Shown here: in pieces, positions 1-64,000 of the stretch
Layout of the letters: every line of letters starts with the position of its first letter
How positions within the stretch are numbered: the stretch's first letter is position 1
DNA from: Alphaproteobacteria bacterium
Lineage (GTDB): Bacteria; Pseudomonadota; Alphaproteobacteria; GCA-2731375
DNA: 64,000 bases
Direction of reading: 5' to 3'
Assembly: GCA_965232515.1 (NCBI GenBank)
Contig: CBDDPY010000002.1
Span: 1,184,001 to 1,248,000, forward strand
Translations under genes and position numbers: made by a program
Notes under the pieces: model-generated
Database searches by the model: none
The model's input: the letters and a program-made list of their open reading frames with translations, nothing else
Told to the model about the DNA's origin: nothing

Positions 1-46
1 TCTTATTGGCCGCACTTGCCGACCAACAGTCGCCGATCCGCCGCCC

Positions 47-514
47 ATGAACGCCTTTCATCTGCAGCCACCGACCCCACGCTTCGTTACGGATCGCTTC
101 GAGCAGGCCTTGGCTTACTGGGAGTCGAAACGACAGGGGCGCCGAATGCCGTCCCGGCGCGATATCGATCCGCTCGAAATTCCATCGTTCCTGGCCAATG
201 TCGTCCTGGTCGACGTCAGGCACGATCCGTTGGACTTCAGCTATCGACTGATTGGCACGTCCGTGGTGCAACGGATCGAGCGTGACTATACCGGCGTCCG
301 GTTCATGGACATTCCGCACCAGCGGCCCGGCAGCCGGGTCTGGGACGCCGCCGTCCGGCTCGTGCATGAGAAACAGCCGTTCTACAGCGATATCCCCTAT
401 GTCGGTCCGGACGCCTTCGTCGACGACTACCAGGATCTCTACATGCCGCTGTCGGACGACGGCGACACCGTCAATATGATCTTCGGGCTGATCGAGTTCG
501 AAATGCGCCGCTGA
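47..514 (+). CDS. PAS domain-containing protein (PAS_5/DUF1457-like)
   Basis: 155 aa ORF with YWESKR..RRMPSRRDIDPLEIP...FSYRLIGT and YMPLSDDGDTVNMIFG, typical of alphaproteobacterial stand-alone PAS_5 proteins. Confidence 0.8.
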   Translation: MNAFHLQPPTPRFVTDRFEQALAYWESKRQGRRMPSRRDIDPLEIPSFLANVVLVDVRHDPLDFSYRLIGTSVVQRIERDYTGVRFMDIPHQRPGSRVWDAAVRLVHEKQPFYSDIPYVGPDAFVDDYQDLYMPLSDDGDTVNMIFGLIEFEMRR

Positions 515-576
515 CGGCCATTTTCGGCCACGGCGAAAGCCGTTGACATTCGGCCGGCTTGTGGCAGACAGACGCC

Positions 577-1542
577 ATGGTCACGTTTGCCCATTTGTCC
601 GATCCGCATATCGCGCCGTTGCCTGCGCCAACGCTGGCGCAGCTGCTCGGCAAGCGCTTTTTCAGCCATGTCTCCTGGCGAAGGCGACGCGCGAAGATCC
701 ATCGGCGCGATGTTCTGGATGCGCTTTGCCGGGACTTGGCCGCCTGCCGGCCGCAGCATGTTGCCGTGACCGGCGATCTGGTGAACCTCTCGCTGCCGGC
801 GGAGTTCGCCGCCGCAGCGGACTGGTTGGCGACGCTCGGCAAGCCGTCTCAGGTCAGCGTGGTGCCCGGCAACCACGACGCCCTGGTACGGACGCGCTGG
901 GCCGGATCGTGGGCGCACTGGGCCGACTACATGACCTGCGATCTGGCCGGCGACTCCGAAAAGCCACGGGCGCCGACGGCGTTCGATGCGTTTCCCTATG
1001 CGCAGGTCCGGCCGCCATTGGGATTGGTCGGTTTGTCCAGCGCCCGACCGACGCCACCCTTTCTGGCCGCCGGCTGGGTCGGCAAACGGCAGCGTGCGGT
1101 CCTTGGGCGGTACCTTCGCCGTCTGGGCGAGGCGGGGCTGTTTCGGGTCGTTATGGTCCACCATCCGCTGACGCGTGCGCGGTCCGCCTGGCGCAGCGGC
1201 TTGTGGGACGCCGAGCCTCTGCAACGGACGCTCATTGAGGCAGGTGTAGAATTGATCCTGCACGGACACGGCCACAAATTCGCCTCGGCCAAGATCGAGA
1301 CATCGGCCGGTCCGGCGCCGGTCATCGGCGTGCCGTCGGCCTCGGCGCTCAATACGGATACGGCGCGGTTGGCGCACTACCACCTCTATACGGTCGCCCG
1401 AACCGGCGACGGCTGGCGGCTTGAGATCAACGCCCGCGGCTATGACCGGACCAGCGGTGAATTTGTTGCCAGCGGCGGCCGTTGCTTCGAACTCAGCCGC
1501 GACCTGCCGGCCACACCAATCCAGCCGATCGCGGCCGAGTAG
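577..1542 (+). CDS. Metallophosphoesterase (calcineurin-like, CpdA/Icc family)
   Basis: Motifs HLSDPH, TGDLVN, PGNHD, HHP, HGHGH; ATG at 577. Confidence 0.88.
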   Translation: MVTFAHLSDPHIAPLPAPTLAQLLGKRFFSHVSWRRRRAKIHRRDVLDALCRDLAACRPQHVAVTGDLVNLSLPAEFAAAADWLATLGKPSQVSVVPGNHDALVRTRWAGSWAHWADYMTCDLAGDSEKPRAPTAFDAFPYAQVRPPLGLVGLSSARPTPPFLAAGWVGKRQRAVLGRYLRRLGEAGLFRVVMVHHPLTRARSAWRSGLWDAEPLQRTLIEAGVELILHGHGHKFASAKIETSAGPAPVIGVPSASALNTDTARLAHYHLYTVARTGDGWRLEINARGYDRTSGEFVASGGRCFELSRDLPATPIQPIAAE

Positions 1543-1589
1543 GGCGCCGGAGACTCGCAGTGGCCCTTAGCGAACAGACTGGAGCGGCC

Positions 1590-2798
1590 GTGACGGCCGG
1601 ATCGATGCAATCGGGCTCGCCGGAGACGCCGGTCGTTTACATCGTCGGCCAATGCGACATGCGCGTCTGGCAGCTCTCGGCGCGCGAACGATTGGAGCGG
1701 TCCTTTCGAACGGCCGGCATCGACGACATCCGCCAAGCGCCCACGCCGTTGCCCACGTCGGGGCAGGTCATTCTCGTCCGCGCCGATCTGGTCTACGACC
1801 CGGCCATCCTCGCCGCGCTCGCGGAGACGCCGGATCTGCTGCTCGACGCCGCGGCCGACCAGGGCATATCGCACCCTGTGGCGGCACATGTCGCGGCAGT
1901 GGACGCCACGAGGGCCGCGGCCTTGCTGGATGGCGAGCGTCCACAAGACGACCTGCCTGCGGAAGTGCGTCGGCGAAGGGTCGATCAGCTCGACGGCGCG
2001 CATCGACGGGCGTTGCGCAAGCGCGAGACACCCTATGTCCTACAACTCGACCAGGCGGCGCTGCCACGGATCGAGTGGCGTTTGTTCCAGGGCGCCTACA
2101 AGGGCGTGACCGATTTCGTCACCAAGTATGTCTGGCCGGTACCGGCATTTCACATCACACGGGTCTGCACACGCCTGGGGCTCTCGCCCAATGCCGTCAC
2201 GACGGTCAGCCTCGTGTTGGTGATTGGCGCCATGATCGCGTTCTGGCAGGGACACTTCATGCTCGGCCTTGCCATGGCCTGGCCGATGACCTTCCTCGAC
2301 ACCGTCGACGGCAAGCTTGCCCGCGTCACCCTGACATCCAGCCGCTTCGGCAACGTCTTCGATCACGGCATCGATTTGGTGCATCCGCCGTTCTGGTATG
2401 TCGCCTGGGGCGTGGGGCTGGGCGCGGCAGGCTTGGCGCTGCCGGCCGAGACGCTTCTGCTCAGCCTGATCGTCGTTGTCGGCGGTTACGTCCTGGGCCG
2501 GCTGATCGAGGGCGCGTTCCTCCTGCTGCATGGCATCGAAATCCACGTCTGGCGGCGTCTGGATTCCCGGTTCCGGCTTGTTACCGCGCGCCGCAATCCG
2601 AATCTGGTGCTGCTGACGGCCGCGGCAACCGTCGGCCGCCCTGACATCGGCCTGCTGGCAATCGCCGCTTGGACTGCGCTGTCGCTACTGTTTCATATCG
2701 TTCGACTGGTCATGGCGACGGTCGCAAGGCGCCGGCATGGCGCGCTTCAGTCCTGGCTGTCCGAACCCGTCGGACCGTCTCTGGCGGCCCGAGCCTGA
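1590..2798 (+). CDS. CDP-alcohol phosphatidyltransferase family protein with N-terminal extension
   Basis: DTVDGKLAR..S.FGNVFDHGID signature, TM-rich C-terminal half; GTG 1590 after GGAG. Confidence 0.85.
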   Translation: MTAGSMQSGSPETPVVYIVGQCDMRVWQLSARERLERSFRTAGIDDIRQAPTPLPTSGQVILVRADLVYDPAILAALAETPDLLLDAAADQGISHPVAAHVAAVDATRAAALLDGERPQDDLPAEVRRRRVDQLDGAHRRALRKRETPYVLQLDQAALPRIEWRLFQGAYKGVTDFVTKYVWPVPAFHITRVCTRLGLSPNAVTTVSLVLVIGAMIAFWQGHFMLGLAMAWPMTFLDTVDGKLARVTLTSSRFGNVFDHGIDLVHPPFWYVAWGVGLGAAGLALPAETLLLSLIVVVGGYVLGRLIEGAFLLLHGIEIHVWRRLDSRFRLVTARRNPNLVLLTAAATVGRPDIGLLAIAAWTALSLLFHIVRLVMATVARRRHGALQSWLSEPVGPSLAARA

Positions 2799-2913
2799 CG
2801 TCGACGATCACCGAATGGCCACCGTCAGTTGATCGACGCAGTGTTGCGGAGCACGGTCGTTCGGTGATACCAACCGACGGTCGTTTCGTCTTGGGGGATT
2901 TCCGGAGATCGCG

Positions 2914-3687
2914 ATGAAGGCGCTGATACTTGCCGCCGGGCAAGGTAAACGCCTGCTGCCGTTGACCGAGGACCAGCCGAAAGCAATGCTGGACGTCGGC
3001 GGCAACAGCATGATCGGTTGGCAGGTCGACGCCCTGGTCGCGAAAGGCGTTGACGACATTGTCGTCGTCACCGGCTTCCGCTCCGAGGTCATCAGCCAAA
3101 AGCTGTCGGTGCTGCGTGAGCGCTATCGGCATTGCCGGATTCGGGCAGTGTTCAACACCTTTTACGGCGTCGCGGACAATCTGGTGAGCTGTTGGATGGC
3201 GCGTCACGAGATGAATGAGCCATTCCTGCTGCTGAATGGCGACACGCTCTTCCACGAGGACGTACTGCAGCGCCTGCTCGACAGTCCGGCGTCGCCGGTG
3301 ACCCTGGCGGTCGACCACAAGCCGCACTACGACGAAGACGACATGAAGATCCGGCTTGACGGCGCACAACTGCTCGAGATCGGCAAGACCTTGCCGGCCG
3401 ACTCCGTCGACGGCGAGTCGATCGGCATGCTGCTGTTCCGCGGCGACGGCCCGCGTCTTTTCGCCGAGGCGCTGGAGCAATGCATGCAGGCGACCGGCGC
3501 ACTGCGGCAATGGTATCTCTCCGTGATCGGCGCGCTGGCGACGACAACGAATGTCGCGACGCAGTCGATCAACGGCCTCGCCTGGTGCGAAATCGACTAT
3601 CCGCTGGACCTGGTCCGGGCCGAGCAGATGGTCTCGGGCTGGCGGAACGACGGCGACAGCGCGCCCATTTCGGTCGTCGCGTCTTAA
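2914..3687 (+). CDS. NTP transferase (phosphocholine cytidylyltransferase/LicC-like family)
   Basis: MKALILAAGQGKRLLPLT..PKAML, LLNGD, DGESIG, WCEIDYPLDL. Confidence 0.88.
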   Translation: MKALILAAGQGKRLLPLTEDQPKAMLDVGGNSMIGWQVDALVAKGVDDIVVVTGFRSEVISQKLSVLRERYRHCRIRAVFNTFYGVADNLVSCWMARHEMNEPFLLLNGDTLFHEDVLQRLLDSPASPVTLAVDHKPHYDEDDMKIRLDGAQLLEIGKTLPADSVDGESIGMLLFRGDGPRLFAEALEQCMQATGALRQWYLSVIGALATTTNVATQSINGLAWCEIDYPLDLVRAEQMVSGWRNDGDSAPISVVAS

Positions 3688-3867
3688 GCCAAATATCTTC
3701 GGTCCTACAGGTCCGGCGCCGGGTTATCACGGCGTTAAGCAAGCCGCGCTAACGTCCAACGCGGCAGCTTGGCATTCGCGCAATTACGCGAACATGCTCT
3801 GCCGACATACGCCTGCCGGTAGGTCCGATACCTATTCCCGACGGGCGATTGGACGATCGATCACATC

Positions 3868-6198
3868 ATGGTTGACGGCAAGATCAGGCGCGGCCACGGG
3901 CCACGGAAGATGGACAGCAGACGTCGACGCGGCCAAAAGACGCGGTTTCGCCTTGCCACGCTCTACATCTTCGCGGCGGTCGTGCTCGCTCATTTTGTCG
4001 GTATCGTCGAACCGCTGGATCGGGCTCTGATGGACCTGCGGTTCGCGGCGTCGCAGCGCAGCGCGACCGGCAACCTCGTGTTCGTCGACATCGACTCGCG
4101 CAGCCTGCAGGCTATCGACGTCTGGCCATGGCCGCGCCGCTACCATGCCAAGGTCCTCGACAATCTTCTGGCGGCCGGCGCGAGCCGGATCGCCCTCGAT
4201 ATCGACTTCAGCTCCCGATCTAGTCCCGAAGACGATGAGATATTCGAGCAGGCGCTCGCTCGCTCCGGTGGGCGCGTCATCCTGCCGGTCTTCCGCCAAT
4301 TGAGCGGCACTGCACACACCGTCGTCGACACCCAGCCGTTGCCAGAGTTCCGCCGTCACGTCGAAGTCGCTTCGGTCAACATCTCGCCGGACGGCGACAG
4401 CCTGATCAGGCAGATGGCGGTCAATCTGGACTGGGGTGACGGACGGGTACCCAGCTACGCCGCCGCACTCGCCGACGCCGTGGTACCTGGACTGCAGCAT
4501 TTCTACATCGACTATGGCATCCGCGCGGACAGCATTCCCCGCATCTCGTACGTGGATGTCGTCCGCGGCAACTATCCACGCCAGTTGTTCGAGGGCAAGA
4601 CGGTCATCGTCGGCCCCAGCGCCATCGAACTTGGCGATGTTTTGCCGGCACCCCTCTATCGTGCGCTGCCGGGATCGATGATCATCGCGCTGGCTTATGA
4701 AAGCCTCGTGCAGGATCGCGCCCTGAAGCGCACCGGCATGTTGCCCACCTTGCTGATCGCCTTTCTGATCTGTTGGCAGTTCCGGGCCATGTTTGTCGCC
4801 TGGTCCTGGCGACTAGGACTGCTCGGTCTATCGTGTGCGTCGGTGGTTCTTGTCGCGAGCTCCTTTGCCGTGCAGGCTTGGCTGCCAGTCAGCATCGACA
4901 CCTCGATCTGGCTGCTCGCCCTGGCGCTCAGCTACATCCAGTCGATCCTGTCACGCATGGACCTGCAGGCGCTGCGCATCTTCAAGCAGCGCATGGCCGT
5001 TCTGCATCGAAGCGCGTTGGCGAAGGCCGTAGTCGAGACCAGCTTCGATGCCATTCTGGTCACCGACCACACCGGCTGCATCCGTCTCTGCAATCCCGCC
5101 GCTCAGGCGCTCTTCGGTTACGGCCACGACGACCTGATCGGCCGTCGCGCCGACACACTCGTGTCGCTGCCCGGCCAGATGAGCGAAAGGTTAGCCGCCG
5201 ATGCCGAGGGCATCTCAACGGTGGCGCAAAAGCATCACGACCCACCCCGCGAGGGGCTCGGACATCGCCGCGACGGATCGACGTTTGCCTTGGAGGCGGT
5301 GCTGCGTCATGCCGCCGTCAAGACCAGCCGGCATCCGCTCGAACGCCGGCGCAAGGCGCGCGTGAACCACATCCTGGCGGTACGCGACGTGACGTTGCGC
5401 AAGGACGCGGAAGCCGCCAAACAGAAAGCGATCGAGGCGGCGCAATCGGCCAGCCGTAGCAAATCCGAGTTCCTGGCTGCCATGAGCCACGAGCTGAAGA
5501 CACCGCTGAACGCGATCATCGGTTTTTCGGAGATATTGGAAGGCGAAATGTTCGGTCCTCTGGGCAGTGAGCAGTACCGCAGCTACGTGACCGATATTCG
5601 CGGAAGCGGCACACGTTTGCTATCGGTCATCAACGATGTCCTCGACGTATCCCGGATCGAAATGGACCGCATGGAGCTACGGGACGACAATCTGGATGTC
5701 GCCGAACTGATCGACGCCGCCATCCGCATGACGACCGGACAGATCATGCCCGACAGCATCGCGATCCGACGCAACATCGGCGAGCAGGGGCTGCAACTCA
5801 TTGCCGATGCTCGTCTCATCAAGCAGTGCCTGACCAATCTGCTGTCAAACGCCGTCCGGTTCACGCCTCAGGGCGGTCGCGTCACCGTGTCCGCACATGT
5901 CGATCGTTCAGACGGTGCACTCATTCTATCAGTGGCCGACAACGGACCCGGCATACCTGAAGATCAGCTCGCAAACGTAGTTCTGCCCTTTCATCAGGTC
6001 GACAGCTCCATTGAGCGCAAATTCGATGGCATGGGCCTGGGCCTGCCGCTGACCAAGGCCTTTGTCGAATTGCACGGCGGCAGATTCTTCATCGAGAGCA
6101 CCGTTGGCATGGGAACAACGGCGACCTGCCGGCTTCCAGCCCAACGGCTGCTACGTGGCGGTTCGAAGGCCGGATTTGCGCCAACGACGGCGGCCTGA
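3868..6198 (+). CDS. CHASE2-PAS sensor histidine kinase
   Basis: VFVDIDSRSL..WPWPR..IALDIDF (CHASE2), TM helices, PAS (NPAAQALFGY), H-box MSHELKTPLNAIIGF, N/G1/F/G2 boxes; start may be slightly downstream. Confidence 0.9.
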   Translation: MVDGKIRRGHGPRKMDSRRRRGQKTRFRLATLYIFAAVVLAHFVGIVEPLDRALMDLRFAASQRSATGNLVFVDIDSRSLQAIDVWPWPRRYHAKVLDNLLAAGASRIALDIDFSSRSSPEDDEIFEQALARSGGRVILPVFRQLSGTAHTVVDTQPLPEFRRHVEVASVNISPDGDSLIRQMAVNLDWGDGRVPSYAAALADAVVPGLQHFYIDYGIRADSIPRISYVDVVRGNYPRQLFEGKTVIVGPSAIELGDVLPAPLYRALPGSMIIALAYESLVQDRALKRTGMLPTLLIAFLICWQFRAMFVAWSWRLGLLGLSCASVVLVASSFAVQAWLPVSIDTSIWLLALALSYIQSILSRMDLQALRIFKQRMAVLHRSALAKAVVETSFDAILVTDHTGCIRLCNPAAQALFGYGHDDLIGRRADTLVSLPGQMSERLAADAEGISTVAQKHHDPPREGLGHRRDGSTFALEAVLRHAAVKTSRHPLERRRKARVNHILAVRDVTLRKDAEAAKQKAIEAAQSASRSKSEFLAAMSHELKTPLNAIIGFSEILEGEMFGPLGSEQYRSYVTDIRGSGTRLLSVINDVLDVSRIEMDRMELRDDNLDVAELIDAAIRMTTGQIMPDSIAIRRNIGEQGLQLIADARLIKQCLTNLLSNAVRFTPQGGRVTVSAHVDRSDGALILSVADNGPGIPEDQLANVVLPFHQVDSSIERKFDGMGLGLPLTKAFVELHGGRFFIESTVGMGTTATCRLPAQRLLRGGSKAGFAPTTAA

Positions 6199-6440
6199 CC
6201 GGGCCGGCCCGACAACCGCCGCACAAGAGCTGTCTAACGCCCAAAACACGCCAGGAAAGAATTAATCACTTTTCCTGACAGCCGACCCATGGTTTTCGGC
6301 ACGGTAACCACGATCGTTGAGAAACCGTAAACCGTGGTTCGGCGATTATTCGCTCATCTTGAAAATTCAAATGGTCGCACCTCGGCTGGGGAGCGCGAGT
6401 AAGCGCGCCGAGAGCCAGACTGTAACGATGGGATAGTTCC

Positions 6441-7526
6441 ATGTACCCCAAGCGCCAGATCCGCCGACGTAGCACCAACCGTATTCGCGGCAGCCTGCTT
6501 AGCATGTTGGCCGCTGTGGTTTTCGCGCTTGCGTTCGGCGGCGCGTTGGAGGCGTCGAAGGAGCATCCGTATGTCGGCGGCATCGCCGCCGTTCCGGCCG
6601 CGCTCGCCGGCGAGGATCTGTCGTTTCGCAGTCGCTGGCTCGTGATCGGCCAACAGGGCGACGCGCGTATCAAAAGTCCAAACAGCACCGACGGCGCACG
6701 GAGCCTTTCGCGCGGCGAGCTCGTCGAATTTGCCAGCGAGATCACCACCGGACCGGACGGCGAGGTGACACTGATGCGCGGTAAGGACTTTGTCCGCGTG
6801 CGCGCGAACAGTCAGATCGCCTTGCCGGCGCCCGAGAAAGGCGGCTTGTGGACACGGGTGATCCAAAAAATCGGCAACGTGTTCTTTGACGTCAATCCCC
6901 GGCCCCAGCCCGGATTTTCCGTCGAGACGCCGTATCTGGTGGCGGTGGTGAAGGGGACCAGCTTCGGCGTCAGCGTTGACGAGGAAGGGGCATCGGTCTC
7001 GGTCGACGAGGGCACTGTCTCAGTCGGCGAAACGGATGGCGCAGGCGCCAGCGTCGATGTCGAGGCCGGTCAGACCGCCAGCACGTCGGCAGCATCGGAC
7101 ACCGGCGTTTCCGTCGGCCCGTCGGCCAGCGCCAGCGGACAGTCGGCCGCGCCGAGCGCCGCGCCTGGAAGCAGCAGCGGCCCGGCCGGCGCCAGCGCCG
7201 GCAGCGAGGACGCATCCGACGCCGGCAGTGGACCTGGCGGCGGAGAAGGCAGCGGCGGCGGCAACGGTGGCGGCAACGGTGGGGGCAACGGCGGCGGCAA
7301 CGGTGGCGGTAACGGCGGCGGAAACGGCCACGGCAGCGGCGATGGCAACGGTAACGGCGGCGGAAACGGGAATGGTAACGGTGGCGGAAACGGGAACGGT
7401 AACGGTGGCGGAAACGGGAACGGTAACGGTGGCGGAAACGGGAACGGTAACGGCGGCGGAAACGGGAACGGTAACGGTGGCGGAAATGGCAACGGGAACG
7501 GCGGCGCGGCCAGCGATAATGCCTAG
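6441..7526 (+). CDS. FecR-domain protein with long Gly/Asn low-complexity C-terminal tail
   Basis: N-terminal hydrophobic segment, FecR motif FSVETPYLVAVVKGTSFGVSV..VSVDEGTVSV, Ser/Ala linker, (GGGN)n-(GGGNGNGN)n tail. Confidence 0.8.
   Translation: MYPKRQIRRRSTNRIRGSLLSMLAAVVFALAFGGALEASKEHPYVGGIAAVPAALAGEDLSFRSRWLVIGQQGDARIKSPNSTDGARSLSRGELVEFASEITTGPDGEVTLMRGKDFVRVRANSQIALPAPEKGGLWTRVIQKIGNVFFDVNPRPQPGFSVETPYLVAVVKGTSFGVSVDEEGASVSVDEGTVSVGETDGAGASVDVEAGQTASTSAASDTGVSVGPSASASGQSAAPSAAPGSSSGPAGASAGSEDASDAGSGPGGGEGSGGGNGGGNGGGNGGGNGGGNGGGNGHGSGDGNGNGGGNGNGNGGGNGNGNGGGNGNGNGGGNGNGNGGGNGNGNGGGNGNGNGGAASDNA
7250..7505 (+). repeat. Coding tandem repeats: 12-nt GGGN units then 24-nt GGAAACGGGAACGGTAACGGTGGC-like units
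   Basis: Directly visible degenerate tandem array encoding GGGN and GGGNGNGN repeats. Confidence 0.9.
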
Positions 7527-7588
7527 GCCGCGACCCGGAGGCGTCCAGCCGATCAGACCTCCGGAATCAGAGGCACACCGCCGCAAGC

Positions 7589-7822
7589 TTAGTTCCGCTC
7601 GGATGCGTAGCCGTCCATCACCCACTCAATGGCCGGCACCAGGGCGCGCGGCAGGATGAACGCCGCGACCAGGATCGCGGCCATCACACCCCACCAATAG
7701 TCGTTGTAGGGCGCGCCGTAGAAGATCAGCACGGCCGCCATCGCCAGCGCGCAGACCACGCCACTTAGTCCACAGAGCAGGATCGTAAGGCGGCGCCGTC
7801 CGGTGCCGCTGTCTTGCGTCAT
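7589..7822 (-). CDS. Small two-TM membrane protein
   Basis: 77 aa MTQDSGTGRRRLTILL... with two hydrophobic helices, preceded by GAAGGGGGAA RBS. Confidence 0.6.
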   Translation of the reverse strand: MTQDSGTGRRRLTILLCGLSGVVCALAMAAVLIFYGAPYNDYWWGVMAAILVAAFILPRALVPAIEWVMDGYASERN

Positions 7823-8061
7823 GATCTTTCGTTCCCCCTTCGAGGCCGTTCGTCGAATCACCGGCCTTGACGGCAATGATCGGACGCTGACGCGTCGACG
7901 CGCAATCTTCTTGCTGTCGTCCGTCCACGGATGATTTACAGTCTTCTCGAACGGGACGGTCGCTCCCACCCACCAGCTCCGACAGCCGGCTCGCCAACGC
8001 GGCGGCTCGGCGCGTCTGTCGATCCGCACGCCGGACCGGCGTCGAACAGTTGAGATCGCCC

Positions 8062-9360
8062 ATGTCCGCAAGCCGCATCCGCGACGCGCTTTTTGCCAAG
8101 ATCAACAACCATGTGTTCTACGGCTGGGTAATCCTCGGCTTCGCCGCGTTGGGCATGTTCGCCAGCGGTCCCGGTCAGTCCCATACCTTCAGCGTCTTCA
8201 TCCGGCCGATCAGCGAGGACTTGGGCATCGGCGCCACCTCGATCGCCTCCGCCTATGCCTTCGCGACGCTGGCCGCCGCCTTCGGCCTGCCGCACATGGG
8301 CCGGCTGGTCGACCGCTTCGGGCCCCGGCGCATGGTGCTGATCGTCTCGCTGCTGCTAGGCGTCGCCTGCATTGCATTCGGCGCCGCCGCCAACATGATC
8401 TGGCTGGCGCTCGGCTTCGCCGCCTTGCGTTTTCTCGGCCAGGGCTCGCTGATGCTGAACTGCAGCAACCTGGTCGCGCAATGGTTCAGCCGGCGCCGCG
8501 GTTTCGCGCTCAGCCTGATGGCGCTGGGCTTCGCCGGGTCGATGGCGGTGCATCCGCCGCTCGGGCAATGGCTGATCGACCTGGTCGGCTGGCGTCAGGC
8601 CTGGCTCTGGCTCGGCATCCTTACCTGGATCCTGCTGCTGCCGCCGATCCTGCTGCTGGTGCACAACAAGCCCGAGGACATGGGCGTGCTGCCGGACGGC
8701 GACGACCGCACGGCGGCCCAACAGACCGATCAGGCCGCGCCCGCGCAGACGGCGGAGGCGGGTATGACGCTCTCGGAGGCCCTGCGCACGCCGACCTTCT
8801 GGATCGTCGCCACAGGCCTGTTCGCCATGGCCATGCTGGTGACGGCGCTGCACTTTTTCCAGGTATCGGTATTCGAAGCGCATGGGCTGAGCCCGCAGAT
8901 CGCCGCGCGCGTGTTCCCGGTCTCGGCGATTACCATGGTCGTGCTGATGCCGCTCGTCGGCCGCATGCTGGACCGGTTCCGCACGTCCTACATGTTCGCG
9001 GCCGCGCTCCTGGTGATGTCGGCGGCGTTGATCGCCATGAGCGGCGTGCGCGACCTGCCGACGGCGCTGCTCTATGCGGTCGTGTTCGGCCTCAACAATG
9101 CCGTCAGCCTGACGCTGTTCTCGTTCCTCTGGCCGCACTATTTCGGCCGCCGGCACCTCGGCAGCATTCAGGGCGCGGGCCAGATGATCGGCGTCGTCGG
9201 CGCTTCACTCGGCCCGCTGCCGCTCGGCATCGCCTTCGACCTGTTCGGCAGCTACGACGAGACGCTGTTGGTGATGGCGATCCTGCCGGTTATCTGCGCG
9301 GTGCTGGCCCTGTTCCTGCGCGAGCCGACGGCGCAGACCGTGGCGAAGTCGACTGCCTAG
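8062..9360 (+). CDS. MFS transporter
   Basis: FYGWVIL, GRLVDRFGPR motif A, 12-TM pattern. Confidence 0.9.
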   Translation: MSASRIRDALFAKINNHVFYGWVILGFAALGMFASGPGQSHTFSVFIRPISEDLGIGATSIASAYAFATLAAAFGLPHMGRLVDRFGPRRMVLIVSLLLGVACIAFGAAANMIWLALGFAALRFLGQGSLMLNCSNLVAQWFSRRRGFALSLMALGFAGSMAVHPPLGQWLIDLVGWRQAWLWLGILTWILLLPPILLLVHNKPEDMGVLPDGDDRTAAQQTDQAAPAQTAEAGMTLSEALRTPTFWIVATGLFAMAMLVTALHFFQVSVFEAHGLSPQIAARVFPVSAITMVVLMPLVGRMLDRFRTSYMFAAALLVMSAALIAMSGVRDLPTALLYAVVFGLNNAVSLTLFSFLWPHYFGRRHLGSIQGAGQMIGVVGASLGPLPLGIAFDLFGSYDETLLVMAILPVICAVLALFLREPTAQTVAKSTA

Positions 9361-11024
9361 GCCGCCGTCGGACCGCCGTCGACCACAACGTCGAGCAGGC
9401 TCGGCCCGCCGCTCGCGAACGCTTCCTCAAGCGCGGGTGCGATGTCGTTGGGATCGGCGACGCGCCGCGCGGTCATGCCGAGCGACTGCGCCAACGCCAC
9501 GAAGTCGATGGCCGGGTCGCGGAAGTTCATGCCGATGAAGCTGTCGTTGTCGTGGAAGGCGACGAGGCGCTCCTTCAGGATGCGGTAGCCGCCGTTGTTG
9601 GCGATCAGGTAGGTGATCGGCAACTTCATGTGCGCCGCCGACCAGAGCGCCTGGATGCTGTACATGGCGCTGCCGTCGCCGACGATGGCCAGCACCGGCC
9701 GGTCGGGCTGGGCAATCTGCACGCCGATGGCGCCGGGCAGCGCCCAGCCGATGCCGCCGCTCGCAAGCCCGAAGAACCCGTAGCGGTCACGGAACGGCAG
9801 AAAGCCGTGCAGCGCCCGCGAGGAGACGATGCCCTCGTCGACGACGATGGCGTTCTCGGGCAAGGCCTCGACCGCGCGCAGCATCAACAGGTCGGACGAA
9901 ATCGGCTGGGCCGTTGCCTGGCCCAGCGCCGCCTCGCGGGCACGGTCGCGCTTCGCCGACCAGTTACTATCCGCGAGGGCCTTTAGAGCCGCCGCCGCGG
10001 TCTCGGCGCGTGCCGGACCACCCTTGCTCTCGAGCAGCGGGTTCAAGGCCGCCAGCGTCTCGGCAAGGTCCGCGCGGACGGCGAGCTCGGTCGGATAGTT
10101 CTTGCCCATCTCCCAGTCGCGCAGGCCGATCTGCACGATCGGCATGCCGTCGGGCAGGGGCTCGACGTCGCTCCAGACCGACATGCGCAGCACGTCGGCG
10201 CCGAGGCAGACCAGCAGATCGTAAGGTGCCAGCGTGTCGCGGACCTGTTGCTGGTCGCGGGTCAGCGCGCCCATGAAGGCCGGATGCTCGGACGGGAAGT
10301 GGGCGCCGTAGGGCACGGTCTGCTGATAGACCGGCGCGCCCAGGATGTCGGCAAAGCGGGCGGCGGCTTCAAACGCGTCCGAGTTCACCATCTCATGGCC
10401 GCAGAGGATCACCGGCCGTTTCGCCGCCAACAGCCGGTCGGCGAGGCGATCGAGCAAATCATCGCCGGGCCGGGTCGCCGAATTCACCCGCGTCGCGTGG
10501 CCGAGCTCGATGCCGCCCTCGTCGTTCAGGATGTCGCCCGGCAGCGAGATGAACACCGGCCCGGTTGGTGGGCTGAGCGCGACGGTGGCGGCGCGGCGGA
10601 CGATGCGCGGCAGGTCCTCGAGCCGGGTCACCTCGACGGCCCACTTCACCAAGGGCTCGGCGATCGGCACGAGCGGATCGTAGAGCAGGGGCTCGGTCAG
10701 GCCGTGGCCCAACTCCTGCTGGCCGGCGGTGAGGATGATCGGCGAGCCCGAGAACTTGGCGTTGTAGAGCGAGCCCATGGCGTTGCCGAGGCCCGGCGCC
10801 ACGTGAACGTTGCAGGCGGCGAGCCGGCCCGAGGCGCGGGCGAAGCCGTCGGCCATGGCGACCACGATGGATTCCTGCAGGCCGAGCACGTAATCGAGGT
10901 CCGGATGCTCCTTGAGGGCGTGCATGATCGGCAGCTCGGTGGTGCCGGGATTGCCGAAGAGGTGCGTCACCCCCTCATCCTTCAACAGCGAAAGAAACGC
11001 CGACCGCCCGGTAATCCTGTTCAT
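9357..11024 (-). CDS. Thiamine pyrophosphate-dependent enzyme (benzoylformate decarboxylase-like)
   Basis: LFGNPGTTELP, GLQESIVVAMADG, GDGSAMY..ANNGGY TPP motif. Confidence 0.88.
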   Translation of the reverse strand: MNRITGRSAFLSLLKDEGVTHLFGNPGTTELPIMHALKEHPDLDYVLGLQESIVVAMADGFARASGRLAACNVHVAPGLGNAMGSLYNAKFSGSPIILTAGQQELGHGLTEPLLYDPLVPIAEPLVKWAVEVTRLEDLPRIVRRAATVALSPPTGPVFISLPGDILNDEGGIELGHATRVNSATRPGDDLLDRLADRLLAAKRPVILCGHEMVNSDAFEAAARFADILGAPVYQQTVPYGAHFPSEHPAFMGALTRDQQQVRDTLAPYDLLVCLGADVLRMSVWSDVEPLPDGMPIVQIGLRDWEMGKNYPTELAVRADLAETLAALNPLLESKGGPARAETAAAALKALADSNWSAKRDRAREAALGQATAQPISSDLLMLRAVEALPENAIVVDEGIVSSRALHGFLPFRDRYGFFGLASGGIGWALPGAIGVQIAQPDRPVLAIVGDGSAMYSIQALWSAAHMKLPITYLIANNGGYRILKERLVAFHDNDSFIGMNFRDPAIDFVALAQSLGMTARRVADPNDIAPALEEAFASGGPSLLDVVVDGGPTAA

Positions 11025-11172
11025 GCCGCACTCGCTCCCATTTCTGCGTCGTTCGATTGCGCCGAATCGTCGCACAGGCGGCTTGAGCTTGGCCAGCGGC
11101 AAGCGGCTTTAACCGTTCGGCAAGGCCGGCGGCCCAGACTGGCGGGTCCGTTCAAGCACCGGGGGTCCCCGC

Positions 11173-12243
11173 ATGGGCCAGGCCGTCTATTCCGCCCTGA
11201 AGCCGTTCGCCTATCCCGACCGGTTGGCCGCGCTCAGCCGCGACGACGGCTGGGCCGCGCCGGTGCATGTGCGGATCAAGCCGACCAACGTCTGCAACCA
11301 TGCCTGCTGGTTCTGCGCCTACCGCAATGACGGCGTCAGCCTGGGCAGCGGCATGACCGTGCGCGACAAGCTGCCGCGCGAGAAGATGCTGGAGATCGCC
11401 GACGACCTGATCGCCATGGGCGTCGAGGCCGTGACTTTCTCTGGCGGCGGCGAGCCGCTGATCTACCCGCATCTGGTCGAGGCCATCGAGCGCCTGGCCG
11501 CCGGCGGCATCAAGATCGGCGCGCTCACCAACGGCGCGCGGCTCAAGGGCAAGGTCGCGGACGCGCTGGCCGCGCATGCGAGCTGGCTCCGGGTGTCGAT
11601 CGACGGCTGGGACGGCGCCAGCTACGCCCGCTATCGCGGCGTCAAGGAAGACGCGTTCGAGGAGGTGATGGCGAACCTGACGGGCTTCGCCGATCGCGGC
11701 AGTGCGTGCGTGCTCGGCGCCAGCATCATCGTCGACCGGGACAATGCGTCGCACATCCATGAGCTCGCCGCCCGGCTCAAGGCCTGCGGCGTCAGCCATG
11801 CCAAGATCTCGCCCTGCATAACGTCGGACGACGGCGCCGAGACCAATGCCTACCACGCCGATATCTGGGACACGGTCCGGGCCGAGATCGAGAGAGCGCG
11901 GGCGCTCGACGACGACGGTTTCCGGGTGGTCGACCACTATCACGAGGCCGCCGTCGAGACGGCAAAGCCCTATGACCGCTGTCCGTTCGCACGGCTGCTA
12001 ACGGTGATCGGCGCGGACGCAAAGGTCTACTTTTGCCAGGACAAGGCCTATACCGAGAGTGGCTGCCTCGGCAGCATCGCCGACCGCCGTTTCGCCGACT
12101 TCTGGGCCGCGCCCGAGACGCGGGCGCGCCTCAACGCCCTCGACCCGTCGGCGACCTGCCGGCACCACTGCGTTGCCGACGCCAAGAACCGGCTGCTGTT
12201 GGATTACCTCTCCCTCGACCGGGAGCACATGGCGTTCGTCTAG
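11173..12243 (+). CDS. Radical SAM protein with C-terminal SPASM/twitch-type Cys region
   Basis: CNHACWFC (CxxxCxxC), FSGGGEP, C-terminal CPF..IGADAKVYFC..CRHHC. Confidence 0.88.
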   Translation: MGQAVYSALKPFAYPDRLAALSRDDGWAAPVHVRIKPTNVCNHACWFCAYRNDGVSLGSGMTVRDKLPREKMLEIADDLIAMGVEAVTFSGGGEPLIYPHLVEAIERLAAGGIKIGALTNGARLKGKVADALAAHASWLRVSIDGWDGASYARYRGVKEDAFEEVMANLTGFADRGSACVLGASIIVDRDNASHIHELAARLKACGVSHAKISPCITSDDGAETNAYHADIWDTVRAEIERARALDDDGFRVVDHYHEAAVETAKPYDRCPFARLLTVIGADAKVYFCQDKAYTESGCLGSIADRRFADFWAAPETRARLNALDPSATCRHHCVADAKNRLLLDYLSLDREHMAFV

Positions 12244-12333
12244 GGGGAGGGAGGGGGTCGCGCACGTGAGATCGCGGAACAACCCCATGCACAGGAACGT
12301 CAAGAAAAAAGAATCTCGAGAAATCAACTGATT

Positions 12334-12363
12334 ACGGCATTTCGATAAGTGTCGAAATGTCGT
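12334..12363. terminator. Hairpin between convergent genes (possible bidirectional terminator)
   Basis: ACGGCATTTCGA-TAAGTG-TCGAAATGTCGT inverted repeat. Confidence 0.5.
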
Positions 12364-12379
12364 CAGGCACAGAGTGATT

Positions 12380-12814
12380 TCAGTCGTCGATCAGACGGAT
12401 GTCGAAGGCGCCGTTGAGGGAGTTGCTGACGGTGCAGGCCGCCTTGGCCTTTGCCAACAGATCTCGGGCCGTGGCCGGATCGTCCGCGAAACCGGGATCG
12501 ACGCGGATCTCGTAATTCTCGACCCTGTTCGGCAGGTCGGCGGCCTTGCGGCCCGCGACGGTGACATCGACCGGGCCGATGGCCTGTTTGGCGCTCGTCG
12601 CGGCGATCTCGATCGAGCGGGCAATGCAGGCGCCGAGCGCGGCGAGGAGGATTTCGACGGGCGAGCCGGAGGGGGCGGCATCGGCCTCGCCGTAGCTGAG
12701 CGCGCCGGCGCCGTCGAGATGGATGTGGACCGGCCCGTAGGCCTTTGGTTTCGGGGTGATCTTGACCACGGCTTGTTCCTTTGCGAGAGCGGCCGGCCCG
12801 AGCTCAGAAGGCAC
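12380..12814 (-). CDS. OsmC/Ohr family protein
   Basis: SPVEILLAALGAC...AACTVSNSL two-Cys motif; start uncertain. Confidence 0.8.
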   Translation of the reverse strand: MPSELGPAALAKEQAVVKITPKPKAYGPVHIHLDGAGALSYGEADAAPSGSPVEILLAALGACIARSIEIAATSAKQAIGPVDVTVAGRKAADLPNRVENYEIRVDPGFADDPATARDLLAKAKAACTVSNSLNGAFDIRLIDD

Positions 12815-14093
12815 GGTCGGGCAGGAAAAGGGCGATATCGGGCGCGACGGTGAGAATGGCGACCGCCAGCAGCAGGATGGCCCAATAGGGAATTGTCGCG
12901 ACGGCGACGCGGCCGAGGCTGACGGCGTTATCGGTCAGCGCCGCCAGGACCGAGAGGTTGAGGCCGACCGGCGGTGTCACCTGGCCGATCTCGATCATGA
13001 TGGTGATGATGACGCCGATCCAGACCGGATCGAAGCCGAAGCCGACGAGCAGCGGGAAGACGATGGGCAGCGTCATGATCATCAGTGACAGGCCGTCGAA
13101 GATACAGCCGAGCAGCAGGTAGATCAGGATGATGAGCGCGAAGACGCCGTACTTGCCGAGGCCGCTCGCCTCGGTCGCCTCGAGGATCGCCTGGGGCACG
13201 CCGAGGATGCTGACCGATTGTGCGAGGATCGTCGCGCCGAGCACGACGAAGCCGATGGCCGTGAACAGCAGCGTCGACCGGTAGATGGCCGACACGAGCT
13301 TGCCGACGGTGAGATCGCCCCAGACGAAGGCGATGAGGATGGCGACACAGACGCCGACGCCGGCGGCCTCGGTGGGCGTCGCGAGGCCGAGCATGATGCT
13401 GCCCATGATCGCGAAGATGAGGATCAGGATCGGCCAGATGCGCAAGCTGCCGACAAGGATCTGCCGCAACGGGATGCGACGGTCGTCGCGGGGCGCGAGA
13501 TGCGGCGCGCGCAGGCAGAGCAGCAGGATGTAGAGCATGAACAGCAGGCTGACCATCAGCCCCGGCAGGATGCCGGCCATGAACAGGCGGCCGATCGAGG
13601 TTTCGGTGAGCGCGCCGAAGATCAAGAGCGACAGGCTGGGTGGGATGAGCAAGCCCAGCGTGCCGCCGCCCGCGAGGCTGCCGACCACGGCCTCCTTGTC
13701 GTAGCCGCGCTTCACCATCTCGGGATAGGCGACCGACCCGACGGCGGCGGCGGTCGACAGGCTCGAGCCGCTAACTGCGCCGAACAGCGTGCAGACCGCG
13801 ATGTTGGTGTGCAGCAGGCCGCCCGGGATGCGGGCGAAGACCGGCGTGAAGGCGGTATAGGCGCGCTCGCTGACGCCGCTGCGCAGGAGGATCTCGCCCA
13901 GCAGAATGAACATCGGAATGGCGCTGAGGGTGAAGTTGTTGAAGACGTTCCAGATCGCATCGATGGCGAGCGACGTGGCGCCGTCGACAAAGACGTGCAG
14001 GATGACCATACCGGTCAGCCCCAGCGCCACGCCCAGCGCGACCCCGGTGCCGGCGGCGATGATCAGCAGGCCCGCGAGCGTCGTCCAGAACAT
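12804..14093 (-). CDS. dctM: TRAP transporter large permease
   Basis: AIPMFILLGE, FGAVSGSS, GGTLGLLIPPS, TPPVGLNL. Confidence 0.92.
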   Translation of the reverse strand: MFWTTLAGLLIIAAGTGVALGVALGLTGMVILHVFVDGATSLAIDAIWNVFNNFTLSAIPMFILLGEILLRSGVSERAYTAFTPVFARIPGGLLHTNIAVCTLFGAVSGSSLSTAAAVGSVAYPEMVKRGYDKEAVVGSLAGGGTLGLLIPPSLSLLIFGALTETSIGRLFMAGILPGLMVSLLFMLYILLLCLRAPHLAPRDDRRIPLRQILVGSLRIWPILILIFAIMGSIMLGLATPTEAAGVGVCVAILIAFVWGDLTVGKLVSAIYRSTLLFTAIGFVVLGATILAQSVSILGVPQAILEATEASGLGKYGVFALIILIYLLLGCIFDGLSLMIMTLPIVFPLLVGFGFDPVWIGVIITIMIEIGQVTPPVGLNLSVLAALTDNAVSLGRVAVATIPYWAILLLAVAILTVAPDIALFLPDRAF

Positions 14094-14194
14094 GGGCGAT
14101 GGCTACCTGAGCTCTTGGGTGTCGCCAGGCGTCGGAGCCCGGCAGGAAATGACTTGAAGCATCACAACAGCCTAGAGGAAGGCGACCACCCGTC

Positions 14195-14278
14195 GTCATT
14201 GCCGGACTTGATCCGACAATCCAGGCGGCGTTTGCCTTCGCCGGGACGCTGGATCACCGGGTCAAGCCCGGCGATGAC
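14195..14278. repeat. Palindromic REP/RPE-like intergenic element
   Basis: GTCATTGCCGGACTTGATCCGACAATCCAG ... CTGGATCACCGGGTCAAGCCCGGCGATGAC inverted arms, a form common in Alphaproteobacteria. Confidence 0.75.
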
Positions 14279-14327
14279 AAGAGCGGCGCCGAGAACGTCT
14301 TGCCGCCACTGGATTCGAATTGGGCTC

Positions 14328-14849
14328 TCATGAGATTTGGTCGGCGGGCGCGGTCTTCGTTTCGGGCAGCAGTCTCAGTAGGCGCGCGGCATAGATCACG
14401 CCCGTCAGGATGACGGAGACCGGGAGCAGGGCCATCCAGGGGTAGAGCAGCAGGCGCGACGTCTCGGTCTGGAGGTTGAGGCGAATGGCGAATTCGAGCC
14501 AGGGCAGGGCTTCGATCGCGAGCCAGGCGCAGAACCCCACGCCCAGCAGCGCCGCCAGGCCGGCCAGCACCGCGCGTCCCCCGGGGCGAAGCGCGTTCTC
14601 GACGATGGTCACGCGCACATGGTCGGCCCGAAGCGTCACCATGGGCAGGGCCAGGAACAGCGATGCGCCCATGAGCAGCCCCACCAGTTCCTCGGTGAAG
14701 AAGAACGGCGCGTTCACCAGCTTGCGCATGACCACGCTGAGGACCACGAGGCCGACGATCGCGGTCATGGCGGTCGCCGCGAGGACGGCGAGGGCGAGGG
14801 CGGTCAGTTCCAGCCCCCGCCCGACCAGCCGGGTCAGCGTCGCGCGCAT
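14328..14849 (-). CDS. dctQ: TRAP transporter small permease
   Basis: 4-TM, VVMRKL..EELVGLL..HVRV pattern, located between dctP and dctM. Confidence 0.85.
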   Translation of the reverse strand: MRATLTRLVGRGLELTALALAVLAATAMTAIVGLVVLSVVMRKLVNAPFFFTEELVGLLMGASLFLALPMVTLRADHVRVTIVENALRPGGRAVLAGLAALLGVGFCAWLAIEALPWLEFAIRLNLQTETSRLLLYPWMALLPVSVILTGVIYAARLLRLLPETKTAPADQIS

Positions 14850-14867
14850 ACCGCGTCGCGGCTGACG

Positions 14868-15878
14868 TCAGCGCCCGAGCGCCTTCAAGACGCGTTGACG
14901 ATATTCGGGCGCGGCGCCGCCGGCCTCGTCGGCCATCTCCTTCCAGGTCACCGCGACCGCGTCCAGGAACGCCTTGCGGTCCTCGGTCGGAAAGTCGTCG
15001 AGCCATGTCACGCCCTGGCTGACGAGCTTCTCGCGCGCCGCCAGCTCGCGCTCGTGGTCATCCGAATACTCGTTCGTGCGCTGCCAGACTTTGTCGGCGG
15101 CCTGCGTGATCGCCGCCTTGTTCTCGTCGGACAGCGAGGCCCATTTCCTGGTCGAGACGCCGAGCACATAGGGACCGGCGGCCATGGGATAGAGGAACGA
15201 GCCGTATTTCGCGACTTCCTGCAGGGAGACGGTATGCGCGTAGAGAGCCGGATAGACGGCGCAATCGACCACGCCCGTCTTCATCGCGACATACATCTCC
15301 TCCTGCGGGATGATCTGCGCGGCGATGCCGAGACGCGTGAACGAGTCGACCTGATCCTTGGCCCAGACCCGCAGCTTTTTCGTCTTCAGCGCCGCGAGCG
15401 TGCGCACCGGCTCGTCGCGGCAGAAGATCGAGGCCTCGAGCATGGGAATGGCCATGTAGCCCGCGGCCACCACGTCCCACTTCGCGAACTCCTCCTCGTA
15501 GATCTGCTGGACGACGGGCAGCGCTTTCTCGAGCTCCTCGACCGTGCCGATCGAGCCCTGAACGAACACCGAGCTCAATGCCGGCGCGTCGCGGCCGACA
15601 TAGTTGGCCCAGACCAGGCTCATATCCACCGCGCCCTTGGGCAGGAACCGCAGCGCGTCGGGGTTCTTCAGACCGAGCGAGCCGCCGTTATAGACCTTGA
15701 CCGTGAATTCCCCGCCGGTCGCGGCCTTCACGTCCTCGGCGAACTGCATCAGTTCCTTGGTCTCGGGCCGCGTTTCGGGCAGCGGATTGTTGAACCGCCA
15801 TTCGAGCGCCGAGGCCGGCGAGGCCAGGAAAGCGCCGGCCGCTAGGCCCAGGACAAGACTGCGCATTTCGATTTTCAT
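14868..15878 (-). CDS. dctP: TRAP substrate-binding protein
   Basis: Signal peptide, [23 protein letters not shown]. Confidence 0.88.
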
Positions 15879-16101
15879 GTTTTTCTCCGCGTTTCTTCGT
15901 TGTGAACCCCGCCTCACGGCGAAACGGCTCAACCGTTTTTGCGTCCGTTGTTAGCTTTCGATCTTAGCGTGTCGGATCGTTCACGGGAAATCTGCGGGAG
16001 CTGTTGTGGTTTCGTCTGGGGACGACAGACAACGATCTGGCCAATTCTCCGTGGGATGATTAGGCTCGGGCGCCCGGCAGGTAGCCCAGTTGACTGTGCG
16101 T

Positions 16102-17133
16102 ATGACGGATTCATCACAGAACCAGGACGAGCGTCCGATCCCGGTGACCCTGATCACGGGGTTTCTGGGCAGCGGCAAGACGACGTTGCTGTCGCATCTG
16201 CTGGCACAGACGGCGGCCGTGCCGACGGCGGTGCTGGTTAACGAGTTCGGCGAGATCGGGCTGGATCACGATCTGATCCGCCGGGGCGACGATCAGCTGA
16301 TCGAGTTGAGCAACGGCTGCATCTGCTGCGCCATGCAGGAGGACCTGGTGGCGACGCTGGGCGATCTGATGGCGCGGCGCGGGCAGGGCGACATCGCGGC
16401 GTTCCGGCGCGTGGCCATGGAAACCAGCGGGCTCGCCGACCCGGCGCCGATCGTGCAGACCCTGCTGACCTATCCGTATCTCGCCGAGACATTCCGTCTG
16501 GACGCGGTCATCACGACCGTCGATGCGGTGAATGGCGGCGCGACATTGGACAAGCATCCCGAGGCGGTCAAGCAGGCGGCGCTTGCCGACCGTCTGATCC
16601 TGACCAAGACCGACCTTGTCGACGACGATGCGGCCGACGCGCTGACGGCGCGCCTGCAGCGGCTCAACGCCGGCGCGCGTCGTCTGACCGTCGTCAATGG
16701 GACGGTCGCGCCCGAAGCGCTGTTCGACATCGGCGTGCACGATCCTGATGTGGCCGGCGCGCGGGTGCAGGACTGGCTCGGCGAGACCGGGCAGCATGCG
16801 CACGACCACAGTGTCGATATCGAAACCTTCTGCGTCGTGCGCGACCGGCCCGTGGCGCCTGCGGCTTTCGCTGACTTCCTGCGCCGGCTAAGCGTCGAGT
16901 GCGGCCCCGACCTGCTGCGGGTCAAGGGACTGGTCAACGTGGCCGGCTATCCCAACCGGCCGGCGGTGATCCATGGCGTGCAGCAGGCCTTCCACCCACC
17001 GGTCTGGCTGGATCGGTGGCCGAGCGCCGACCGGCGCACGCGGATCGTCGCCATCACGCGGGGCGCGGTAAAGGACTGGATCACCGACGCGCTGGAGGCT
17101 GTCGACGGTCCCGGCGCGCAGGCGGCCCAGTAG
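16102..17133 (+). CDS. CobW/COG0523 G3E GTPase (metallochaperone)
   Basis: GFLGSGKTT, VNEFGE, GCICC, METSGLADP, His patch, LLRVKG. Confidence 0.92.
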   Translation: MTDSSQNQDERPIPVTLITGFLGSGKTTLLSHLLAQTAAVPTAVLVNEFGEIGLDHDLIRRGDDQLIELSNGCICCAMQEDLVATLGDLMARRGQGDIAAFRRVAMETSGLADPAPIVQTLLTYPYLAETFRLDAVITTVDAVNGGATLDKHPEAVKQAALADRLILTKTDLVDDDAADALTARLQRLNAGARRLTVVNGTVAPEALFDIGVHDPDVAGARVQDWLGETGQHAHDHSVDIETFCVVRDRPVAPAAFADFLRRLSVECGPDLLRVKGLVNVAGYPNRPAVIHGVQQAFHPPVWLDRWPSADRRTRIVAITRGAVKDWITDALEAVDGPGAQAAQ

Positions 17134-17136
17134 GCG

Positions 17137-18585
17137 ATGCGCATCCAACTCGAGCAACAGAGCGCGATCGTCGACCTGGCCGGCGGCGCCGAAATGAGCG
17201 CCGTCGCGCTCGAGGCGGCGGTGGCCACGCGAACGGCGCTGTTGCGCGCGCGCGGGCTCGGCCGGGGCGGGTACGCGGTGATCGCCCATGGCGGCACGCC
17301 GGCGTTTTTCGCCGATCTGCTGGCGGTCTGGCGGACCGGCGCCTGCGCGGCCTGCGTCAATCCGGGCCTCGCAGATGCGGAGCTCGCCAATGTTGTGCAC
17401 TTCCTGAAGCCCGCCGTGCTGCTGGTCGACGAGGCGTTCGCCGGGGACGGGCTCGACCTGCCGGTTCTGCGGGTCGGCGAACTGGCAGGCGCGACACCCG
17501 ACGACGACGCGGCGGATACGGCGCTGGACGACCCGGCGCTGATCCTGTTCACCTCGGGCACGACGGGCGCGCCGAAGGGGGTGGTGCACAGCTTCCGCTC
17601 GCTGCTGGCGCGGGTGGCGTTGAACCGGACGCATATCGGCGACGCGACGCTGCGAACGGCGCTGTGCGTGTTGCCGACGCATTTCGGCCATGGCCTGATC
17701 GGCAACTGCCTGACGCCGCTCTTGGCCGGCGGGCGGCTGCTGCTGTTCCAGAACATGGGGCTGCGCGAGATGGCGGGCCTGGGCGGGCTGATCGACGACC
17801 GCGGCGTGACGTTCATGAGCTCGGTACCGGCGTTCTGGAAGCTCGCCAGCAAGGCGGGCCGGCCGCCAGCGACGCGTACGCTCCGGCAAGTCAATATCGG
17901 CTCGGCGCCGCTGTCGGCGGAACTCTGGCGCACGGTGATGGACTGGTGCGGCACCGACCACGTGGTCAACATGTACGGCATCACCGAGACGGCGAACTGG
18001 GCGGCCGGCGCATCGGCGCGCGACGCCGCGCCCGAAGACGGTCTGGTCGGGACGATGTGGGGCGGCCGGGCCGCCGTGCTGGCGGACGACGGCGCGGTCT
18101 CGGCGGCGGGCGAGGGGGAGATCCTGCTGCAGACGCCGTCGCTGATGACGGGCTATCACCAGCGCCCGGATTTGAGCGGCGAGGTGCTGCGGGCCGGCTG
18201 GTTCCACACCGGCGATATCGGCGCGATCGACGACGGCGGCGTCATCCGCCTGTCGGGCCGGGCCAAGAGCGAGATCAACCGTGCCGGCATCAAGGTGCAC
18301 CCCGAGGAGGTCGACCTGCTGCTGGAACGGCATCCTGATGTGGCCGAGGCCTGCACGTTTGGCGTGCCCGACGCGATCAGCGGCGAGATCGTCGGCGCCG
18401 CGGTTTGCTTGGCGGGCGATGCCGCCGTCACGCCGGCCGACCTGCGGGCCTGGTGCCTGGAGCGCATGCGGCGCGAAGGCGTGCCGGAAAAGTGGTATGT
18501 GGTGGACCGGATTCCGAAGACCGACCGCGGCAAGATCAACCGCGAGGCGGTCCGGGCTTACGCGGAAGGTTTGAGTAAGACGTGA
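17137..18585 (+). CDS. Adenylate-forming acyl-CoA/acyl-ACP ligase
   Basis: [30 protein letters not shown]. Confidence 0.88.
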   Translation: MRIQLEQQSAIVDLAGGAEMSAVALEAAVATRTALLRARGLGRGGYAVIAHGGTPAFFADLLAVWRTGACAACVNPGLADAELANVVHFLKPAVLLVDEAFAGDGLDLPVLRVGELAGATPDDDAADTALDDPALILFTSGTTGAPKGVVHSFRSLLARVALNRTHIGDATLRTALCVLPTHFGHGLIGNCLTPLLAGGRLLLFQNMGLREMAGLGGLIDDRGVTFMSSVPAFWKLASKAGRPPATRTLRQVNIGSAPLSAELWRTVMDWCGTDHVVNMYGITETANWAAGASARDAAPEDGLVGTMWGGRAAVLADDGAVSAAGEGEILLQTPSLMTGYHQRPDLSGEVLRAGWFHTGDIGAIDDGGVIRLSGRAKSEINRAGIKVHPEEVDLLLERHPDVAEACTFGVPDAISGEIVGAAVCLAGDAAVTPADLRAWCLERMRREGVPEKWYVVDRIPKTDRGKINREAVRAYAEGLSKT

Positions 18586-19160
18586 TGGACTGGCAGCCGG
18601 GCGAGCCGCTGACGCTTCCGACGCCGCGCTTCACCGTGCGGACGACGACGATCTACGACGTGACCGAGAGCATGGTCGCCTGGATGGCCGATCCCGAGGT
18701 GATGATCACGCTGAACTCGACCGGGCGCGAGATCACGCTTGCGCAGATGAAACGGCAGGTGAAGCAGTACGACAACCGGCGCAATTTTCATCTGAGCGTG
18801 TTCGACAAGCGCGACGACACCGCCATCGGCTTCTACACGGTGAACTGCAAGCCGTGGCACCGCACCGCCGAGACCGCGGTGGTGATCGGCAACCGCGATT
18901 ACTGGGGCCAGAACGTGGTCATCGAGACGCGGTCGGCGATCCTGGATTTCCTGTTCGACGTGATGGACCTGCACAAGGTGACCGGCCTGCCGTTCGCCCG
19001 CAACTTTCCGTCCGTCTTCAACTACAAGGCGCTCGGCTTCCGCTGCGAGGGCGTGTTCCGCGAGCATCTGCGCAGTGTCGAGGGCGGCCGGCTGGACCAG
19101 TGCCTGTTCGGTCTGCTGCGCGACGAGTGGCATGCGCACCGGGAGACCCTGCAGCGATGA
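18582..19160 (+). CDS. GNAT N-acyltransferase (RimJ/RimL-like)
   Basis: IGNRDYWGQ, NFPSVFNYKALGFRCEGVFREH; overlaps the ligase stop codon. Confidence 0.82.
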   Translation: MMDWQPGEPLTLPTPRFTVRTTTIYDVTESMVAWMADPEVMITLNSTGREITLAQMKRQVKQYDNRRNFHLSVFDKRDDTAIGFYTVNCKPWHRTAETAVVIGNRDYWGQNVVIETRSAILDFLFDVMDLHKVTGLPFARNFPSVFNYKALGFRCEGVFREHLRSVEGGRLDQCLFGLLRDEWHAHRETLQR

Positions 19161-19405
19161 CCGACCAGCACGCCGGCAACGGCTACGAGCGGGCCCGGAC
19201 GATCCTGGCCGAAGCGCTGAACCTGGAGACCGCGGCCATCGACGCCGAGGCCTCGATCATGACGCTCGAGGCCTGGGACAGCCTGGCGCATATGCGCCTG
19301 ATCGCCGCGGTCGAGGACGACCTGGCGGTGCAGCTGGAACCGGACGCCATCGTCTCGATCGCGAGCCTGGCCGACGTCGTCAAGATCATCGAGGATCACG
19401 GCTGA
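19157..19405 (+). CDS. Acyl carrier protein
   Basis: 82 aa acidic protein with WDSLAHMRLI phosphopantetheine Ser motif; ATGA overlap with the GNAT gene. Confidence 0.85.
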   Translation: MTDQHAGNGYERARTILAEALNLETAAIDAEASIMTLEAWDSLAHMRLIAAVEDDLAVQLEPDAIVSIASLADVVKIIEDHG

Positions 19406-19451
19406 CGGCGCGCGGCATGTCATTGCGGCCGTCCAATGCCTTGGCGGCGCC

Positions 19452-19727
19452 TGTCGGTGATCTTTACACTTCGCCCGCCGACGCCGTCCGCCAGACTAAT
19501 TTTGGCCGGCGGCGTTCCAGGCTTTTGAAAACAGTGGCTTATTAACGTTTGCTGTTGGTTTGCAGCAGGCGAGACGGCCACGAATTCGCTTCGTTTTGCG
19601 GTCGTTCGGCGTGGAATTCTGTCGGGATTTTTTACAAGGCGCCGAGCGACGTAAAGCGACGCCAACCGCACCTGCGCCGTAACCTGTTGATTTAATTGGC
19701 TAACATCAATCCGGTACAGTTCTTGCT
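19452..19727 (+). promoter_or_regulatory. Sigma54 promoter module copy 1: two TGT-N11-ACA enhancer-like boxes, IHF site, -24/-12
   Basis: TGTCGGTGATCTTTACA 19452-19468; TGTCGGGATTTTTTACA 19620-19636; TAACCTGTTGATT 19680-19692 (YAA-N4-TTGATW); GG 19713-14 N10 GC 19725-26. Confidence 0.8.
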
Positions 19728-19832
19728 GAATGGACGGCAGCTTGGTTAACGGCGTCCCGGCAGGGACGACATGGATTCGATTTGGCGTCGTGGGGAGTCG
19801 CGTTGCCAGGGGAATTGGGGAGTAGTTCGACC

Positions 19833-20540
19833 ATGCAAGACAGCACAGTTACGCCGGCATCCACGGCATCGACCCATGTTTATCGCGTCGGCACGGCGAG
19901 TGCGCTGGCGCTCGGCGCCGGGTTGGCGGGCCTGAGCGAAGCCCAGGCGACCGTCATCCTGACCGATGTCAATGCCGAGGTCTCGGACGACGTCCAGGAC
20001 TTTGACGTGAACGACGACGGCATTGACGAACTGACGATCCAAGACCTTGACGGCGAGTTTGCGAGCGCGGAAGGGGGGCCGTCGTTGAAGGTGGCGTTCA
20101 CCTTCCTCGACCCGGACAAGCCGTTTTTTCTGACTCGGTTCGATTACGGCGACACGATCGGGGCCGCGACCTTTGGCCCCTCGAAGAAGGAAGCCTTCTT
20201 TTATAAGAAGTCTTTCTTCGTCAAGGGCAAAGGCAAGATCGACACTCAGGGTTTAAGCCCCTGGGAAGATGGCGAACGCGGCTTTTTCGGAATCTTCATG
20301 CCCGAGGGCACGATCAAGAAAGGCGGCTATTTCGGCTATGTCGAGGCACAGTTCTCGCCCGGCAACACCGTGACGATCTTCCGGATCGGCTTCGAGGACG
20401 AACTCAATACGCCGATCACCATCCGGAACGCCACGCAGGTGCCGGCGCCGGGCGGCATCGGCCTGCTGGCGCTGGGCGCGGCCGGCATCCTGGCCTACCG
20501 CCGGCGGCAGCGGAAGCAGGCGGTAACGGCCGCGGCTTGA
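19833..20540 (+). CDS. Secreted protein with PEP-CTERM-like (VPAPG) sorting tail, paralog 1
   Basis: Signal peptide ending AQA; C-terminus QVPAPGGIGLLALGAAGILAYRRRQRK. Confidence 0.85.
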   Translation: MQDSTVTPASTASTHVYRVGTASALALGAGLAGLSEAQATVILTDVNAEVSDDVQDFDVNDDGIDELTIQDLDGEFASAEGGPSLKVAFTFLDPDKPFFLTRFDYGDTIGAATFGPSKKEAFFYKKSFFVKGKGKIDTQGLSPWEDGERGFFGIFMPEGTIKKGGYFGYVEAQFSPGNTVTIFRIGFEDELNTPITIRNATQVPAPGGIGLLALGAAGILAYRRRQRKQAVTAAA

Positions 20541-20543
20541 GCC

Positions 20544-20809
20544 TGTCGGCAAGCTTTACAAACCACCCGACGACGACGTCCGCCGGCCAAACGTTGGCCG
20601 GCGGCAATCTAGGTCGTTGAAAACAAAGGCTTATTAACTTTTCCTGTTGGCCTGCAACAAGTAAGACGGCCGCGATTTCGAACGATTTTGCGGCCGTTCG
20701 GGATGGAACCGTGTCGGGATATTTTACACCGGGCCGAGAGACGCGAGCCATGCCCGCGTCGTAACCCATTGATTTAATTGAACTACGTCAAGCTGGTACG
20801 GATTTTGCG
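20544..20809 (+). promoter_or_regulatory. Sigma54 promoter module copy 2
   Basis: TGTCGGCAAGCTTTACA 20544-20560; TGTCGGGATATTTTACA 20712-20728; TAACCCATTGATT 20762-20774; CTGGTACGGATTTTGC with GG 20795-96 and GC 20807-08. Confidence 0.82.
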
Positions 20810-20914
20810 GAGAATTCGGCAGCTTGGTTAACGATGTCCGAGCCGGCATACATCGGATTCGAATTGGCGTCGCGTTCCGTCGCGTTGCCAGCGCAAGGGG
20901 GTAAACTTTCGACC

Positions 20915-21598
20915 ATGCAGGATAGCAACACCACGACGGCAGCCACGACATCGGCCAATCTCTACCGCGCAGGAACGGCGGGCGCGCTGGCAATCGGCGC
21001 CGGCCTGGTCGGATTGAGCGAGGCCCAGGCGGACGTCATTCTGACCGACTTCAATGTCACGATTACCGACGACTTCGAATTGTTCGACGTGAACGATGAC
21101 GGCGAGAACGAACTGGCCATCACAGACGAAACGGGCGTGTATTCCTCTGCGAAGGGATTTAGCGGAACGTTCTTTGCCGTCGATTCTTTCGGTGCACCCA
21201 AGGCGGTTTTTCTGACACGGTTCTATTACGGCGATACGATCGATAAGAGCAGCTTCTCCCCCGCCGGTAGAAGTGGCCTTTTCTATAGTTCGTTTCCGGA
21301 TTTTGCAGGTAAAAGCCCCTGGGAAGACGGCGAGCGCGGATTCTTCGGTTTTGCGGTTCCCTCGGACCTGGATCAAGAGGGCGTCTATTACGGTTATGTC
21401 GAGGCGCAGTTCTCGCCGGGCAACACGGTGACAATCTTCCGGATCGGTTTTGAGGACGAGCTCGGTACGCCGATCACCATCCGCGACCCCAACGCTGTGC
21501 CGGCGCCGGGCGGCATCGGCCTGCTGGCGCTGGGCGCGGCCGGCACGCTGGCCTACCGCCGGCGGCGGCGGAAGCAGGCCGCCGCGGCCACGGCCTGA
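20915..21598 (+). CDS. Secreted protein with PEP-CTERM-like sorting tail, paralog 2
   Basis: MQDSNTT..SEAQA signal; AVPAPGGIGLLALGAAGTLAYRRRRRK tail; homologous to its neighbours. Confidence 0.85.
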   Translation: MQDSNTTTAATTSANLYRAGTAGALAIGAGLVGLSEAQADVILTDFNVTITDDFELFDVNDDGENELAITDETGVYSSAKGFSGTFFAVDSFGAPKAVFLTRFYYGDTIDKSSFSPAGRSGLFYSSFPDFAGKSPWEDGERGFFGFAVPSDLDQEGVYYGYVEAQFSPGNTVTIFRIGFEDELGTPITIRDPNAVPAPGGIGLLALGAAGTLAYRRRRRKQAAAATA

Positions 21599-21734
21599 GC
21601 CTGTCTGTTCGGCGCGGGCGCGTCTTGCCGAGCACAATCGTGCTTGGCCAACACGGTCCCAATCGGGACGAAGCGGGTTCGAATTGGCGTCGCGGCTGAC
21701 CGCGTTGCCAGCGTAACAGGGGAAGCTTTCGACC

Positions 21735-22406
21735 ATGCAGGACAGCAAGACCACCACGACGGCCACGGCATCGGCCGATCTCTACCGCGCGGGCGCGGCG
21801 GGCGCGCTGGCGATCGGCGCCGGCCTGGCCGGATTGAGCGACGCCCAGGCGGCCGTCATCCTGACCGACGTCAACGCCACGATCACCGACGATTTCCAGA
21901 CGTTCGACGTAAACGATGACGAGGTGGACGAACTGGGCATCGGCGACAACACAGGCGCGTTTTCGTTTGCGAAGGGACTTGGCGGGACGTTCGTTGGCGT
22001 CGACTTTTTCGGTCTGCCGAAGCCGTTTTTCCTGACGCAATTCGATTACGGCGATACGGTCTCGAAGGAAACCCTTGTCGTCGGCACTATGAATGGCTTC
22101 TTCTACAAGTCGTCTAAGGCAGGCAAAAGCCCCTGGGAGGACGGCGAACGCGGCTTCTTCGGATTTGCGGTTCCGTCCGACATCGATGGACTAGGCGTCT
22201 ATTACGGTTATGTCGAGGCGCAGTTTTCGCCCGGCAATACGGTGAACATCTTCCGGATCGGCTTCGAGAACGAGATCAATACGCCGATCACCATCCGCGA
22301 CCCCAACGCGGTGCCGGCGCCGGGCGGCATCGGCCTGCTGGCGCTGGGCGCGGCCGGCACGTTGGCCTACCGCCGGCGGCAACGCAAGAAGGCGGCAGCG
22401 GCCTGA
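21735..22406 (+). CDS. Secreted protein with PEP-CTERM-like sorting tail, paralog 3
   Basis: MQDSKTT..SDAQA signal; AVPAPGGIGLLALGAAGTLAYRRRQRKK tail. Confidence 0.85.
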   Translation: MQDSKTTTTATASADLYRAGAAGALAIGAGLAGLSDAQAAVILTDVNATITDDFQTFDVNDDEVDELGIGDNTGAFSFAKGLGGTFVGVDFFGLPKPFFLTQFDYGDTVSKETLVVGTMNGFFYKSSKAGKSPWEDGERGFFGFAVPSDIDGLGVYYGYVEAQFSPGNTVNIFRIGFENEINTPITIRDPNAVPAPGGIGLLALGAAGTLAYRRRQRKKAAAA

Positions 22407-22502
22407 TTCCGTTCGGCGCACGCCACCCAAGACACAGATACGCCGTCGCCGCAAACCGCGGCGGCGGCTTGACGTAGTTCCGGACGCTTCCCTGCTGGCG
22501 GC

Positions 22503-25106
22503 ATGAGCGAACGACTGACCAAACGGGTATTGCTGCTCGGCTGGGACGGCGCGGACTGGAAGGTGATCCAGGCGCTGCTCGACGCCGGGCGGATGCCGAA
22601 CCTGGAGCGGCTGATCGACCGCGGCGTGATGGGCAACCTGGCGACGCTGCAGCCGATCCTGTCGCCGATGCTGTGGACCTCGATCGCCACCGGCAAGCAT
22701 GCCGACCAGCACGGCATCCACGGCTTCATCGAGCCGCGGCCCGACGGCGCCGGCGTGCGGCCGGTGACCAGCACCTCGGTCCAGGCCGAGCCGCTGTGGA
22801 GCATTCTCGAAAGCCAGGGCCTGAAGAGCGCCGTTGTCGGCTGGTTCGCGACTTATCCGGCCGACCGGGTCGCCGGCATCGCGGTCAGCGACCTCTACTG
22901 CAACGCCCGCGGCGCCAGCTTCGACGACTGGCCGCTGCCCGACCGCATGGTCAAGCCGGCGCGCCTGACGGACGTGATGGCCGACCTGCGGGTGCATCCG
23001 AGCGAAATCGAGGCCGGGCAGGTGCTGCCGTTCATTCCGCGGGCGCCGGAGATCGACCAGGAGGCGGACGAGCGGCTGGCCGCCTTCGCCCGGTTCATGG
23101 CCCGCTGCGCCACCGTGCACGGCGCCGGCACCTATGTGGCCGAGCACGAGGACTGGGACCTGCTGGCGGTCTACTACGAAACCGTCGACCGGATGTCGCA
23201 CTGGTTCATGGAGTACCACCCGCCGAAGATGCGGCACGTTATCGAGCAGGATTTCGAGATCTATCGAGAGGTGATCGACGGCATCTACCAGTTCCACGAC
23301 CAGACGCTGGGCCGCTACATGGAGCTGGTCGGGCCGGAGACGACGATCGTGATTTGCTCCGACCACGGCTTCTACAGCGACCATCTGCGCCCGCCGGTCT
23401 CGGCCAACATGCAGACCGGCAATCCGGTGCTGTGGCACCGCGACCTCGGCGTGTTCGTCGCCAGCGGTCCGGGCGTCAAGCGGGACGAGCTGGTGTTCGG
23501 CGCCTCGATCCTGGACATCGCGCCGACCGTCTTGACCCTGCTCGGTCTGCCGGTCGCGCGGGACATGGAGGGCCGGGCGCTGACCCAGATCCTGGCCAAC
23601 GATGTCCAGCCGGAACGGATCGGCAGCTATGGCGCGCCCGACGCGGCACCGGCGACCTACGAGGACCCGGGCGAGGCGCAGGCGGCGCTGACGCAGCTCG
23701 CCGAGCTCGGCTATATCGAGACGGTCTCGGACGACGCCGAGCTGGCGGTCGAGCGGGCGCTGATCCAGCAGCATCTCAATCTCGCCGACGTGCACCTGAA
23801 CAAGCGCCAGTTCAAACGGGCGATCGAGCACCTGGAGGCGTGGCGCAAGCTGGCGCCGGAAAACCGGCGCGCGCTTCTGAAGCTGGCGCAGTGTTATCTC
23901 GGGCTCGGCGAATTGGACGAGGCCCGCGCGATCCTCGACAAGCTCTTGGGCCGGGACCGCGACGGGCCGACCGCCAACCTGCTTTACGGCCAGCTGCTGT
24001 TTCGCGAGGGCAAGGACGACGACGCGCTGGCGCATTTCGAGCGCGCGGCCACGTCCGGCGCCAACAACCGCAACCTGCAGGCCCAGATCGGCCAGGTGCA
24101 CTTACGCGGGCAGCGCTGGCCGGAGGCGGACGCGGCGTTTCGCCGGGCGCTCGAGATCGACGCCGATTTCGCCCGCGCGCATCATGGGCTCGGCGTCGCG
24201 CTCTATGGCCAGGGCCACTACGAGGACGCGGTGAACACGCTGCTGCGGTCGATCGGCCTGCTTTATCACCAGCCGCTGGCGCATTACCACCTCGGCATCG
24301 CGCTGGCCGCGAGCGGCCGGGTCGGCAACGCGGTCGAGGCGCTGAACAACGCGCTGAAGCTGGCGCCGAACCTGGCCGTGGCCCAGAAGGCGCTGGCGCA
24401 GCTCGACCGCGACACGCGCAAGGCGGTGAAGGCCGAGATCCTGCGCGTGCAGACCATGCTCGACGAACGCGACGCCGAGGCCGCCGATGCGCCGGCGGCA
24501 GCCGAGAAGGCCGCGGTTTCGGACGAGGCGGCGATCACCGTGGTCTCAGGCCTGCCGCGTTCCGGGACCTCGATGATGATGCAGATGCTGGCCGCCGGCG
24601 GCATGCCGGTGCTGACCGACGATCAGCGCGCCGCCGACGCCGACAATCCCAAGGGCTATTTCGAGCTGGAGGCGGTGAAGCGGCTCGAGACCGAGACGAC
24701 CTGGCTGGCGGACGGCGTCGGCAAGGCCGTCAAGATCATCTATTCGCTGCTCTACCACCTGCCGGCGGACCGCGCCTACAAGGTGCTGTTCATGCGCCGC
24801 GACATCGACGAGGTGCTGGCCTCGCAGGCCGACATGCTGGCGCGCGCCGACAAGGCGGGCGCGGCCGAGCCGGCGAAGCTCGCCGACGCCTTCCGCCAGC
24901 AACTGGCGCGCATCGAGGCCTGGCTCGCCGGGCAGCCGAACATCGACGTGCTTTATGTCGATCACCGCGACGCGGTCGACGACCCGGCCGCAACGGCAGC
25001 GCGGGTAGCTGCGTTTCTCGACGCCGGTGTGGACGCGGCCGCCATGGCCGCCGCGGTGGACGGCACGCTCTATCGCCACCGCGGAGATGCGTCGTCGGCC
25101 CCTTAA
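22503..25106 (+). CDS. Fusion: alkaline phosphatase superfamily (phosphodiesterase/NPP-like) + TPR repeats + sulfotransferase
   Basis: LLGWDGADW, LSPMLWTSIATG, CSDHGF, SILDIAPTVL; multiple TPRs; VVSGLPRSGTSMMM (PAPS 5'-PSB) and FMRRDIDEVLASQ (3'-PB). Confidence 0.85.
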   Translation: MSERLTKRVLLLGWDGADWKVIQALLDAGRMPNLERLIDRGVMGNLATLQPILSPMLWTSIATGKHADQHGIHGFIEPRPDGAGVRPVTSTSVQAEPLWSILESQGLKSAVVGWFATYPADRVAGIAVSDLYCNARGASFDDWPLPDRMVKPARLTDVMADLRVHPSEIEAGQVLPFIPRAPEIDQEADERLAAFARFMARCATVHGAGTYVAEHEDWDLLAVYYETVDRMSHWFMEYHPPKMRHVIEQDFEIYREVIDGIYQFHDQTLGRYMELVGPETTIVICSDHGFYSDHLRPPVSANMQTGNPVLWHRDLGVFVASGPGVKRDELVFGASILDIAPTVLTLLGLPVARDMEGRALTQILANDVQPERIGSYGAPDAAPATYEDPGEAQAALTQLAELGYIETVSDDAELAVERALIQQHLNLADVHLNKRQFKRAIEHLEAWRKLAPENRRALLKLAQCYLGLGELDEARAILDKLLGRDRDGPTANLLYGQLLFREGKDDDALAHFERAATSGANNRNLQAQIGQVHLRGQRWPEADAAFRRALEIDADFARAHHGLGVALYGQGHYEDAVNTLLRSIGLLYHQPLAHYHLGIALAASGRVGNAVEALNNALKLAPNLAVAQKALAQLDRDTRKAVKAEILRVQTMLDERDAEAADAPAAAEKAAVSDEAAITVVSGLPRSGTSMMMQMLAAGGMPVLTDDQRAADADNPKGYFELEAVKRLETETTWLADGVGKAVKIIYSLLYHLPADRAYKVLFMRRDIDEVLASQADMLARADKAGAAEPAKLADAFRQQLARIEAWLAGQPNIDVLYVDHRDAVDDPAATAARVAAFLDAGVDAAAMAAAVDGTLYRHRGDASSAP

Positions 25107-25177
25107 ATTTCGGTGTCGACATCGGCAACCGATGGCCGATCCTTCGAGACGCGCCCGATCGGGCGCTCCTCAGGATG

Positions 25178-26352
25178 GAGACCTTTGCACGGTTTTGGGA
25201 AGCGTGATTCACTGACGGTATAGGGGCTGTCGGTGAGGGTTTGAGATGTCTCGCAAGCGTGTTGGTCAGCTGGGGTTTGAGGACGCGGTTGTCGAGGCGC
25301 GGCTTGGCGCTCGGTTCGATCGGCTGTCGAAGATCAATGATCTTGTGGACTGGCGGCCGTTTGAGGCGCTGCTGGAGGGGCTTTATCCGTCGCGTCGGGG
25401 CGAGCCGTCTTATCCGGCGCTGATCATGTTCAAGGTGCTGCTGTTGCAGCGCTGGTACAATCTGTCGGATCCGATGATGGAGGAGGCGTTGGCGGACCGG
25501 ATCTCGTTCCGTCGGTTTGTCGGTCTGAGCCTGAGCGATCCGGTTCCCGATCACTCGACGATCCACCGTTTCCGGGACCGTCTACGCGGGGCGGCGCGTC
25601 TTGAGGCGCTGATGGGGGAGTTGTCGCGTCAGCTCGAAGCGCACCAGGTCGTGCTCAAACAAGGCACGTTGATTGATGCCAGCCTGGTGAGCAGCGCGGC
25701 GCGGCGGCCTCGGATCAAGGAAGGCCGGACCAGCCGGACCGATCCGGATGCGCGCTTTGGCACCAACAACGAGCGCCGGCGCTATAGCTTTGGCTACAAG
25801 CTGCATGTGGCCGTGGATCAGGGCTCGGCGCTGATCCGCGGCCTGTTTCTGACGCCGGCCAATCGCCAGGAGATCGACTTTGCCGCCGATTTGGTTCAGG
25901 GCGACGAGCAGGCCGTCTATGCCGACCGTGGTTATGACGCCCGGCGCCTGCGCGATCATCTGGCGGCGCTCGGCATCGCCGACGGGGTCATGCGCCATGC
26001 CCGTAAAGGCAGGCCGCTCAACGCCGAAGAGACCGCCCGGAACCACCGGCTGGTGGCCCGGCGCCGACCGGTCGAGAAGATCTTCGGCACCCTCAAACGA
26101 AGCTACCGCCTCAGCCGCCTGCCGCATTTCAGCCAAGCACGCAACGAAGTCACCGTCACGCTCGCCTGTTTCGCCTACAACCTGCGACGCCTCGCCGTCC
26201 TCTGCGCAACTTGAGGCCGCTCGATATCGACCTCATCGACAGCAAACAGGCCTCAAGCCGGTCAGCGGCTCGAAAACAGGCGCGATCGCCGCTAACAACC
26301 CAGCGCCAAGCTCGAACATAGCGACAAACAACACCTACCGTGCAAAGGTCTC
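25178..26352 (+). mobile_element. IS5-family insertion sequence (ends resemble IS1106), about 1175 bp
   Basis: Perfect terminal IRs GAGACCTTTGCACGGT / ACCGTGCAAAGGTCTC; flanking direct repeat CAGGATG (25171-77 and 26353-59). Confidence 0.93.
25246..26214 (+). CDS. IS5 family DDE transposase
   Basis: LLLQRWYNLSD, VPDHSTI, IDASLV, GYKLHVAVD, YADRGYD, RRPVEKIFGTLKR. Confidence 0.95.
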   Translation: MSRKRVGQLGFEDAVVEARLGARFDRLSKINDLVDWRPFEALLEGLYPSRRGEPSYPALIMFKVLLLQRWYNLSDPMMEEALADRISFRRFVGLSLSDPVPDHSTIHRFRDRLRGAARLEALMGELSRQLEAHQVVLKQGTLIDASLVSSAARRPRIKEGRTSRTDPDARFGTNNERRRYSFGYKLHVAVDQGSALIRGLFLTPANRQEIDFAADLVQGDEQAVYADRGYDARRLRDHLAALGIADGVMRHARKGRPLNAEETARNHRLVARRRPVEKIFGTLKRSYRLSRLPHFSQARNEVTVTLACFAYNLRRLAVLCAT

Positions 26353-26466
26353 CAGGATGAGGTTTGCGTTTGATATCAGTGCCCGACCTCATGCTGAGGA
26401 GGCCCCGTAGGGGCCGTCTCGAAGCATGCAATATGGAGTTGCAACGGCGGCTTCAAGCCGGCGTCG

Positions 26467-28005
26467 TCAGCGCAGCCACTTCTCGACTTCGTGGCGCTGG
26501 ATCTTGCCGGTGGTGCTGCGGGGCAGGTCGTCGACGGCGACGAAACGGAATTCCTTCGGCTGCTTGTAGCCGGCGAGCGCCTGGCGGCAGGCCTGGGCCA
26601 GCGTGTCGGCCGTAAGCGTTGCGTCGTTGGCGGCCACGAACGCCACCGGCACCTCGCCCCAGCGGGCGTCGGGTTTACGCACGACGACGGCGTCGTCGAC
26701 CCGGGCGTCGGCCAGCAGCACGCGCTCGATCTCGGCCGGGTAGATGTTCTCGCCGCCCGACTTGATCAGGTATTTGACGCGGTCGACGAAGTCGAGCGTG
26801 CCGTCGGGGTTGCGCACGAAGGCGTCGCCCATGTGGAACCAGCCGCCGCGGAAGTCCTGGGCGTTGACCTCTGGCGCGTTCCAATAGCCGCTGAACATGG
26901 TCGGGCCGCGGACCGCGGCCTCGCCGGGCTGGCCGTCGGGCACGTCGTTGCCGTCGGCACCGACCAGGCGTAGATCGCACATCGAGCTTTGCCGCTTCGA
27001 CAGCGAGTCCGGCACCACGCCGACGGGAATCTGGCCGGCCGACGCGGGCGGTGCGCCGGTTTCCGTCGCGCCGAAGGTGTTGGCGTAGGGCGCCTGCAAC
27101 AGCTCCGTGATCTCGGCAATCTGATGCCGCGGCACGAGATCGGCCATGGCGCCGATCAGCTTGATGCCGGCGGGCTTGAGATTGCGTTTCTTCACGGCCT
27201 CGGCGACCTGCTCGATCATGCCGGGCATCAGGATCAGCCACCAGATCGGCTGGGCGGCGGCGAGGTCGGCCAGCCGGTCGGGATCGAAGCCGTCGACGAT
27301 CACCAGCTTGCCGCCGGAACAGAGCATGGCGATGCCCTGGTCGGTCGAGGCCATGTGGAACATGGGTGGCCAGGCGACAAACGTGTCGCCGGGCGTGAGC
27401 CGCATGTCGAGGCTGAGGAGCTGCAGGCGGGCGAGCTCGGCGCGGTGGCTGATCAGCGCGCCCTTGGGCAGGCCGGTGGTGCCGCTGGTGTAGATGATCA
27501 CCAGGCCGTCCTCGGGATGGACGGGAACGCCGGGCTCGCGGTCGACGGCGCGGTTCAACAGCTCCTCGTAGGCCGACCCCAGCTCGACAATGTGCGTGAG
27601 GCCGTGCTCGACGGCCAGGAGCTGATCGCGATGGCGCGGCGAGACCAGGGCCACATTAGGCGTCGTCAGCTGAATGCAGTGCTCGAGCTCGGGCGGGGCG
27701 AGGCGCCAGTTGAGGGCGCAGAAGATGGCGCCGAGCTTGCCCGCCGCGAAAGCCAGCTCCATGTACTCGGCACGGTTTTCCGACAGGATCGCGACCCGGT
27801 CGCCATGGCCGACGCCGAGGCTGGCGAGCGCGTTCGCCAAGCGGTTCACCCGCGCGTTGAAGTGGGCGTAGGTGCAGGTCCGGTCGCCGTCCTCGATGGC
27901 GACGGCATTGGGCTGGATCCGGGCCCGGACCCGAAGCAGATCGCCGATGGTGACCTGCGACGACGCGGCGACGGGCGCCGTCGGCGAATGCGGTGTCTCG
28001 TTCAT
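26467..28005 (-). CDS. Acyl-CoA synthetase (AMP-binding)
   Basis: YTSGTTGLPKG, FGATE, WFHMGD, SGGENIYPAEIE. Confidence 0.9.
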   Translation of the reverse strand: MNETPHSPTAPVAASSQVTIGDLLRVRARIQPNAVAIEDGDRTCTYAHFNARVNRLANALASLGVGHGDRVAILSENRAEYMELAFAAGKLGAIFCALNWRLAPPELEHCIQLTTPNVALVSPRHRDQLLAVEHGLTHIVELGSAYEELLNRAVDREPGVPVHPEDGLVIIYTSGTTGLPKGALISHRAELARLQLLSLDMRLTPGDTFVAWPPMFHMASTDQGIAMLCSGGKLVIVDGFDPDRLADLAAAQPIWWLILMPGMIEQVAEAVKKRNLKPAGIKLIGAMADLVPRHQIAEITELLQAPYANTFGATETGAPPASAGQIPVGVVPDSLSKRQSSMCDLRLVGADGNDVPDGQPGEAAVRGPTMFSGYWNAPEVNAQDFRGGWFHMGDAFVRNPDGTLDFVDRVKYLIKSGGENIYPAEIERVLLADARVDDAVVVRKPDARWGEVPVAFVAANDATLTADTLAQACRQALAGYKQPKEFRFVAVDDLPRSTTGKIQRHEVEKWLR

Positions 28006-28177
28006 GGCACGGCCCTCGATCGGTCAAACCTGCTGTCTACGTGCGCCCGAACCGAAACGATACACAAGGACATGCTACACGCCATAGAGGTTGGAAGTGC
28101 GGCGGAACGGCCGCATAATCCCCTCAGTTGAATAGTTCGATCAAAGGAGGCGTATCTAACAATCAGGGAGGCGTACG

Positions 28178-29773
28178 ATGAGAGGCAAACACCGTCTGTT
28201 CGCCGTTGTAACGACGCTTACCGTCTTATCGCTTACCAGTAGCGCGGTGCTCGCTCAAAAGCAGGGCGGCATTCTCAAGGCCTATCACCGCGGCACGCCG
28301 CCAAGCGGCTCGATCCACGAGGAAGCGACCAACTCCACGGTCTCGCCCTATATGGGCGTCTTCAACAACCTTGTGATGTATGACCAGCACGTTGCGAAAA
28401 ACAGCCTGGAGACGATCGTTCCCGATCTCGCCACCGAGTGGACGTGGTCGGACGACTTCACCCGGCTGACCTTCAAGCTGCGCGAGGGCGTGAGCTGGCA
28501 CGACGGCAAGCCGATGACCTCGGCGGACGTCGCCTGCACCTGGAACCTGGTGCTGGGCACGAGCCGGCAGAAGCTGCGCAAGAACCCGCGCAAGTCCTGG
28601 TACACCAACCTCGACGAGGTCACCACCAACGGCGACCATGAGGTCACGTTCCACCTGAAACGCCCGCAGCCGGCCTTCATCGCGCTGTTGGCCTCGGGCT
28701 ACAGCCCGGTATATCCGTGCCATGTCTCGCCGAAACAGATGCGCACCAACCCGATCGGCACCGGCCCGTTCAAGTTCGTCGAGCTGAAGCAGAACGAGCG
28801 CGTCGTGTTCACGCGGAACGAGAATTACTGGAAGCCGGACCGGCCCTATCTCGACGGCGTCGAGTGGACGATCATCAAGAACCGCTCGACCCGTGTGCTG
28901 GCCTTCATCGCCGGCCGTTTCGACCTGACCTTCAACCAGGACATCACCGTGCCGCTGTTGAAGGACGTCAAGGAACAGGCGCCGGACGCGGTCTGCAAGC
29001 TCAGGACGAGCAATGTCAGCACCAACCTGATCGTCAATCGCGACGCGCCGCCCTTCGATAACGAGAAGATCCGCACCGCGATGGCGCTGACCGTCGACCG
29101 TCAGGCCTTCGTCGACATCCTGAGCGAAGGGCAGAACGTCATGGGCGGCGCGATGATGCCGCCACCGGAAGGCGTCTGGGGCATTCCGAAGGACAAACTG
29201 TCGGACGTGCCGGGCTATGGCGATGTCGCCAAGAACCGCGCCGAGGCGCGGGCGATCATGGAGGGCCTCGGCTATGGCGCCGACAACCCGCTGAAGGTGA
29301 AGGTCTCGACGCGCAACATCGCGATCTACCGCGATCCCGCCGTGATCCTGATCGACCACCTGAAGGAGATCCATATCGCGGCCGAACTGGAGACGGTGGA
29401 GACCAGCAACTGGCACGCCAAGGTGGCGCGCAAGGACTACATGATCGGCCTCAACCTGACCGGCCTCGGCGTCGACGACCCGGACGCGAACTTCTACGAG
29501 AACTATGCCTGCGGGTCGCAGCGCAACTATACCGGCTACTGCAACAAGGACCTGATGGCCCTGTTCGAGAAGCAGTCGATGATGAGCGATCAGGAGGAGC
29601 GCAAGAAGCTGGTGTGGGAGATCGACAAGAAGCTGCAGGCGGACGTGGCCCGGCCGATTATCTTCCACGACAAGTCCGCGACCTGCTGGCAGGCGCACGT
29701 CAAGGGCTTCGATACCATGACGAACAGCGTCTACAACGGCTGGCGCATGGAGGACGTCTGGCTCGACAAATAG
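28178..29773 (+). CDS. ABC transporter substrate-binding protein, family 5 (Dpp/Opp/Nik)
   Basis: Signal peptide, PDLATEW, FKLREGVSWHDG, PIGTGPFK. Confidence 0.92.
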   Translation: MRGKHRLFAVVTTLTVLSLTSSAVLAQKQGGILKAYHRGTPPSGSIHEEATNSTVSPYMGVFNNLVMYDQHVAKNSLETIVPDLATEWTWSDDFTRLTFKLREGVSWHDGKPMTSADVACTWNLVLGTSRQKLRKNPRKSWYTNLDEVTTNGDHEVTFHLKRPQPAFIALLASGYSPVYPCHVSPKQMRTNPIGTGPFKFVELKQNERVVFTRNENYWKPDRPYLDGVEWTIIKNRSTRVLAFIAGRFDLTFNQDITVPLLKDVKEQAPDAVCKLRTSNVSTNLIVNRDAPPFDNEKIRTAMALTVDRQAFVDILSEGQNVMGGAMMPPPEGVWGIPKDKLSDVPGYGDVAKNRAEARAIMEGLGYGADNPLKVKVSTRNIAIYRDPAVILIDHLKEIHIAAELETVETSNWHAKVARKDYMIGLNLTGLGVDDPDANFYENYACGSQRNYTGYCNKDLMALFEKQSMMSDQEERKKLVWEIDKKLQADVARPIIFHDKSATCWQAHVKGFDTMTNSVYNGWRMEDVWLDK

Positions 29774-29878
29774 GGATGGACGTAGCGGCGCGGGCCGGGC
29801 AGGGGCCTCGGCCCGCCCGTCCCGGCCGCGCGATCGAGTCCCGTCCCACTCGCCACACCGCGTGAAGGAGATGAGCCC

Positions 29879-30826
29879 GTGGGCACCTATATGGTGAAGC
29901 GTTTCCTGTTGATGCTGCTGACGCTGTTCGGCATCTCGGTGATCATTTTCTGCCTGCTGCGTCTGGTGCCGGGCAGCATCGTCGACATCCTGTTCGATTC
30001 CGCCGGCTTCATCGATCCGGCCGAGAAAGCTCAGATCGAGGCGGAACTCGGCCTCGACCAGCCGATCATCGTGCAGTACGCCGCCTGGATCGGCGGTCTG
30101 CTGCAGGGCGACCTCGGCTATTCCTATGTGTCCGAGCTGCCGACCATCGACGAGCTGGCGCCGCGCATTCCGATCACCGCCAAGCTCGCCCTGCTGGCGC
30201 TGATCTTCTCGGTGCTGTTCGGCCTGCCGCTCGGCGTGATCAGCGCGGTGAAGCAGGACACCAGCCTCGACTACTGCCTGCGGGTGATTAGCCTGAGCGG
30301 CCTATCGCTGCCGTCATTCTGGCTCGGCCTGCTGATCCTGATGGCCTTCGTCAGCTATTTCGACGCCATCCCGATCTACACCAATCCGCCGGACAGTCTG
30401 CTCGACGAGCTCTTGCTTTACAGCGTGCCGGCGGCCGCCGTCGGCTTTCGAAGTTCGGCATTGATCATGCGCCTGACGCGATCATCGATGCTGGAGGTTT
30501 TGCGTCAGGACTATATCCGCACGGCCAAGGCAAAGGGCGCCTCGGAGAACGCGATCAACTACCGCCACGCGCTGAAGAACGCCGTGCTGCCGGTGACCAC
30601 GATCATCGGCATCGAGGCGGGGTTTCTGATCGGCGGCCTGATCGTCACCGAGACCGTGTTCAACATCCCGGGCGTCGCCCGCTTCCTGGTCGAGGCGATC
30701 CAGTGGCGCGACTACCCGATCGTGCAGAACCTGGTGATGTTCATCGCCGTCGTCGTCGTGCTGGTGAACTTCATCGTCGACCTGACCTACGCCGCGCTCG
30801 ACCCGAGGATCAAGTATGCCGACTGA
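29879..30826 (+). CDS. ABC permease (DppB/OppB-like)
   Basis: GDLGYS, LRQDYIRTAKAKG EAA loop, DPRI end. Confidence 0.92.
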   Translation: MGTYMVKRFLLMLLTLFGISVIIFCLLRLVPGSIVDILFDSAGFIDPAEKAQIEAELGLDQPIIVQYAAWIGGLLQGDLGYSYVSELPTIDELAPRIPITAKLALLALIFSVLFGLPLGVISAVKQDTSLDYCLRVISLSGLSLPSFWLGLLILMAFVSYFDAIPIYTNPPDSLLDELLLYSVPAAAVGFRSSALIMRLTRSSMLEVLRQDYIRTAKAKGASENAINYRHALKNAVLPVTTIIGIEAGFLIGGLIVTETVFNIPGVARFLVEAIQWRDYPIVQNLVMFIAVVVVLVNFIVDLTYAALDPRIKYAD

Positions 30827-30857
30827 CGCGCAGCCCGCACCGGCCGGAGCCTAGTCC

Positions 30858-31751
30858 ATGGCCCAGATCGACCATCAGCTCGAACTCGCCCGCGCCGGCG
30901 CCCATGTCGAGAGTCGGCTGGGCGCGCTGCTGTTCTTCTGCCGCCGCTATCCGCTGGGCGCGATCGGCGGCGTCATCGTGCTGGTCTTCGTGCTGGCGGC
31001 GGTCTTCGCCGATGTCATCGCGCCGCACGACCCGCTGTCGACCGATCCATTGCTGTCGTTAAACCCGCCGACCACCGAGAACGTGCTCGGCAACGACATG
31101 ATGGGCCGCGACATGTACAGCCGGATCGTCCACGGCGCCCGTATCTCGCTTGCCGTCGGCATCGGCTCGACGCTGCTGGGCGGCATCATCGGCGTCATCG
31201 TCGGCCTGCTGTCCGGCTACCTGATGGGCTGGGTCGACTTGGTGACGCAGCGCATCATCGACACCATGCAGGCGCTCCCGTTATTGGTGATGGCACTGGT
31301 GATGGCGGCCGCGCTGGGCCCGTCGCTGGAAAACACCATCATCGCCATCTCCATACCCCTTGTGCCGCAGGTGGCTCGCGTGATCCGCGCCAACACGCTT
31401 TCGCTGCGCGAGATGCCGTTCGTCGAGGCGGCGCGGGCAGGCGGCATCAGCGAGATCTGGATCGCCATCCGCCATGTCCTGCCGAACACGCTGGCGCCGC
31501 TCATCGTGCTCGGCACGGCGCAGCTCGGCTCGGCGATCCTGACCGAAGCCTCGCTCTCTTTTCTGGGTCTCGGCATTCCGGAGCCGTATCCCTCCTGGGG
31601 CCGTATGCTGTCGGAGTCGGCGGCCGAATACGTGCGTACGGCACCTTGGCTGGTGATTTTCCCGGGCATCGCCATCTCACTTGCCGTGTTCGGCACCAAT
31701 CTCCTGGGCGACGCCTTGCGCGACCTGCTCGACCCGCGGCAGCGCTCGTGA
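30858..31751 (+). CDS. ABC permease (DppC/OppC-like)
   Basis: [29 protein letters not shown]. Confidence 0.92.
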
Positions 31752-32811
31752 CCGCAGAGCCGACGTCGACCGTCACCGTCGCCCGGCCGGAGGCGCAACC
31801 GGACGCCGCGCCCGTGCTCGAGATCGAGGGGCTGCAGACCTACTTCTACACGCGCGAGGGTATCGTCAAGGCCGTCGACGATGTCTCGTTCTCGCTCGGT
31901 CGCGGCGAAACCTTGGGAGTCGTCGGCGAGTCCGGCTGCGGCAAGAGCATCACCGCGCTCTCGGTCATGCGGCTGGTGCCCGATCCGCCGGGCAAGATCG
32001 TCGGCGGCCGGGTCCGTCTCGAGGGCCGCGATCTGATGGCGCTGGACGAGACCGAGATGCGCGACATCCGCGGCAACGAGATCTCGATGATCTTCCAGGA
32101 ACCGATGACCTCGCTCAATCCCGTCATCAGTATCGGCGAGCAGGTCTGCGAGGCTTTGCGCCTGCACCAGGACCTGTCCAAGGCCGACGCCATGGACAAG
32201 TCGGTGGAGATGCTGCGGCTGGTGAAAATCCCGGAGGCGGCGCAGCGGGTGAAGGAATACCCGCATCAGCTCTCGGGCGGCATGCGCCAGCGGGTGATGA
32301 TCGCCATGGCGCTGGCGTGCAATCCGAAGGTGCTGATCGCGGACGAGCCGACGACGGCCCTCGACGTTACGATCCAGGCGCAGATCCTGGACCTAATCGT
32401 CGACCTGCAGGAGCAGCTCGGCACGGCGGTGATCCTGATCACGCACGATCTCGGCGTCGTCGCCGAGACCACGCGGCGGGTCGTGGTCATGTATGCCGGC
32501 CGCAAGGTCGAGGAAGCGGACGTGCAGTCGCTGTTCGACACGCCGCTGCATCCCTACACCAGCGGCCTGCTGGCCTCGATCCCGCGGCTCGGCGTCATGA
32601 GCGGCGAGGCGGAAGAGGCGGCCGGCCGGCTGCTGGAGATCCCGGGCATCGTGCCGGCGCTGAACAATCTGCCGCCGGGCTGTACGTTCGCGCCGCGCTG
32701 TCCGTTCGCGGACGATCGCTGCCGGGCCGAATATCCGGCTTACGAGGAGAAGGCGCCGGGGCACTGGGCGGCCTGCTGGCGCAGCCACGAAATCGAGCTG
32801 GGGCCGGGCGC

Positions 32812-32815
<4 letters not shown>
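31748..32815 (+). CDS. ABC ATP-binding protein (DppD/OppD-like)
   Basis: [26 protein letters not shown]-terminal Cys-containing oligopeptide-transporter domain; GTG overlaps the upstream stop. Confidence 0.92.
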
Positions 32816-33819
<1,004 letters not shown>

Positions 33820-33902
33820 GAAAGTCGACGGATCTGATGAGCAAGGGCCGGATTGACTCCGCTCGCCCGCGTGTGCGTCCATTGGGCCAGCGAGGTCCCG
33901 CC

Positions 33903-33918
33903 TTAACCAGTTGTTAAC
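33903..33918 (+). promoter_or_regulatory. CtrA-consensus box
   Basis: TTAA-CCAGTTG-TTAAC (TTAA-N7-TTAAC) in a GC-rich intergenic region. Confidence 0.55.
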
Positions 33919-33984
33919 TGGAATCGACGAAGCCTCGGATCGACCTAGATGTAGGTGTCGGTGACGTTGCTTCCGAGGAAGTCG

Positions 33985-35274
33985 ATGCCAATGAACTCCA
34001 AGCTGGCCTGCATCGCCGGCGCGGCCATCTGCGCGCTGGGCACGGAGGCGGGCGCGCTGACATTAACGGCGGGCTCGGCCTGGCCGTCACCGACGATCGC
34101 GGTCTGCTGGGACGGACCGCGCAAAGCGCACAAGCAGGAACGCCGGATGGTCCGCAAGGCCATCGCCGCGACATGGGAGCGGGAAAGCGCCGTCCGGTTC
34201 ACCGGCTGGCGCGCCTGTCACGACGACTCGGCCGGCATTCGCATCGCCTTTGAAAACTCACACCCCCGAACCAACGGGCGGGGAACCGGGATCGACGGAC
34301 TGTCGAAAGGCGTGATCCTGCCACCGCTGTGGAGCGTGGCGGCGCTGTCGATCAACCTGAAGGCCACGGTGCACGAATTCGGCCACGCGCTCGGCTTCGG
34401 CCATGAGCATGCCCGCAGCGACGCGCCCGAGCCCAAGCGCTGCGGCGCCTTCGACGGCACCGGCAAGCGCCATATCGAGCCGGATGTGGCGATCACGCCG
34501 TTCGACGTGGACTCGATCATGGTCGCCTGCGTGTCGATGGCGACGGTTCGGTTTTCGCGCGGCACGCCGAGCCTGAGCGCGCTCGACATTTTCGGACTGA
34601 TCCGCACCTACGGCTCGAATCCGAAGAACGTTTTGGATCGGGACGAGACCGGCGACCGTTTCGGCGCCGCCTTGCTGGTGCGCGACATGGACGGCGACGG
34701 AGTCGCCGATCTGATGGTCGGCGCGCCGGGCGAAGACGGCGGCAGCGGCGCCGTCTATCTCTACAGGGGCGATCGCAAACGCGGCTTCCGGCCGCTGGCG
34801 CGATACACGCCGGCCGACTTCGGCATCGGCGACGCCGACGGCTACCGGTTCGGGTCGGCGATGACCTGGCGGACGGCGACCGGCGCCGCGCCGGCCCGGC
34901 TGATCGTACATGCCAACCATCCGACCGATGGGGCCGGCTTCCAACTGGCCGTCGCCGCCGGCAGCGCGCCTGACGTGGCGGGGCGGTCCGACATGCCGGT
35001 GCCGCCGCCACGTCCGAGGACCGCCGCCTTGATGCCGGATCTGGCCACGCCGCCGATGTTCGGTTTTCCCGACCTCTCCGGCCGCGGCGGGCGAGACCTG
35101 CGGGTGCAGTGGCACGACCTCGACGGCGACGGCATCGACGACGCCGTGATCGGGGCGCCGCACGCCGACGGCGCGGCGGAACGCTCCGGCGCCGTGGTGA
35201 TCCTGCGGGGTCAAACCGATACTGGGTCAAGTGCGAAGGCGGCAGCCTGGTACTGGTTCGGACAAGCTTACTAG
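33985..35274 (+). CDS. Secreted zinc metallopeptidase (M12/astacin-like) with FG-GAP repeats
   Basis: Signal peptide, HEFGHALGFGHEH, DSIM Met-turn, FG..DMDGDGVADLMVGAPG..GAVY; start approximate. Confidence 0.78.
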   Translation: MPMNSKLACIAGAAICALGTEAGALTLTAGSAWPSPTIAVCWDGPRKAHKQERRMVRKAIAATWERESAVRFTGWRACHDDSAGIRIAFENSHPRTNGRGTGIDGLSKGVILPPLWSVAALSINLKATVHEFGHALGFGHEHARSDAPEPKRCGAFDGTGKRHIEPDVAITPFDVDSIMVACVSMATVRFSRGTPSLSALDIFGLIRTYGSNPKNVLDRDETGDRFGAALLVRDMDGDGVADLMVGAPGEDGGSGAVYLYRGDRKRGFRPLARYTPADFGIGDADGYRFGSAMTWRTATGAAPARLIVHANHPTDGAGFQLAVAAGSAPDVAGRSDMPVPPPRPRTAALMPDLATPPMFGFPDLSGRGGRDLRVQWHDLDGDGIDDAVIGAPHADGAAERSGAVVILRGQTDTGSSAKAAAWYWFGQAY

Positions 35275-35440
35275 CACTTACGCCTACTCGAACACGCACT
35301 CCATACCATCAGCCGGCCGTCCGCCTTTTCCTCGGGGTGACGTCGCAGCCGGCCGCGTGCTGTATCATGGTGGTTCAATGACGGTCTTTCGTTCGTGTAT
35401 GCCAGCGGGAAGGCAGCATCTGAGAGCGCTCGGGAACCCG

Positions 35441-35938
35441 ATGAAGATCTGGACATTGGCCACATGGCTGGTCGCATTGTGTGCCTCGGTCATCATCGCA
35501 ATGGCGGTGTTCACGGAGAAGACGTTCCATGTCGAAATCGTCATACCGGCGCCGCCAGCCGCCGTGTGGTCGGTACTGACGGATTCGACGGCCTACAAGG
35601 AATGGAACCCGGTCTTCGTCCGTGTCGAGGGCGAGTTCCGCGAGGGAGAAGAGGTTGAGAGCCTCGTTCGGGAACCCGACGGCGACGAGACCGCGATCAC
35701 CTCGACGATCGTCAGGCTGATCCCGGAAAGGGAGATAAACCAATATGGCGGGCTTCCCGGGTTCATTACCTTCGATCACAAATGGCTGCTGGAGCCGGTC
35801 GACGGCGGAACCAAGGTCATTCAGCACGAGGTCGATCGCGGCTTCTGGATCTGGTTCTGGGACTCAAGCTGGGTCGAGCCCGCCTACGCCAGCGCGAACG
35901 AGGCCTTGAGAGAACGTGTGCTCCAGCTTGCTGAATGA
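35441..35938 (+). CDS. SRPBCC (polyketide cyclase-like) domain protein
   Basis: IPAPPAAVWSVLTD..YKEWNP, N-terminal hydrophobic segment. Confidence 0.78.
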   Translation: MKIWTLATWLVALCASVIIAMAVFTEKTFHVEIVIPAPPAAVWSVLTDSTAYKEWNPVFVRVEGEFREGEEVESLVREPDGDETAITSTIVRLIPEREINQYGGLPGFITFDHKWLLEPVDGGTKVIQHEVDRGFWIWFWDSSWVEPAYASANEALRERVLQLAE

Positions 35939-35982
35939 ACGCCGCTGACCGCCCAGTTCAGCTGCCCGCATTCAGTCGTCGC

Positions 35983-36474
35983 TCAATCGTCGTCGTCGTC
36001 CTTGCCGGGTTTGCGGACCACGAGGCCGATCCGGTAGACGTCGTCGATCTTGCCGACGAGGAAGACCGAGGTCGGCAGCTTGCCGGTGCTGTTGATCGGC
36101 GCCTCGTCATAGACGACGCGGACGCGGTTGGTCATCTTCATGTTGGGCACCAGCTTGCCCGTGGCGAGCGCGCCGTCGAGGCCGTTCTCGGGGAAGTCCT
36201 CGAAGGTGATCGAGAGGATCGGCCGGCCCAGGCCGCGGCGGATCTGAAAGGCGACGATCCGGCGTTTGATCTTGCCGGCGTCCTTCCAGTAGACGAGCTC
36301 TTCGAAACGACCGTAATCGCGATTTTCGATCGCTTCTTGGATGGTCGCCACGAGCGTGTCCGGGTCGCGCGGCAATTCCGCGGCGGCGGCGACCGGGGCC
36401 GCCAACGCGACGAAGAACAGGCCGGGGGCAACGAGCCCCCGGCCGAACAGTTTCGTCACAAGACGCGTAAACAA
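35983..36474 (-). CDS. Hypothetical secreted protein
   Basis: 163 aa with signal-like N-terminus, 5 nt downstream of the PQQ dehydrogenase; start uncertain. Confidence 0.6.
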   Translation of the reverse strand: MFTRLVTKLFGRGLVAPGLFFVALAAPVAAAAELPRDPDTLVATIQEAIENRDYGRFEELVYWKDAGKIKRRIVAFQIRRGLGRPILSITFEDFPENGLDGALATGKLVPNMKMTNRVRVVYDEAPINSTGKLPTSVFLVGKIDDVYRIGLVVRKPGKDDDDD

Positions 36475-36479
36475 GACGT

Positions 36480-38234
36480 CTATTCCTTCAACGCGAAGAC
36501 CCAGATGACGCCGCCCTGGGGCACGTCAGGAATGCGGCCGGCCGGCAGCATGTCCTTCAGGAGCCCCTGCATCCGCTCGGCGTCGACGCCCCAACCGGAC
36601 TGCACGGCGATGTACTGCACGCCGTCGACCTCGTAGGAGGCCGGCACCGCGGTTACGCCCGAGTTGGTCGGGAATTCCCACAGCATCTCGCCGTTGGTCG
36701 CGTTGAACGCGCGGAACATGCGATCGTTGGTGCCGCCGGTGAAGATCAGGTTGCCGCCGGTCGACAGCAACGGACCCCAGTAGGGCGTGTCGTTGAAGGC
36801 GTGCTCCCAGACCATCTCGCCCTTGTCGAGGTCCCAGGCCTGCAGCTTGCCGATCGGCACGGGCTTCGACACATCCACGCTCTCATGGAAGCGCAGCGAC
36901 GACAGGATCACGTCGATCGGCACGCCGATATAGAGCTCGCCGGGCTCCCGCTCACCGATGGGTGCGCCGCCGAATTCCGAGCACAGGTTCTCGTGCGCCG
37001 GAATGTAGAACAGCTTGGTGTCGGGGTTGTACGCCTCCGGCGGCCAGTCCTTGCCGCCCCACAGGCTGGGGCAGAAGAATGCCGACTTGTTCGTGCCCGG
37101 CGTGCGCGCTTCGACATAGGTCGGCCGTCCGGTCTCCGGATCGATCGACTCGAAGGCGTTCTGGATCACGTACTTGTCGGCGGCGATGAAGTTGATCGGA
37201 CCTTCCGGCGTCCGCTCCATCGACCAGATAAAGCCGTTGCGGCCGGCATGCACCAGGCCCTTCACCTTCTGGCCGTCACGCTCGAAGTCGATCAGCAACG
37301 GCGCGGAGACTTCGTCCCAGTCCCAGGCATCGTTCCAGTGATACTGGTGATGGCCCTTGATCTCGCCGCTGTCGATGTCGAGCGCGATCACCGACGTGGT
37401 GTAGAGGTTGTCGCCGGGACGCGTGTCGGGCATCCACGGACCGCCGTTGCCGGTGCCGAAATAGGCCAGGCCGGCTTCGGCGTCGTAGTTGCCCTGCATC
37501 CAGACGGAACCGCCGCCGGTCTTCCAGCTGTCGCCCTTCCAAGTGTCGTGGCCGGGCTCGCCCGGTCCCGGAATGGTGTAGGTCTTCCAGGCCTCGGCGC
37601 CGGTCTCGGCATCGAGCGCGACGACATAGCCGCGGATGCCGTATTCGCCGCCGGAGACACCGGTGACGACCTTGCCGCGGGCGACGAGCAGCGACAGCGT
37701 CGAATAGTAGCCGTCGGTGTAGTCGCCGATGAGGACGTCCCAGACGACCTCGCCGGTCTTGGCGTCGAGCGCGACCACGCCCGCGTCAACCGTGGCCATA
37801 TAGACCTTGTCGCCGTAAAGGGCGGCGCCGCGATTGGTCGGGTGCAGCTGGAACAGATCCTCCGGCAGCTCACGGACGTAACGCCAGATCTCGGTGCCGG
37901 TCTTGGCGTCGAGCGCAATCACCTGGTTCTGCGGCGTCGACACGAACATCATGCCGTCGTTGACCATCGGCGGCGACTGGTGACCTTCGGTAACCCCGGT
38001 CGAGTAGCTCCAGACCGGGACCAGGTTCTTGACGTTATCGGCCGTGATCTGGTTCAGCGGGCTGTGACCCCAACCCTCGTAGTTGCCGCGCCACTGCAGC
38101 CAGTTTTCCGGCTCCGGATTGGTCAGACGTGCGTCCGTCACCGCGTTGTAGTCGGCGGCATTCGCGAGCCCAACGCCGCCGACGCCCAGCGCCAGGAGCG
38201 TTGCACATAGTGATCTCGTACAGCGTGATCTCAT
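36480..38234 (-). CDS. PQQ-dependent dehydrogenase (methanol/ethanol family)
   Basis: Signal peptide, SPLNQIT..NVKNL, W-motif propeller repeats, GGEYGIRG, WDWDEV, CPSLWGGKDW, YEVDGVQYIAV. Confidence 0.9.
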   Translation of the reverse strand: MRSRCTRSLCATLLALGVGGVGLANAADYNAVTDARLTNPEPENWLQWRGNYEGWGHSPLNQITADNVKNLVPVWSYSTGVTEGHQSPPMVNDGMMFVSTPQNQVIALDAKTGTEIWRYVRELPEDLFQLHPTNRGAALYGDKVYMATVDAGVVALDAKTGEVVWDVLIGDYTDGYYSTLSLLVARGKVVTGVSGGEYGIRGYVVALDAETGAEAWKTYTIPGPGEPGHDTWKGDSWKTGGGSVWMQGNYDAEAGLAYFGTGNGGPWMPDTRPGDNLYTTSVIALDIDSGEIKGHHQYHWNDAWDWDEVSAPLLIDFERDGQKVKGLVHAGRNGFIWSMERTPEGPINFIAADKYVIQNAFESIDPETGRPTYVEARTPGTNKSAFFCPSLWGGKDWPPEAYNPDTKLFYIPAHENLCSEFGGAPIGEREPGELYIGVPIDVILSSLRFHESVDVSKPVPIGKLQAWDLDKGEMVWEHAFNDTPYWGPLLSTGGNLIFTGGTNDRMFRAFNATNGEMLWEFPTNSGVTAVPASYEVDGVQYIAVQSGWGVDAERMQGLLKDMLPAGRIPDVPQGGVIWVFALKE

Positions 38235-38298
38235 TCCATCCCTCCTTCTGCCGACCTTCACCGACCGCGTTGTTGCGGCCGGCGGCACCCCAAGGCCG

Positions 38299-38925
38299 TT
38301 ATTTTTTCGCGCCGCCGGGCTTCCGGGTGAAGCCCTTAAGAGCGACGACGAAACCCTCATCGTCCAGACCGACGGGCACCATCGGTAACTGCCGCCGTGC
38401 CGGACCGCTCATCACGGTGCCCTCGGACAGGGCGTCGAATTCGGACAAATGGCAGTGGCAGCGTAAGTGCCGTTCCTCGGCTTTCCAGGATTTGATCGTG
38501 CAGCTTCGATGCGTGCAGAGCGCCGAATAGATCAACACGCCATCGACGCTGCGCTCGCGCGTCGGCTCGTCCATCTCGTTCGTGTCGAGCCGCAGCATCA
38601 GCACGCGGTTCAGCCGGTTGCGGCGGCGGATGACGCCGACCTCGGGATCGAACGGAAAGCCCTCGATGGGCCTCGCGCCGACCTCGAGCAGCTCCGGCCT
38701 CAAGAACTCGTTCTTCAGACTGCCCTTGATGATCTGAAAGCGATCGCCCGGCTGTGTCGGGCTCTTCTCCGGCTTGGTCGCGGCATCGGCGTCATCCAGG
38801 CCGAGTCCGACCCCAGCGGCGACGACCGCGCCACCGATCAAAAGATCCCGGCGGACAATTTCGACAGGGCCGGACGACTGTTTCCGACCCTTGGGACGCT
38901 CTACAGGCGTGTCACGATCATTCAA
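38299..38925 (-). CDS. Tat-exported Rieske [2Fe-2S] protein (QcrA/PetC-like)
   Basis: RRDLL twin-Arg plus hydrophobic stretch; CTHRSC...CHCHLSEFD, GPARRQLP. Confidence 0.85.
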   Translation of the reverse strand: MNDRDTPVERPKGRKQSSGPVEIVRRDLLIGGAVVAAGVGLGLDDADAATKPEKSPTQPGDRFQIIKGSLKNEFLRPELLEVGARPIEGFPFDPEVGVIRRRNRLNRVLMLRLDTNEMDEPTRERSVDGVLIYSALCTHRSCTIKSWKAEERHLRCHCHLSEFDALSEGTVMSGPARRQLPMVPVGLDDEGFVVALKGFTRKPGGAKK

Positions 38926-39102
38926 ACGACTGTTGCCTCCTCCCGACCCGCGCGCCTTTTCGGCGTCGCGGTTATGTGTCTTATTTTTCGACGGGGCGCT
39001 TCCCTAACCCCCGTCGAGATGACGCAACTTGAGAAAACGGTAACGGAAACGTTAATGCGCGCCAAACAAAAACTTGCCGGCGCGCGCCCCGCGCAATGGC
39101 GA

Positions 39103-40428
39103 TCAGGCGCCGCGGCGGCCGGCCGGACGCGACGCGTCGCCGATATCGAGCTCGGTGCGCGGCCCGAGCAGCCATGTCAGCCAACCGACAATGCGTGCGC
39201 CAAGGCCGCGCAACCGCTGCCGGCGGGAGTGTCGCGTCAACGCCTTGACCAGGCGGACGTGGTCGACCGGCGACGTTCCTTCGGCAAAGACGGCCCGCAC
39301 CACATGCCCGTAGTCGTCGGGCGCCGGCATGTCCGTCAATGACAAGCCGGAGGCGTCGGCCCAGCGGCGCACCGCGGCGTAGATTTCGCGCGTCGCGTCG
39401 GCCCGCGCGCAGTCGCGGGCCAGCCGCCGGTCCGCCGGCGTCGGCAGCGCCAGCCAAAACGCTACGGCCCCCAGAACCGAGAAGGGAAACAGCACCAAGC
39501 CCAGCAGCGAGGCGGCCACCAGACCGTCGCGTTCATGCCGGTCCCGGGCGTCGTTCAACAACCGTTCAGCCACGGCCGCCCGGTCGACGGGCAGAGGCTC
39601 GATGCGCTTGCCCGATACCGCGACTTTCTTTCGCACGCGTTCGCGCGGATCCCAGTAGGCCAGGTTGACCGGGCTGATATAGGCGACGCCGTTCGTCTCG
39701 ATCTTCAGGTCCCAGGCCTGCGTGACGGTGGCGATGACGCCGTCGCGCGTCACCTCGGTCGTGGACGTCACGCCGACGTCCGCGACGGTGACACCGCGGG
39801 TCCGGCCATGCTCGATCGCCGGCATGCGCTCGGCGGTGACGGCAAAGGCCTTCACGGTGACCTCGCGCCGGACAATGTCGTGCACGCGCAGTTCTTCGAG
39901 CGGCTTCGACCAGGTCTCGCTGATCTCGATCCGATCGCTGACCAGCCACCAGGAATCGGCGTAGCTGTCGTCGATACCCAAAACGTCCAGGCGGAGGTCG
40001 GCGCTGCGGTCGGCAAACGGACGCTCATCGCCGGACCGGGGCGACACGGCGCCGCGCACTTCGACGCCCGGGATCTCGAGCGGACCGCTCTGGTTCGGAA
40101 AGATCGCCAGCGCGGTTTCGAAGACATAGCCATCGCCGGCATAGGAGCGCACGCGTTCGGTGCGCGGCCGCTGCAGGCGGATCACTTGCGCGTTGGGGAT
40201 CTCGGGCAGGGTGAGATCGAGCTCCTCGAACGGATAGCGCGAGGCGACCTGCACGCCCAGGACCAGCTGACCGTGCAGGTAGACGCCATCGACCACGGCG
40301 TCGGCCGGCCTCAGGGTCACGGTGAGCTGGGGAACCTCGGGCATGGTGAGCGCGCGTTCATTGTCCTGAGCCGCGGCCAGCGTCGGCGGCAGCGCGATCA
40401 GCAACGACATCAGCAGCCGGCGCATCAT
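39103..40428 (-). CDS. BatD-like protein
   Basis: Signal peptide, beta-rich repeats, C-terminal TM; last gene of the MoxR/VWA operon. Confidence 0.6.
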   Translation of the reverse strand: MMRRLLMSLLIALPPTLAAAQDNERALTMPEVPQLTVTLRPADAVVDGVYLHGQLVLGVQVASRYPFEELDLTLPEIPNAQVIRLQRPRTERVRSYAGDGYVFETALAIFPNQSGPLEIPGVEVRGAVSPRSGDERPFADRSADLRLDVLGIDDSYADSWWLVSDRIEISETWSKPLEELRVHDIVRREVTVKAFAVTAERMPAIEHGRTRGVTVADVGVTSTTEVTRDGVIATVTQAWDLKIETNGVAYISPVNLAYWDPRERVRKKVAVSGKRIEPLPVDRAAVAERLLNDARDRHERDGLVAASLLGLVLFPFSVLGAVAFWLALPTPADRRLARDCARADATREIYAAVRRWADASGLSLTDMPAPDDYGHVVRAVFAEGTSPVDHVRLVKALTRHSRRQRLRGLGARIVGWLTWLLGPRTELDIGDASRPAGRRGA

Positions 40429-41231
40429 TCCGTCCGGCTCGCCAGCAGGCGCTTGTAGGCGGCATAGAGGCGGGCCGCCAGGACCCGCGCCGGGTCGTCC
40501 TTGATTTCCCGCAGCAGGATCTCGGCGGCCTGCGCGCTCTCGCGCCGGACGGCGGCCGACTGCCCGCCGGACAGGCCCTCGACCTCGCGCGCCTCGGCGA
40601 CGGCACCTTGCGCCGGGCTGCCCTGCGGATCGTCTGACATGCGCTGTTCGCCCGGCTGCCCGGGCCGGTCGCTGCGCCCGCCTTCGCTGGTCGCCTGGTT
40701 CGCCTGTCGGGTCTGACCGTCCTGGGCCTTGCCCTGCTCGATCTCTTCGCTGTCGCCGGTTGACGGGTCCGGACGTTCGCGGTCGCCATCCCGCCAGCTT
40801 CCGAGCCTTCGTTCGGACCGGCTTTCGGCGAGCATCTGCTGCTCAAGGCTCTCGGCGCGCAGCACCAGATCGAGATTGAACTGCGCATCCTGGTGCGCGG
40901 GATCGAGCTGCAAGGCCTTGCGGTAGGCGGCTTTGGCGCCGTCCCATTCCTGCAGCCGGGCATAGGCATTGCCGGTGTTGTAGAGGGCCAGCACGCTCTC
41001 CTGCAAAAAGAACTCGCCGACCGCGCGCCGGTAGCGGCCGGCGCGATATTCGGCGACGCCCCGCCAGTGCGCGTCTTCGAACAGATGCACCGCCTCGTGC
41101 GGCCGGCCGTTCTGCAGCAGATCCATGGCGACGTCGAACGCCTCAGGCGGCCGATCCAGCCGCGGCAGCAAAACCGCAATCGCGGTGGCGAGCGCCAGCA
41201 GGACGGACAGAACGGCGAGCCGCACGATCAT
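40425..41231 (-). CDS. TPR protein (BatC-like)
   Basis: WRGVAEYRAGRY, YNTGNAYARL..YRKALQLDP..DAQFNL, LLREIKDDP. Confidence 0.75.
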   Translation of the reverse strand: MIVRLAVLSVLLALATAIAVLLPRLDRPPEAFDVAMDLLQNGRPHEAVHLFEDAHWRGVAEYRAGRYRRAVGEFFLQESVLALYNTGNAYARLQEWDGAKAAYRKALQLDPAHQDAQFNLDLVLRAESLEQQMLAESRSERRLGSWRDGDRERPDPSTGDSEEIEQGKAQDGQTRQANQATSEGGRSDRPGQPGEQRMSDDPQGSPAQGAVAEAREVEGLSGGQSAAVRRESAQAAEILLREIKDDPARVLAARLYAAYKRLLASRTE

Positions 41232-42088
41232 CGCGCCACCCGCCGGCGAAACAGGCCGAGCCACAACAGCATGGCGAGACCGATCAGCCATGGCGTGAGA
41301 TCGAGCCGCTGATCTTTCGTGCGCGTCCGTTTCAGCTCGTCGACCGCGTCGTTAAGCTCCGCGACGATCCGCGGCACGTCGGACAGACCGTCGAGGCTGG
41401 CGCCGCTGGCCGCGGCGTATTCCGTCCAGGCCGCCAGGCGATTGCCCGGCACCACGATGTCGCGCAGCGCCTGCATCGCCGGCGCGATCGGGCTGTTGCG
41501 CGGTGGCTCACCGCCGCTGACCAGGACGACCTGTCCGGCGACGATGCCGGCCGCCGTCAACACGGACTGCGCATGCGCCAATCCGAGGTTGAGCGCGCGG
41601 CCTGTCCGCGGCATCAGCTCCGGCTCGACGACCTGCAGGTAACGCAACAGATAGGCATGGTCGGTGGTCAGCGGGACAACATCGAATGCATCGGCGGCGA
41701 CGGCGACCAGCGCCGTCGGCACCTCGGGCGACTCCTCGATCAGTCGCTGCACGAACAGGCGTTCGTCCGTGACGTTGGCGGCGCCACTCAGATCCAGAAC
41801 GACGACGCGGCCGGTAAGGTTGCCGTAATCCGGCGCCTGCGCCGAATCCAGGGCCGGCCGCGCCAGGGCGACGACGAGAACCACCAGCACCGCGAGGCAG
41901 AGCGTCAGCTGCGGATTTCGTCCCTCGGCAATGCCCCGGCCGAGATAGGCGCGCAGCCGCGGCTCGACCACGCGCCGCCAATGGCCGGGCAGGGCGGCGA
42001 CCGCGACATCGCCGCGATGCCAGATCAGCACGCCGGCCGCAGTCAGCGGCAGCAGCAGCAACAGGGCGATCGGCAGTCCGAAGCTCAT
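41228..42088 (-). CDS. VWA domain membrane protein (BatB-like)
   Basis: ALARP, VVLDLSG, VPLTTD; degenerate MIDAS. Confidence 0.75.
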   Translation of the reverse strand: MSFGLPIALLLLLPLTAAGVLIWHRGDVAVAALPGHWRRVVEPRLRAYLGRGIAEGRNPQLTLCLAVLVVLVVALARPALDSAQAPDYGNLTGRVVVLDLSGAANVTDERLFVQRLIEESPEVPTALVAVAADAFDVVPLTTDHAYLLRYLQVVEPELMPRTGRALNLGLAHAQSVLTAAGIVAGQVVLVSGGEPPRNSPIAPAMQALRDIVVPGNRLAAWTEYAAASGASLDGLSDVPRIVAELNDAVDELKRTRTKDQRLDLTPWLIGLAMLLWLGLFRRRVAR

Positions 42089-43020
42089 GCGCCCACCTCC
42101 CGCCAGCCGACGAGGAGCAGCATGCCGAGCGCCAGCGTCAACGGCGCCCAGGTCCAATCGTCGATCAGGTGTGGCTGGTCGGCATCGACGGCCGTCGGCG
42201 CGATGCGGTCAATCTCGGCATAGACCTGCCCGAGCGTCTCTGGCGAGGTCGCGGCAAAATAGCGGCCGCCCGTGCGCTCGGCGACGTCGCGCATCGCGGC
42301 CGCGTTCTCCGCGTCGATGACGCCGGCAAAGCCGACGACGTGAACGCGGATATCGGTTTCGGCCGCCAGCGCCGCGGCGTCGAGCGCCGACAACGCACCG
42401 GTATTGGTTTCACCGTCGGACAGCACGACCAGCAGGCGGTCGGCGGGCGGCTCCTTGCGCAGGACCTGAACGGCCAGGCCGATAGCGCGGCCGAGATCGG
42501 TCTTGCGGCCGGGCAGGCCAATGGCGACCTCGTTCAACATACGGGCGACGGCACGGGTATCGAAGGTCAGCGGCGCAATCATGTAGGCGTCGCTGGCGAA
42601 GGTAATCAGACCCACACGGTCGCCGGTGCGGTCCTTGACGAAGGCGCCGAGCAGGTCGCGGACCACGTCGATGCGCTCGACCTTGTCGGCGCCGCGACGC
42701 ATGTCCGTGTTGGCCATGCTGGCCGACAGATCGACGGCGACGAGCAGATCGCGGCCCGTCGGCGACAGCAGCACATCACCGCGTATGTGCGGGCCGGCCA
42801 ATGCGACAACCAGGGCCAGCCAGCCGACGATGCGCGGGACGAGGCCGCGCGGCAGCGACACAAACGCACCGCCGCCGGTTCGGGAGACCGCCATCAGCCA
42901 ATGGCCGACGCCGGCCGGCACCCGCACCGCGGCCCGGGCCGGCAGCATCGGCAGCAGATACCAGGCAAGCAGCGGCAACGGCAGCAGGAGAAAGGCCCAG
43001 ATCCGCGCGAACTCGATCAT
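42085..43020 (-). CDS. VWA domain membrane protein (BatA-like)
   Basis: LLLPLP, AVDLSASM MIDAS, GDRVGLITF, PLTFD, LSDGE. Confidence 0.85.
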   Translation of the reverse strand: MIEFARIWAFLLLPLPLLAWYLLPMLPARAAVRVPAGVGHWLMAVSRTGGGAFVSLPRGLVPRIVGWLALVVALAGPHIRGDVLLSPTGRDLLVAVDLSASMANTDMRRGADKVERIDVVRDLLGAFVKDRTGDRVGLITFASDAYMIAPLTFDTRAVARMLNEVAIGLPGRKTDLGRAIGLAVQVLRKEPPADRLLVVLSDGETNTGALSALDAAALAAETDIRVHVVGFAGVIDAENAAAMRDVAERTGGRYFAATSPETLGQVYAEIDRIAPTAVDADQPHLIDDWTWAPLTLALGMLLLVGWREVGA

Positions 43021-43385
43021 TGCCGCAACGCCGCCCTCACGAACTGTTGCACCTTGGCGACGTCATCGGGTCCGACCCGCTCGACGGGGAGATAGACGCA
43101 GTCCGGCGGCGGACCGGCGCGCGACCGCCGGCTGGCCGCGGCGGCGAGCCTGATCAGGCGCGACCATCGTTCTGCGGAATTCGGCTCTCGCTCGACCTCC
43201 TCGAGACGGGCGCGGGCCTGCGCGCGCCATAGCCGCCGGCGGCGGTAGGCAATGATGACGGCGATCAGAACGAGAATGCCGACGACGACGAACGGCTCGA
43301 AGGCGATGTCGAACCGCGCAACGTCCTGGGGCGGCACGGGCAGGTGGATGTCGCGCAGGTCCTTCAGAAGTTCCTCGGGCGTCAC
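43017..43385 (-). CDS. DUF4381-like small membrane protein
   Basis: LRDIHLP motif, TM, RRRRLWR. Confidence 0.75.
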   Translation of the reverse strand: MTPEELLKDLRDIHLPVPPQDVARFDIAFEPFVVVGILVLIAVIIAYRRRRLWRAQARARLEEVEREPNSAERWSRLIRLAAAASRRSRAGPPPDCVYLPVERVGPDDVAKVQQFVRAALRQ

Positions 43386-44284
43386 GGCCGTCGTTCCCGT
43401 GGCAGGATGTCGAGCGCGTCTTCGACGAACCAACCGCAATTCTGCAATCTACGCCGGCGCTCCTGTCGCAGGCGCGCGATCGTGTCGCGCGTCATCTCGG
43501 ATCCATCGGCGCGGACAACGGCGGTGTCGCGCCGGCGGCGCGCGGCGTTGCGCAACGGATAGCGGCCAGAGGGAATGGCGTCGCGAAACATCGCATCCTC
43601 GACCACGATCGCGCGCAAGGTGCGGCGTTCGGCCAGCACGGCGGAGCGTTTCTCGAACACCGGGTCGATCGTGCCGAAGTCGCTGATCAGACAGATCTCG
43701 TCCCGCTCGCGCAACAGCGGCGACACGCGTTCCAAAACGATCGGCAAGTCCGGATCGTCGGCGCCGTCCCGGACGGCCGCGTAATGCGCCTGCAATCGTT
43801 CCAGCAGCCGCATGACATGTTGACGACCGCGGCGTGGCGCCAGAACGGTCGCATCGGCGCCGGCGACGAGGCCGACGGGTTCCTGCGTCGCGAAGGCTTC
43901 CCAGGACAACCGCGCCGCCACCAGCGCGGCCGTCTTGGCCATCAGCCGATCGCGGGTGCCGAAATAGAGGGCCGGGTGGAGGTCGACGACCAGCATGCGG
44001 GCCCGATGCGATTCAGCGGCAAAGCGCCGCATCTGCACGCTACCGCTGCGCGCGGTCGCCAGCCAATGGATCCAGCGCACGTCGTCGCCGGTCTGATAGG
44101 GACTGATGCCGTCGAAGTCGAGCGTCTGCGCCCAGCCGCGCCCGGTGCGCTCGCCGCTGCCAAATCGCGTGCCGGCGCCGCCGGGCCGGCGGGTATGACG
44201 CGGCTGGACGGCGACCAGCTCGGCCAGATCGAGGCCGATGGCCTGCGCTTCCAGGGTTCGGTCGGGACGCCGCTCAAACCACAC
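43382..44284 (-). CDS. DUF58 domain protein
   Basis: YQTGDDVRWIHWLATAR, ISDF. Confidence 0.85.
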   Translation of the reverse strand: MWFERRPDRTLEAQAIGLDLAELVAVQPRHTRRPGGAGTRFGSGERTGRGWAQTLDFDGISPYQTGDDVRWIHWLATARSGSVQMRRFAAESHRARMLVVDLHPALYFGTRDRLMAKTAALVAARLSWEAFATQEPVGLVAGADATVLAPRRGRQHVMRLLERLQAHYAAVRDGADDPDLPIVLERVSPLLRERDEICLISDFGTIDPVFEKRSAVLAERRTLRAIVVEDAMFRDAIPSGRYPLRNAARRRRDTAVVRADGSEMTRDTIARLRQERRRRLQNCGWFVEDALDILPRERRP

Positions 44285-45275
44285 GAACCTGATCCAGTAG
44301 CGCGCCGATGATGGAACCGGGTGGAACGCCGTCGGCCTCGGCCCGATAGTTCAGGCCAATGCGATGCCGCAGCACCGGCGGCGCCAGGGATTCGACATCC
44401 TCGGGCAGGACATGATCTCGGCCGGCGAGCCAGGCCCGGGCCTGGGCCGCGCGGACCAGCATGATGGAGCCGCGCGGCGAGATGGGATGCGACAGATGCT
44501 CAGCCACACCGTCGAGCGGCGCGGGTTCGCCGCGAGTGCCGGCGACCAGGCGCACGACGAAATCCTTGATCAGCTCGGAGGCATGCACGCGGACGACGGC
44601 GCGCCGGGCGGCGTGGACGTCGGCCTTCGACACCAGATCGGCCACGGCGCCATCGTCTTCGTCAAGAACCTCGCCCATGACCAGATCGAGGATCTCGCGC
44701 TCGACCGTCATGGCGGGATAGTCCATCTCCACATGCACGAAGAAACGGTCGAGCTGGGCCTGCGGGAGGTCCCAAGTGCCGTCATGCTCGATGGGGTTCT
44801 GGGTCGCGATGACGAAAAACGGCTGCTCGAGCGGATGGCTGGTGTCGCCGACCGTGATCTGGCGCTCCTCCATGGCCTCCAGCAGCGCCGACTGCACCTT
44901 GGCCGGGGCCCGGTTGATCTCGTCGGCGAGGATGAAGTTGGCAAACAGCGGCCCGCGCTGGAATTCGAAGCGATGCTCGTGCGGATGGTAGATCGGCGCG
45001 CCGGTCAGATCGCTCGGCAGCAGGTCCGGCGTGAACTGGATACGGTTGAAGCTGCCCTCGATGGCGTGGGCGAGCACTCGCGCGAGCCGCGTCTTGGCGA
45101 GGCCCGGCGCGCCCTCCAACAACACGTGCCCGTCTCCCAGCAGGGCGACGAGAAGATGCTCGGCGGCATCGTTCTGACCGACCACCGAAGCGCGCAGCCG
45201 GTCGCGCAAACCGGCAAACCGCCGCCAGACCGGTTGCGCTTCAATGGCTTCGTTCTCGACCAGCACGCCGTCCAT
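44274..45275 (-). CDS. moxR: MoxR family AAA+ ATPase
   Basis: LEGAPGLAKT, RIQFTPDLLPSD, LADEINRAPAKVQSALLEAM, ATQNPIE, AQLDRF. Confidence 0.93.
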   Translation of the reverse strand: MDGVLVENEAIEAQPVWRRFAGLRDRLRASVVGQNDAAEHLLVALLGDGHVLLEGAPGLAKTRLARVLAHAIEGSFNRIQFTPDLLPSDLTGAPIYHPHEHRFEFQRGPLFANFILADEINRAPAKVQSALLEAMEERQITVGDTSHPLEQPFFVIATQNPIEHDGTWDLPQAQLDRFFVHVEMDYPAMTVEREILDLVMGEVLDEDDGAVADLVSKADVHAARRAVVRVHASELIKDFVVRLVAGTRGEPAPLDGVAEHLSHPISPRGSIMLVRAAQARAWLAGRDHVLPEDVESLAPPVLRHRIGLNYRAEADGVPPGSIIGALLDQVRVV

Positions 45276-45390
45276 CAAATTGCCACCTTTCGAGAAAAAG
45301 CAGCGTAACGATATCGCCCGATCCCGGTTCGCGCCAGCGCTGTTGTGTGACGCGAGCCCGGACCGGGCAAAGCCGAGAAAAGCACTTGGC

Positions 45391-45414
45391 AAATTAATAC
45401 AACTGTATTAATTT
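45391..45414. promoter_or_regulatory. Palindromic operator, probable TetR site
   Basis: AAATTAATACA-AC-TGTATTAATTT, perfect 11-bp arms between divergent moxR and tetR. Confidence 0.7.
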
Positions 45415-45436
45415 CTGCCGGTACAAGGTCGGATCA

Positions 45437-46255
45437 ATGCAACGACCGGGCACGGGAGGCGGCGTGGACACGCGCGAGAAGTTCCTGCTGACGGCGGAAC
45501 GACTGTTCGGAGAACGCGGGATCAACGGCGTCTCGCTGCGCGAGATCAGCCGCGCCGTCGGGCAGCGCAATCCCTCGGCGCTGCAATACCATTTCGGCAG
45601 CCGCGACGCGCTGATCGAGGCGATCCTGGCCAAGCGCATGGGCGTGCTCGACAAGCAGCGGCACGCTTTCCTCGAGGATCTGGCACGCAATGACGGCAAG
45701 GTCAACGTTCGCAACATCGTCCGTGCCATCAAGCAGCCGCTGATCGATCTGCTGCAGGCCGAGGATGGCCCGGTGCAATACCTGCACTTCCTGGTCGAGG
45801 TGTATCTGAACGACGAGATCGACGTGAACGAGCTGGTGTCGGACAAGTATGACGCCGGCCTGCGCCTGGGCTACCGCCTGTATCGGCAGGCCTTGCCGGA
45901 TCTGCCCGAACCGATCGCACGCCAGCGCTATCGCTGGCTCGTACGCTCCGGTCCGTTTCTGTTCGCCGACCTGCACGGAACGATCAAGCGGCGACGCAAG
46001 ACGGGCCGGCCCTTCGATATCGAGCGGGCGCTCGAAAGCACCATCGACATGCTGGTCGGCGCGCTGACCGCGCCGGTCTCCAACGAAACGAAAACGCGGC
46101 TCGCCGCCTCGACGCGGAACGAGCAACGGGAGGAGGACCCCAATGAGCGAGAACGAGATCCAGGTGAAGCCGGTCGCCGGCGCACTCGGCGCGGAAATCC
46201 GGGGCGTCGACATGGCACGGCCGCTCGGCAACCAGACCTTCAAGGAGATTCATGA
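45437..46255 (+). CDS. TetR/AcrR family regulator
   Basis: TREKFLLTAERLFGERG..VSLREI..ALQYHFGSRDAL HTH; 3' end overlaps tauD. Confidence 0.85.
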   Translation: MQRPGTGGGVDTREKFLLTAERLFGERGINGVSLREISRAVGQRNPSALQYHFGSRDALIEAILAKRMGVLDKQRHAFLEDLARNDGKVNVRNIVRAIKQPLIDLLQAEDGPVQYLHFLVEVYLNDEIDVNELVSDKYDAGLRLGYRLYRQALPDLPEPIARQRYRWLVRSGPFLFADLHGTIKRRRKTGRPFDIERALESTIDMLVGALTAPVSNETKTRLAASTRNEQREEDPNERERDPGEAGRRRTRRGNPGRRHGTAARQPDLQGDS

Positions 46256-46991
46256 TGCGCTGATGGCGCATCAGGTGATCTTCTTCCGCGACCAGGAGAT
46301 CACGCCGGCCGAGCACGTCGCCTTCGCGCGCCAGTTCGGCGAACTTCACATCCATCCCTACGCGCCGAGCCTCGAAGACCAGCCCGAGGTGTTGATCCTG
46401 AAGAGCAGCAAGGCGAACCGCTCGGCCGCCAATGCCTGGCATTCCGACGTGACGTTCCAGGAGAAGCCGCCGCTGGGCTCTATCCTGCTGGCGCGCGAGG
46501 TGCCGGATCATGGCGGTGACACCATGTGGGCCGACATGTACGCCGCCTACGAGACGCTGTCGGCGCCGATGAAGCGCTATCTCGACGGCATGACGGCGAT
46601 CCATACCGCCGGCCGGGCCAGCTTCGAGAAGGCCTACGACGATCAGATCGACGATGACCGCAAGCGGGAGATCCGCAGCCAGCGCCTGGCCGAGCCGGCC
46701 GTCGAGCATCCGGTCGTGCGCACGCATCCAGTGACCGGTCGCAAGGCGCTGTTCGTCAACTCGATCTTCACCCAGCGGCTGAGGGGCGTGCCGCGCAAGG
46801 AATCGCAGGCCGTGCTCGACTATCTGTTCGAACATCTGCGCACGCTCGAATTCACCTGCCGCTTTCGCTGGGAACCGGGGTCGGTGGCGTTCTGGGACAA
46901 CCGCTGCACCCAGCACTACGCCATTGCCGACTATGGCGACGCCACCCGAATCATGCATCGCGTCACCGTGAACGGCGACCGGCCCGTGTAG
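46143..46991 (+). CDS. tauD: TauD/TfdA family 2-oxoglutarate/Fe(II) dioxygenase
   Basis: LGAEIRGVD, WHSDVTF, HPVVRTHPVTGRKALFVN, FWDNRCTQHYA. Confidence 0.88.
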   Translation: MSENEIQVKPVAGALGAEIRGVDMARPLGNQTFKEIHDALMAHQVIFFRDQEITPAEHVAFARQFGELHIHPYAPSLEDQPEVLILKSSKANRSAANAWHSDVTFQEKPPLGSILLAREVPDHGGDTMWADMYAAYETLSAPMKRYLDGMTAIHTAGRASFEKAYDDQIDDDRKREIRSQRLAEPAVEHPVVRTHPVTGRKALFVNSIFTQRLRGVPRKESQAVLDYLFEHLRTLEFTCRFRWEPGSVAFWDNRCTQHYAIADYGDATRIMHRVTVNGDRPV

Positions 46992-47002
46992 GGCCGGCAC
47001 CC

Positions 47003-48964
47003 ATGGCGAACGGCACGCACGCCGGCGGACGCTTCGCCTCGGCGATCCACGGCATCGGGCTGACGATCGCCGCCGCGCTGGCGCTGCATGCCATCTACGT
47101 GGCGCTCGAAGGCCAATACACCCGGCCGGAGCTGATCCGGGCGGCCGTGCTGCTGGTCTGCGCCGTCATCGTCGTCGCCACCTCGCCGCTGGCGGGACGG
47201 CTGCCGGCCGCGTTCGACTCGCCGGCCGGGCGGACGTTGGCCTGGCTGATCGACGCCGCGATGCTGGGCGTGCTGGCCTTCGCCTGCTGGAACTTCGTCG
47301 CCAAGCTCGACGACATGGAGAACCTGGTCGTCAGCTTCAGCACCTGGGATCAGGTCTCGGCGCTGCTGGCGATCCTGGTGCTGCTGGAGCTGACGCGGCG
47401 CGCCTTCGGCCCGATCCTGGCGTCCGTCGGCGTGATCGCGCTGGTCTATTGCCTGTTCGGCGCCGACCTGCCGTGGATCTTCCGCCATTCCGGTTTCAGC
47501 CTCGAGCTGTCCATGGAGATCATCTGGTTCGGGCTGCGGGGCGTGTTCGGATTCGCCACCGGCATCGTCGTGCTGCTGATCCTGGTGTTCATCGTGTTCG
47601 GCGCGCTGCTGGAGGGCACAGGGGCCGGCGCCGTGATGATCCGCATGGCGCTGGCGGCCACCGGCCGCACGCGCGGCGGTCCGGCGCACGCGGCGATCAT
47701 CGCGTCCAGCGTCTTCGGCATGTCGTCGGGCAGCGTCACGGCCAATGTCGTCGGCACCGGCGTCGTCACCATTCCGCTGATCAAGCGCAAAGGCTTCAAG
47801 GGACCGTTCGCCGGCGCCGTCGAGGCCGCGGCGTCAACTGGCGGGCAGTTGATGCCGCCGGTGATGGGCGCGGCGGCATTTCTGATGACGCAACTCGCCG
47901 GCCAGCCCTATCAACTGATCGCGCTCGCCGCCCTGGTGCCGGCGCTGTTCTATTACGGCAGCCTGTTTGTCGCCGTCGGGCAGGAAGCGCGGCGCCTCGG
48001 GATCGAACCGACGCCGCCCGACAAGCGGCAGAAGCTGGAGCCGGGCGACAAGCTGAAGTCACTGATGTTCTTTCTGCCGGTCGCCGCGATCATCACCGTC
48101 CTGGCGCTGGGCCGGTCGCCCTCAATGGCCGGGTTCTGGGCCTGCATTGTCACGATCGTTTCGGCCTTCGCCCTGAATCCGGCCCTGCGCGAAGACCCGA
48201 TGATGCTGTTGAAGGCACTGGCCAAAGGCGGTGTCGCCGGCGCACGCATCATGATGGCGGTGGGCGCGATCGGCGTGCTGATCGCAGTCTTCGAGTTGAC
48301 CGGCCTCGGCCTCAAGTTCGCGACGCAGGTGGCGCTGATCGGCGAGACCACCTTGTTCATGGCGCTGGTCCTGGCCGCGGCGTCCTGCCTGGTCCTGGGC
48401 ATGGGCATGCCGACGCTGCCGGCCTACCTGATCATCGTGCTGGTGCTGGGCCTCGGCATGAAGAAGCTCGGACTGCCGGACCTCGCGATCCACATGTTCG
48501 TGTTCTATTTCGGCGTCCTGTCGGCGATCACGCCACCGGTCGCGCTGGCGGCGGTGGCCGCCGCGCCAATTGCCGGCGCCGAACCGGTGCGAACCGGCCT
48601 CGCCGCCCTGCGTCTGTCGATGGTCGGCTTCATCGTGCCGTTCGTCTTCGTTTACGAACCAAGCCTGCTGCTGGTCGTCGACGGCTTCACTTGGCAGGCC
48701 TTCATCTGGATCGCGCTGCGGCTGGCGTTCGCGGTCTGGCTGCTGACCTCGGCGGCCAGCGGATACGAGCTGCACAAACTGGCAGCATGGTCACGGCTGG
48801 CCCGTTTCAGCGCCGGCATCGCGATTCTGGTCCCCGTTGCGCCGGTGCATTTGGCGGCGGTCGGCGTCGGCATCGCCGTGATCCTGGTCGACCGTGCCAT
48901 CGCCCGCCGCAATCGGCAGGCCGGCGGCACGAACGAGGTCTTGGAGGAGAAGGCGGCATCGTGA
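47003..48964 (+). CDS. TRAP transporter fused 4TM/12TM permease
   Basis: GGPAHAAI, SGSVTANVVGTG, AASTGGQLMPPVMGAAAF, GMGMPT, TPPVALAA. Confidence 0.92.
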   Translation: MANGTHAGGRFASAIHGIGLTIAAALALHAIYVALEGQYTRPELIRAAVLLVCAVIVVATSPLAGRLPAAFDSPAGRTLAWLIDAAMLGVLAFACWNFVAKLDDMENLVVSFSTWDQVSALLAILVLLELTRRAFGPILASVGVIALVYCLFGADLPWIFRHSGFSLELSMEIIWFGLRGVFGFATGIVVLLILVFIVFGALLEGTGAGAVMIRMALAATGRTRGGPAHAAIIASSVFGMSSGSVTANVVGTGVVTIPLIKRKGFKGPFAGAVEAAASTGGQLMPPVMGAAAFLMTQLAGQPYQLIALAALVPALFYYGSLFVAVGQEARRLGIEPTPPDKRQKLEPGDKLKSLMFFLPVAAIITVLALGRSPSMAGFWACIVTIVSAFALNPALREDPMMLLKALAKGGVAGARIMMAVGAIGVLIAVFELTGLGLKFATQVALIGETTLFMALVLAAASCLVLGMGMPTLPAYLIIVLVLGLGMKKLGLPDLAIHMFVFYFGVLSAITPPVALAAVAAAPIAGAEPVRTGLAALRLSMVGFIVPFVFVYEPSLLLVVDGFTWQAFIWIALRLAFAVWLLTSAASGYELHKLAAWSRLARFSAGIAILVPVAPVHLAAVGVGIAVILVDRAIARRNRQAGGTNEVLEEKAAS

Positions 48965-49023
48965 CATCGGGCCGCGGATCTACGCGTCAGGGCAAAGAAC
49001 CAATGATGGGAGGTAAACGGACA

Positions 49024-50058
49024 ATGTCACAGACAAGCAAGTTGCTGACGACGGCCATGGCGGCCGCCGCGATCGGATTGGCGCTGGGCGGCGCGGCCGC
49101 GGCGCAGGACAAGACCTTTTTGACCATGGACAGCTTTCCGGCCGGCACCACGACCGGGCAGTTCGGCATCGCCTTCACCCAGATCGTGCAGAAGCACCTG
49201 CCGATCGACATTCAGGTCTCGACGGGCAAGCCGGCGACCAAGTCGGCCGTCGACGCGGCGAAACGTAAAGTCGACCTGTTCACGACGGCGCCGTCGATCA
49301 ATCACTTCATGCAGACAAATACGGCGATGTTCGCGAAGGTCGCCGACGCGCCCGCGCTGAACAAGGAGCTGCGCAACATCCTGAACTTCGCGCTCGGGCC
49401 TTATCACATCGTCGTCTACGAGGAGTCCGGCATCCGGTCGCTGAGCGACCTCAAGGGCAAGAAGGTGTTCCTCGGGCCGCCGGCCGGCGCGGCGACCAAG
49501 GTCGCGACCCAGATCGTCGAGGCGGCGACCGACCTAAAGCCCAGCGAGGACTTCGAGGTCATGCGCTATGACTGGAGCTCGGCAGAGACGGCCTTCATCG
49601 ACCGCCAGATGGACGTCCATATCGGGCCGACGACCATGCCGAGCCCGCAGATCCAGCAGTTCGCCCTGGTCTCCAAGATCCGGATTCTCGGCATTCCCGA
49701 CCATGCCTGGGAGCAACCGACGTTGAAGGCGGCGCTGGCGCTGCCAGGCCGGACGATCCACACGATTCCGACCGGTCTCTATGAAAACCAGGTCAACGAG
49801 GCGCCGGTAAAGACGATCGGCTCTTGGGTCGGCATCGGCACGCACAAGGAGCTCGACCCGGAGATCGTCTACCAGATGACCAAGACCTTCTGGGAGAACA
49901 TTGACGATGTCTATCAGACGGCCGCGTGGATGAAGACGATCACGCCGGAAACGATCTTCAACGAATCCAATATCCCGCTGCATGTCGGCGCCTACCGCTA
50001 CTACAAGGAAGCGGGCTTTGCCGTGCCGGCGGACCAGATCCCGCCGGAAGCCAAATGA
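49024..50058 (+). CDS. TAXI family TRAP solute-binding protein
   Basis: Signal peptide, DLKGKKVFLGPPAG, VYQMTKTFWEN, PLHVGAYRYYKE. Confidence 0.88.
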   Translation: MSQTSKLLTTAMAAAAIGLALGGAAAAQDKTFLTMDSFPAGTTTGQFGIAFTQIVQKHLPIDIQVSTGKPATKSAVDAAKRKVDLFTTAPSINHFMQTNTAMFAKVADAPALNKELRNILNFALGPYHIVVYEESGIRSLSDLKGKKVFLGPPAGAATKVATQIVEAATDLKPSEDFEVMRYDWSSAETAFIDRQMDVHIGPTTMPSPQIQQFALVSKIRILGIPDHAWEQPTLKAALALPGRTIHTIPTGLYENQVNEAPVKTIGSWVGIGTHKELDPEIVYQMTKTFWENIDDVYQTAAWMKTITPETIFNESNIPLHVGAYRYYKEAGFAVPADQIPPEAK

Positions 50059-50062
50059 GTCG

Positions 50063-50097
50063 ACGGGCCGCGGCGGCCAAAAACGCCGCGGCCCGCT
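50063..50097 (+). terminator. GC-rich hairpin after the TAXI gene
   Basis: CGGGCCGCGGCG-GCCAAAAA-CGCCGCGGCCCG followed by CTCTT. Confidence 0.55.
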
Positions 50098-50127
50098 CTT
50101 CGTTCCAATAACTGTCAGGAAAGCGAC

Positions 50128-52227
50128 ATGGGCAAGGACAGCCTGCGCCGCGTCTTCGAGGCCGGCTCCGTCGCCGTCATTGGGGCGTCCAGCGATCCGA
50201 CCCGCATCGGCGGCCGGCCGGTGGCCATGCTGAAGGCGCATGGTTTCGACGGGCCGGTCTATCCGATCAACCCGAACCGCGACGAGATACAGGGCCTGCC
50301 GGCCTATGCCGCGATCGGCGACGTGCCGGGTCCCGTGGATCTGGCGATCTGCGCGGTGCCGGGCGCGATGGTCGAAGACGTGCTGGGCCAGTGCGCCGCG
50401 AAGGGCGTCGGCGGGGTCGTGGTCTTCGCCGGCGGCTTCGCCGAGGTCGGCGGCGAGGGTGTGGAACAGCAGGCGCGGCTGACAGCCATCGCCCGCGAGA
50501 CCGGCCTGCGCCTGATCGGTCCGAACTGCATGGGTTTCGCCAATTTCGGCCGCCACCTGATGGCGAGCTTCCATCCGGCCTTCGCGCTCGAAATGCCGAC
50601 GGGGCGGATCGGCCTGGTCAGCCAGTCCGGCGCGTTTGGCGGCCTGTCGAGCATGATGGCGGTCGAGCGCGGCGTCGGTTTCAGCCACGCGCTGACCACC
50701 GGTAACGAGGCCGACGTCGACGCCGCCGACTGCCTGGCGTTTCTGGCCGAGGACCGGGCGACGGACGTGATCCTGCTGTATCTCGAGGGCGTCCGCAACG
50801 GCCCGGCCATGCTCGACGCGCTGGCGCTGGCCCGCGCGAACCGCAAGCCGGTCATCGTCGTCAAGCTGGGCCGTACCGAGGCGGGCGCCCGAGCGGCGCA
50901 GTCGCATACCTCGGCGCTGGCCGGGACCGACCGGGTGTTCGAGGCGGTGTTCCGGCAGTTCGGGGCCTATCGCGCCAACTCGATCGAAGAATTCTACGGC
51001 ATCGCCGCGGCACTGGCCGTCGGCGGGTTGCCGAAGGGAAATCGGGTTGGCCTGGTCACCGTCTCGGGCGGCGTCGGCGTGCTGATGGCGGACGACGCGG
51101 CCGCCCGCGGCCTCGACGTGGCGCCGATGCCCGCGGCGACACAGCGGACGTTCAAGGAGATCGTGCCCTATGCCGGCGTCAACAACCCGCTGGACGTCAC
51201 CGGCCAGATCATCAATCAGCCGGAATTGATGAACACGGCGCTGCGGCTGGTGCTGGACGAGGCGGACTACGACGCCATCGTCGGCTTTCAAGGCGCCACG
51301 CTGGCGGCCGGCGACGCCGTCATCGACGAAAAGCTCGACATGTGGCGCGGCCTGAAGCGGGATTATCCCGACAAGTTCCTCTGCGTCGCCGGTCTGGCCA
51401 GACCGGACGTGCAAGCAAGGTTCGAGGCGGCAGGCCTGCCGCTCTGCGTCGAGCCGACGCACGCGACCCGCGCCGCCGCGGCCGGCGCGCATTTCGCCGA
51501 CGCCTTCGCGCGTCCGCCGGGCTGGACCGGCCGACCGAGCACCGGCGGTGCATCGACGCTGCCCAGCGGGCCGCTGACCGAAGTCCAGGCCATGCAGATC
51601 CTTGGCGCCGCCGGCCTGCCGATGACGCCGCACCGGCTTGCCGTGACGGCCGATGAAGCGGTCGCGGCGGCGGAAGCGCTGGGGCTGCCGGTGGCGATGA
51701 AGATCGTTTCGCCCGACATCCTGCACAAAACCGAGATCGGCGGCGTGCGCCTGAACCTCGCCTCGGCGGATGCCGTCCGCAGCGCATTCGCCGAGATCAC
51801 GGATGCGGCCAGGAACCGCGCGCCCCGCGCCGCGATCGCCGGCTGCCTGGTCGCCCCGATGCTGACCGGCGGTGTCGAGACCATTCTCGGCATCCACATG
51901 GACCCGGTGTTCGGGCCGCTGGTGATGTTCGGTCTCGGCGGCGTCCTGGTGGAAGTGCTGGAGGACGTGAGCTTCCGCGTCGCGCCCTTCGACGACGGCG
52001 AGGCGCATCGCATGATCGACGAAATCAAGGGCCGCGCGGTGCTGGACGGCGTGCGCGGTGCGCCGGCCGCCGATATCGACGCATTGGCGGCGGCGCTGGC
52101 GACGCTGTCGCGGTTTGCCGCCGCGCAGGCCGACCGGCTGCTGTCGGTGGATCTCAATCCGTTCGTCGTATTGCCGAGCGGCGAGGGGGCGGTGGCGCTG
52201 GACGCGGTGCTGGAGGTGCGGAGTTGA
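50128..52227 (+). CDS. Acyl-CoA ligase (ADP-forming), acetate-CoA ligase family
   Basis: SVAVIGAS, IGPNCMG, SQSGA, SHTSALAG, NPLD, HKTEIGGV, DLNP. Confidence 0.9.
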   Translation: MGKDSLRRVFEAGSVAVIGASSDPTRIGGRPVAMLKAHGFDGPVYPINPNRDEIQGLPAYAAIGDVPGPVDLAICAVPGAMVEDVLGQCAAKGVGGVVVFAGGFAEVGGEGVEQQARLTAIARETGLRLIGPNCMGFANFGRHLMASFHPAFALEMPTGRIGLVSQSGAFGGLSSMMAVERGVGFSHALTTGNEADVDAADCLAFLAEDRATDVILLYLEGVRNGPAMLDALALARANRKPVIVVKLGRTEAGARAAQSHTSALAGTDRVFEAVFRQFGAYRANSIEEFYGIAAALAVGGLPKGNRVGLVTVSGGVGVLMADDAAARGLDVAPMPAATQRTFKEIVPYAGVNNPLDVTGQIINQPELMNTALRLVLDEADYDAIVGFQGATLAAGDAVIDEKLDMWRGLKRDYPDKFLCVAGLARPDVQARFEAAGLPLCVEPTHATRAAAAGAHFADAFARPPGWTGRPSTGGASTLPSGPLTEVQAMQILGAAGLPMTPHRLAVTADEAVAAAEALGLPVAMKIVSPDILHKTEIGGVRLNLASADAVRSAFAEITDAARNRAPRAAIAGCLVAPMLTGGVETILGIHMDPVFGPLVMFGLGGVLVEVLEDVSFRVAPFDDGEAHRMIDEIKGRAVLDGVRGAPAADIDALAAALATLSRFAAAQADRLLSVDLNPFVVLPSGEGAVALDAVLEVRS

Positions 52228-53300
52228 CTGACAATACGTTGATGGCGCGGCTGGGACTGCGCCATCCGATCTTTGGCTTCGCCCATTCGGTGGACGTGGT
52301 CTGTGCGCTGGCCGAGGCGGGATGTATCGGCATCTACGGCGCGACGCGAGACACGCCGGAAGAGATCGCCGAGCGGCTGGCGCTGATCCGCCGACGCGTG
52401 GGCGACAAACCGTTTGGCGTCGACCTGGTGTTGCCGCGCGGCATGCCGGCGACCGCCGACAAGCGCGCGGTCGAGGCCGAACTGCCGGATGGGCACAAGG
52501 CCTTCGTCCAGCACCTCTATGACAAGTACCAGGTGCCGCCGGCGAGCGGACCCGGCATGCGCTCGCGTTTCCTACGCTCCGAGGAAATCGCCGAGCGCCA
52601 GATCGCCGCGGTGCTGGCCTCCGACGTCGACCTGTTCGCCTGCGGCATCGGCGCGCCGGCCGACGTGGTGGCCAAGGCCAGGGCCGACGGCAAGCTGACC
52701 GCCGCGCTGATCGGCAGCCCGCGGCATGCGCGCATGGCGCTCGACGCGGGCGTCGACATGATCGTCGCCCAGGGCTATGACGCCGGCGGTCATACCGGTC
52801 CGATCGGCACCTTCACCCTGGTGCCGCAGATCGTCGACCTCGCCGGCGAGGTGCCCGTGCTGGCGGCGGGCGGCGTGGCGACGGGCCAGCATATCGCCGC
52901 GGCGCTGGCCATGGGAGCGCAGGGCGTCTGGACCGGCTCGCTGTGGCTGGGCACGGCCGAGCACGAGATGGGCCCGATGCTGCGCGCCAAGCTGCTGGCC
53001 GCCGGCAGCGAGGACACCGTCATCAGCCGGTCCGATTCCGGCAAGACCATGCGCATGATCCGCTCGGCCTGGTCCGACGAATGGGATGCGCCGGACGCGC
53101 CGAAGCCGCTGTCGATGCCGCACCACGACATCCTGATCGGCGACCTGCTGGGCGCCGTCACCGAGCACGAGGTCGAGCCGCTGCTGCATTACCCGGCCGG
53201 CCAGTCGATCGCCTTCGTCAACGAGCTGCGCCCGGTCGCCGCCGTCGTCGCCGAGCTTGTCACCGAAACCGAGCGGGCCATGCGGCGGCTACGCCGCTGA
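52224..53300 (+). CDS. Nitronate monooxygenase / enoyl-ACP reductase II-like flavoprotein
   Basis: AQGYDAGGHTG, VLAAGG, MGAQGVWTGS. Confidence 0.85.
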   Translation: MTDNTLMARLGLRHPIFGFAHSVDVVCALAEAGCIGIYGATRDTPEEIAERLALIRRRVGDKPFGVDLVLPRGMPATADKRAVEAELPDGHKAFVQHLYDKYQVPPASGPGMRSRFLRSEEIAERQIAAVLASDVDLFACGIGAPADVVAKARADGKLTAALIGSPRHARMALDAGVDMIVAQGYDAGGHTGPIGTFTLVPQIVDLAGEVPVLAAGGVATGQHIAAALAMGAQGVWTGSLWLGTAEHEMGPMLRAKLLAAGSEDTVISRSDSGKTMRMIRSAWSDEWDAPDAPKPLSMPHHDILIGDLLGAVTEHEVEPLLHYPAGQSIAFVNELRPVAAVVAELVTETERAMRRLRR

Positions 53301-53330
53301 CGCCGCCGCGCGAGAGGAGAGAGAACACCT

Positions 53331-55607
53331 ATGAGCTACAAGCACCCCGCCGAGCCGGAATTCGGCGGCCATATCGGCCGCACGCACGCGGAATCGGAGC
53401 CCTGGTGGCCGGCGCCGACGCTGCCCGAGAATGCCCCCAACATCGTCGTTGTCGTCCTGGACGACACGGGCTTCGCCCATTTCGGTTGCTATGGCTCCGA
53501 TATCGAGACGCCGAACGTGGACCGCCTGGCCGCCAACGGCCTGCGCTATACCGGCTTCCATACCACGGCGCTCTGCTCGCCGACCCGGGCCTGCCTGCTG
53601 ACCGGGCGCAACCATCACGCCGTGCGCATGCGCGCGATCTCGAACATGGACACCGGCTTTCCGCACATGCGCGGGGCCATTCCGCGCTCGGCGGCGACGC
53701 TGGCCGAGGTGCTGCGCGACCAAGGCTACGCCACCTTCGCGGCCGGCAAGTGGCACCTGGCGCCGATGGCCGAGTGCTCGGCCGCCGGGCCGTTCCGCAA
53801 CTGGCCGCTGCAGCGCGGCTTCGACCGCTATTACGGCTTCATGCAGGGCGAGACCGATCAGTTCCGGCCGGAGCTGACCATCGATAATCACTTCGCCGAT
53901 CCGCCGGGCGGCCCCGCGGACGGCTACCACGTGTCGGAAGACATCACCGACCGGGCCATCGGCATGATGCGCGACGTCATCTCGCTGGTGCCGGAACGGC
54001 CGTTTTTCCTCTACCTCGCCTACGGCGCCACCCATTCGCCGCACCAGGTGCCGGCGGACTGGCTGGCGAAGTACCGCGGGCGCTTCGATACGGGCTGGGA
54101 CGCGGCGCGCGAGACCTGGTTCGCGCGCCAGCTGGAGATGGGCGTGGTGCCGGACGGCACCCGCCTGGCGGGACGTAATCCGGGCGTCAAACCCTGGGAC
54201 GATCTGAGCGACAACGAGCGCGCCTTCGCCGCCCGCCTGCAGGAAGCCTTCGCCGCCATGCTCGACCATACCGACCATCAGATCGGTCGGCTCGTGACCT
54301 TCCTGGAGGCGACGGGGCAGTTGGACAACACGCTGCTGCTAGTGATGTCGGACAACGGCGCCAGCCAGGAGGGCGGCCAGACCGGCGTGCTGGACGAGAT
54401 GCGCTATTTCAATGGCCTGAAGGAAGACGTCGACGCCGCCGTGGCGCAGCTCGACGATATCGGCGGCCCGAAGAGCCACAGCAACATCCCGTGGGGCTGG
54501 GCCCAGGCCGGCAACACGCCGTTGAAATGGTACAAGCAGAACACCCATGGCGGCGGCGTCCGGGACCCGCTGGTGGTGCACTGGCCGGCCCGCCTGAAAG
54601 AACCGGGCGGCCTGCGGCACGGCTTCTGTCATGCCATCGACATCATGCCGACGGTGCTCGACCTGCTCGGCACCGCGCTGCCCGACAGCGTCGCCGGCGT
54701 GCCGCAGATGCCGCTGCACGGCGCCAGCCTGACGCCGACCTTCGACGACGCGGACGCCCGGCCGGCCCGCGACACACAGTATTTCGAGATGCTGGGCCAC
54801 CGGGGCATCTGGCACAAAGGTTGGAAGGCGGTGACCCGCCACAAGCATGGCACACCGTTCGACGACGATGCCTGGGAGCTCTATCGCCTGGACGACGATT
54901 TCTCGGAATGCAACGACCTGGCCGCGGCCGAGCCGGCGCGGCTGAAGGAGATGACGGACCTGTGGTGGTCGGAGGCCGAGCGCCACGGCGTGCTGCCGCT
55001 CGACGACCGCGGCGCCGCCCTGCTGTTCCGCGCCTCGCGTCGGCCCGGCATGCCGACGGCACGGCACCGCTTCGTCTATCACCCGCCGGTCAGCCACATC
55101 GTCGCCGATGCCTGCCCGTCGACGGCGCGCGGCTGGACCACCATCGTCGAGCTGGAACATGTCGCCGACGCCGAGAACGGCGCGCTGATCGCCCGCGGCA
55201 CCATCAACAGCGGCTTCGTGCTGTATCTCGCCGACGGCCGGCTGCATTTCGACTACAACCTGTTCCGCGAACATGTCGTCGTCGCGGCATCCGAACCGCT
55301 GACGCCCGGCCGGCACACGATCCGCCTCGACGTCGTTCGCGGCGACGACGGCGCGGCCGATATGCATCTGTCGGTCGACGGCGAGCGGGTCGGGTCCGGT
55401 CAAGCACCGATGCTGCTACGGATCCTGTCGAGCACCGGCATGGACATTGGCCGGAGCTGGGCGCCGATCAACGAATCCTACGAGGCGCCGTTCGCCTATG
55501 GCGGCCAGATTACGAAAGTGATCTTCGAACTGCCGCGCAGCGTCTCGCCCGCCGACGCCGCGGCGGACGCGGCCGCCGAGGGCCGGGCGGCCATGACGCG
55601 CCAATAG
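53331..55607 (+). CDS. Arylsulfatase (Cys-type)
   Basis: PNIVVVVLDDTG, LCSPTRACLLTGR FGly motif, GKWHL, SDNGAS. Confidence 0.92.
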   Translation: MSYKHPAEPEFGGHIGRTHAESEPWWPAPTLPENAPNIVVVVLDDTGFAHFGCYGSDIETPNVDRLAANGLRYTGFHTTALCSPTRACLLTGRNHHAVRMRAISNMDTGFPHMRGAIPRSAATLAEVLRDQGYATFAAGKWHLAPMAECSAAGPFRNWPLQRGFDRYYGFMQGETDQFRPELTIDNHFADPPGGPADGYHVSEDITDRAIGMMRDVISLVPERPFFLYLAYGATHSPHQVPADWLAKYRGRFDTGWDAARETWFARQLEMGVVPDGTRLAGRNPGVKPWDDLSDNERAFAARLQEAFAAMLDHTDHQIGRLVTFLEATGQLDNTLLLVMSDNGASQEGGQTGVLDEMRYFNGLKEDVDAAVAQLDDIGGPKSHSNIPWGWAQAGNTPLKWYKQNTHGGGVRDPLVVHWPARLKEPGGLRHGFCHAIDIMPTVLDLLGTALPDSVAGVPQMPLHGASLTPTFDDADARPARDTQYFEMLGHRGIWHKGWKAVTRHKHGTPFDDDAWELYRLDDDFSECNDLAAAEPARLKEMTDLWWSEAERHGVLPLDDRGAALLFRASRRPGMPTARHRFVYHPPVSHIVADACPSTARGWTTIVELEHVADAENGALIARGTINSGFVLYLADGRLHFDYNLFREHVVVAASEPLTPGRHTIRLDVVRGDDGAADMHLSVDGERVGSGQAPMLLRILSSTGMDIGRSWAPINESYEAPFAYGGQITKVIFELPRSVSPADAAADAAAEGRAAMTRQ

Positions 55608-55615
55608 GCGCGCGG

Positions 55616-57364
<1,749 letters not shown>

Positions 57365-57632
57365 ATCCGCCTCCCAAACGAGCTTTGTGTCGCCGGACGC
57401 GCCGGCGTTTGTCAGCAATATAGTGTGCCCGCCGGGCGCGTGCAGCGCGTTTTACCGATCCTCGAACGCCATGCTAGGATTCGCCGGTCTGTGGGATGTC
57501 GACGAATAGCGGCGCCTGGCAGGCCGAGGCAGATTGATAGTCACGTCTCGAAAGCGCCATCGCGGCGGTCGAGACGGCCATCGGGGGTCAACGCACGCCA
57601 ATTTCCAGCCATCACTAACCGGGAGGACTGCA

Positions 57633-59210
57633 ATGCATAGAACAATGAAAGCATTGGTCGGCACGTCGATAGCCATGTTGCTGTCGATGTCGGCCCACGC
57701 GGAGTCGGTACTCAAGGTGTCGGTGCACGCCGACCTGAAGAACATCGATCCGATCTGGACCACCGCCCTGATTACGCAGAACCATGGCGCGGCGATCTAC
57801 GACACGCTGTTCGCGCCGGATGAAAACTTCCAGATCCAGCCGCAGATGGCCGAGAGCTACAGCGTCGTCGACGACGGACTGACCTACATCATCAAGCTGC
57901 GCGAGGGATTGAAGTGGCATGACGGCAGCCCGGTGACGGCGGCCGACTGCATCGCCTCGCTGGAACGCTGGGGCCAGCGTGACGGCATGGGCCAGATCCT
58001 GATGCAGAAGCTGGAGAAGATGGAGGCGGTGGACGACGGCACCATCAAGCTGACGCTGAAAGAGCCTTGGGCGATGACAATCACCGCACTGGGCAAGGAC
58101 ACGGCCAACGTGCCGTTCATGATGCCGGCGCACATCGCCAAGACGGACGCCTTCTCGCAGATCGAGGACATGACCGGCTCGGGTCCGTTCAAGATCATCA
58201 AGGACGAGTGGGTGCCCGGCGTCCGGGTCATCTACACCAAGAATGAGGATTATGTGCCGCGCAACGAGGCCGCCAGCAACATGGCCGGCGGCAAGGCCGT
58301 CCATGTCGACCGGCTGGAATGGCACTATATCCCGGATGCGGCGACGGCGATGAACGCGCTGCAGGCCGGCGAGATCGATCTGATCGAGAACCTGGCCGCC
58401 GACCTGGTGCCGATCGCCCAGGAAGCCGAGGGTGTGACGGTCGAGACCACGGACAAGCTCGGCTGGCAGGCCTGGATGGTGATCAACCACCTGCACCCGC
58501 CGTTCGACAACGTGAAGGCGCGCCAGGCGCTGCAGCACATGGTCGACCAGGCGACCTATCAGCAGGCCAACAGCTCGATCCCGAATTCGTGGCGGACCTG
58601 TCCGGCATTCTTCGTCTGCGAGACGCCGTACGCCGACGATTCCGGCTCGGAGCGCCTGATGAACCAGGACTTCGAGGCCGCCAAGCGGCTGATGAAGGAG
58701 TCGGGCTATGCCGGCGAGCCGGTCGTGCTGCTGCACCCGACCGACATCCCGCAGCTGCATTCGGCGACGCTGGTGACCGCCAACCTTCTGCGCAAGATCG
58801 ACGTCAACGTGGACGTGCAGGCGATGGACTGGTCGACGCTGACCTCGCGGCGGGCCGAGAAGAAGAGCCCGGAGGACGGCGGCTGGAACCTGTTCCACAC
58901 GGCCTGGCCGGCGACGGCGCTGATGAACCCGCTGGTGCATAACGGCGTGTCGGGCAGCTGCGACAAGGCCTGGTTCGGCTGGCCCTGCGATCAGGAGCTG
59001 CAGGACCTGCGTTCGAAGTTCTCCAGCGAGTCCAATCCCGACAACCTGGTGGTGCTGGCGAAGCAGATGCAGGCCCGGGCCATGGACCAAGTCACCTACG
59101 TGCCGGTGGGCCAGTACTTCTTCTTCCGCGCCTACCGGGACAACGTCTCCGGCGTGATTCCGTCGGTGGTGTCCTATTTCTGGAACATCGAAATGGGCGC
59201 CAAGAAGTAG
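57633..59210 (+). CDS. ABC substrate-binding protein family 5 (no adjacent permeases)
   Basis: DPIWTTA, YDTLF, KLREGLKWHDG, GSGPFK, WFGWPCD. Confidence 0.9.
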   Translation: MHRTMKALVGTSIAMLLSMSAHAESVLKVSVHADLKNIDPIWTTALITQNHGAAIYDTLFAPDENFQIQPQMAESYSVVDDGLTYIIKLREGLKWHDGSPVTAADCIASLERWGQRDGMGQILMQKLEKMEAVDDGTIKLTLKEPWAMTITALGKDTANVPFMMPAHIAKTDAFSQIEDMTGSGPFKIIKDEWVPGVRVIYTKNEDYVPRNEAASNMAGGKAVHVDRLEWHYIPDAATAMNALQAGEIDLIENLAADLVPIAQEAEGVTVETTDKLGWQAWMVINHLHPPFDNVKARQALQHMVDQATYQQANSSIPNSWRTCPAFFVCETPYADDSGSERLMNQDFEAAKRLMKESGYAGEPVVLLHPTDIPQLHSATLVTANLLRKIDVNVDVQAMDWSTLTSRRAEKKSPEDGGWNLFHTAWPATALMNPLVHNGVSGSCDKAWFGWPCDQELQDLRSKFSSESNPDNLVVLAKQMQARAMDQVTYVPVGQYFFFRAYRDNVSGVIPSVVSYFWNIEMGAKK

Positions 59211-59224
59211 ACGCCTTCCACGAA

Positions 59225-59256
59225 CCGCCGCCATCTCCTTGCGAGATGGCGGCGGC
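59225..59256 (+). terminator. Hairpin after the SBP gene
   Basis: CCGCCGCCATCTC-CTTGC-GAGATGGCGGCGG followed by CGCCTTT. Confidence 0.55.
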
Positions 59257-59274
59257 GCCTTTGATGAGGTTCCG

Positions 59275-60687
59275 ATGAGCGCTGAAGAGCTTTGCTTCCA
59301 GCCGGCGTCCGAGCTCGCCGCCGATATCCGCAGCCGTCGCCTGTCGCCGGTCGAGCTGACCCAGGCCGTACTCGACCGGATCGAGGCGCTGAACCCCGTA
59401 CTGAACTGCTTCTGCCTGCCGACGCCGGATATTGCACTGGATCAGGCCAAGGCCGCCGAGCAGGCGGTGATGGACGGCCAGGCGCTGGGCGCCCTGCACG
59501 GCGTGCCGTATTCGATCAAGGACCTGCAGCCCACAAAGGGCGTCCGGACCATGCGCGGCTCGAAGATCTTCGAGAACGACGTGCCGGATTTCGATACTCC
59601 GCTGTCGCGCCGCATGCAGGCCGCGGGCGGGATTTTCCTGGGCAAGACCACGACGCCGGAATTCGGCTGGAAGGGTACCACCGACAGCCCGGTCACCGGC
59701 ATCACCCGCAATCCCTGGAATACCGATCGCACGCCGGGCGGCTCCAGCGGCGGCGCCGCGGCGCAGGTGGCGGCCGGCCTCGGCCCGCTGGCCCAGGGCG
59801 GCGACGGCGGCGGCTCGATCCGCATTCCGGCGGCGTTCAGCGGCATTTTCGGCATCAAGCCGACCCACGGCACGGTGCCGTACTACCCCATGCCGCACAA
59901 TGACCTGCTGTCGCACCTCGGCCCAATGACCCGGACGGTGACGGACGCGGCGCTGATGCTGGGCGCGATGGCCGGCTTCGATCCCGCTGACCGGTTCAGC
60001 CAGCCGCGACAGCGGACGGACTATCTCACCGACCTGCAGGCCGGCATCGCCGGCAAGAAGGTGTTCTGGAGCCCGACCATGGGTTACGCCAAGGTCGATC
60101 CTGAAGTTGCCGCCGCGACCGAACGGGCCGCGAAACGGTTCGCCGAACTGGGCGCCGAGGTGGACGAGGGCGATCCCGGATTCGGCGATCCGACAGCGTT
60201 CTTCCTGGTGATCTATGCCAGCGCCTTCGCCGCCGACCTCGGCCACCAGCTACCTGAATGGGAAGCCGAGATGGATCCCGGGCTGGTCGGTGTCGTGCGG
60301 CGCGGCATGGACTATTCCGCCGTGGATTTCATCCAGGCGCGAAACGAGCGGCTCGAGTTCTATGAAAAGGTCCGCCGGTTCTTCGAACGCTACGACCTGC
60401 TGCTGACGCCGGCGACGGCGGTACCGGCCTTCGCGGTCGGCCAGGTGGCGCCGGACCCGGGGGCGATGGATCTCGCCGACATGCTCGCCTGGACACCGTT
60501 CAGCTATCCGTTCAATGCGACCGGGCATCCGGCCGCCAGCGTGCCCTGCGGCTTTACGGACGACGGCCTGCCGGTCGGCCTGCAGATCGTCGGCCGGCTG
60601 CACGAGGACCAGCTTGTTTTGCAAGCGGCCGCGGCCTACGAACGGCTGGCCCCCTGGGCCGACAAACGGCCGGAATTGACCGCATAA
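59275..60687 (+). CDS. Amidase signature family protein
   Basis: GVPYSIKD, GKTTTPEFG, TPGGSSGG, GGDGGGSIRIPA. Confidence 0.92.
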   Translation: MSAEELCFQPASELAADIRSRRLSPVELTQAVLDRIEALNPVLNCFCLPTPDIALDQAKAAEQAVMDGQALGALHGVPYSIKDLQPTKGVRTMRGSKIFENDVPDFDTPLSRRMQAAGGIFLGKTTTPEFGWKGTTDSPVTGITRNPWNTDRTPGGSSGGAAAQVAAGLGPLAQGGDGGGSIRIPAAFSGIFGIKPTHGTVPYYPMPHNDLLSHLGPMTRTVTDAALMLGAMAGFDPADRFSQPRQRTDYLTDLQAGIAGKKVFWSPTMGYAKVDPEVAAATERAAKRFAELGAEVDEGDPGFGDPTAFFLVIYASAFAADLGHQLPEWEAEMDPGLVGVVRRGMDYSAVDFIQARNERLEFYEKVRRFFERYDLLLTPATAVPAFAVGQVAPDPGAMDLADMLAWTPFSYPFNATGHPAASVPCGFTDDGLPVGLQIVGRLHEDQLVLQAAAAYERLAPWADKRPELTA

Positions 60688-60861
60688 ATCTGGCCGATAC
60701 AACCGCTTTTAAGCGAACGCGCCACCGGCGCGGTCACATCCGGTCACGCTTGCGTCAGAAGTAACGAATGTCACTCGGACCGTCGCGGTCCGGCCACCAT
60801 CTCCTGGTCAACACGCCAACGACGCGCCGCCGCCAGCGCGGCGCATGACCGGAGATGAACC

Positions 60862-61068
60862 ATGTCGACACATCGCAATCATGCCATTCGCCTTGGTCTT
60901 CTGGGCACCGCTCTGGCGCTCGCCATCGTCGCCGCGTCCGGCGGCATCGCGCCGGCCGCCGCGGCAATGCCCCAGTCCGAGACCGTCGGCGCCGGGCAGG
61001 AAAGCACGCCGTCAATCACCCGGACGGCCCGCGAGAACGGCTTCGGACGCCGCGGCGGCGACCGGTAA
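60862..61068 (+). CDS. Small putative secreted peptide
   Basis: 68 aa, mostly signal-peptide-like, GGAG upstream; no recognised family. Confidence 0.35.
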   Translation: MSTHRNHAIRLGLLGTALALAIVAASGGIAPAAAAMPQSETVGAGQESTPSITRTARENGFGRRGGDR

Positions 61069-61089
61069 AACCGGCGCCTTGATCGCCGG

Positions 61090-61503
61090 TCATGCCGGAC
61101 CGGCGGTCGGCGCGAAGAAGGTGACGAGGTTGTTGTCAGGATCGAGGATCGCGAACTCGGTGAGGCCGTAGTCCTTGTCGGCGAGATGGCCGTTGGGGTG
61201 AACGATGCCGACGGCTTTCAGTTCATCGTAAAGGGCGTGGATATCGTCCACCAGGACGCGGCAGCTTGCCGTGCCGGCGAGGAATGACTCGGCGCCGCTG
61301 TCGATCGGCGTGCCGGGCGGACGTTGCTTCCAACTCTCGTCCGTCGCCGCCCACAGGTGCAGCTCGATCCGGTCGCGTTCCAGCACCGCATATTCGTCGT
61401 CCGCATGGGCGACGGTGAAGCCAACCTTGTCGGCATAGAAGGCGGCAAGCCGGCGGCAGTCGCTGACCGGCAGCACGGGTATGGCAGACCTGAACGTTGT
61501 CAT
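61090..61503 (-). CDS. VOC/bleomycin resistance family protein
   Basis: AIPVLPV, ELHLW, GAESFLAGTASCR, YGLTEFAILDPDNNLVTF. Confidence 0.85.
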   Translation of the reverse strand: MTTFRSAIPVLPVSDCRRLAAFYADKVGFTVAHADDEYAVLERDRIELHLWAATDESWKQRPPGTPIDSGAESFLAGTASCRVLVDDIHALYDELKAVGIVHPNGHLADKDYGLTEFAILDPDNNLVTFFAPTAGPA

Positions 61504-61507
61504 GCCC

Positions 61508-62716
61508 TTACAGCAACTTCCTTAGCGAGATCTCGGGATCGGCAAGTTGCTCAGGCTCGACGGCGATGCCGCGGGCCATCAGGCGCTTGGCGACCTTGAT
61601 GTCATTGGCGCTGTCGACGGCGACCGCGGCGGCGAGCCGGCCGCCGTCGAGCCAGAACAGGCTGAAGGGTTCGTCGTCGGACTCCCTGCGCCGGACCGGC
61701 GCCCGGTCGGCCGGCGGCAGGCCGAGGATCTGGATGTTGCGGCCGTACTGGTCGGACCAGAACCAGGGGACTTCGTCATAGGCCGCGTCCCGGCCCAGCA
61801 CCGCCTTGGCGCAGGCGATGGCCTGGTTCTGGGCGTTGGCCCAGGATTCGAGCCGCATGGGCCGGCCGGCGCCGGGCACGTCGAACACGGCGACGTCGCC
61901 GCAGGCGAAGATGTCGGGATCGTCGGTGCGGCCGCAGGGATCGGTCAGCACGCCGTCGTCGCAGGCGAGGCCGGCGGTGCGGGCCAGCTCGTCGCTGGCC
62001 ACGAGCCCGGCGCCGACGACGATCATGTCGGCGGCGATTTCTTCGCCGGATGTCAGCCGCGCCGTCATGCCGTCCGCCGACCGCGCAATCTGGGCGACGG
62101 ACTCGCCGAGCCTGACGTCGACGCCCTGGCCACGATGGAGTCGCAGCAGCCACTCAGAAAGCGCGGTCGGCGCGGCGCGGTGGCAGAGACGGTCGGCGAC
62201 TTCGATCAGGGTGACGCCGACATTCCTGGCGCGCGCGGCCGCGGCGATCTCGAGCCCAATCCAGCCGCCGCCGAGAATGAGCGCCGTTTCCGCCGTGTCG
62301 AACGCCGCGCCGATGGCGGCCGAGTCCTCGAGCGTACGCAGCGTGAAGACGCCGTCGCCGGTCAGGTTGTCCATTGGCAGGGTCCGGGCGCGGCCGCCGG
62401 TGGCAATGACGAGTTTGTCATAGGCGATGAGCGCGCCGTCCGCGAGTTGCACGGACCTGCCGACCCGGTCAATCGCCACGACGCGCGCGCCGGCGCGGAA
62501 ATCGACATCGAGGCCGTCGAACACATCCGTGCCGAAAAGGTGCGTCGACTCCGGCGCGGCCTCGCCGAGCAGCACCGCCTTCGACAGTGGCGGGCGTTCA
62601 TAGGGCGGGTGCTGTTCATCGCCGATCAGGACGAGGACGCCATCATAGCCCTCGCTCCGCAGCGTCCGGGCGGCCCAGCCGCCTGCCTGACCAGCGCCGA
62701 CGATGACGATCGGCAC
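61508..62716 (-). CDS. FAD-dependent ferredoxin reductase (HcaD/putidaredoxin reductase-like)
   Basis: IVIVGAGQAG, PYERPPLSK, GGGWIGLE, RLESWANA, VPWFWSDQY; GTG start 62716. Confidence 0.9.
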   Translation of the reverse strand: MPIVIVGAGQAGGWAARTLRSEGYDGVLVLIGDEQHPPYERPPLSKAVLLGEAAPESTHLFGTDVFDGLDVDFRAGARVVAIDRVGRSVQLADGALIAYDKLVIATGGRARTLPMDNLTGDGVFTLRTLEDSAAIGAAFDTAETALILGGGWIGLEIAAAARARNVGVTLIEVADRLCHRAAPTALSEWLLRLHRGQGVDVRLGESVAQIARSADGMTARLTSGEEIAADMIVVGAGLVASDELARTAGLACDDGVLTDPCGRTDDPDIFACGDVAVFDVPGAGRPMRLESWANAQNQAIACAKAVLGRDAAYDEVPWFWSDQYGRNIQILGLPPADRAPVRRRESDDEPFSLFWLDGGRLAAAVAVDSANDIKVAKRLMARGIAVEPEQLADPEISLRKLL

Positions 62717-63645
62717 TAGGCCTCCTTCGCCTGCCGCCGGGTCTTGCCGTCGATGCCGCCGGCGATGGCCCATTCGGCGAAGTGCTCGGGCGTGCGCTCC
62801 CAGGCCTTCGGCTGCCAGGCCTCGGTGCACCAGTCCTCGTCGGCGTAATATTCGAACAGGCCGCCCGTGGGACTGTGCAGATACCAGAAATAGGCCGCCG
62901 AGATCGGATGCCGGCCGGGTCCGATCTGGGTCTGCCAACCCCGGCGGGAGACGTGCAGACCGCCGCCGAAGACCTCGTGGATGTCGCGCACGGTGAAGGC
63001 GACGTGGTTCAGGCCGCATTTGCGGTCCGGCGTCTGCAGCAGGAACAGTTGGTGATGCCCGCCGGTCGGTGCGCAGCGCAGAAAGTAGCCAGCGTCGGGA
63101 TAGTAGTCCGAGACGACGAAGCCGAGCGTCTCGGTGTAGTAGGCGACGGCGGCGGTGACATCAGGCGCGAACAGCACGAGGTGGCCGATCTTCACGGGCT
63201 CGGCATGGTCGTAGACGACGCCGCGCCGGTCCTGCCGGGCCGTCGGGTTGTCGTAGGTGTTGGCCGGCGTGCCAACGACTTCGACGGATCGCCGACGGCT
63301 GACGCAGAACGACAGGCGCAGGCCGTTCGGATCGGTGATCGACGGCAATCCATCGTCTTCGCCGTAGGTCGGCTCGTTCGACAGCTTGTCACGTAGAGCA
63401 ACGAGATCGGCCTCGGTGGCGACGCCCCAGATCGCGCGGCGCACGGTGGGCCCGTCCTCCATGGCCGGCGGCAGGGTGGCGGACGATGCCGGCTCGGCAA
63501 TGACTTCACCGCCGTCGAGCGTTTCGAAGCGCAGGCGGCTGTCGCCGGCCTCGCGTTCCTGCAATCCCCAATCGGTGAAGAACTGCCGGCAGCGCGGCAT
63601 GTCCTCGACCCCGAAGACAAGCGCATCGATGCCCGTGATCGTCAT
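62716..63645 (-). CDS. Two-domain VOC protein (extradiol dioxygenase-like)
   Basis: IGHLVL, GHHQLFL, LNHVAF, GPGRHPIS..YFWY..GGLFEY. Confidence 0.85.
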   Translation of the reverse strand: MTITGIDALVFGVEDMPRCRQFFTDWGLQEREAGDSRLRFETLDGGEVIAEPASSATLPPAMEDGPTVRRAIWGVATEADLVALRDKLSNEPTYGEDDGLPSITDPNGLRLSFCVSRRRSVEVVGTPANTYDNPTARQDRRGVVYDHAEPVKIGHLVLFAPDVTAAVAYYTETLGFVVSDYYPDAGYFLRCAPTGGHHQLFLLQTPDRKCGLNHVAFTVRDIHEVFGGGLHVSRRGWQTQIGPGRHPISAAYFWYLHSPTGGLFEYYADEDWCTEAWQPKAWERTPEHFAEWAIAGGIDGKTRRQAKEA

Positions 63646-63660
63646 GTCGCAATCCTCACA

Positions 63661-64000
63661 TCACTTCGCCGGTTCCAGCACCTTGGCGCGCACGGGCGGA
63701 CCGGCGAACGGCCGGGCGAAGTCGCCGACCGCGGCCATGTCGACCTCGACCAGGGCCGGCCCGTCGACGGCGGCCGCGTCCGAGAGCGTCCCGGCGGCAT
63801 TGTCGAGCGTCTCAAGTCGCATATAGGGCACGCCGACGGCGGCGCAAACTTCAGCGAATTCGGGTGTCAGCAGATCGGCATAGTATTGCCGGCCGCCGAA
63901 GCGCGCGTCCTGGATGTTCTTGATGACGCCGTAGCCGCGGCTGTTCATGACCAGGAGCACGATGTCGGCGCGTTCCTGCGCCGCCGTCGCCAGCTCGCCC
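63661..64000 (-). CDS. TPP-binding enzyme, C-terminal part (runs off the window)
   Basis: GELATAAQE..LLVMNSRGYGVIKNIQD..GPALVEVDM. Confidence 0.75.
   Translation of the reverse strand, partial: GELATAAQERADIVLLVMNSRGYGVIKNIQDARFGGRQYYADLLTPEFAEVCAAVGVPYMRLETLDNAAGTLSDAAAVDGPALVEVDMAAVGDFARPFAGPPVRAKVLEPAK

Follow-up and report, generated by a model that had tools for sequence, protein, structure and literature searches.

The stretch of DNA analysed here, referred to as the window, spans 64 kb (C2:1184001-1248000) and contains, all on the + strand, three paralogous genes for small secreted proteins and the gene for an 867-aa fusion protein. The paralogs share the start MQDS at 19833, 20915 and 21735 within open reading frames at 19782-20540, 20834-21598 and 21735-22406, giving genes at 19833..20540 (235 aa), 20915..21598 (227 aa) and 21735..22406 (223 aa). 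After a spacing of 96 nt the third paralog is followed by the fusion ORF at 22503-25106, in which the domains run in the order Phosphodiest (AlkP), TPR and Sulfotransfer_3. The lengths, spacing, strand and domain order given in a preliminary description of this locus are all upheld by the ORF and profile searches. A direct-repeat search and leader alignment show that the duplicated unit is the paralog gene together with a 5' leader of ~93 nt. These leaders lie on the + strand at 19738..19832, where direct-repeat family D2 and an 11-pair hairpin TTGGCGTCGYG...CGCGTTGCCAG mark the leader of paralog 1, and at 20822..20914 and 21642..21734, defined for paralogs 2 and 3 by the repeat family, the three-leader alignment and the consensus fold. 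The stems of this fold are invariant and its loop is variable among the three leaders, none of which gave a match over threshold in Rfam. The paralog region has a G+C content of 0.61 against 0.66-0.69, the fusion gene is directly flanked by an IS5 transposase, and neither the partner nor the fusion gene was found in 60 relatives of the host genome, which yielded one AlkP-only match. The PADLOC anti-phage models, which include the AlkP-like PglZ, matched neither the fusion nor paralog 3 at E <= 0.01 (0 families).

The three paralogs are 64-75% identical in pairwise comparison, and each consists of an N-terminal hydrophobic stretch up to AQA, a core of ~135 aa and a tail of the form VPAPGG-GLLALGAAG-LAYRRR, with the motif VPAPGG rather than PEP. 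The tails score 17.5, 19.1 and 18.5 bits against TIGR02595, exceeding its cut-off of 16, and 17.6-19.1 bits against Pfam PF07589, below its cut-off of 20.7. As the preliminary description noted, the window itself holds no exosortase, PrsK or PrsR gene; each has its one over-cut-off match in the genome at C2:6.57-6.58 Mb, ~5.4 Mb from the window. The exosortase, at the only PF09721 place in the genome, is typed as XrtA by TIGR03109 (315 bits against 208) and contains an EpsI domain, and PrsK and PrsR adjoin it. With tails above the TIGR02595 cut-off and an exosortase in the same genome, the paralogs carry PEP-CTERM sorting domains, and 49 places in this genome match that model. The paralogs and the fusion gene lie outside the XrtA EPS cluster.

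No Pfam or NCBIfam model covers the core domain of these proteins. The named PEP-CTERM families THxN (NF038125), XDP1 (NF041927), PepA (NF033554) and NF038129 were considered and rejected, as none is matched over its full length (best scores 20.8 bits against 85 and 19.4 against 125, from the tail only), nor do 33 partners from other loci give such a match. An AlphaFold2 model of paralog 3 (mean pLDDT 77.4) has an all-beta core at residues 40-182, followed by a C-terminal helix that corresponds to the PEP-CTERM membrane segment; Foldseek found nothing for it at E <= 0.001 (best E 0.13). The core motif of the family is (H)YGW...AYE, which reads YGYVEAQF...IGFE in the window, the Tyr of AYE being Phe in all three paralogs. 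The signal-peptide region of the partners is unusually conserved, with a Tyr opening the hydrophobic stretch in 51/72 members of the family; this best-conserved residue of the region would be lost on signal peptidase cleavage, which, like the Phe in AYE, counts against direct modification of the partner. A looser expression, [KR]..Y[AST], flagged 0/38 of the other PEP-CTERM ORFs of the genome and left the window's own paralogs unflagged as well.

In the fusion protein the first AlkP strand (MSERLTKRVLLLGWDGADW) stands right at the N-terminus. Its AlkP-superfamily (Phosphodiest/NPP-like) domain, residues 1-400 (22503..23702, +), scores 97.8 bits against PF01663 (cut-off 23) over residues 9-290, and comparison with PDB sequences gives weak matches to phosphonoacetate hydrolase and iPGM (E 0.003-0.009). 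Residues D15, S54, D229, H233, D287, H288 and H312 are invariant in 17/17 aligned homologs, and the pattern D...S-P...TG..HGI...D..H...DH...H is one that we take to correspond to the two-metal site and nucleophile described in the NPP and PhnA literature. The domain thus resembles the NPP/phosphonoacetate hydrolase/iPGM branch in exceeding the PF01663 cut-off and differs in having Ser (S54), not Thr, at the nucleophile position and in lacking a signal peptide. The TPR array, residues about 417-650 (23751..24452, +), is recognized by TPR_1, TPR_2, TPR_16 and related models; among PDB sequences it matches consensus TPRs and the TPR region of OGT, the latter being the best natural match, and it has weak similarity, far below cut-offs, to type III secretion chaperone models. 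PrsT, the TPR protein of the XrtA system (TIGR02917), was rejected as an identity for the fusion (72 bits against 312, TPR part only).

The C-terminal residues 680-867 (24540..25106, +) form a compact PAPS-type sulfotransferase domain, assigned by PF13469, by its model and by Foldseek. It scores 37 bits against PF13469 Sulfotransfer_3 (cut-off 27) over residues 722-841, and the residues P-R-S-G-T-S, R112 and S120 (numbering of alignment A6) are invariant in 66/66 sequences. The PRSGTS segment corresponds to the 5'-phosphosulfate-binding loop, with R112 and S120 as the Arg and Ser that bind the 3'-phosphate. The model of this domain (pLDDT 88.3) gave 33 PDB matches at E <= 0.001 with sulfotransferases first, and the top 39 Foldseek matches are all sulfotransferases or retinol dehydratase, with E down to 2.9e-5. 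Profile, binding motifs and modelled fold thus agree on a PAPS-dependent sulfotransferase, and the genome encodes an APS kinase for PAPS. The structural neighbours include enzymes with peptide-borne phenol substrates, namely Teg12, Teg14 and StaL, and also TPST2, which appears at ranks 18, 22 and 24 (E 4-6e-4) after Teg12, StaL, LGS1 and CurM; small-molecule and carbohydrate enzymes are found among them with similar scores. Taken together, the fusion looks, on this evidence, like an active enzyme, and it is predicted to be cytoplasmic. It would then have to act on the partners before their export by Sec, and is unlikely to sulfate glycans in place at the surface. Homologs are abundant, with at least 6113 proteins at E <= 1e-10 among 8000 candidates scored and 571 genomic stretches confirmed. 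Source annotation calls them only 'alkaline phosphatase family protein' or 'TPR protein'.

Conserved co-location was examined at 80 fusion-homolog loci from at least six phyla (Planctomycetota, Verrucomicrobiota, Acidobacteriota, Bacteroidota, Nitrospirota, Methylococcaceae and others). The partner family was defined by a profile iterated from the core without signal peptide and tail, which was positive for 74 of 2747 ORFs and matches the window paralogs at E 1.2e-16, 3e-19 and 1.2e-17 in gene order. Partner homologs lie at 47/80 loci across many phyla, so that neither this test nor the search for an exosortase in the genome refutes the link first proposed for the window. At 45 of these 47 loci the closest partner gene shares the strand of the fusion gene and lies no more than 558 nt from it, upstream in 31 cases and downstream in 14, and 12 loci have tandem copies (2-5) as in the window; partner identity across phyla is 15-25%. 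The partner core is the sole recurrent neighbour, since the next BLAST neighbour clusters are antisense ORFs or fusion fragments and the first real cluster covers 6 loci. Transporters, glycosyltransferases, flippases and exporters are absent from the conserved surroundings of the pair at the 80 loci, and the lack of a co-travelling transporter or glycosyltransferase favours a self-contained enzyme-substrate pair. A profile-positive partner is missing at 33/80 loci, some of them on truncated contigs and some with other small sorted proteins, and four Bryobacterales-type loci among these have a different upstream gene.

Among 151 Planctomycetota an AlkP-TPR(-ST) gene is present in 4/5 partner-positive genomes and adjacent in 3, and among 121 Verrucomicrobiota the partner is present in 4/5 full-fusion genomes and adjacent every time. 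Where a genome has a single partner copy, it and the fusion gene are at most 1 kb apart. The partner also occurs alone: 7/11 partner-positive Verrucomicrobiota genomes have no full fusion, and in one Chitinophagales genome 15/19 partner matches are away from the fusion. Any modification would thus be dispensable to the partner family. The sulfotransferase domain is in turn absent at 5 loci with full flanks, and 4 of these 5 keep the partner beside an AlkP-TPR form, which suggests that sulfation is not the core chemistry. The idea of a dedicated enzyme for the small proteins therefore stands as far as the pairing is concerned, which is real and conserved, but the sulfotransferase is not a constant part of it. 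We consider it highly probable that the partner and fusion genes form one functional module, and the best reading of the window locus is as one copy of a widespread two-part module.

The link to the PEP-CTERM/exosortase system fared less well than the pairing. The window tails and the genomic XrtA agree with it, and 23/33 upstream proteins exceed the TIGR02595 cut-off, but elsewhere the same core carries a T9SS sorting domain, an IPTL-CTERM tail or a lipoprotein signal, and all five partner copies at locus L072 are lipoproteins. The anchor varies while the pairing is constant, which argues that the enzyme follows the core or the signal peptide and not the sorting pathway. On these grounds the partner-enzyme link is not specific to the PEP-CTERM/exosortase system.

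These data suggest a module in which one part would be at least one small secreted surface protein, with a conserved signal peptide, an all-beta core of ~135 aa and an interchangeable C-terminal anchor, which in the window would be a PEP-CTERM tail served by the genome's XrtA. The other part would be a cytoplasmic enzyme in which an NPP-like AlkP domain is joined to a TPR array and, in most cases, to a sulfotransferase of PAPS type. TPRs are peptide-binding modules, and this array may grip the still unfolded preprotein in the cytoplasm while the catalytic domains act on hydroxyl side chains. The C-terminal domain would transfer sulfate from PAPS, and the AlkP domain might carry out a phospho-ester or hydrolytic step or clear the by-product PAP. 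After this marking, Sec would export the protein, and its tail would determine which sorting system anchors it. We infer the physical recognition, the acceptor and the chemistry of the enzyme-partner pair, and it is purely by inference that sulfate or phosphate would be added to or removed from the partner proteins, as the preliminary description supposed; the acceptor could be something other than protein. That a dedicated cytoplasmic enzyme directly modifies the partner preprotein before export is quite possible, if short of probable. More tentative, and on balance doubtful, is the broader proposal of a phylum-spanning machinery for covalent marking of one surface-protein family in the cytoplasm before export, by O-sulfation with or without a phospho-ester step, in which the TPRs recognize a conserved signal-peptide-proximal motif independently of the exosortase, T9SS or lipoprotein pathway.

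A rather unlikely alternative is that what the enzyme makes or trims in the cytoplasm is a sulfated or phosphorylated compound other than a protein, for example a lipid, a precursor of a glycan or a compound linked to a nucleotide, and that the surface protein binds or joins it outside the cell. The mention of the proteins' glycans in the preliminary description comes close to this. Such a reading would accommodate the small-molecule and polysaccharide enzymes among the structural neighbours of the sulfotransferase domain and the separation of the enzyme and the folded partner in different compartments, and cargo of exosortases and of the T9SS is thought to be joined to surface polymers. It leaves the TPR array without an obvious role, however, and fits poorly with a pairing that outlasts sulfotransferase loss and that has no conserved glycosyltransferase, flippase or exporter beside it. 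The fold of the partner offers it a further argument, as the top six matches to the model are the ligand-binding HmuY-like proteins of Bacteroidota (HmuY, PinO, Tfo, BfrB, BF2707 and DUF4466; 107-126 residues aligned, 8-13% identity), but their Z of 6.2-7.0, against 4.9 for the next entry, is within the range that the tool gives for chance-level best matches. Like the partners, the HmuY-like proteins are small, all-beta and at the surface, and some are lipoproteins, as are the L072 copies.

A further, improbable reading likens the TPR protein to TPR secretion chaperones: its main task would be to hold or target partner preproteins in the cytoplasm, and its catalytic domains would leave the partner alone and act on nucleotides instead, for example in the turnover of PAP or PAPS or on a nucleotide used in signalling. 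The conserved signal-peptide region and the faint resemblance of the TPRs to type III secretion chaperones would suit such a role, and cytoplasmic nucleotide-hydrolysing enzymes of the Phosphodiest family, such as AtaC, exist. Against this, Sec substrates normally need no dedicated chaperone this large, and neither enzyme domain varies across phyla in its catalytic-type residues, an indication that selection maintains a chemistry linked to the module. That the genes lack any functional link and owe their adjacency to descent or to passive carriage on a mobile island, as the lower G+C, the IS5 transposase and the absence of both genes from the relatives might suggest of an acquired island, is very improbable given an adjacency that persists in at least six phyla at such low partner identity, through inversion of gene order and exchange of anchors, and in single-copy genomes.

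The conserved pairing joins two families so far anonymous in a single system open to testing, gives an orphan sulfotransferase and AlkP enzyme a defined candidate substrate, and makes one cargo family traceable across PEP-CTERM, IPTL-CTERM, T9SS and lipoprotein sorting. If the enzyme modifies its partner, this would add a new post-translational modification to those that bacteria make on cell-surface proteins, with relevance to the biology of biofilms and surfaces in Planctomycetota, Verrucomicrobiota, Acidobacteriota, Bacteroidota and Proteobacteria. Were the broader proposal true, the module would be the first widespread bacterial protein sulfation system beyond RaxST and would provide a function for thousands of proteins annotated as 'alkaline phosphatase family protein'.

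A literature search found no characterized pathway of this organization, in agreement with the preliminary description, and the known systems resemble it only in part. The occurrence of the partner core with alternative anchors recalls the 'choice-of-anchor' families of NCBIfam (named by D. Haft), domains found with just such a variety of anchors. Teg12, Teg14 and StaL, which among solved structures come closest in fold to the sulfotransferase domain (E 3e-5 to 2e-4, TM about 0.5), share its PAPS-binding loop and 3'-phosphate-binding Arg and Ser, whereas they are stand-alone enzymes of about 250-290 aa from antibiotic clusters and only 18-21% identical to it. OGT and SPINDLY likewise join a TPR array, which in those enzymes grips unfolded substrate peptides, to a transferase domain, but their catalytic domains are unrelated and the likeness is confined to generic TPRs. 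In Aah-AIDA-I, TibC-TibA and HMW1C-HMW1A a cytoplasmic glycosyltransferase is encoded beside its adhesin substrate and acts before the inner membrane is crossed. The module would follow the same logic, with a proposed modifier next to a surface-protein substrate, but through putative sulfo or phospho transfer instead of sugar transfer, with unrelated enzyme folds and different substrates. In RaxST-RaxX of Xanthomonas oryzae a PAPS-dependent tyrosine sulfotransferase is encoded together with the secreted peptide on which it acts (PMC4892823, PMC4216712). The fusion shares with this pair a PAPS-type sulfotransferase that is predicted to be cytoplasmic and whose gene adjoins that of a secreted protein; unlike RaxST, its sulfotransferase is a domain of ~190 aa joined to TPRs and an AlkP-like domain. 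RaxST acts in the cytoplasm before export and RaxX is a short peptide with dedicated ABC export, whereas the partner described here has a folded domain of 135 aa in addition to its Sec signal and surface anchor.

Between 19.8 and 25.1 kb of the window, which spans C2:1184001–1248000 in a genome of 7.39 Mb on four contigs, lie four ORFs, all on the + strand. The first three each begin with MQDS, start at 19833 (paralog 1, 235 aa), 20915 (paralog 2, 227 aa) and 21735 (paralog 3, 223 aa), and are 64–75% identical in pairwise comparison. They share a layout of an N-terminal hydrophobic run to AQA, a core of ~150 aa and a tail of the form VPAPGG-GLLALGAAG-LAYRRR, which scores 17.5–19.1 bits on the NCBIfam PEP-CTERM model, over its cut-off of 16, and slightly below the cut-off on the Pfam model. 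The fourth ORF (22503–25106) starts 96 nt past the end of paralog 3 and encodes an 867-aa protein without a signal peptide, in which Phosphodiest (PF01663, residues 9–290), TPR (~417–650) and Sulfotransfer_3 (PF13469, 722–841) domains all score over their cut-offs. The preliminary description of three secreted paralogs followed by an AlkP-TPR-sulfotransferase (ST) fusion was right in every particular when ORFs, tails and domain matches were rechecked.

The fusion is present once in this genome, and a search of 60 relatives did not find it in 59, the remaining one giving an AlkP-only match. A word-indexed search scored 8000 candidates, of which 6113 were homologous at E ≤ 1e-10. Most of these proteins are 840–1000 aa long and carry the same three Pfam families, and their sources call them ‘alkaline phosphatase family protein’, ‘tetratricopeptide repeat protein’ and ‘predicted AlkP superfamily phosphohydrolase/phosphomutase’. 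All 17 aligned homologs keep the AlkP residues D15, S54, D229, H233, D287, H288 and H312, S54 standing at what we take to be the nucleophile position when judged against the NPP motif T-F-P-N-H-Y-S-I-V-T-G...H-G-I. The ST domain retains PRSGTS, R112 and S120 (alignment numbering) in all 66 sequences. It is modelled with a pLDDT of 88. Among solved structures, Teg12, Teg14 and StaL come closest in fold, followed by LGS1, CurM-ST, cytosolic SULTs, TPST2 and heparan sulfate enzymes, every one at a TM of ~0.5; the predicted fold does not point to one acceptor class. A sequence search of the PDB returned nothing but TPR matches for the whole fusion, marginal matches for the AlkP part and none for the ST part. 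A role as a defence system was rejected, no PADLOC family matching the fusion or paralog 3 at E ≤ 0.01.

To place the locus among other genomes, one genome per species was scanned with a pattern; of the 571 stretches confirmed, the best 80 were taken as loci of fusion homologs. In a first pass, with a regular expression for PEP-CTERM-like tails, ORFs of ~220–330 aa with such tails were found on the same strand just upstream of the fusion in 31 loci (33 by a looser test); 23 of these 33 upstream proteins exceed the TIGR02595 cut-off of NCBIfam, and none exceeds any cut-off for a named PEP-CTERM protein family. Other anchors take the place of this tail elsewhere. In Bacteroidota loci the product of the immediate downstream gene, 277–435 aa long, bears a T9SS sorting domain (PF18962 in 12 of 13 tested; TIGR04183 over the cut-off in 6 of 6 tested), one locus (L050) has an IPTL-CTERM tail over the cut-off, two more (L060, L053) have IPTL or VPDSG tails slightly below it, and L072 has five lipoprotein-type copies.

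Homology of these small secreted partners was assessed with the tail excluded, using residues 41–181 of the partner in locus L078 as the seed for phmmer and hmmsearch iterated over 2747 ORFs (≥100 aa) from the 80 loci and the window. The search converged on 74 ORFs (11, 40, 66, 74 and 74 in successive rounds), almost all of them matching over the entire 137-position model and T9SS-tailed proteins being among the members. The window paralogs match this core profile at E values of 3e-19, 1.2e-17 and 1.2e-16. The preliminary description had suggested that a dedicated enzyme may act on the paralogs, a reading that would fall if the fusion and the paralog family showed no conserved co-location in other genomes; co-location is in fact conserved, with at least one family member in 47 of the 80 loci. 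In 45 of these the closest member shares the strand of the fusion and lies no more than 558 nt from the fusion match (upstream in 31, downstream in 14), and in the other two it is on the opposite strand. Tandem arrays of 2–5 copies occur in 12 loci. In addition, L051, L069, L071 and L016 carry a second fusion-like gene, again with additional partner copies alongside, and in L069 two fusion genes are surrounded by five partner copies.

The family could be detected only by iteration from another member, queries with one or three paralog cores being near-blind. A search of the protein collection with the paralogs found 6 proteins, just 4 of them foreign (62–82% identity), a three-sequence core profile run over 1.84 billion representatives matched 4 at E ≤ 0.001 (two at E ≤ 1e-10), and phmmer with a paralog core retrieved only the window's own three from the loci. 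Members commonly have a signal peptide of the form KKL..Y(S/A)A.AGA...A.A (Tyr in 51 of 72), a mature N terminus with the consensus (I/V)(I/V)Y(T/S)D, a D.(D/N)GD..DF segment and the motif GF.G.RF...(H)YGW.R...TI..YAYE, in which Y is kept in 62, G in 71 and W in 64 of 72 members. The window version of this motif reads GFFGFAV...YYGYVEAQF...IFRIGFE, and by their sequences we assign the window paralogs to a divergent branch of the partner family. In none of the members tested is the core covered by a Pfam or NCBIfam model, and the annotation of relatives in a large protein collection concerns the tail only. In the AlphaFold2 model of paralog 3 (pLDDT 77, over 80 in the core) an all-beta domain leads into a tail helix. 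A Foldseek search of the PDB with this model gave nothing at E ≤ 0.001, and all clusters returned from the ESM Atlas were of ‘hypothetical protein’, at 0.85–0.88, below the 0.9 level for a lead. With a Foldseek-independent aligner the top six hits were HmuY-like entries at Z 6.2–7.0, a consistent lead, though at scores within the noise range given for the tool.

Several of the 33 profile-negative loci are contigs of 1.6–5 kb without flank, and at least six have other small sorted proteins adjoining the fusion, with PEP-CTERM (L004, L018, L047, L081), VPDSG (L053) or T9SS (L054) tails. Four loci from Bryobacterales/Solibacter (L008, L014, L044, L059) have no profile-positive partner and share a conserved upstream gene for a secreted protein of 366–381 aa, ending in ...FVFVIEKFV and with a sub-threshold TonB C-terminal match, which may be a replacement partner. 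BLAST clustering of ORFs within 6 kb of the fusion revealed no other recurrent neighbour: the next three clusters consist of ORFs antisense to the fusion, or of its pieces and second copies, and the first independent family reaches 6 loci. The AlkP-TPR part also occurs without any ST in five loci with full flanks, four with a profile-positive partner and the fifth with a PEP-CTERM neighbour, and in two loci a free-standing ORF upstream of the AlkP-TPR gene encodes the ST. The module core is therefore partner plus AlkP-TPR, with the ST as a usual and dispensable third domain. In one locus only, the methylococcaceal L007, sulfur-ester chemistry comes into view a second time, the gene after the fusion (10948–11889) matching a formylglycine-generating (sulfatase-modifying) enzyme domain (PF03781) at 177 bits.

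The association was also followed across whole genomes. In 61 genomes of the window's lineage the core profile matches the window's three copies only. Its single match in a Pirellulaceae genome is the neighbour of the fusion, both matches in a verrucomicrobial genome are beside the fusion, as are two of three in a Methylococcaceae genome, and a Bryobacterales genome has none. A Chitinophagales genome, that of locus L010, has 19 matches, four of them near the fusion; some lie N-terminally in ORFs of 534–706 aa, so that in Bacteroidota the core is also a module of larger T9SS cargo, and at L010:5031–6944 it is joined to Calx-beta domains. Among 151 Planctomycetota genomes the core occurs in five, four of which have an AlkP-TPR(-ST) gene, adjoining in three; two further genomes have this gene without a detected partner, in one of them (G105, as opposed to G107) at a contig end. 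Among 121 Verrucomicrobiota genomes the full fusion occurs in five, with a partner in four, adjoining every time, the fifth having its single copy at the start of a contig; in seven genomes a partner is encoded and the fusion is not. These counts are given without a statistical test because related genomes are not independent. Enzyme without partner is rare and partner without enzyme is frequent, an asymmetry to be expected if the enzyme is an accessory modifier and the partners are the family it acts on.

In the window, the duplicated unit spans ~1.08 kb, of which ~93 nt are leader. The conserved leaders, ~93–95 nt each (19738–19832, 20822–20914 and 21642–21734, + strand), contain invariant 11-pair hairpin stems with loops that vary between the copies (GGGGA, TTCC, GCTGA); with three copies only, no covariation is seen. 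An Rfam scan of 19100–25400 gave one sub-threshold chance match and no family for the leaders, promoter and terminator scans of the locus performed no better than on shuffled sequence, and inspection of the leaders by eye found no conserved promoter of the sigma-54 type. A polyA RNA run under the same species label yielded no mapped read, an outcome that carries no weight as a test. Three RNA-library contig sets from relatives cover portions of the locus. In two of them, from one study, contigs covering 22323–22701 join a paralog end to the fusion start across a diverged 85-nt spacer, which is compatible with a single paralog-fusion transcript and also with DNA carry-over; they are not counted as proof of co-transcription because the libraries may contain DNA.

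Upstream, on the + strand, genes for a CobW/ZigA-like GTPase (16090–17133), an AMP-forming acyl-CoA ligase (17137–18585), a GNAT acetyltransferase (18582–19160) and an 82-aa acyl carrier protein (19157–19405) abut or overlap in a tight operon that looks like a small acyl-transfer pathway. It was rejected as part of the module since no genes of this kind turn up repeatedly next to the fusion across the 80 loci. Downstream, an IS5-family transposase (25246–26214; NF033581, 251 bits) begins 140 nt past the fusion stop, and contigs of relatives stop matching at about 25117–25177, probably the end of the IS5 element. G+C is 0.61 at 20001–22000, over the paralogs, vs 0.66–0.69 on either side, and third-position G+C is 0.80–0.82 in the paralogs and 0.92 in the fusion. 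The transposase, the contig divergence, the low G+C of the paralogs and the lack of both genes in relatives suggest that the module was gained by horizontal transfer. Further along, a peptide ABC transporter (28178–32815) lies just upstream of a gene (33955–35274) for a protein of 439 aa that has FG-GAP repeats and matches weakly to metalloprotease (astacin/matrixin) zinc sites.

The exosortase sought outside the window was found at a single PF09721 place (C2:6573161, on the same contig). It types as XrtA (315 bits vs a cut-off of 208) with a fused EpsI domain, has PrsK (700 bits vs 300) and PrsR (685 vs 503) 6–8 kb away, and shares the genome with 49 places that the PEP-CTERM model matches. 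An APS kinase is encoded, so the genome can make PAPS.

The pairing survives changes in gene order, copy number and anchor type, with no further conserved gene, and we consider it highly probable that fusion and partner genes form a functional module. The enzyme is cytoplasmic and apparently has two intact active sites plus a peptide-binding repeat array, and the partners are secreted and anchored at the surface. Our tentative preference is that it acts on the partner itself, as a preprotein: the substrate would be the still unfolded partner, the TPRs would grip it, possibly via the conserved segment near the signal peptide, and sulfate addition and a phospho-ester or hydrolytic step would fall to the catalytic domains. 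Complex prediction, run without controls, for the whole fusion with residues 1–60 of paralog 3 gave no answer, scoring 0.01 against a mark of 0.32, and is evidence neither way. It is rather unlikely that the product of the enzyme is instead non-protein, with the partner binding it or becoming joined to it, and a chaperone-like role of the enzyme is less probable again. That the genes are functionally unlinked is hardly credible, and the remaining probability falls to mechanisms not yet thought of.

A full-text search of literature outside subscription journals returned no description of the three-domain enzyme, the partner core family or their pairing. The domains themselves belong to known superfamilies, and modification of a preprotein by a dedicated neighbour would resemble RaxST-RaxX and the adhesin glycosyltransferase pairs in logic, as the fusion resembles OGT in architecture, TPR plus transferase. 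If its chemistry proves to be without precedent, the system may be categorically new.
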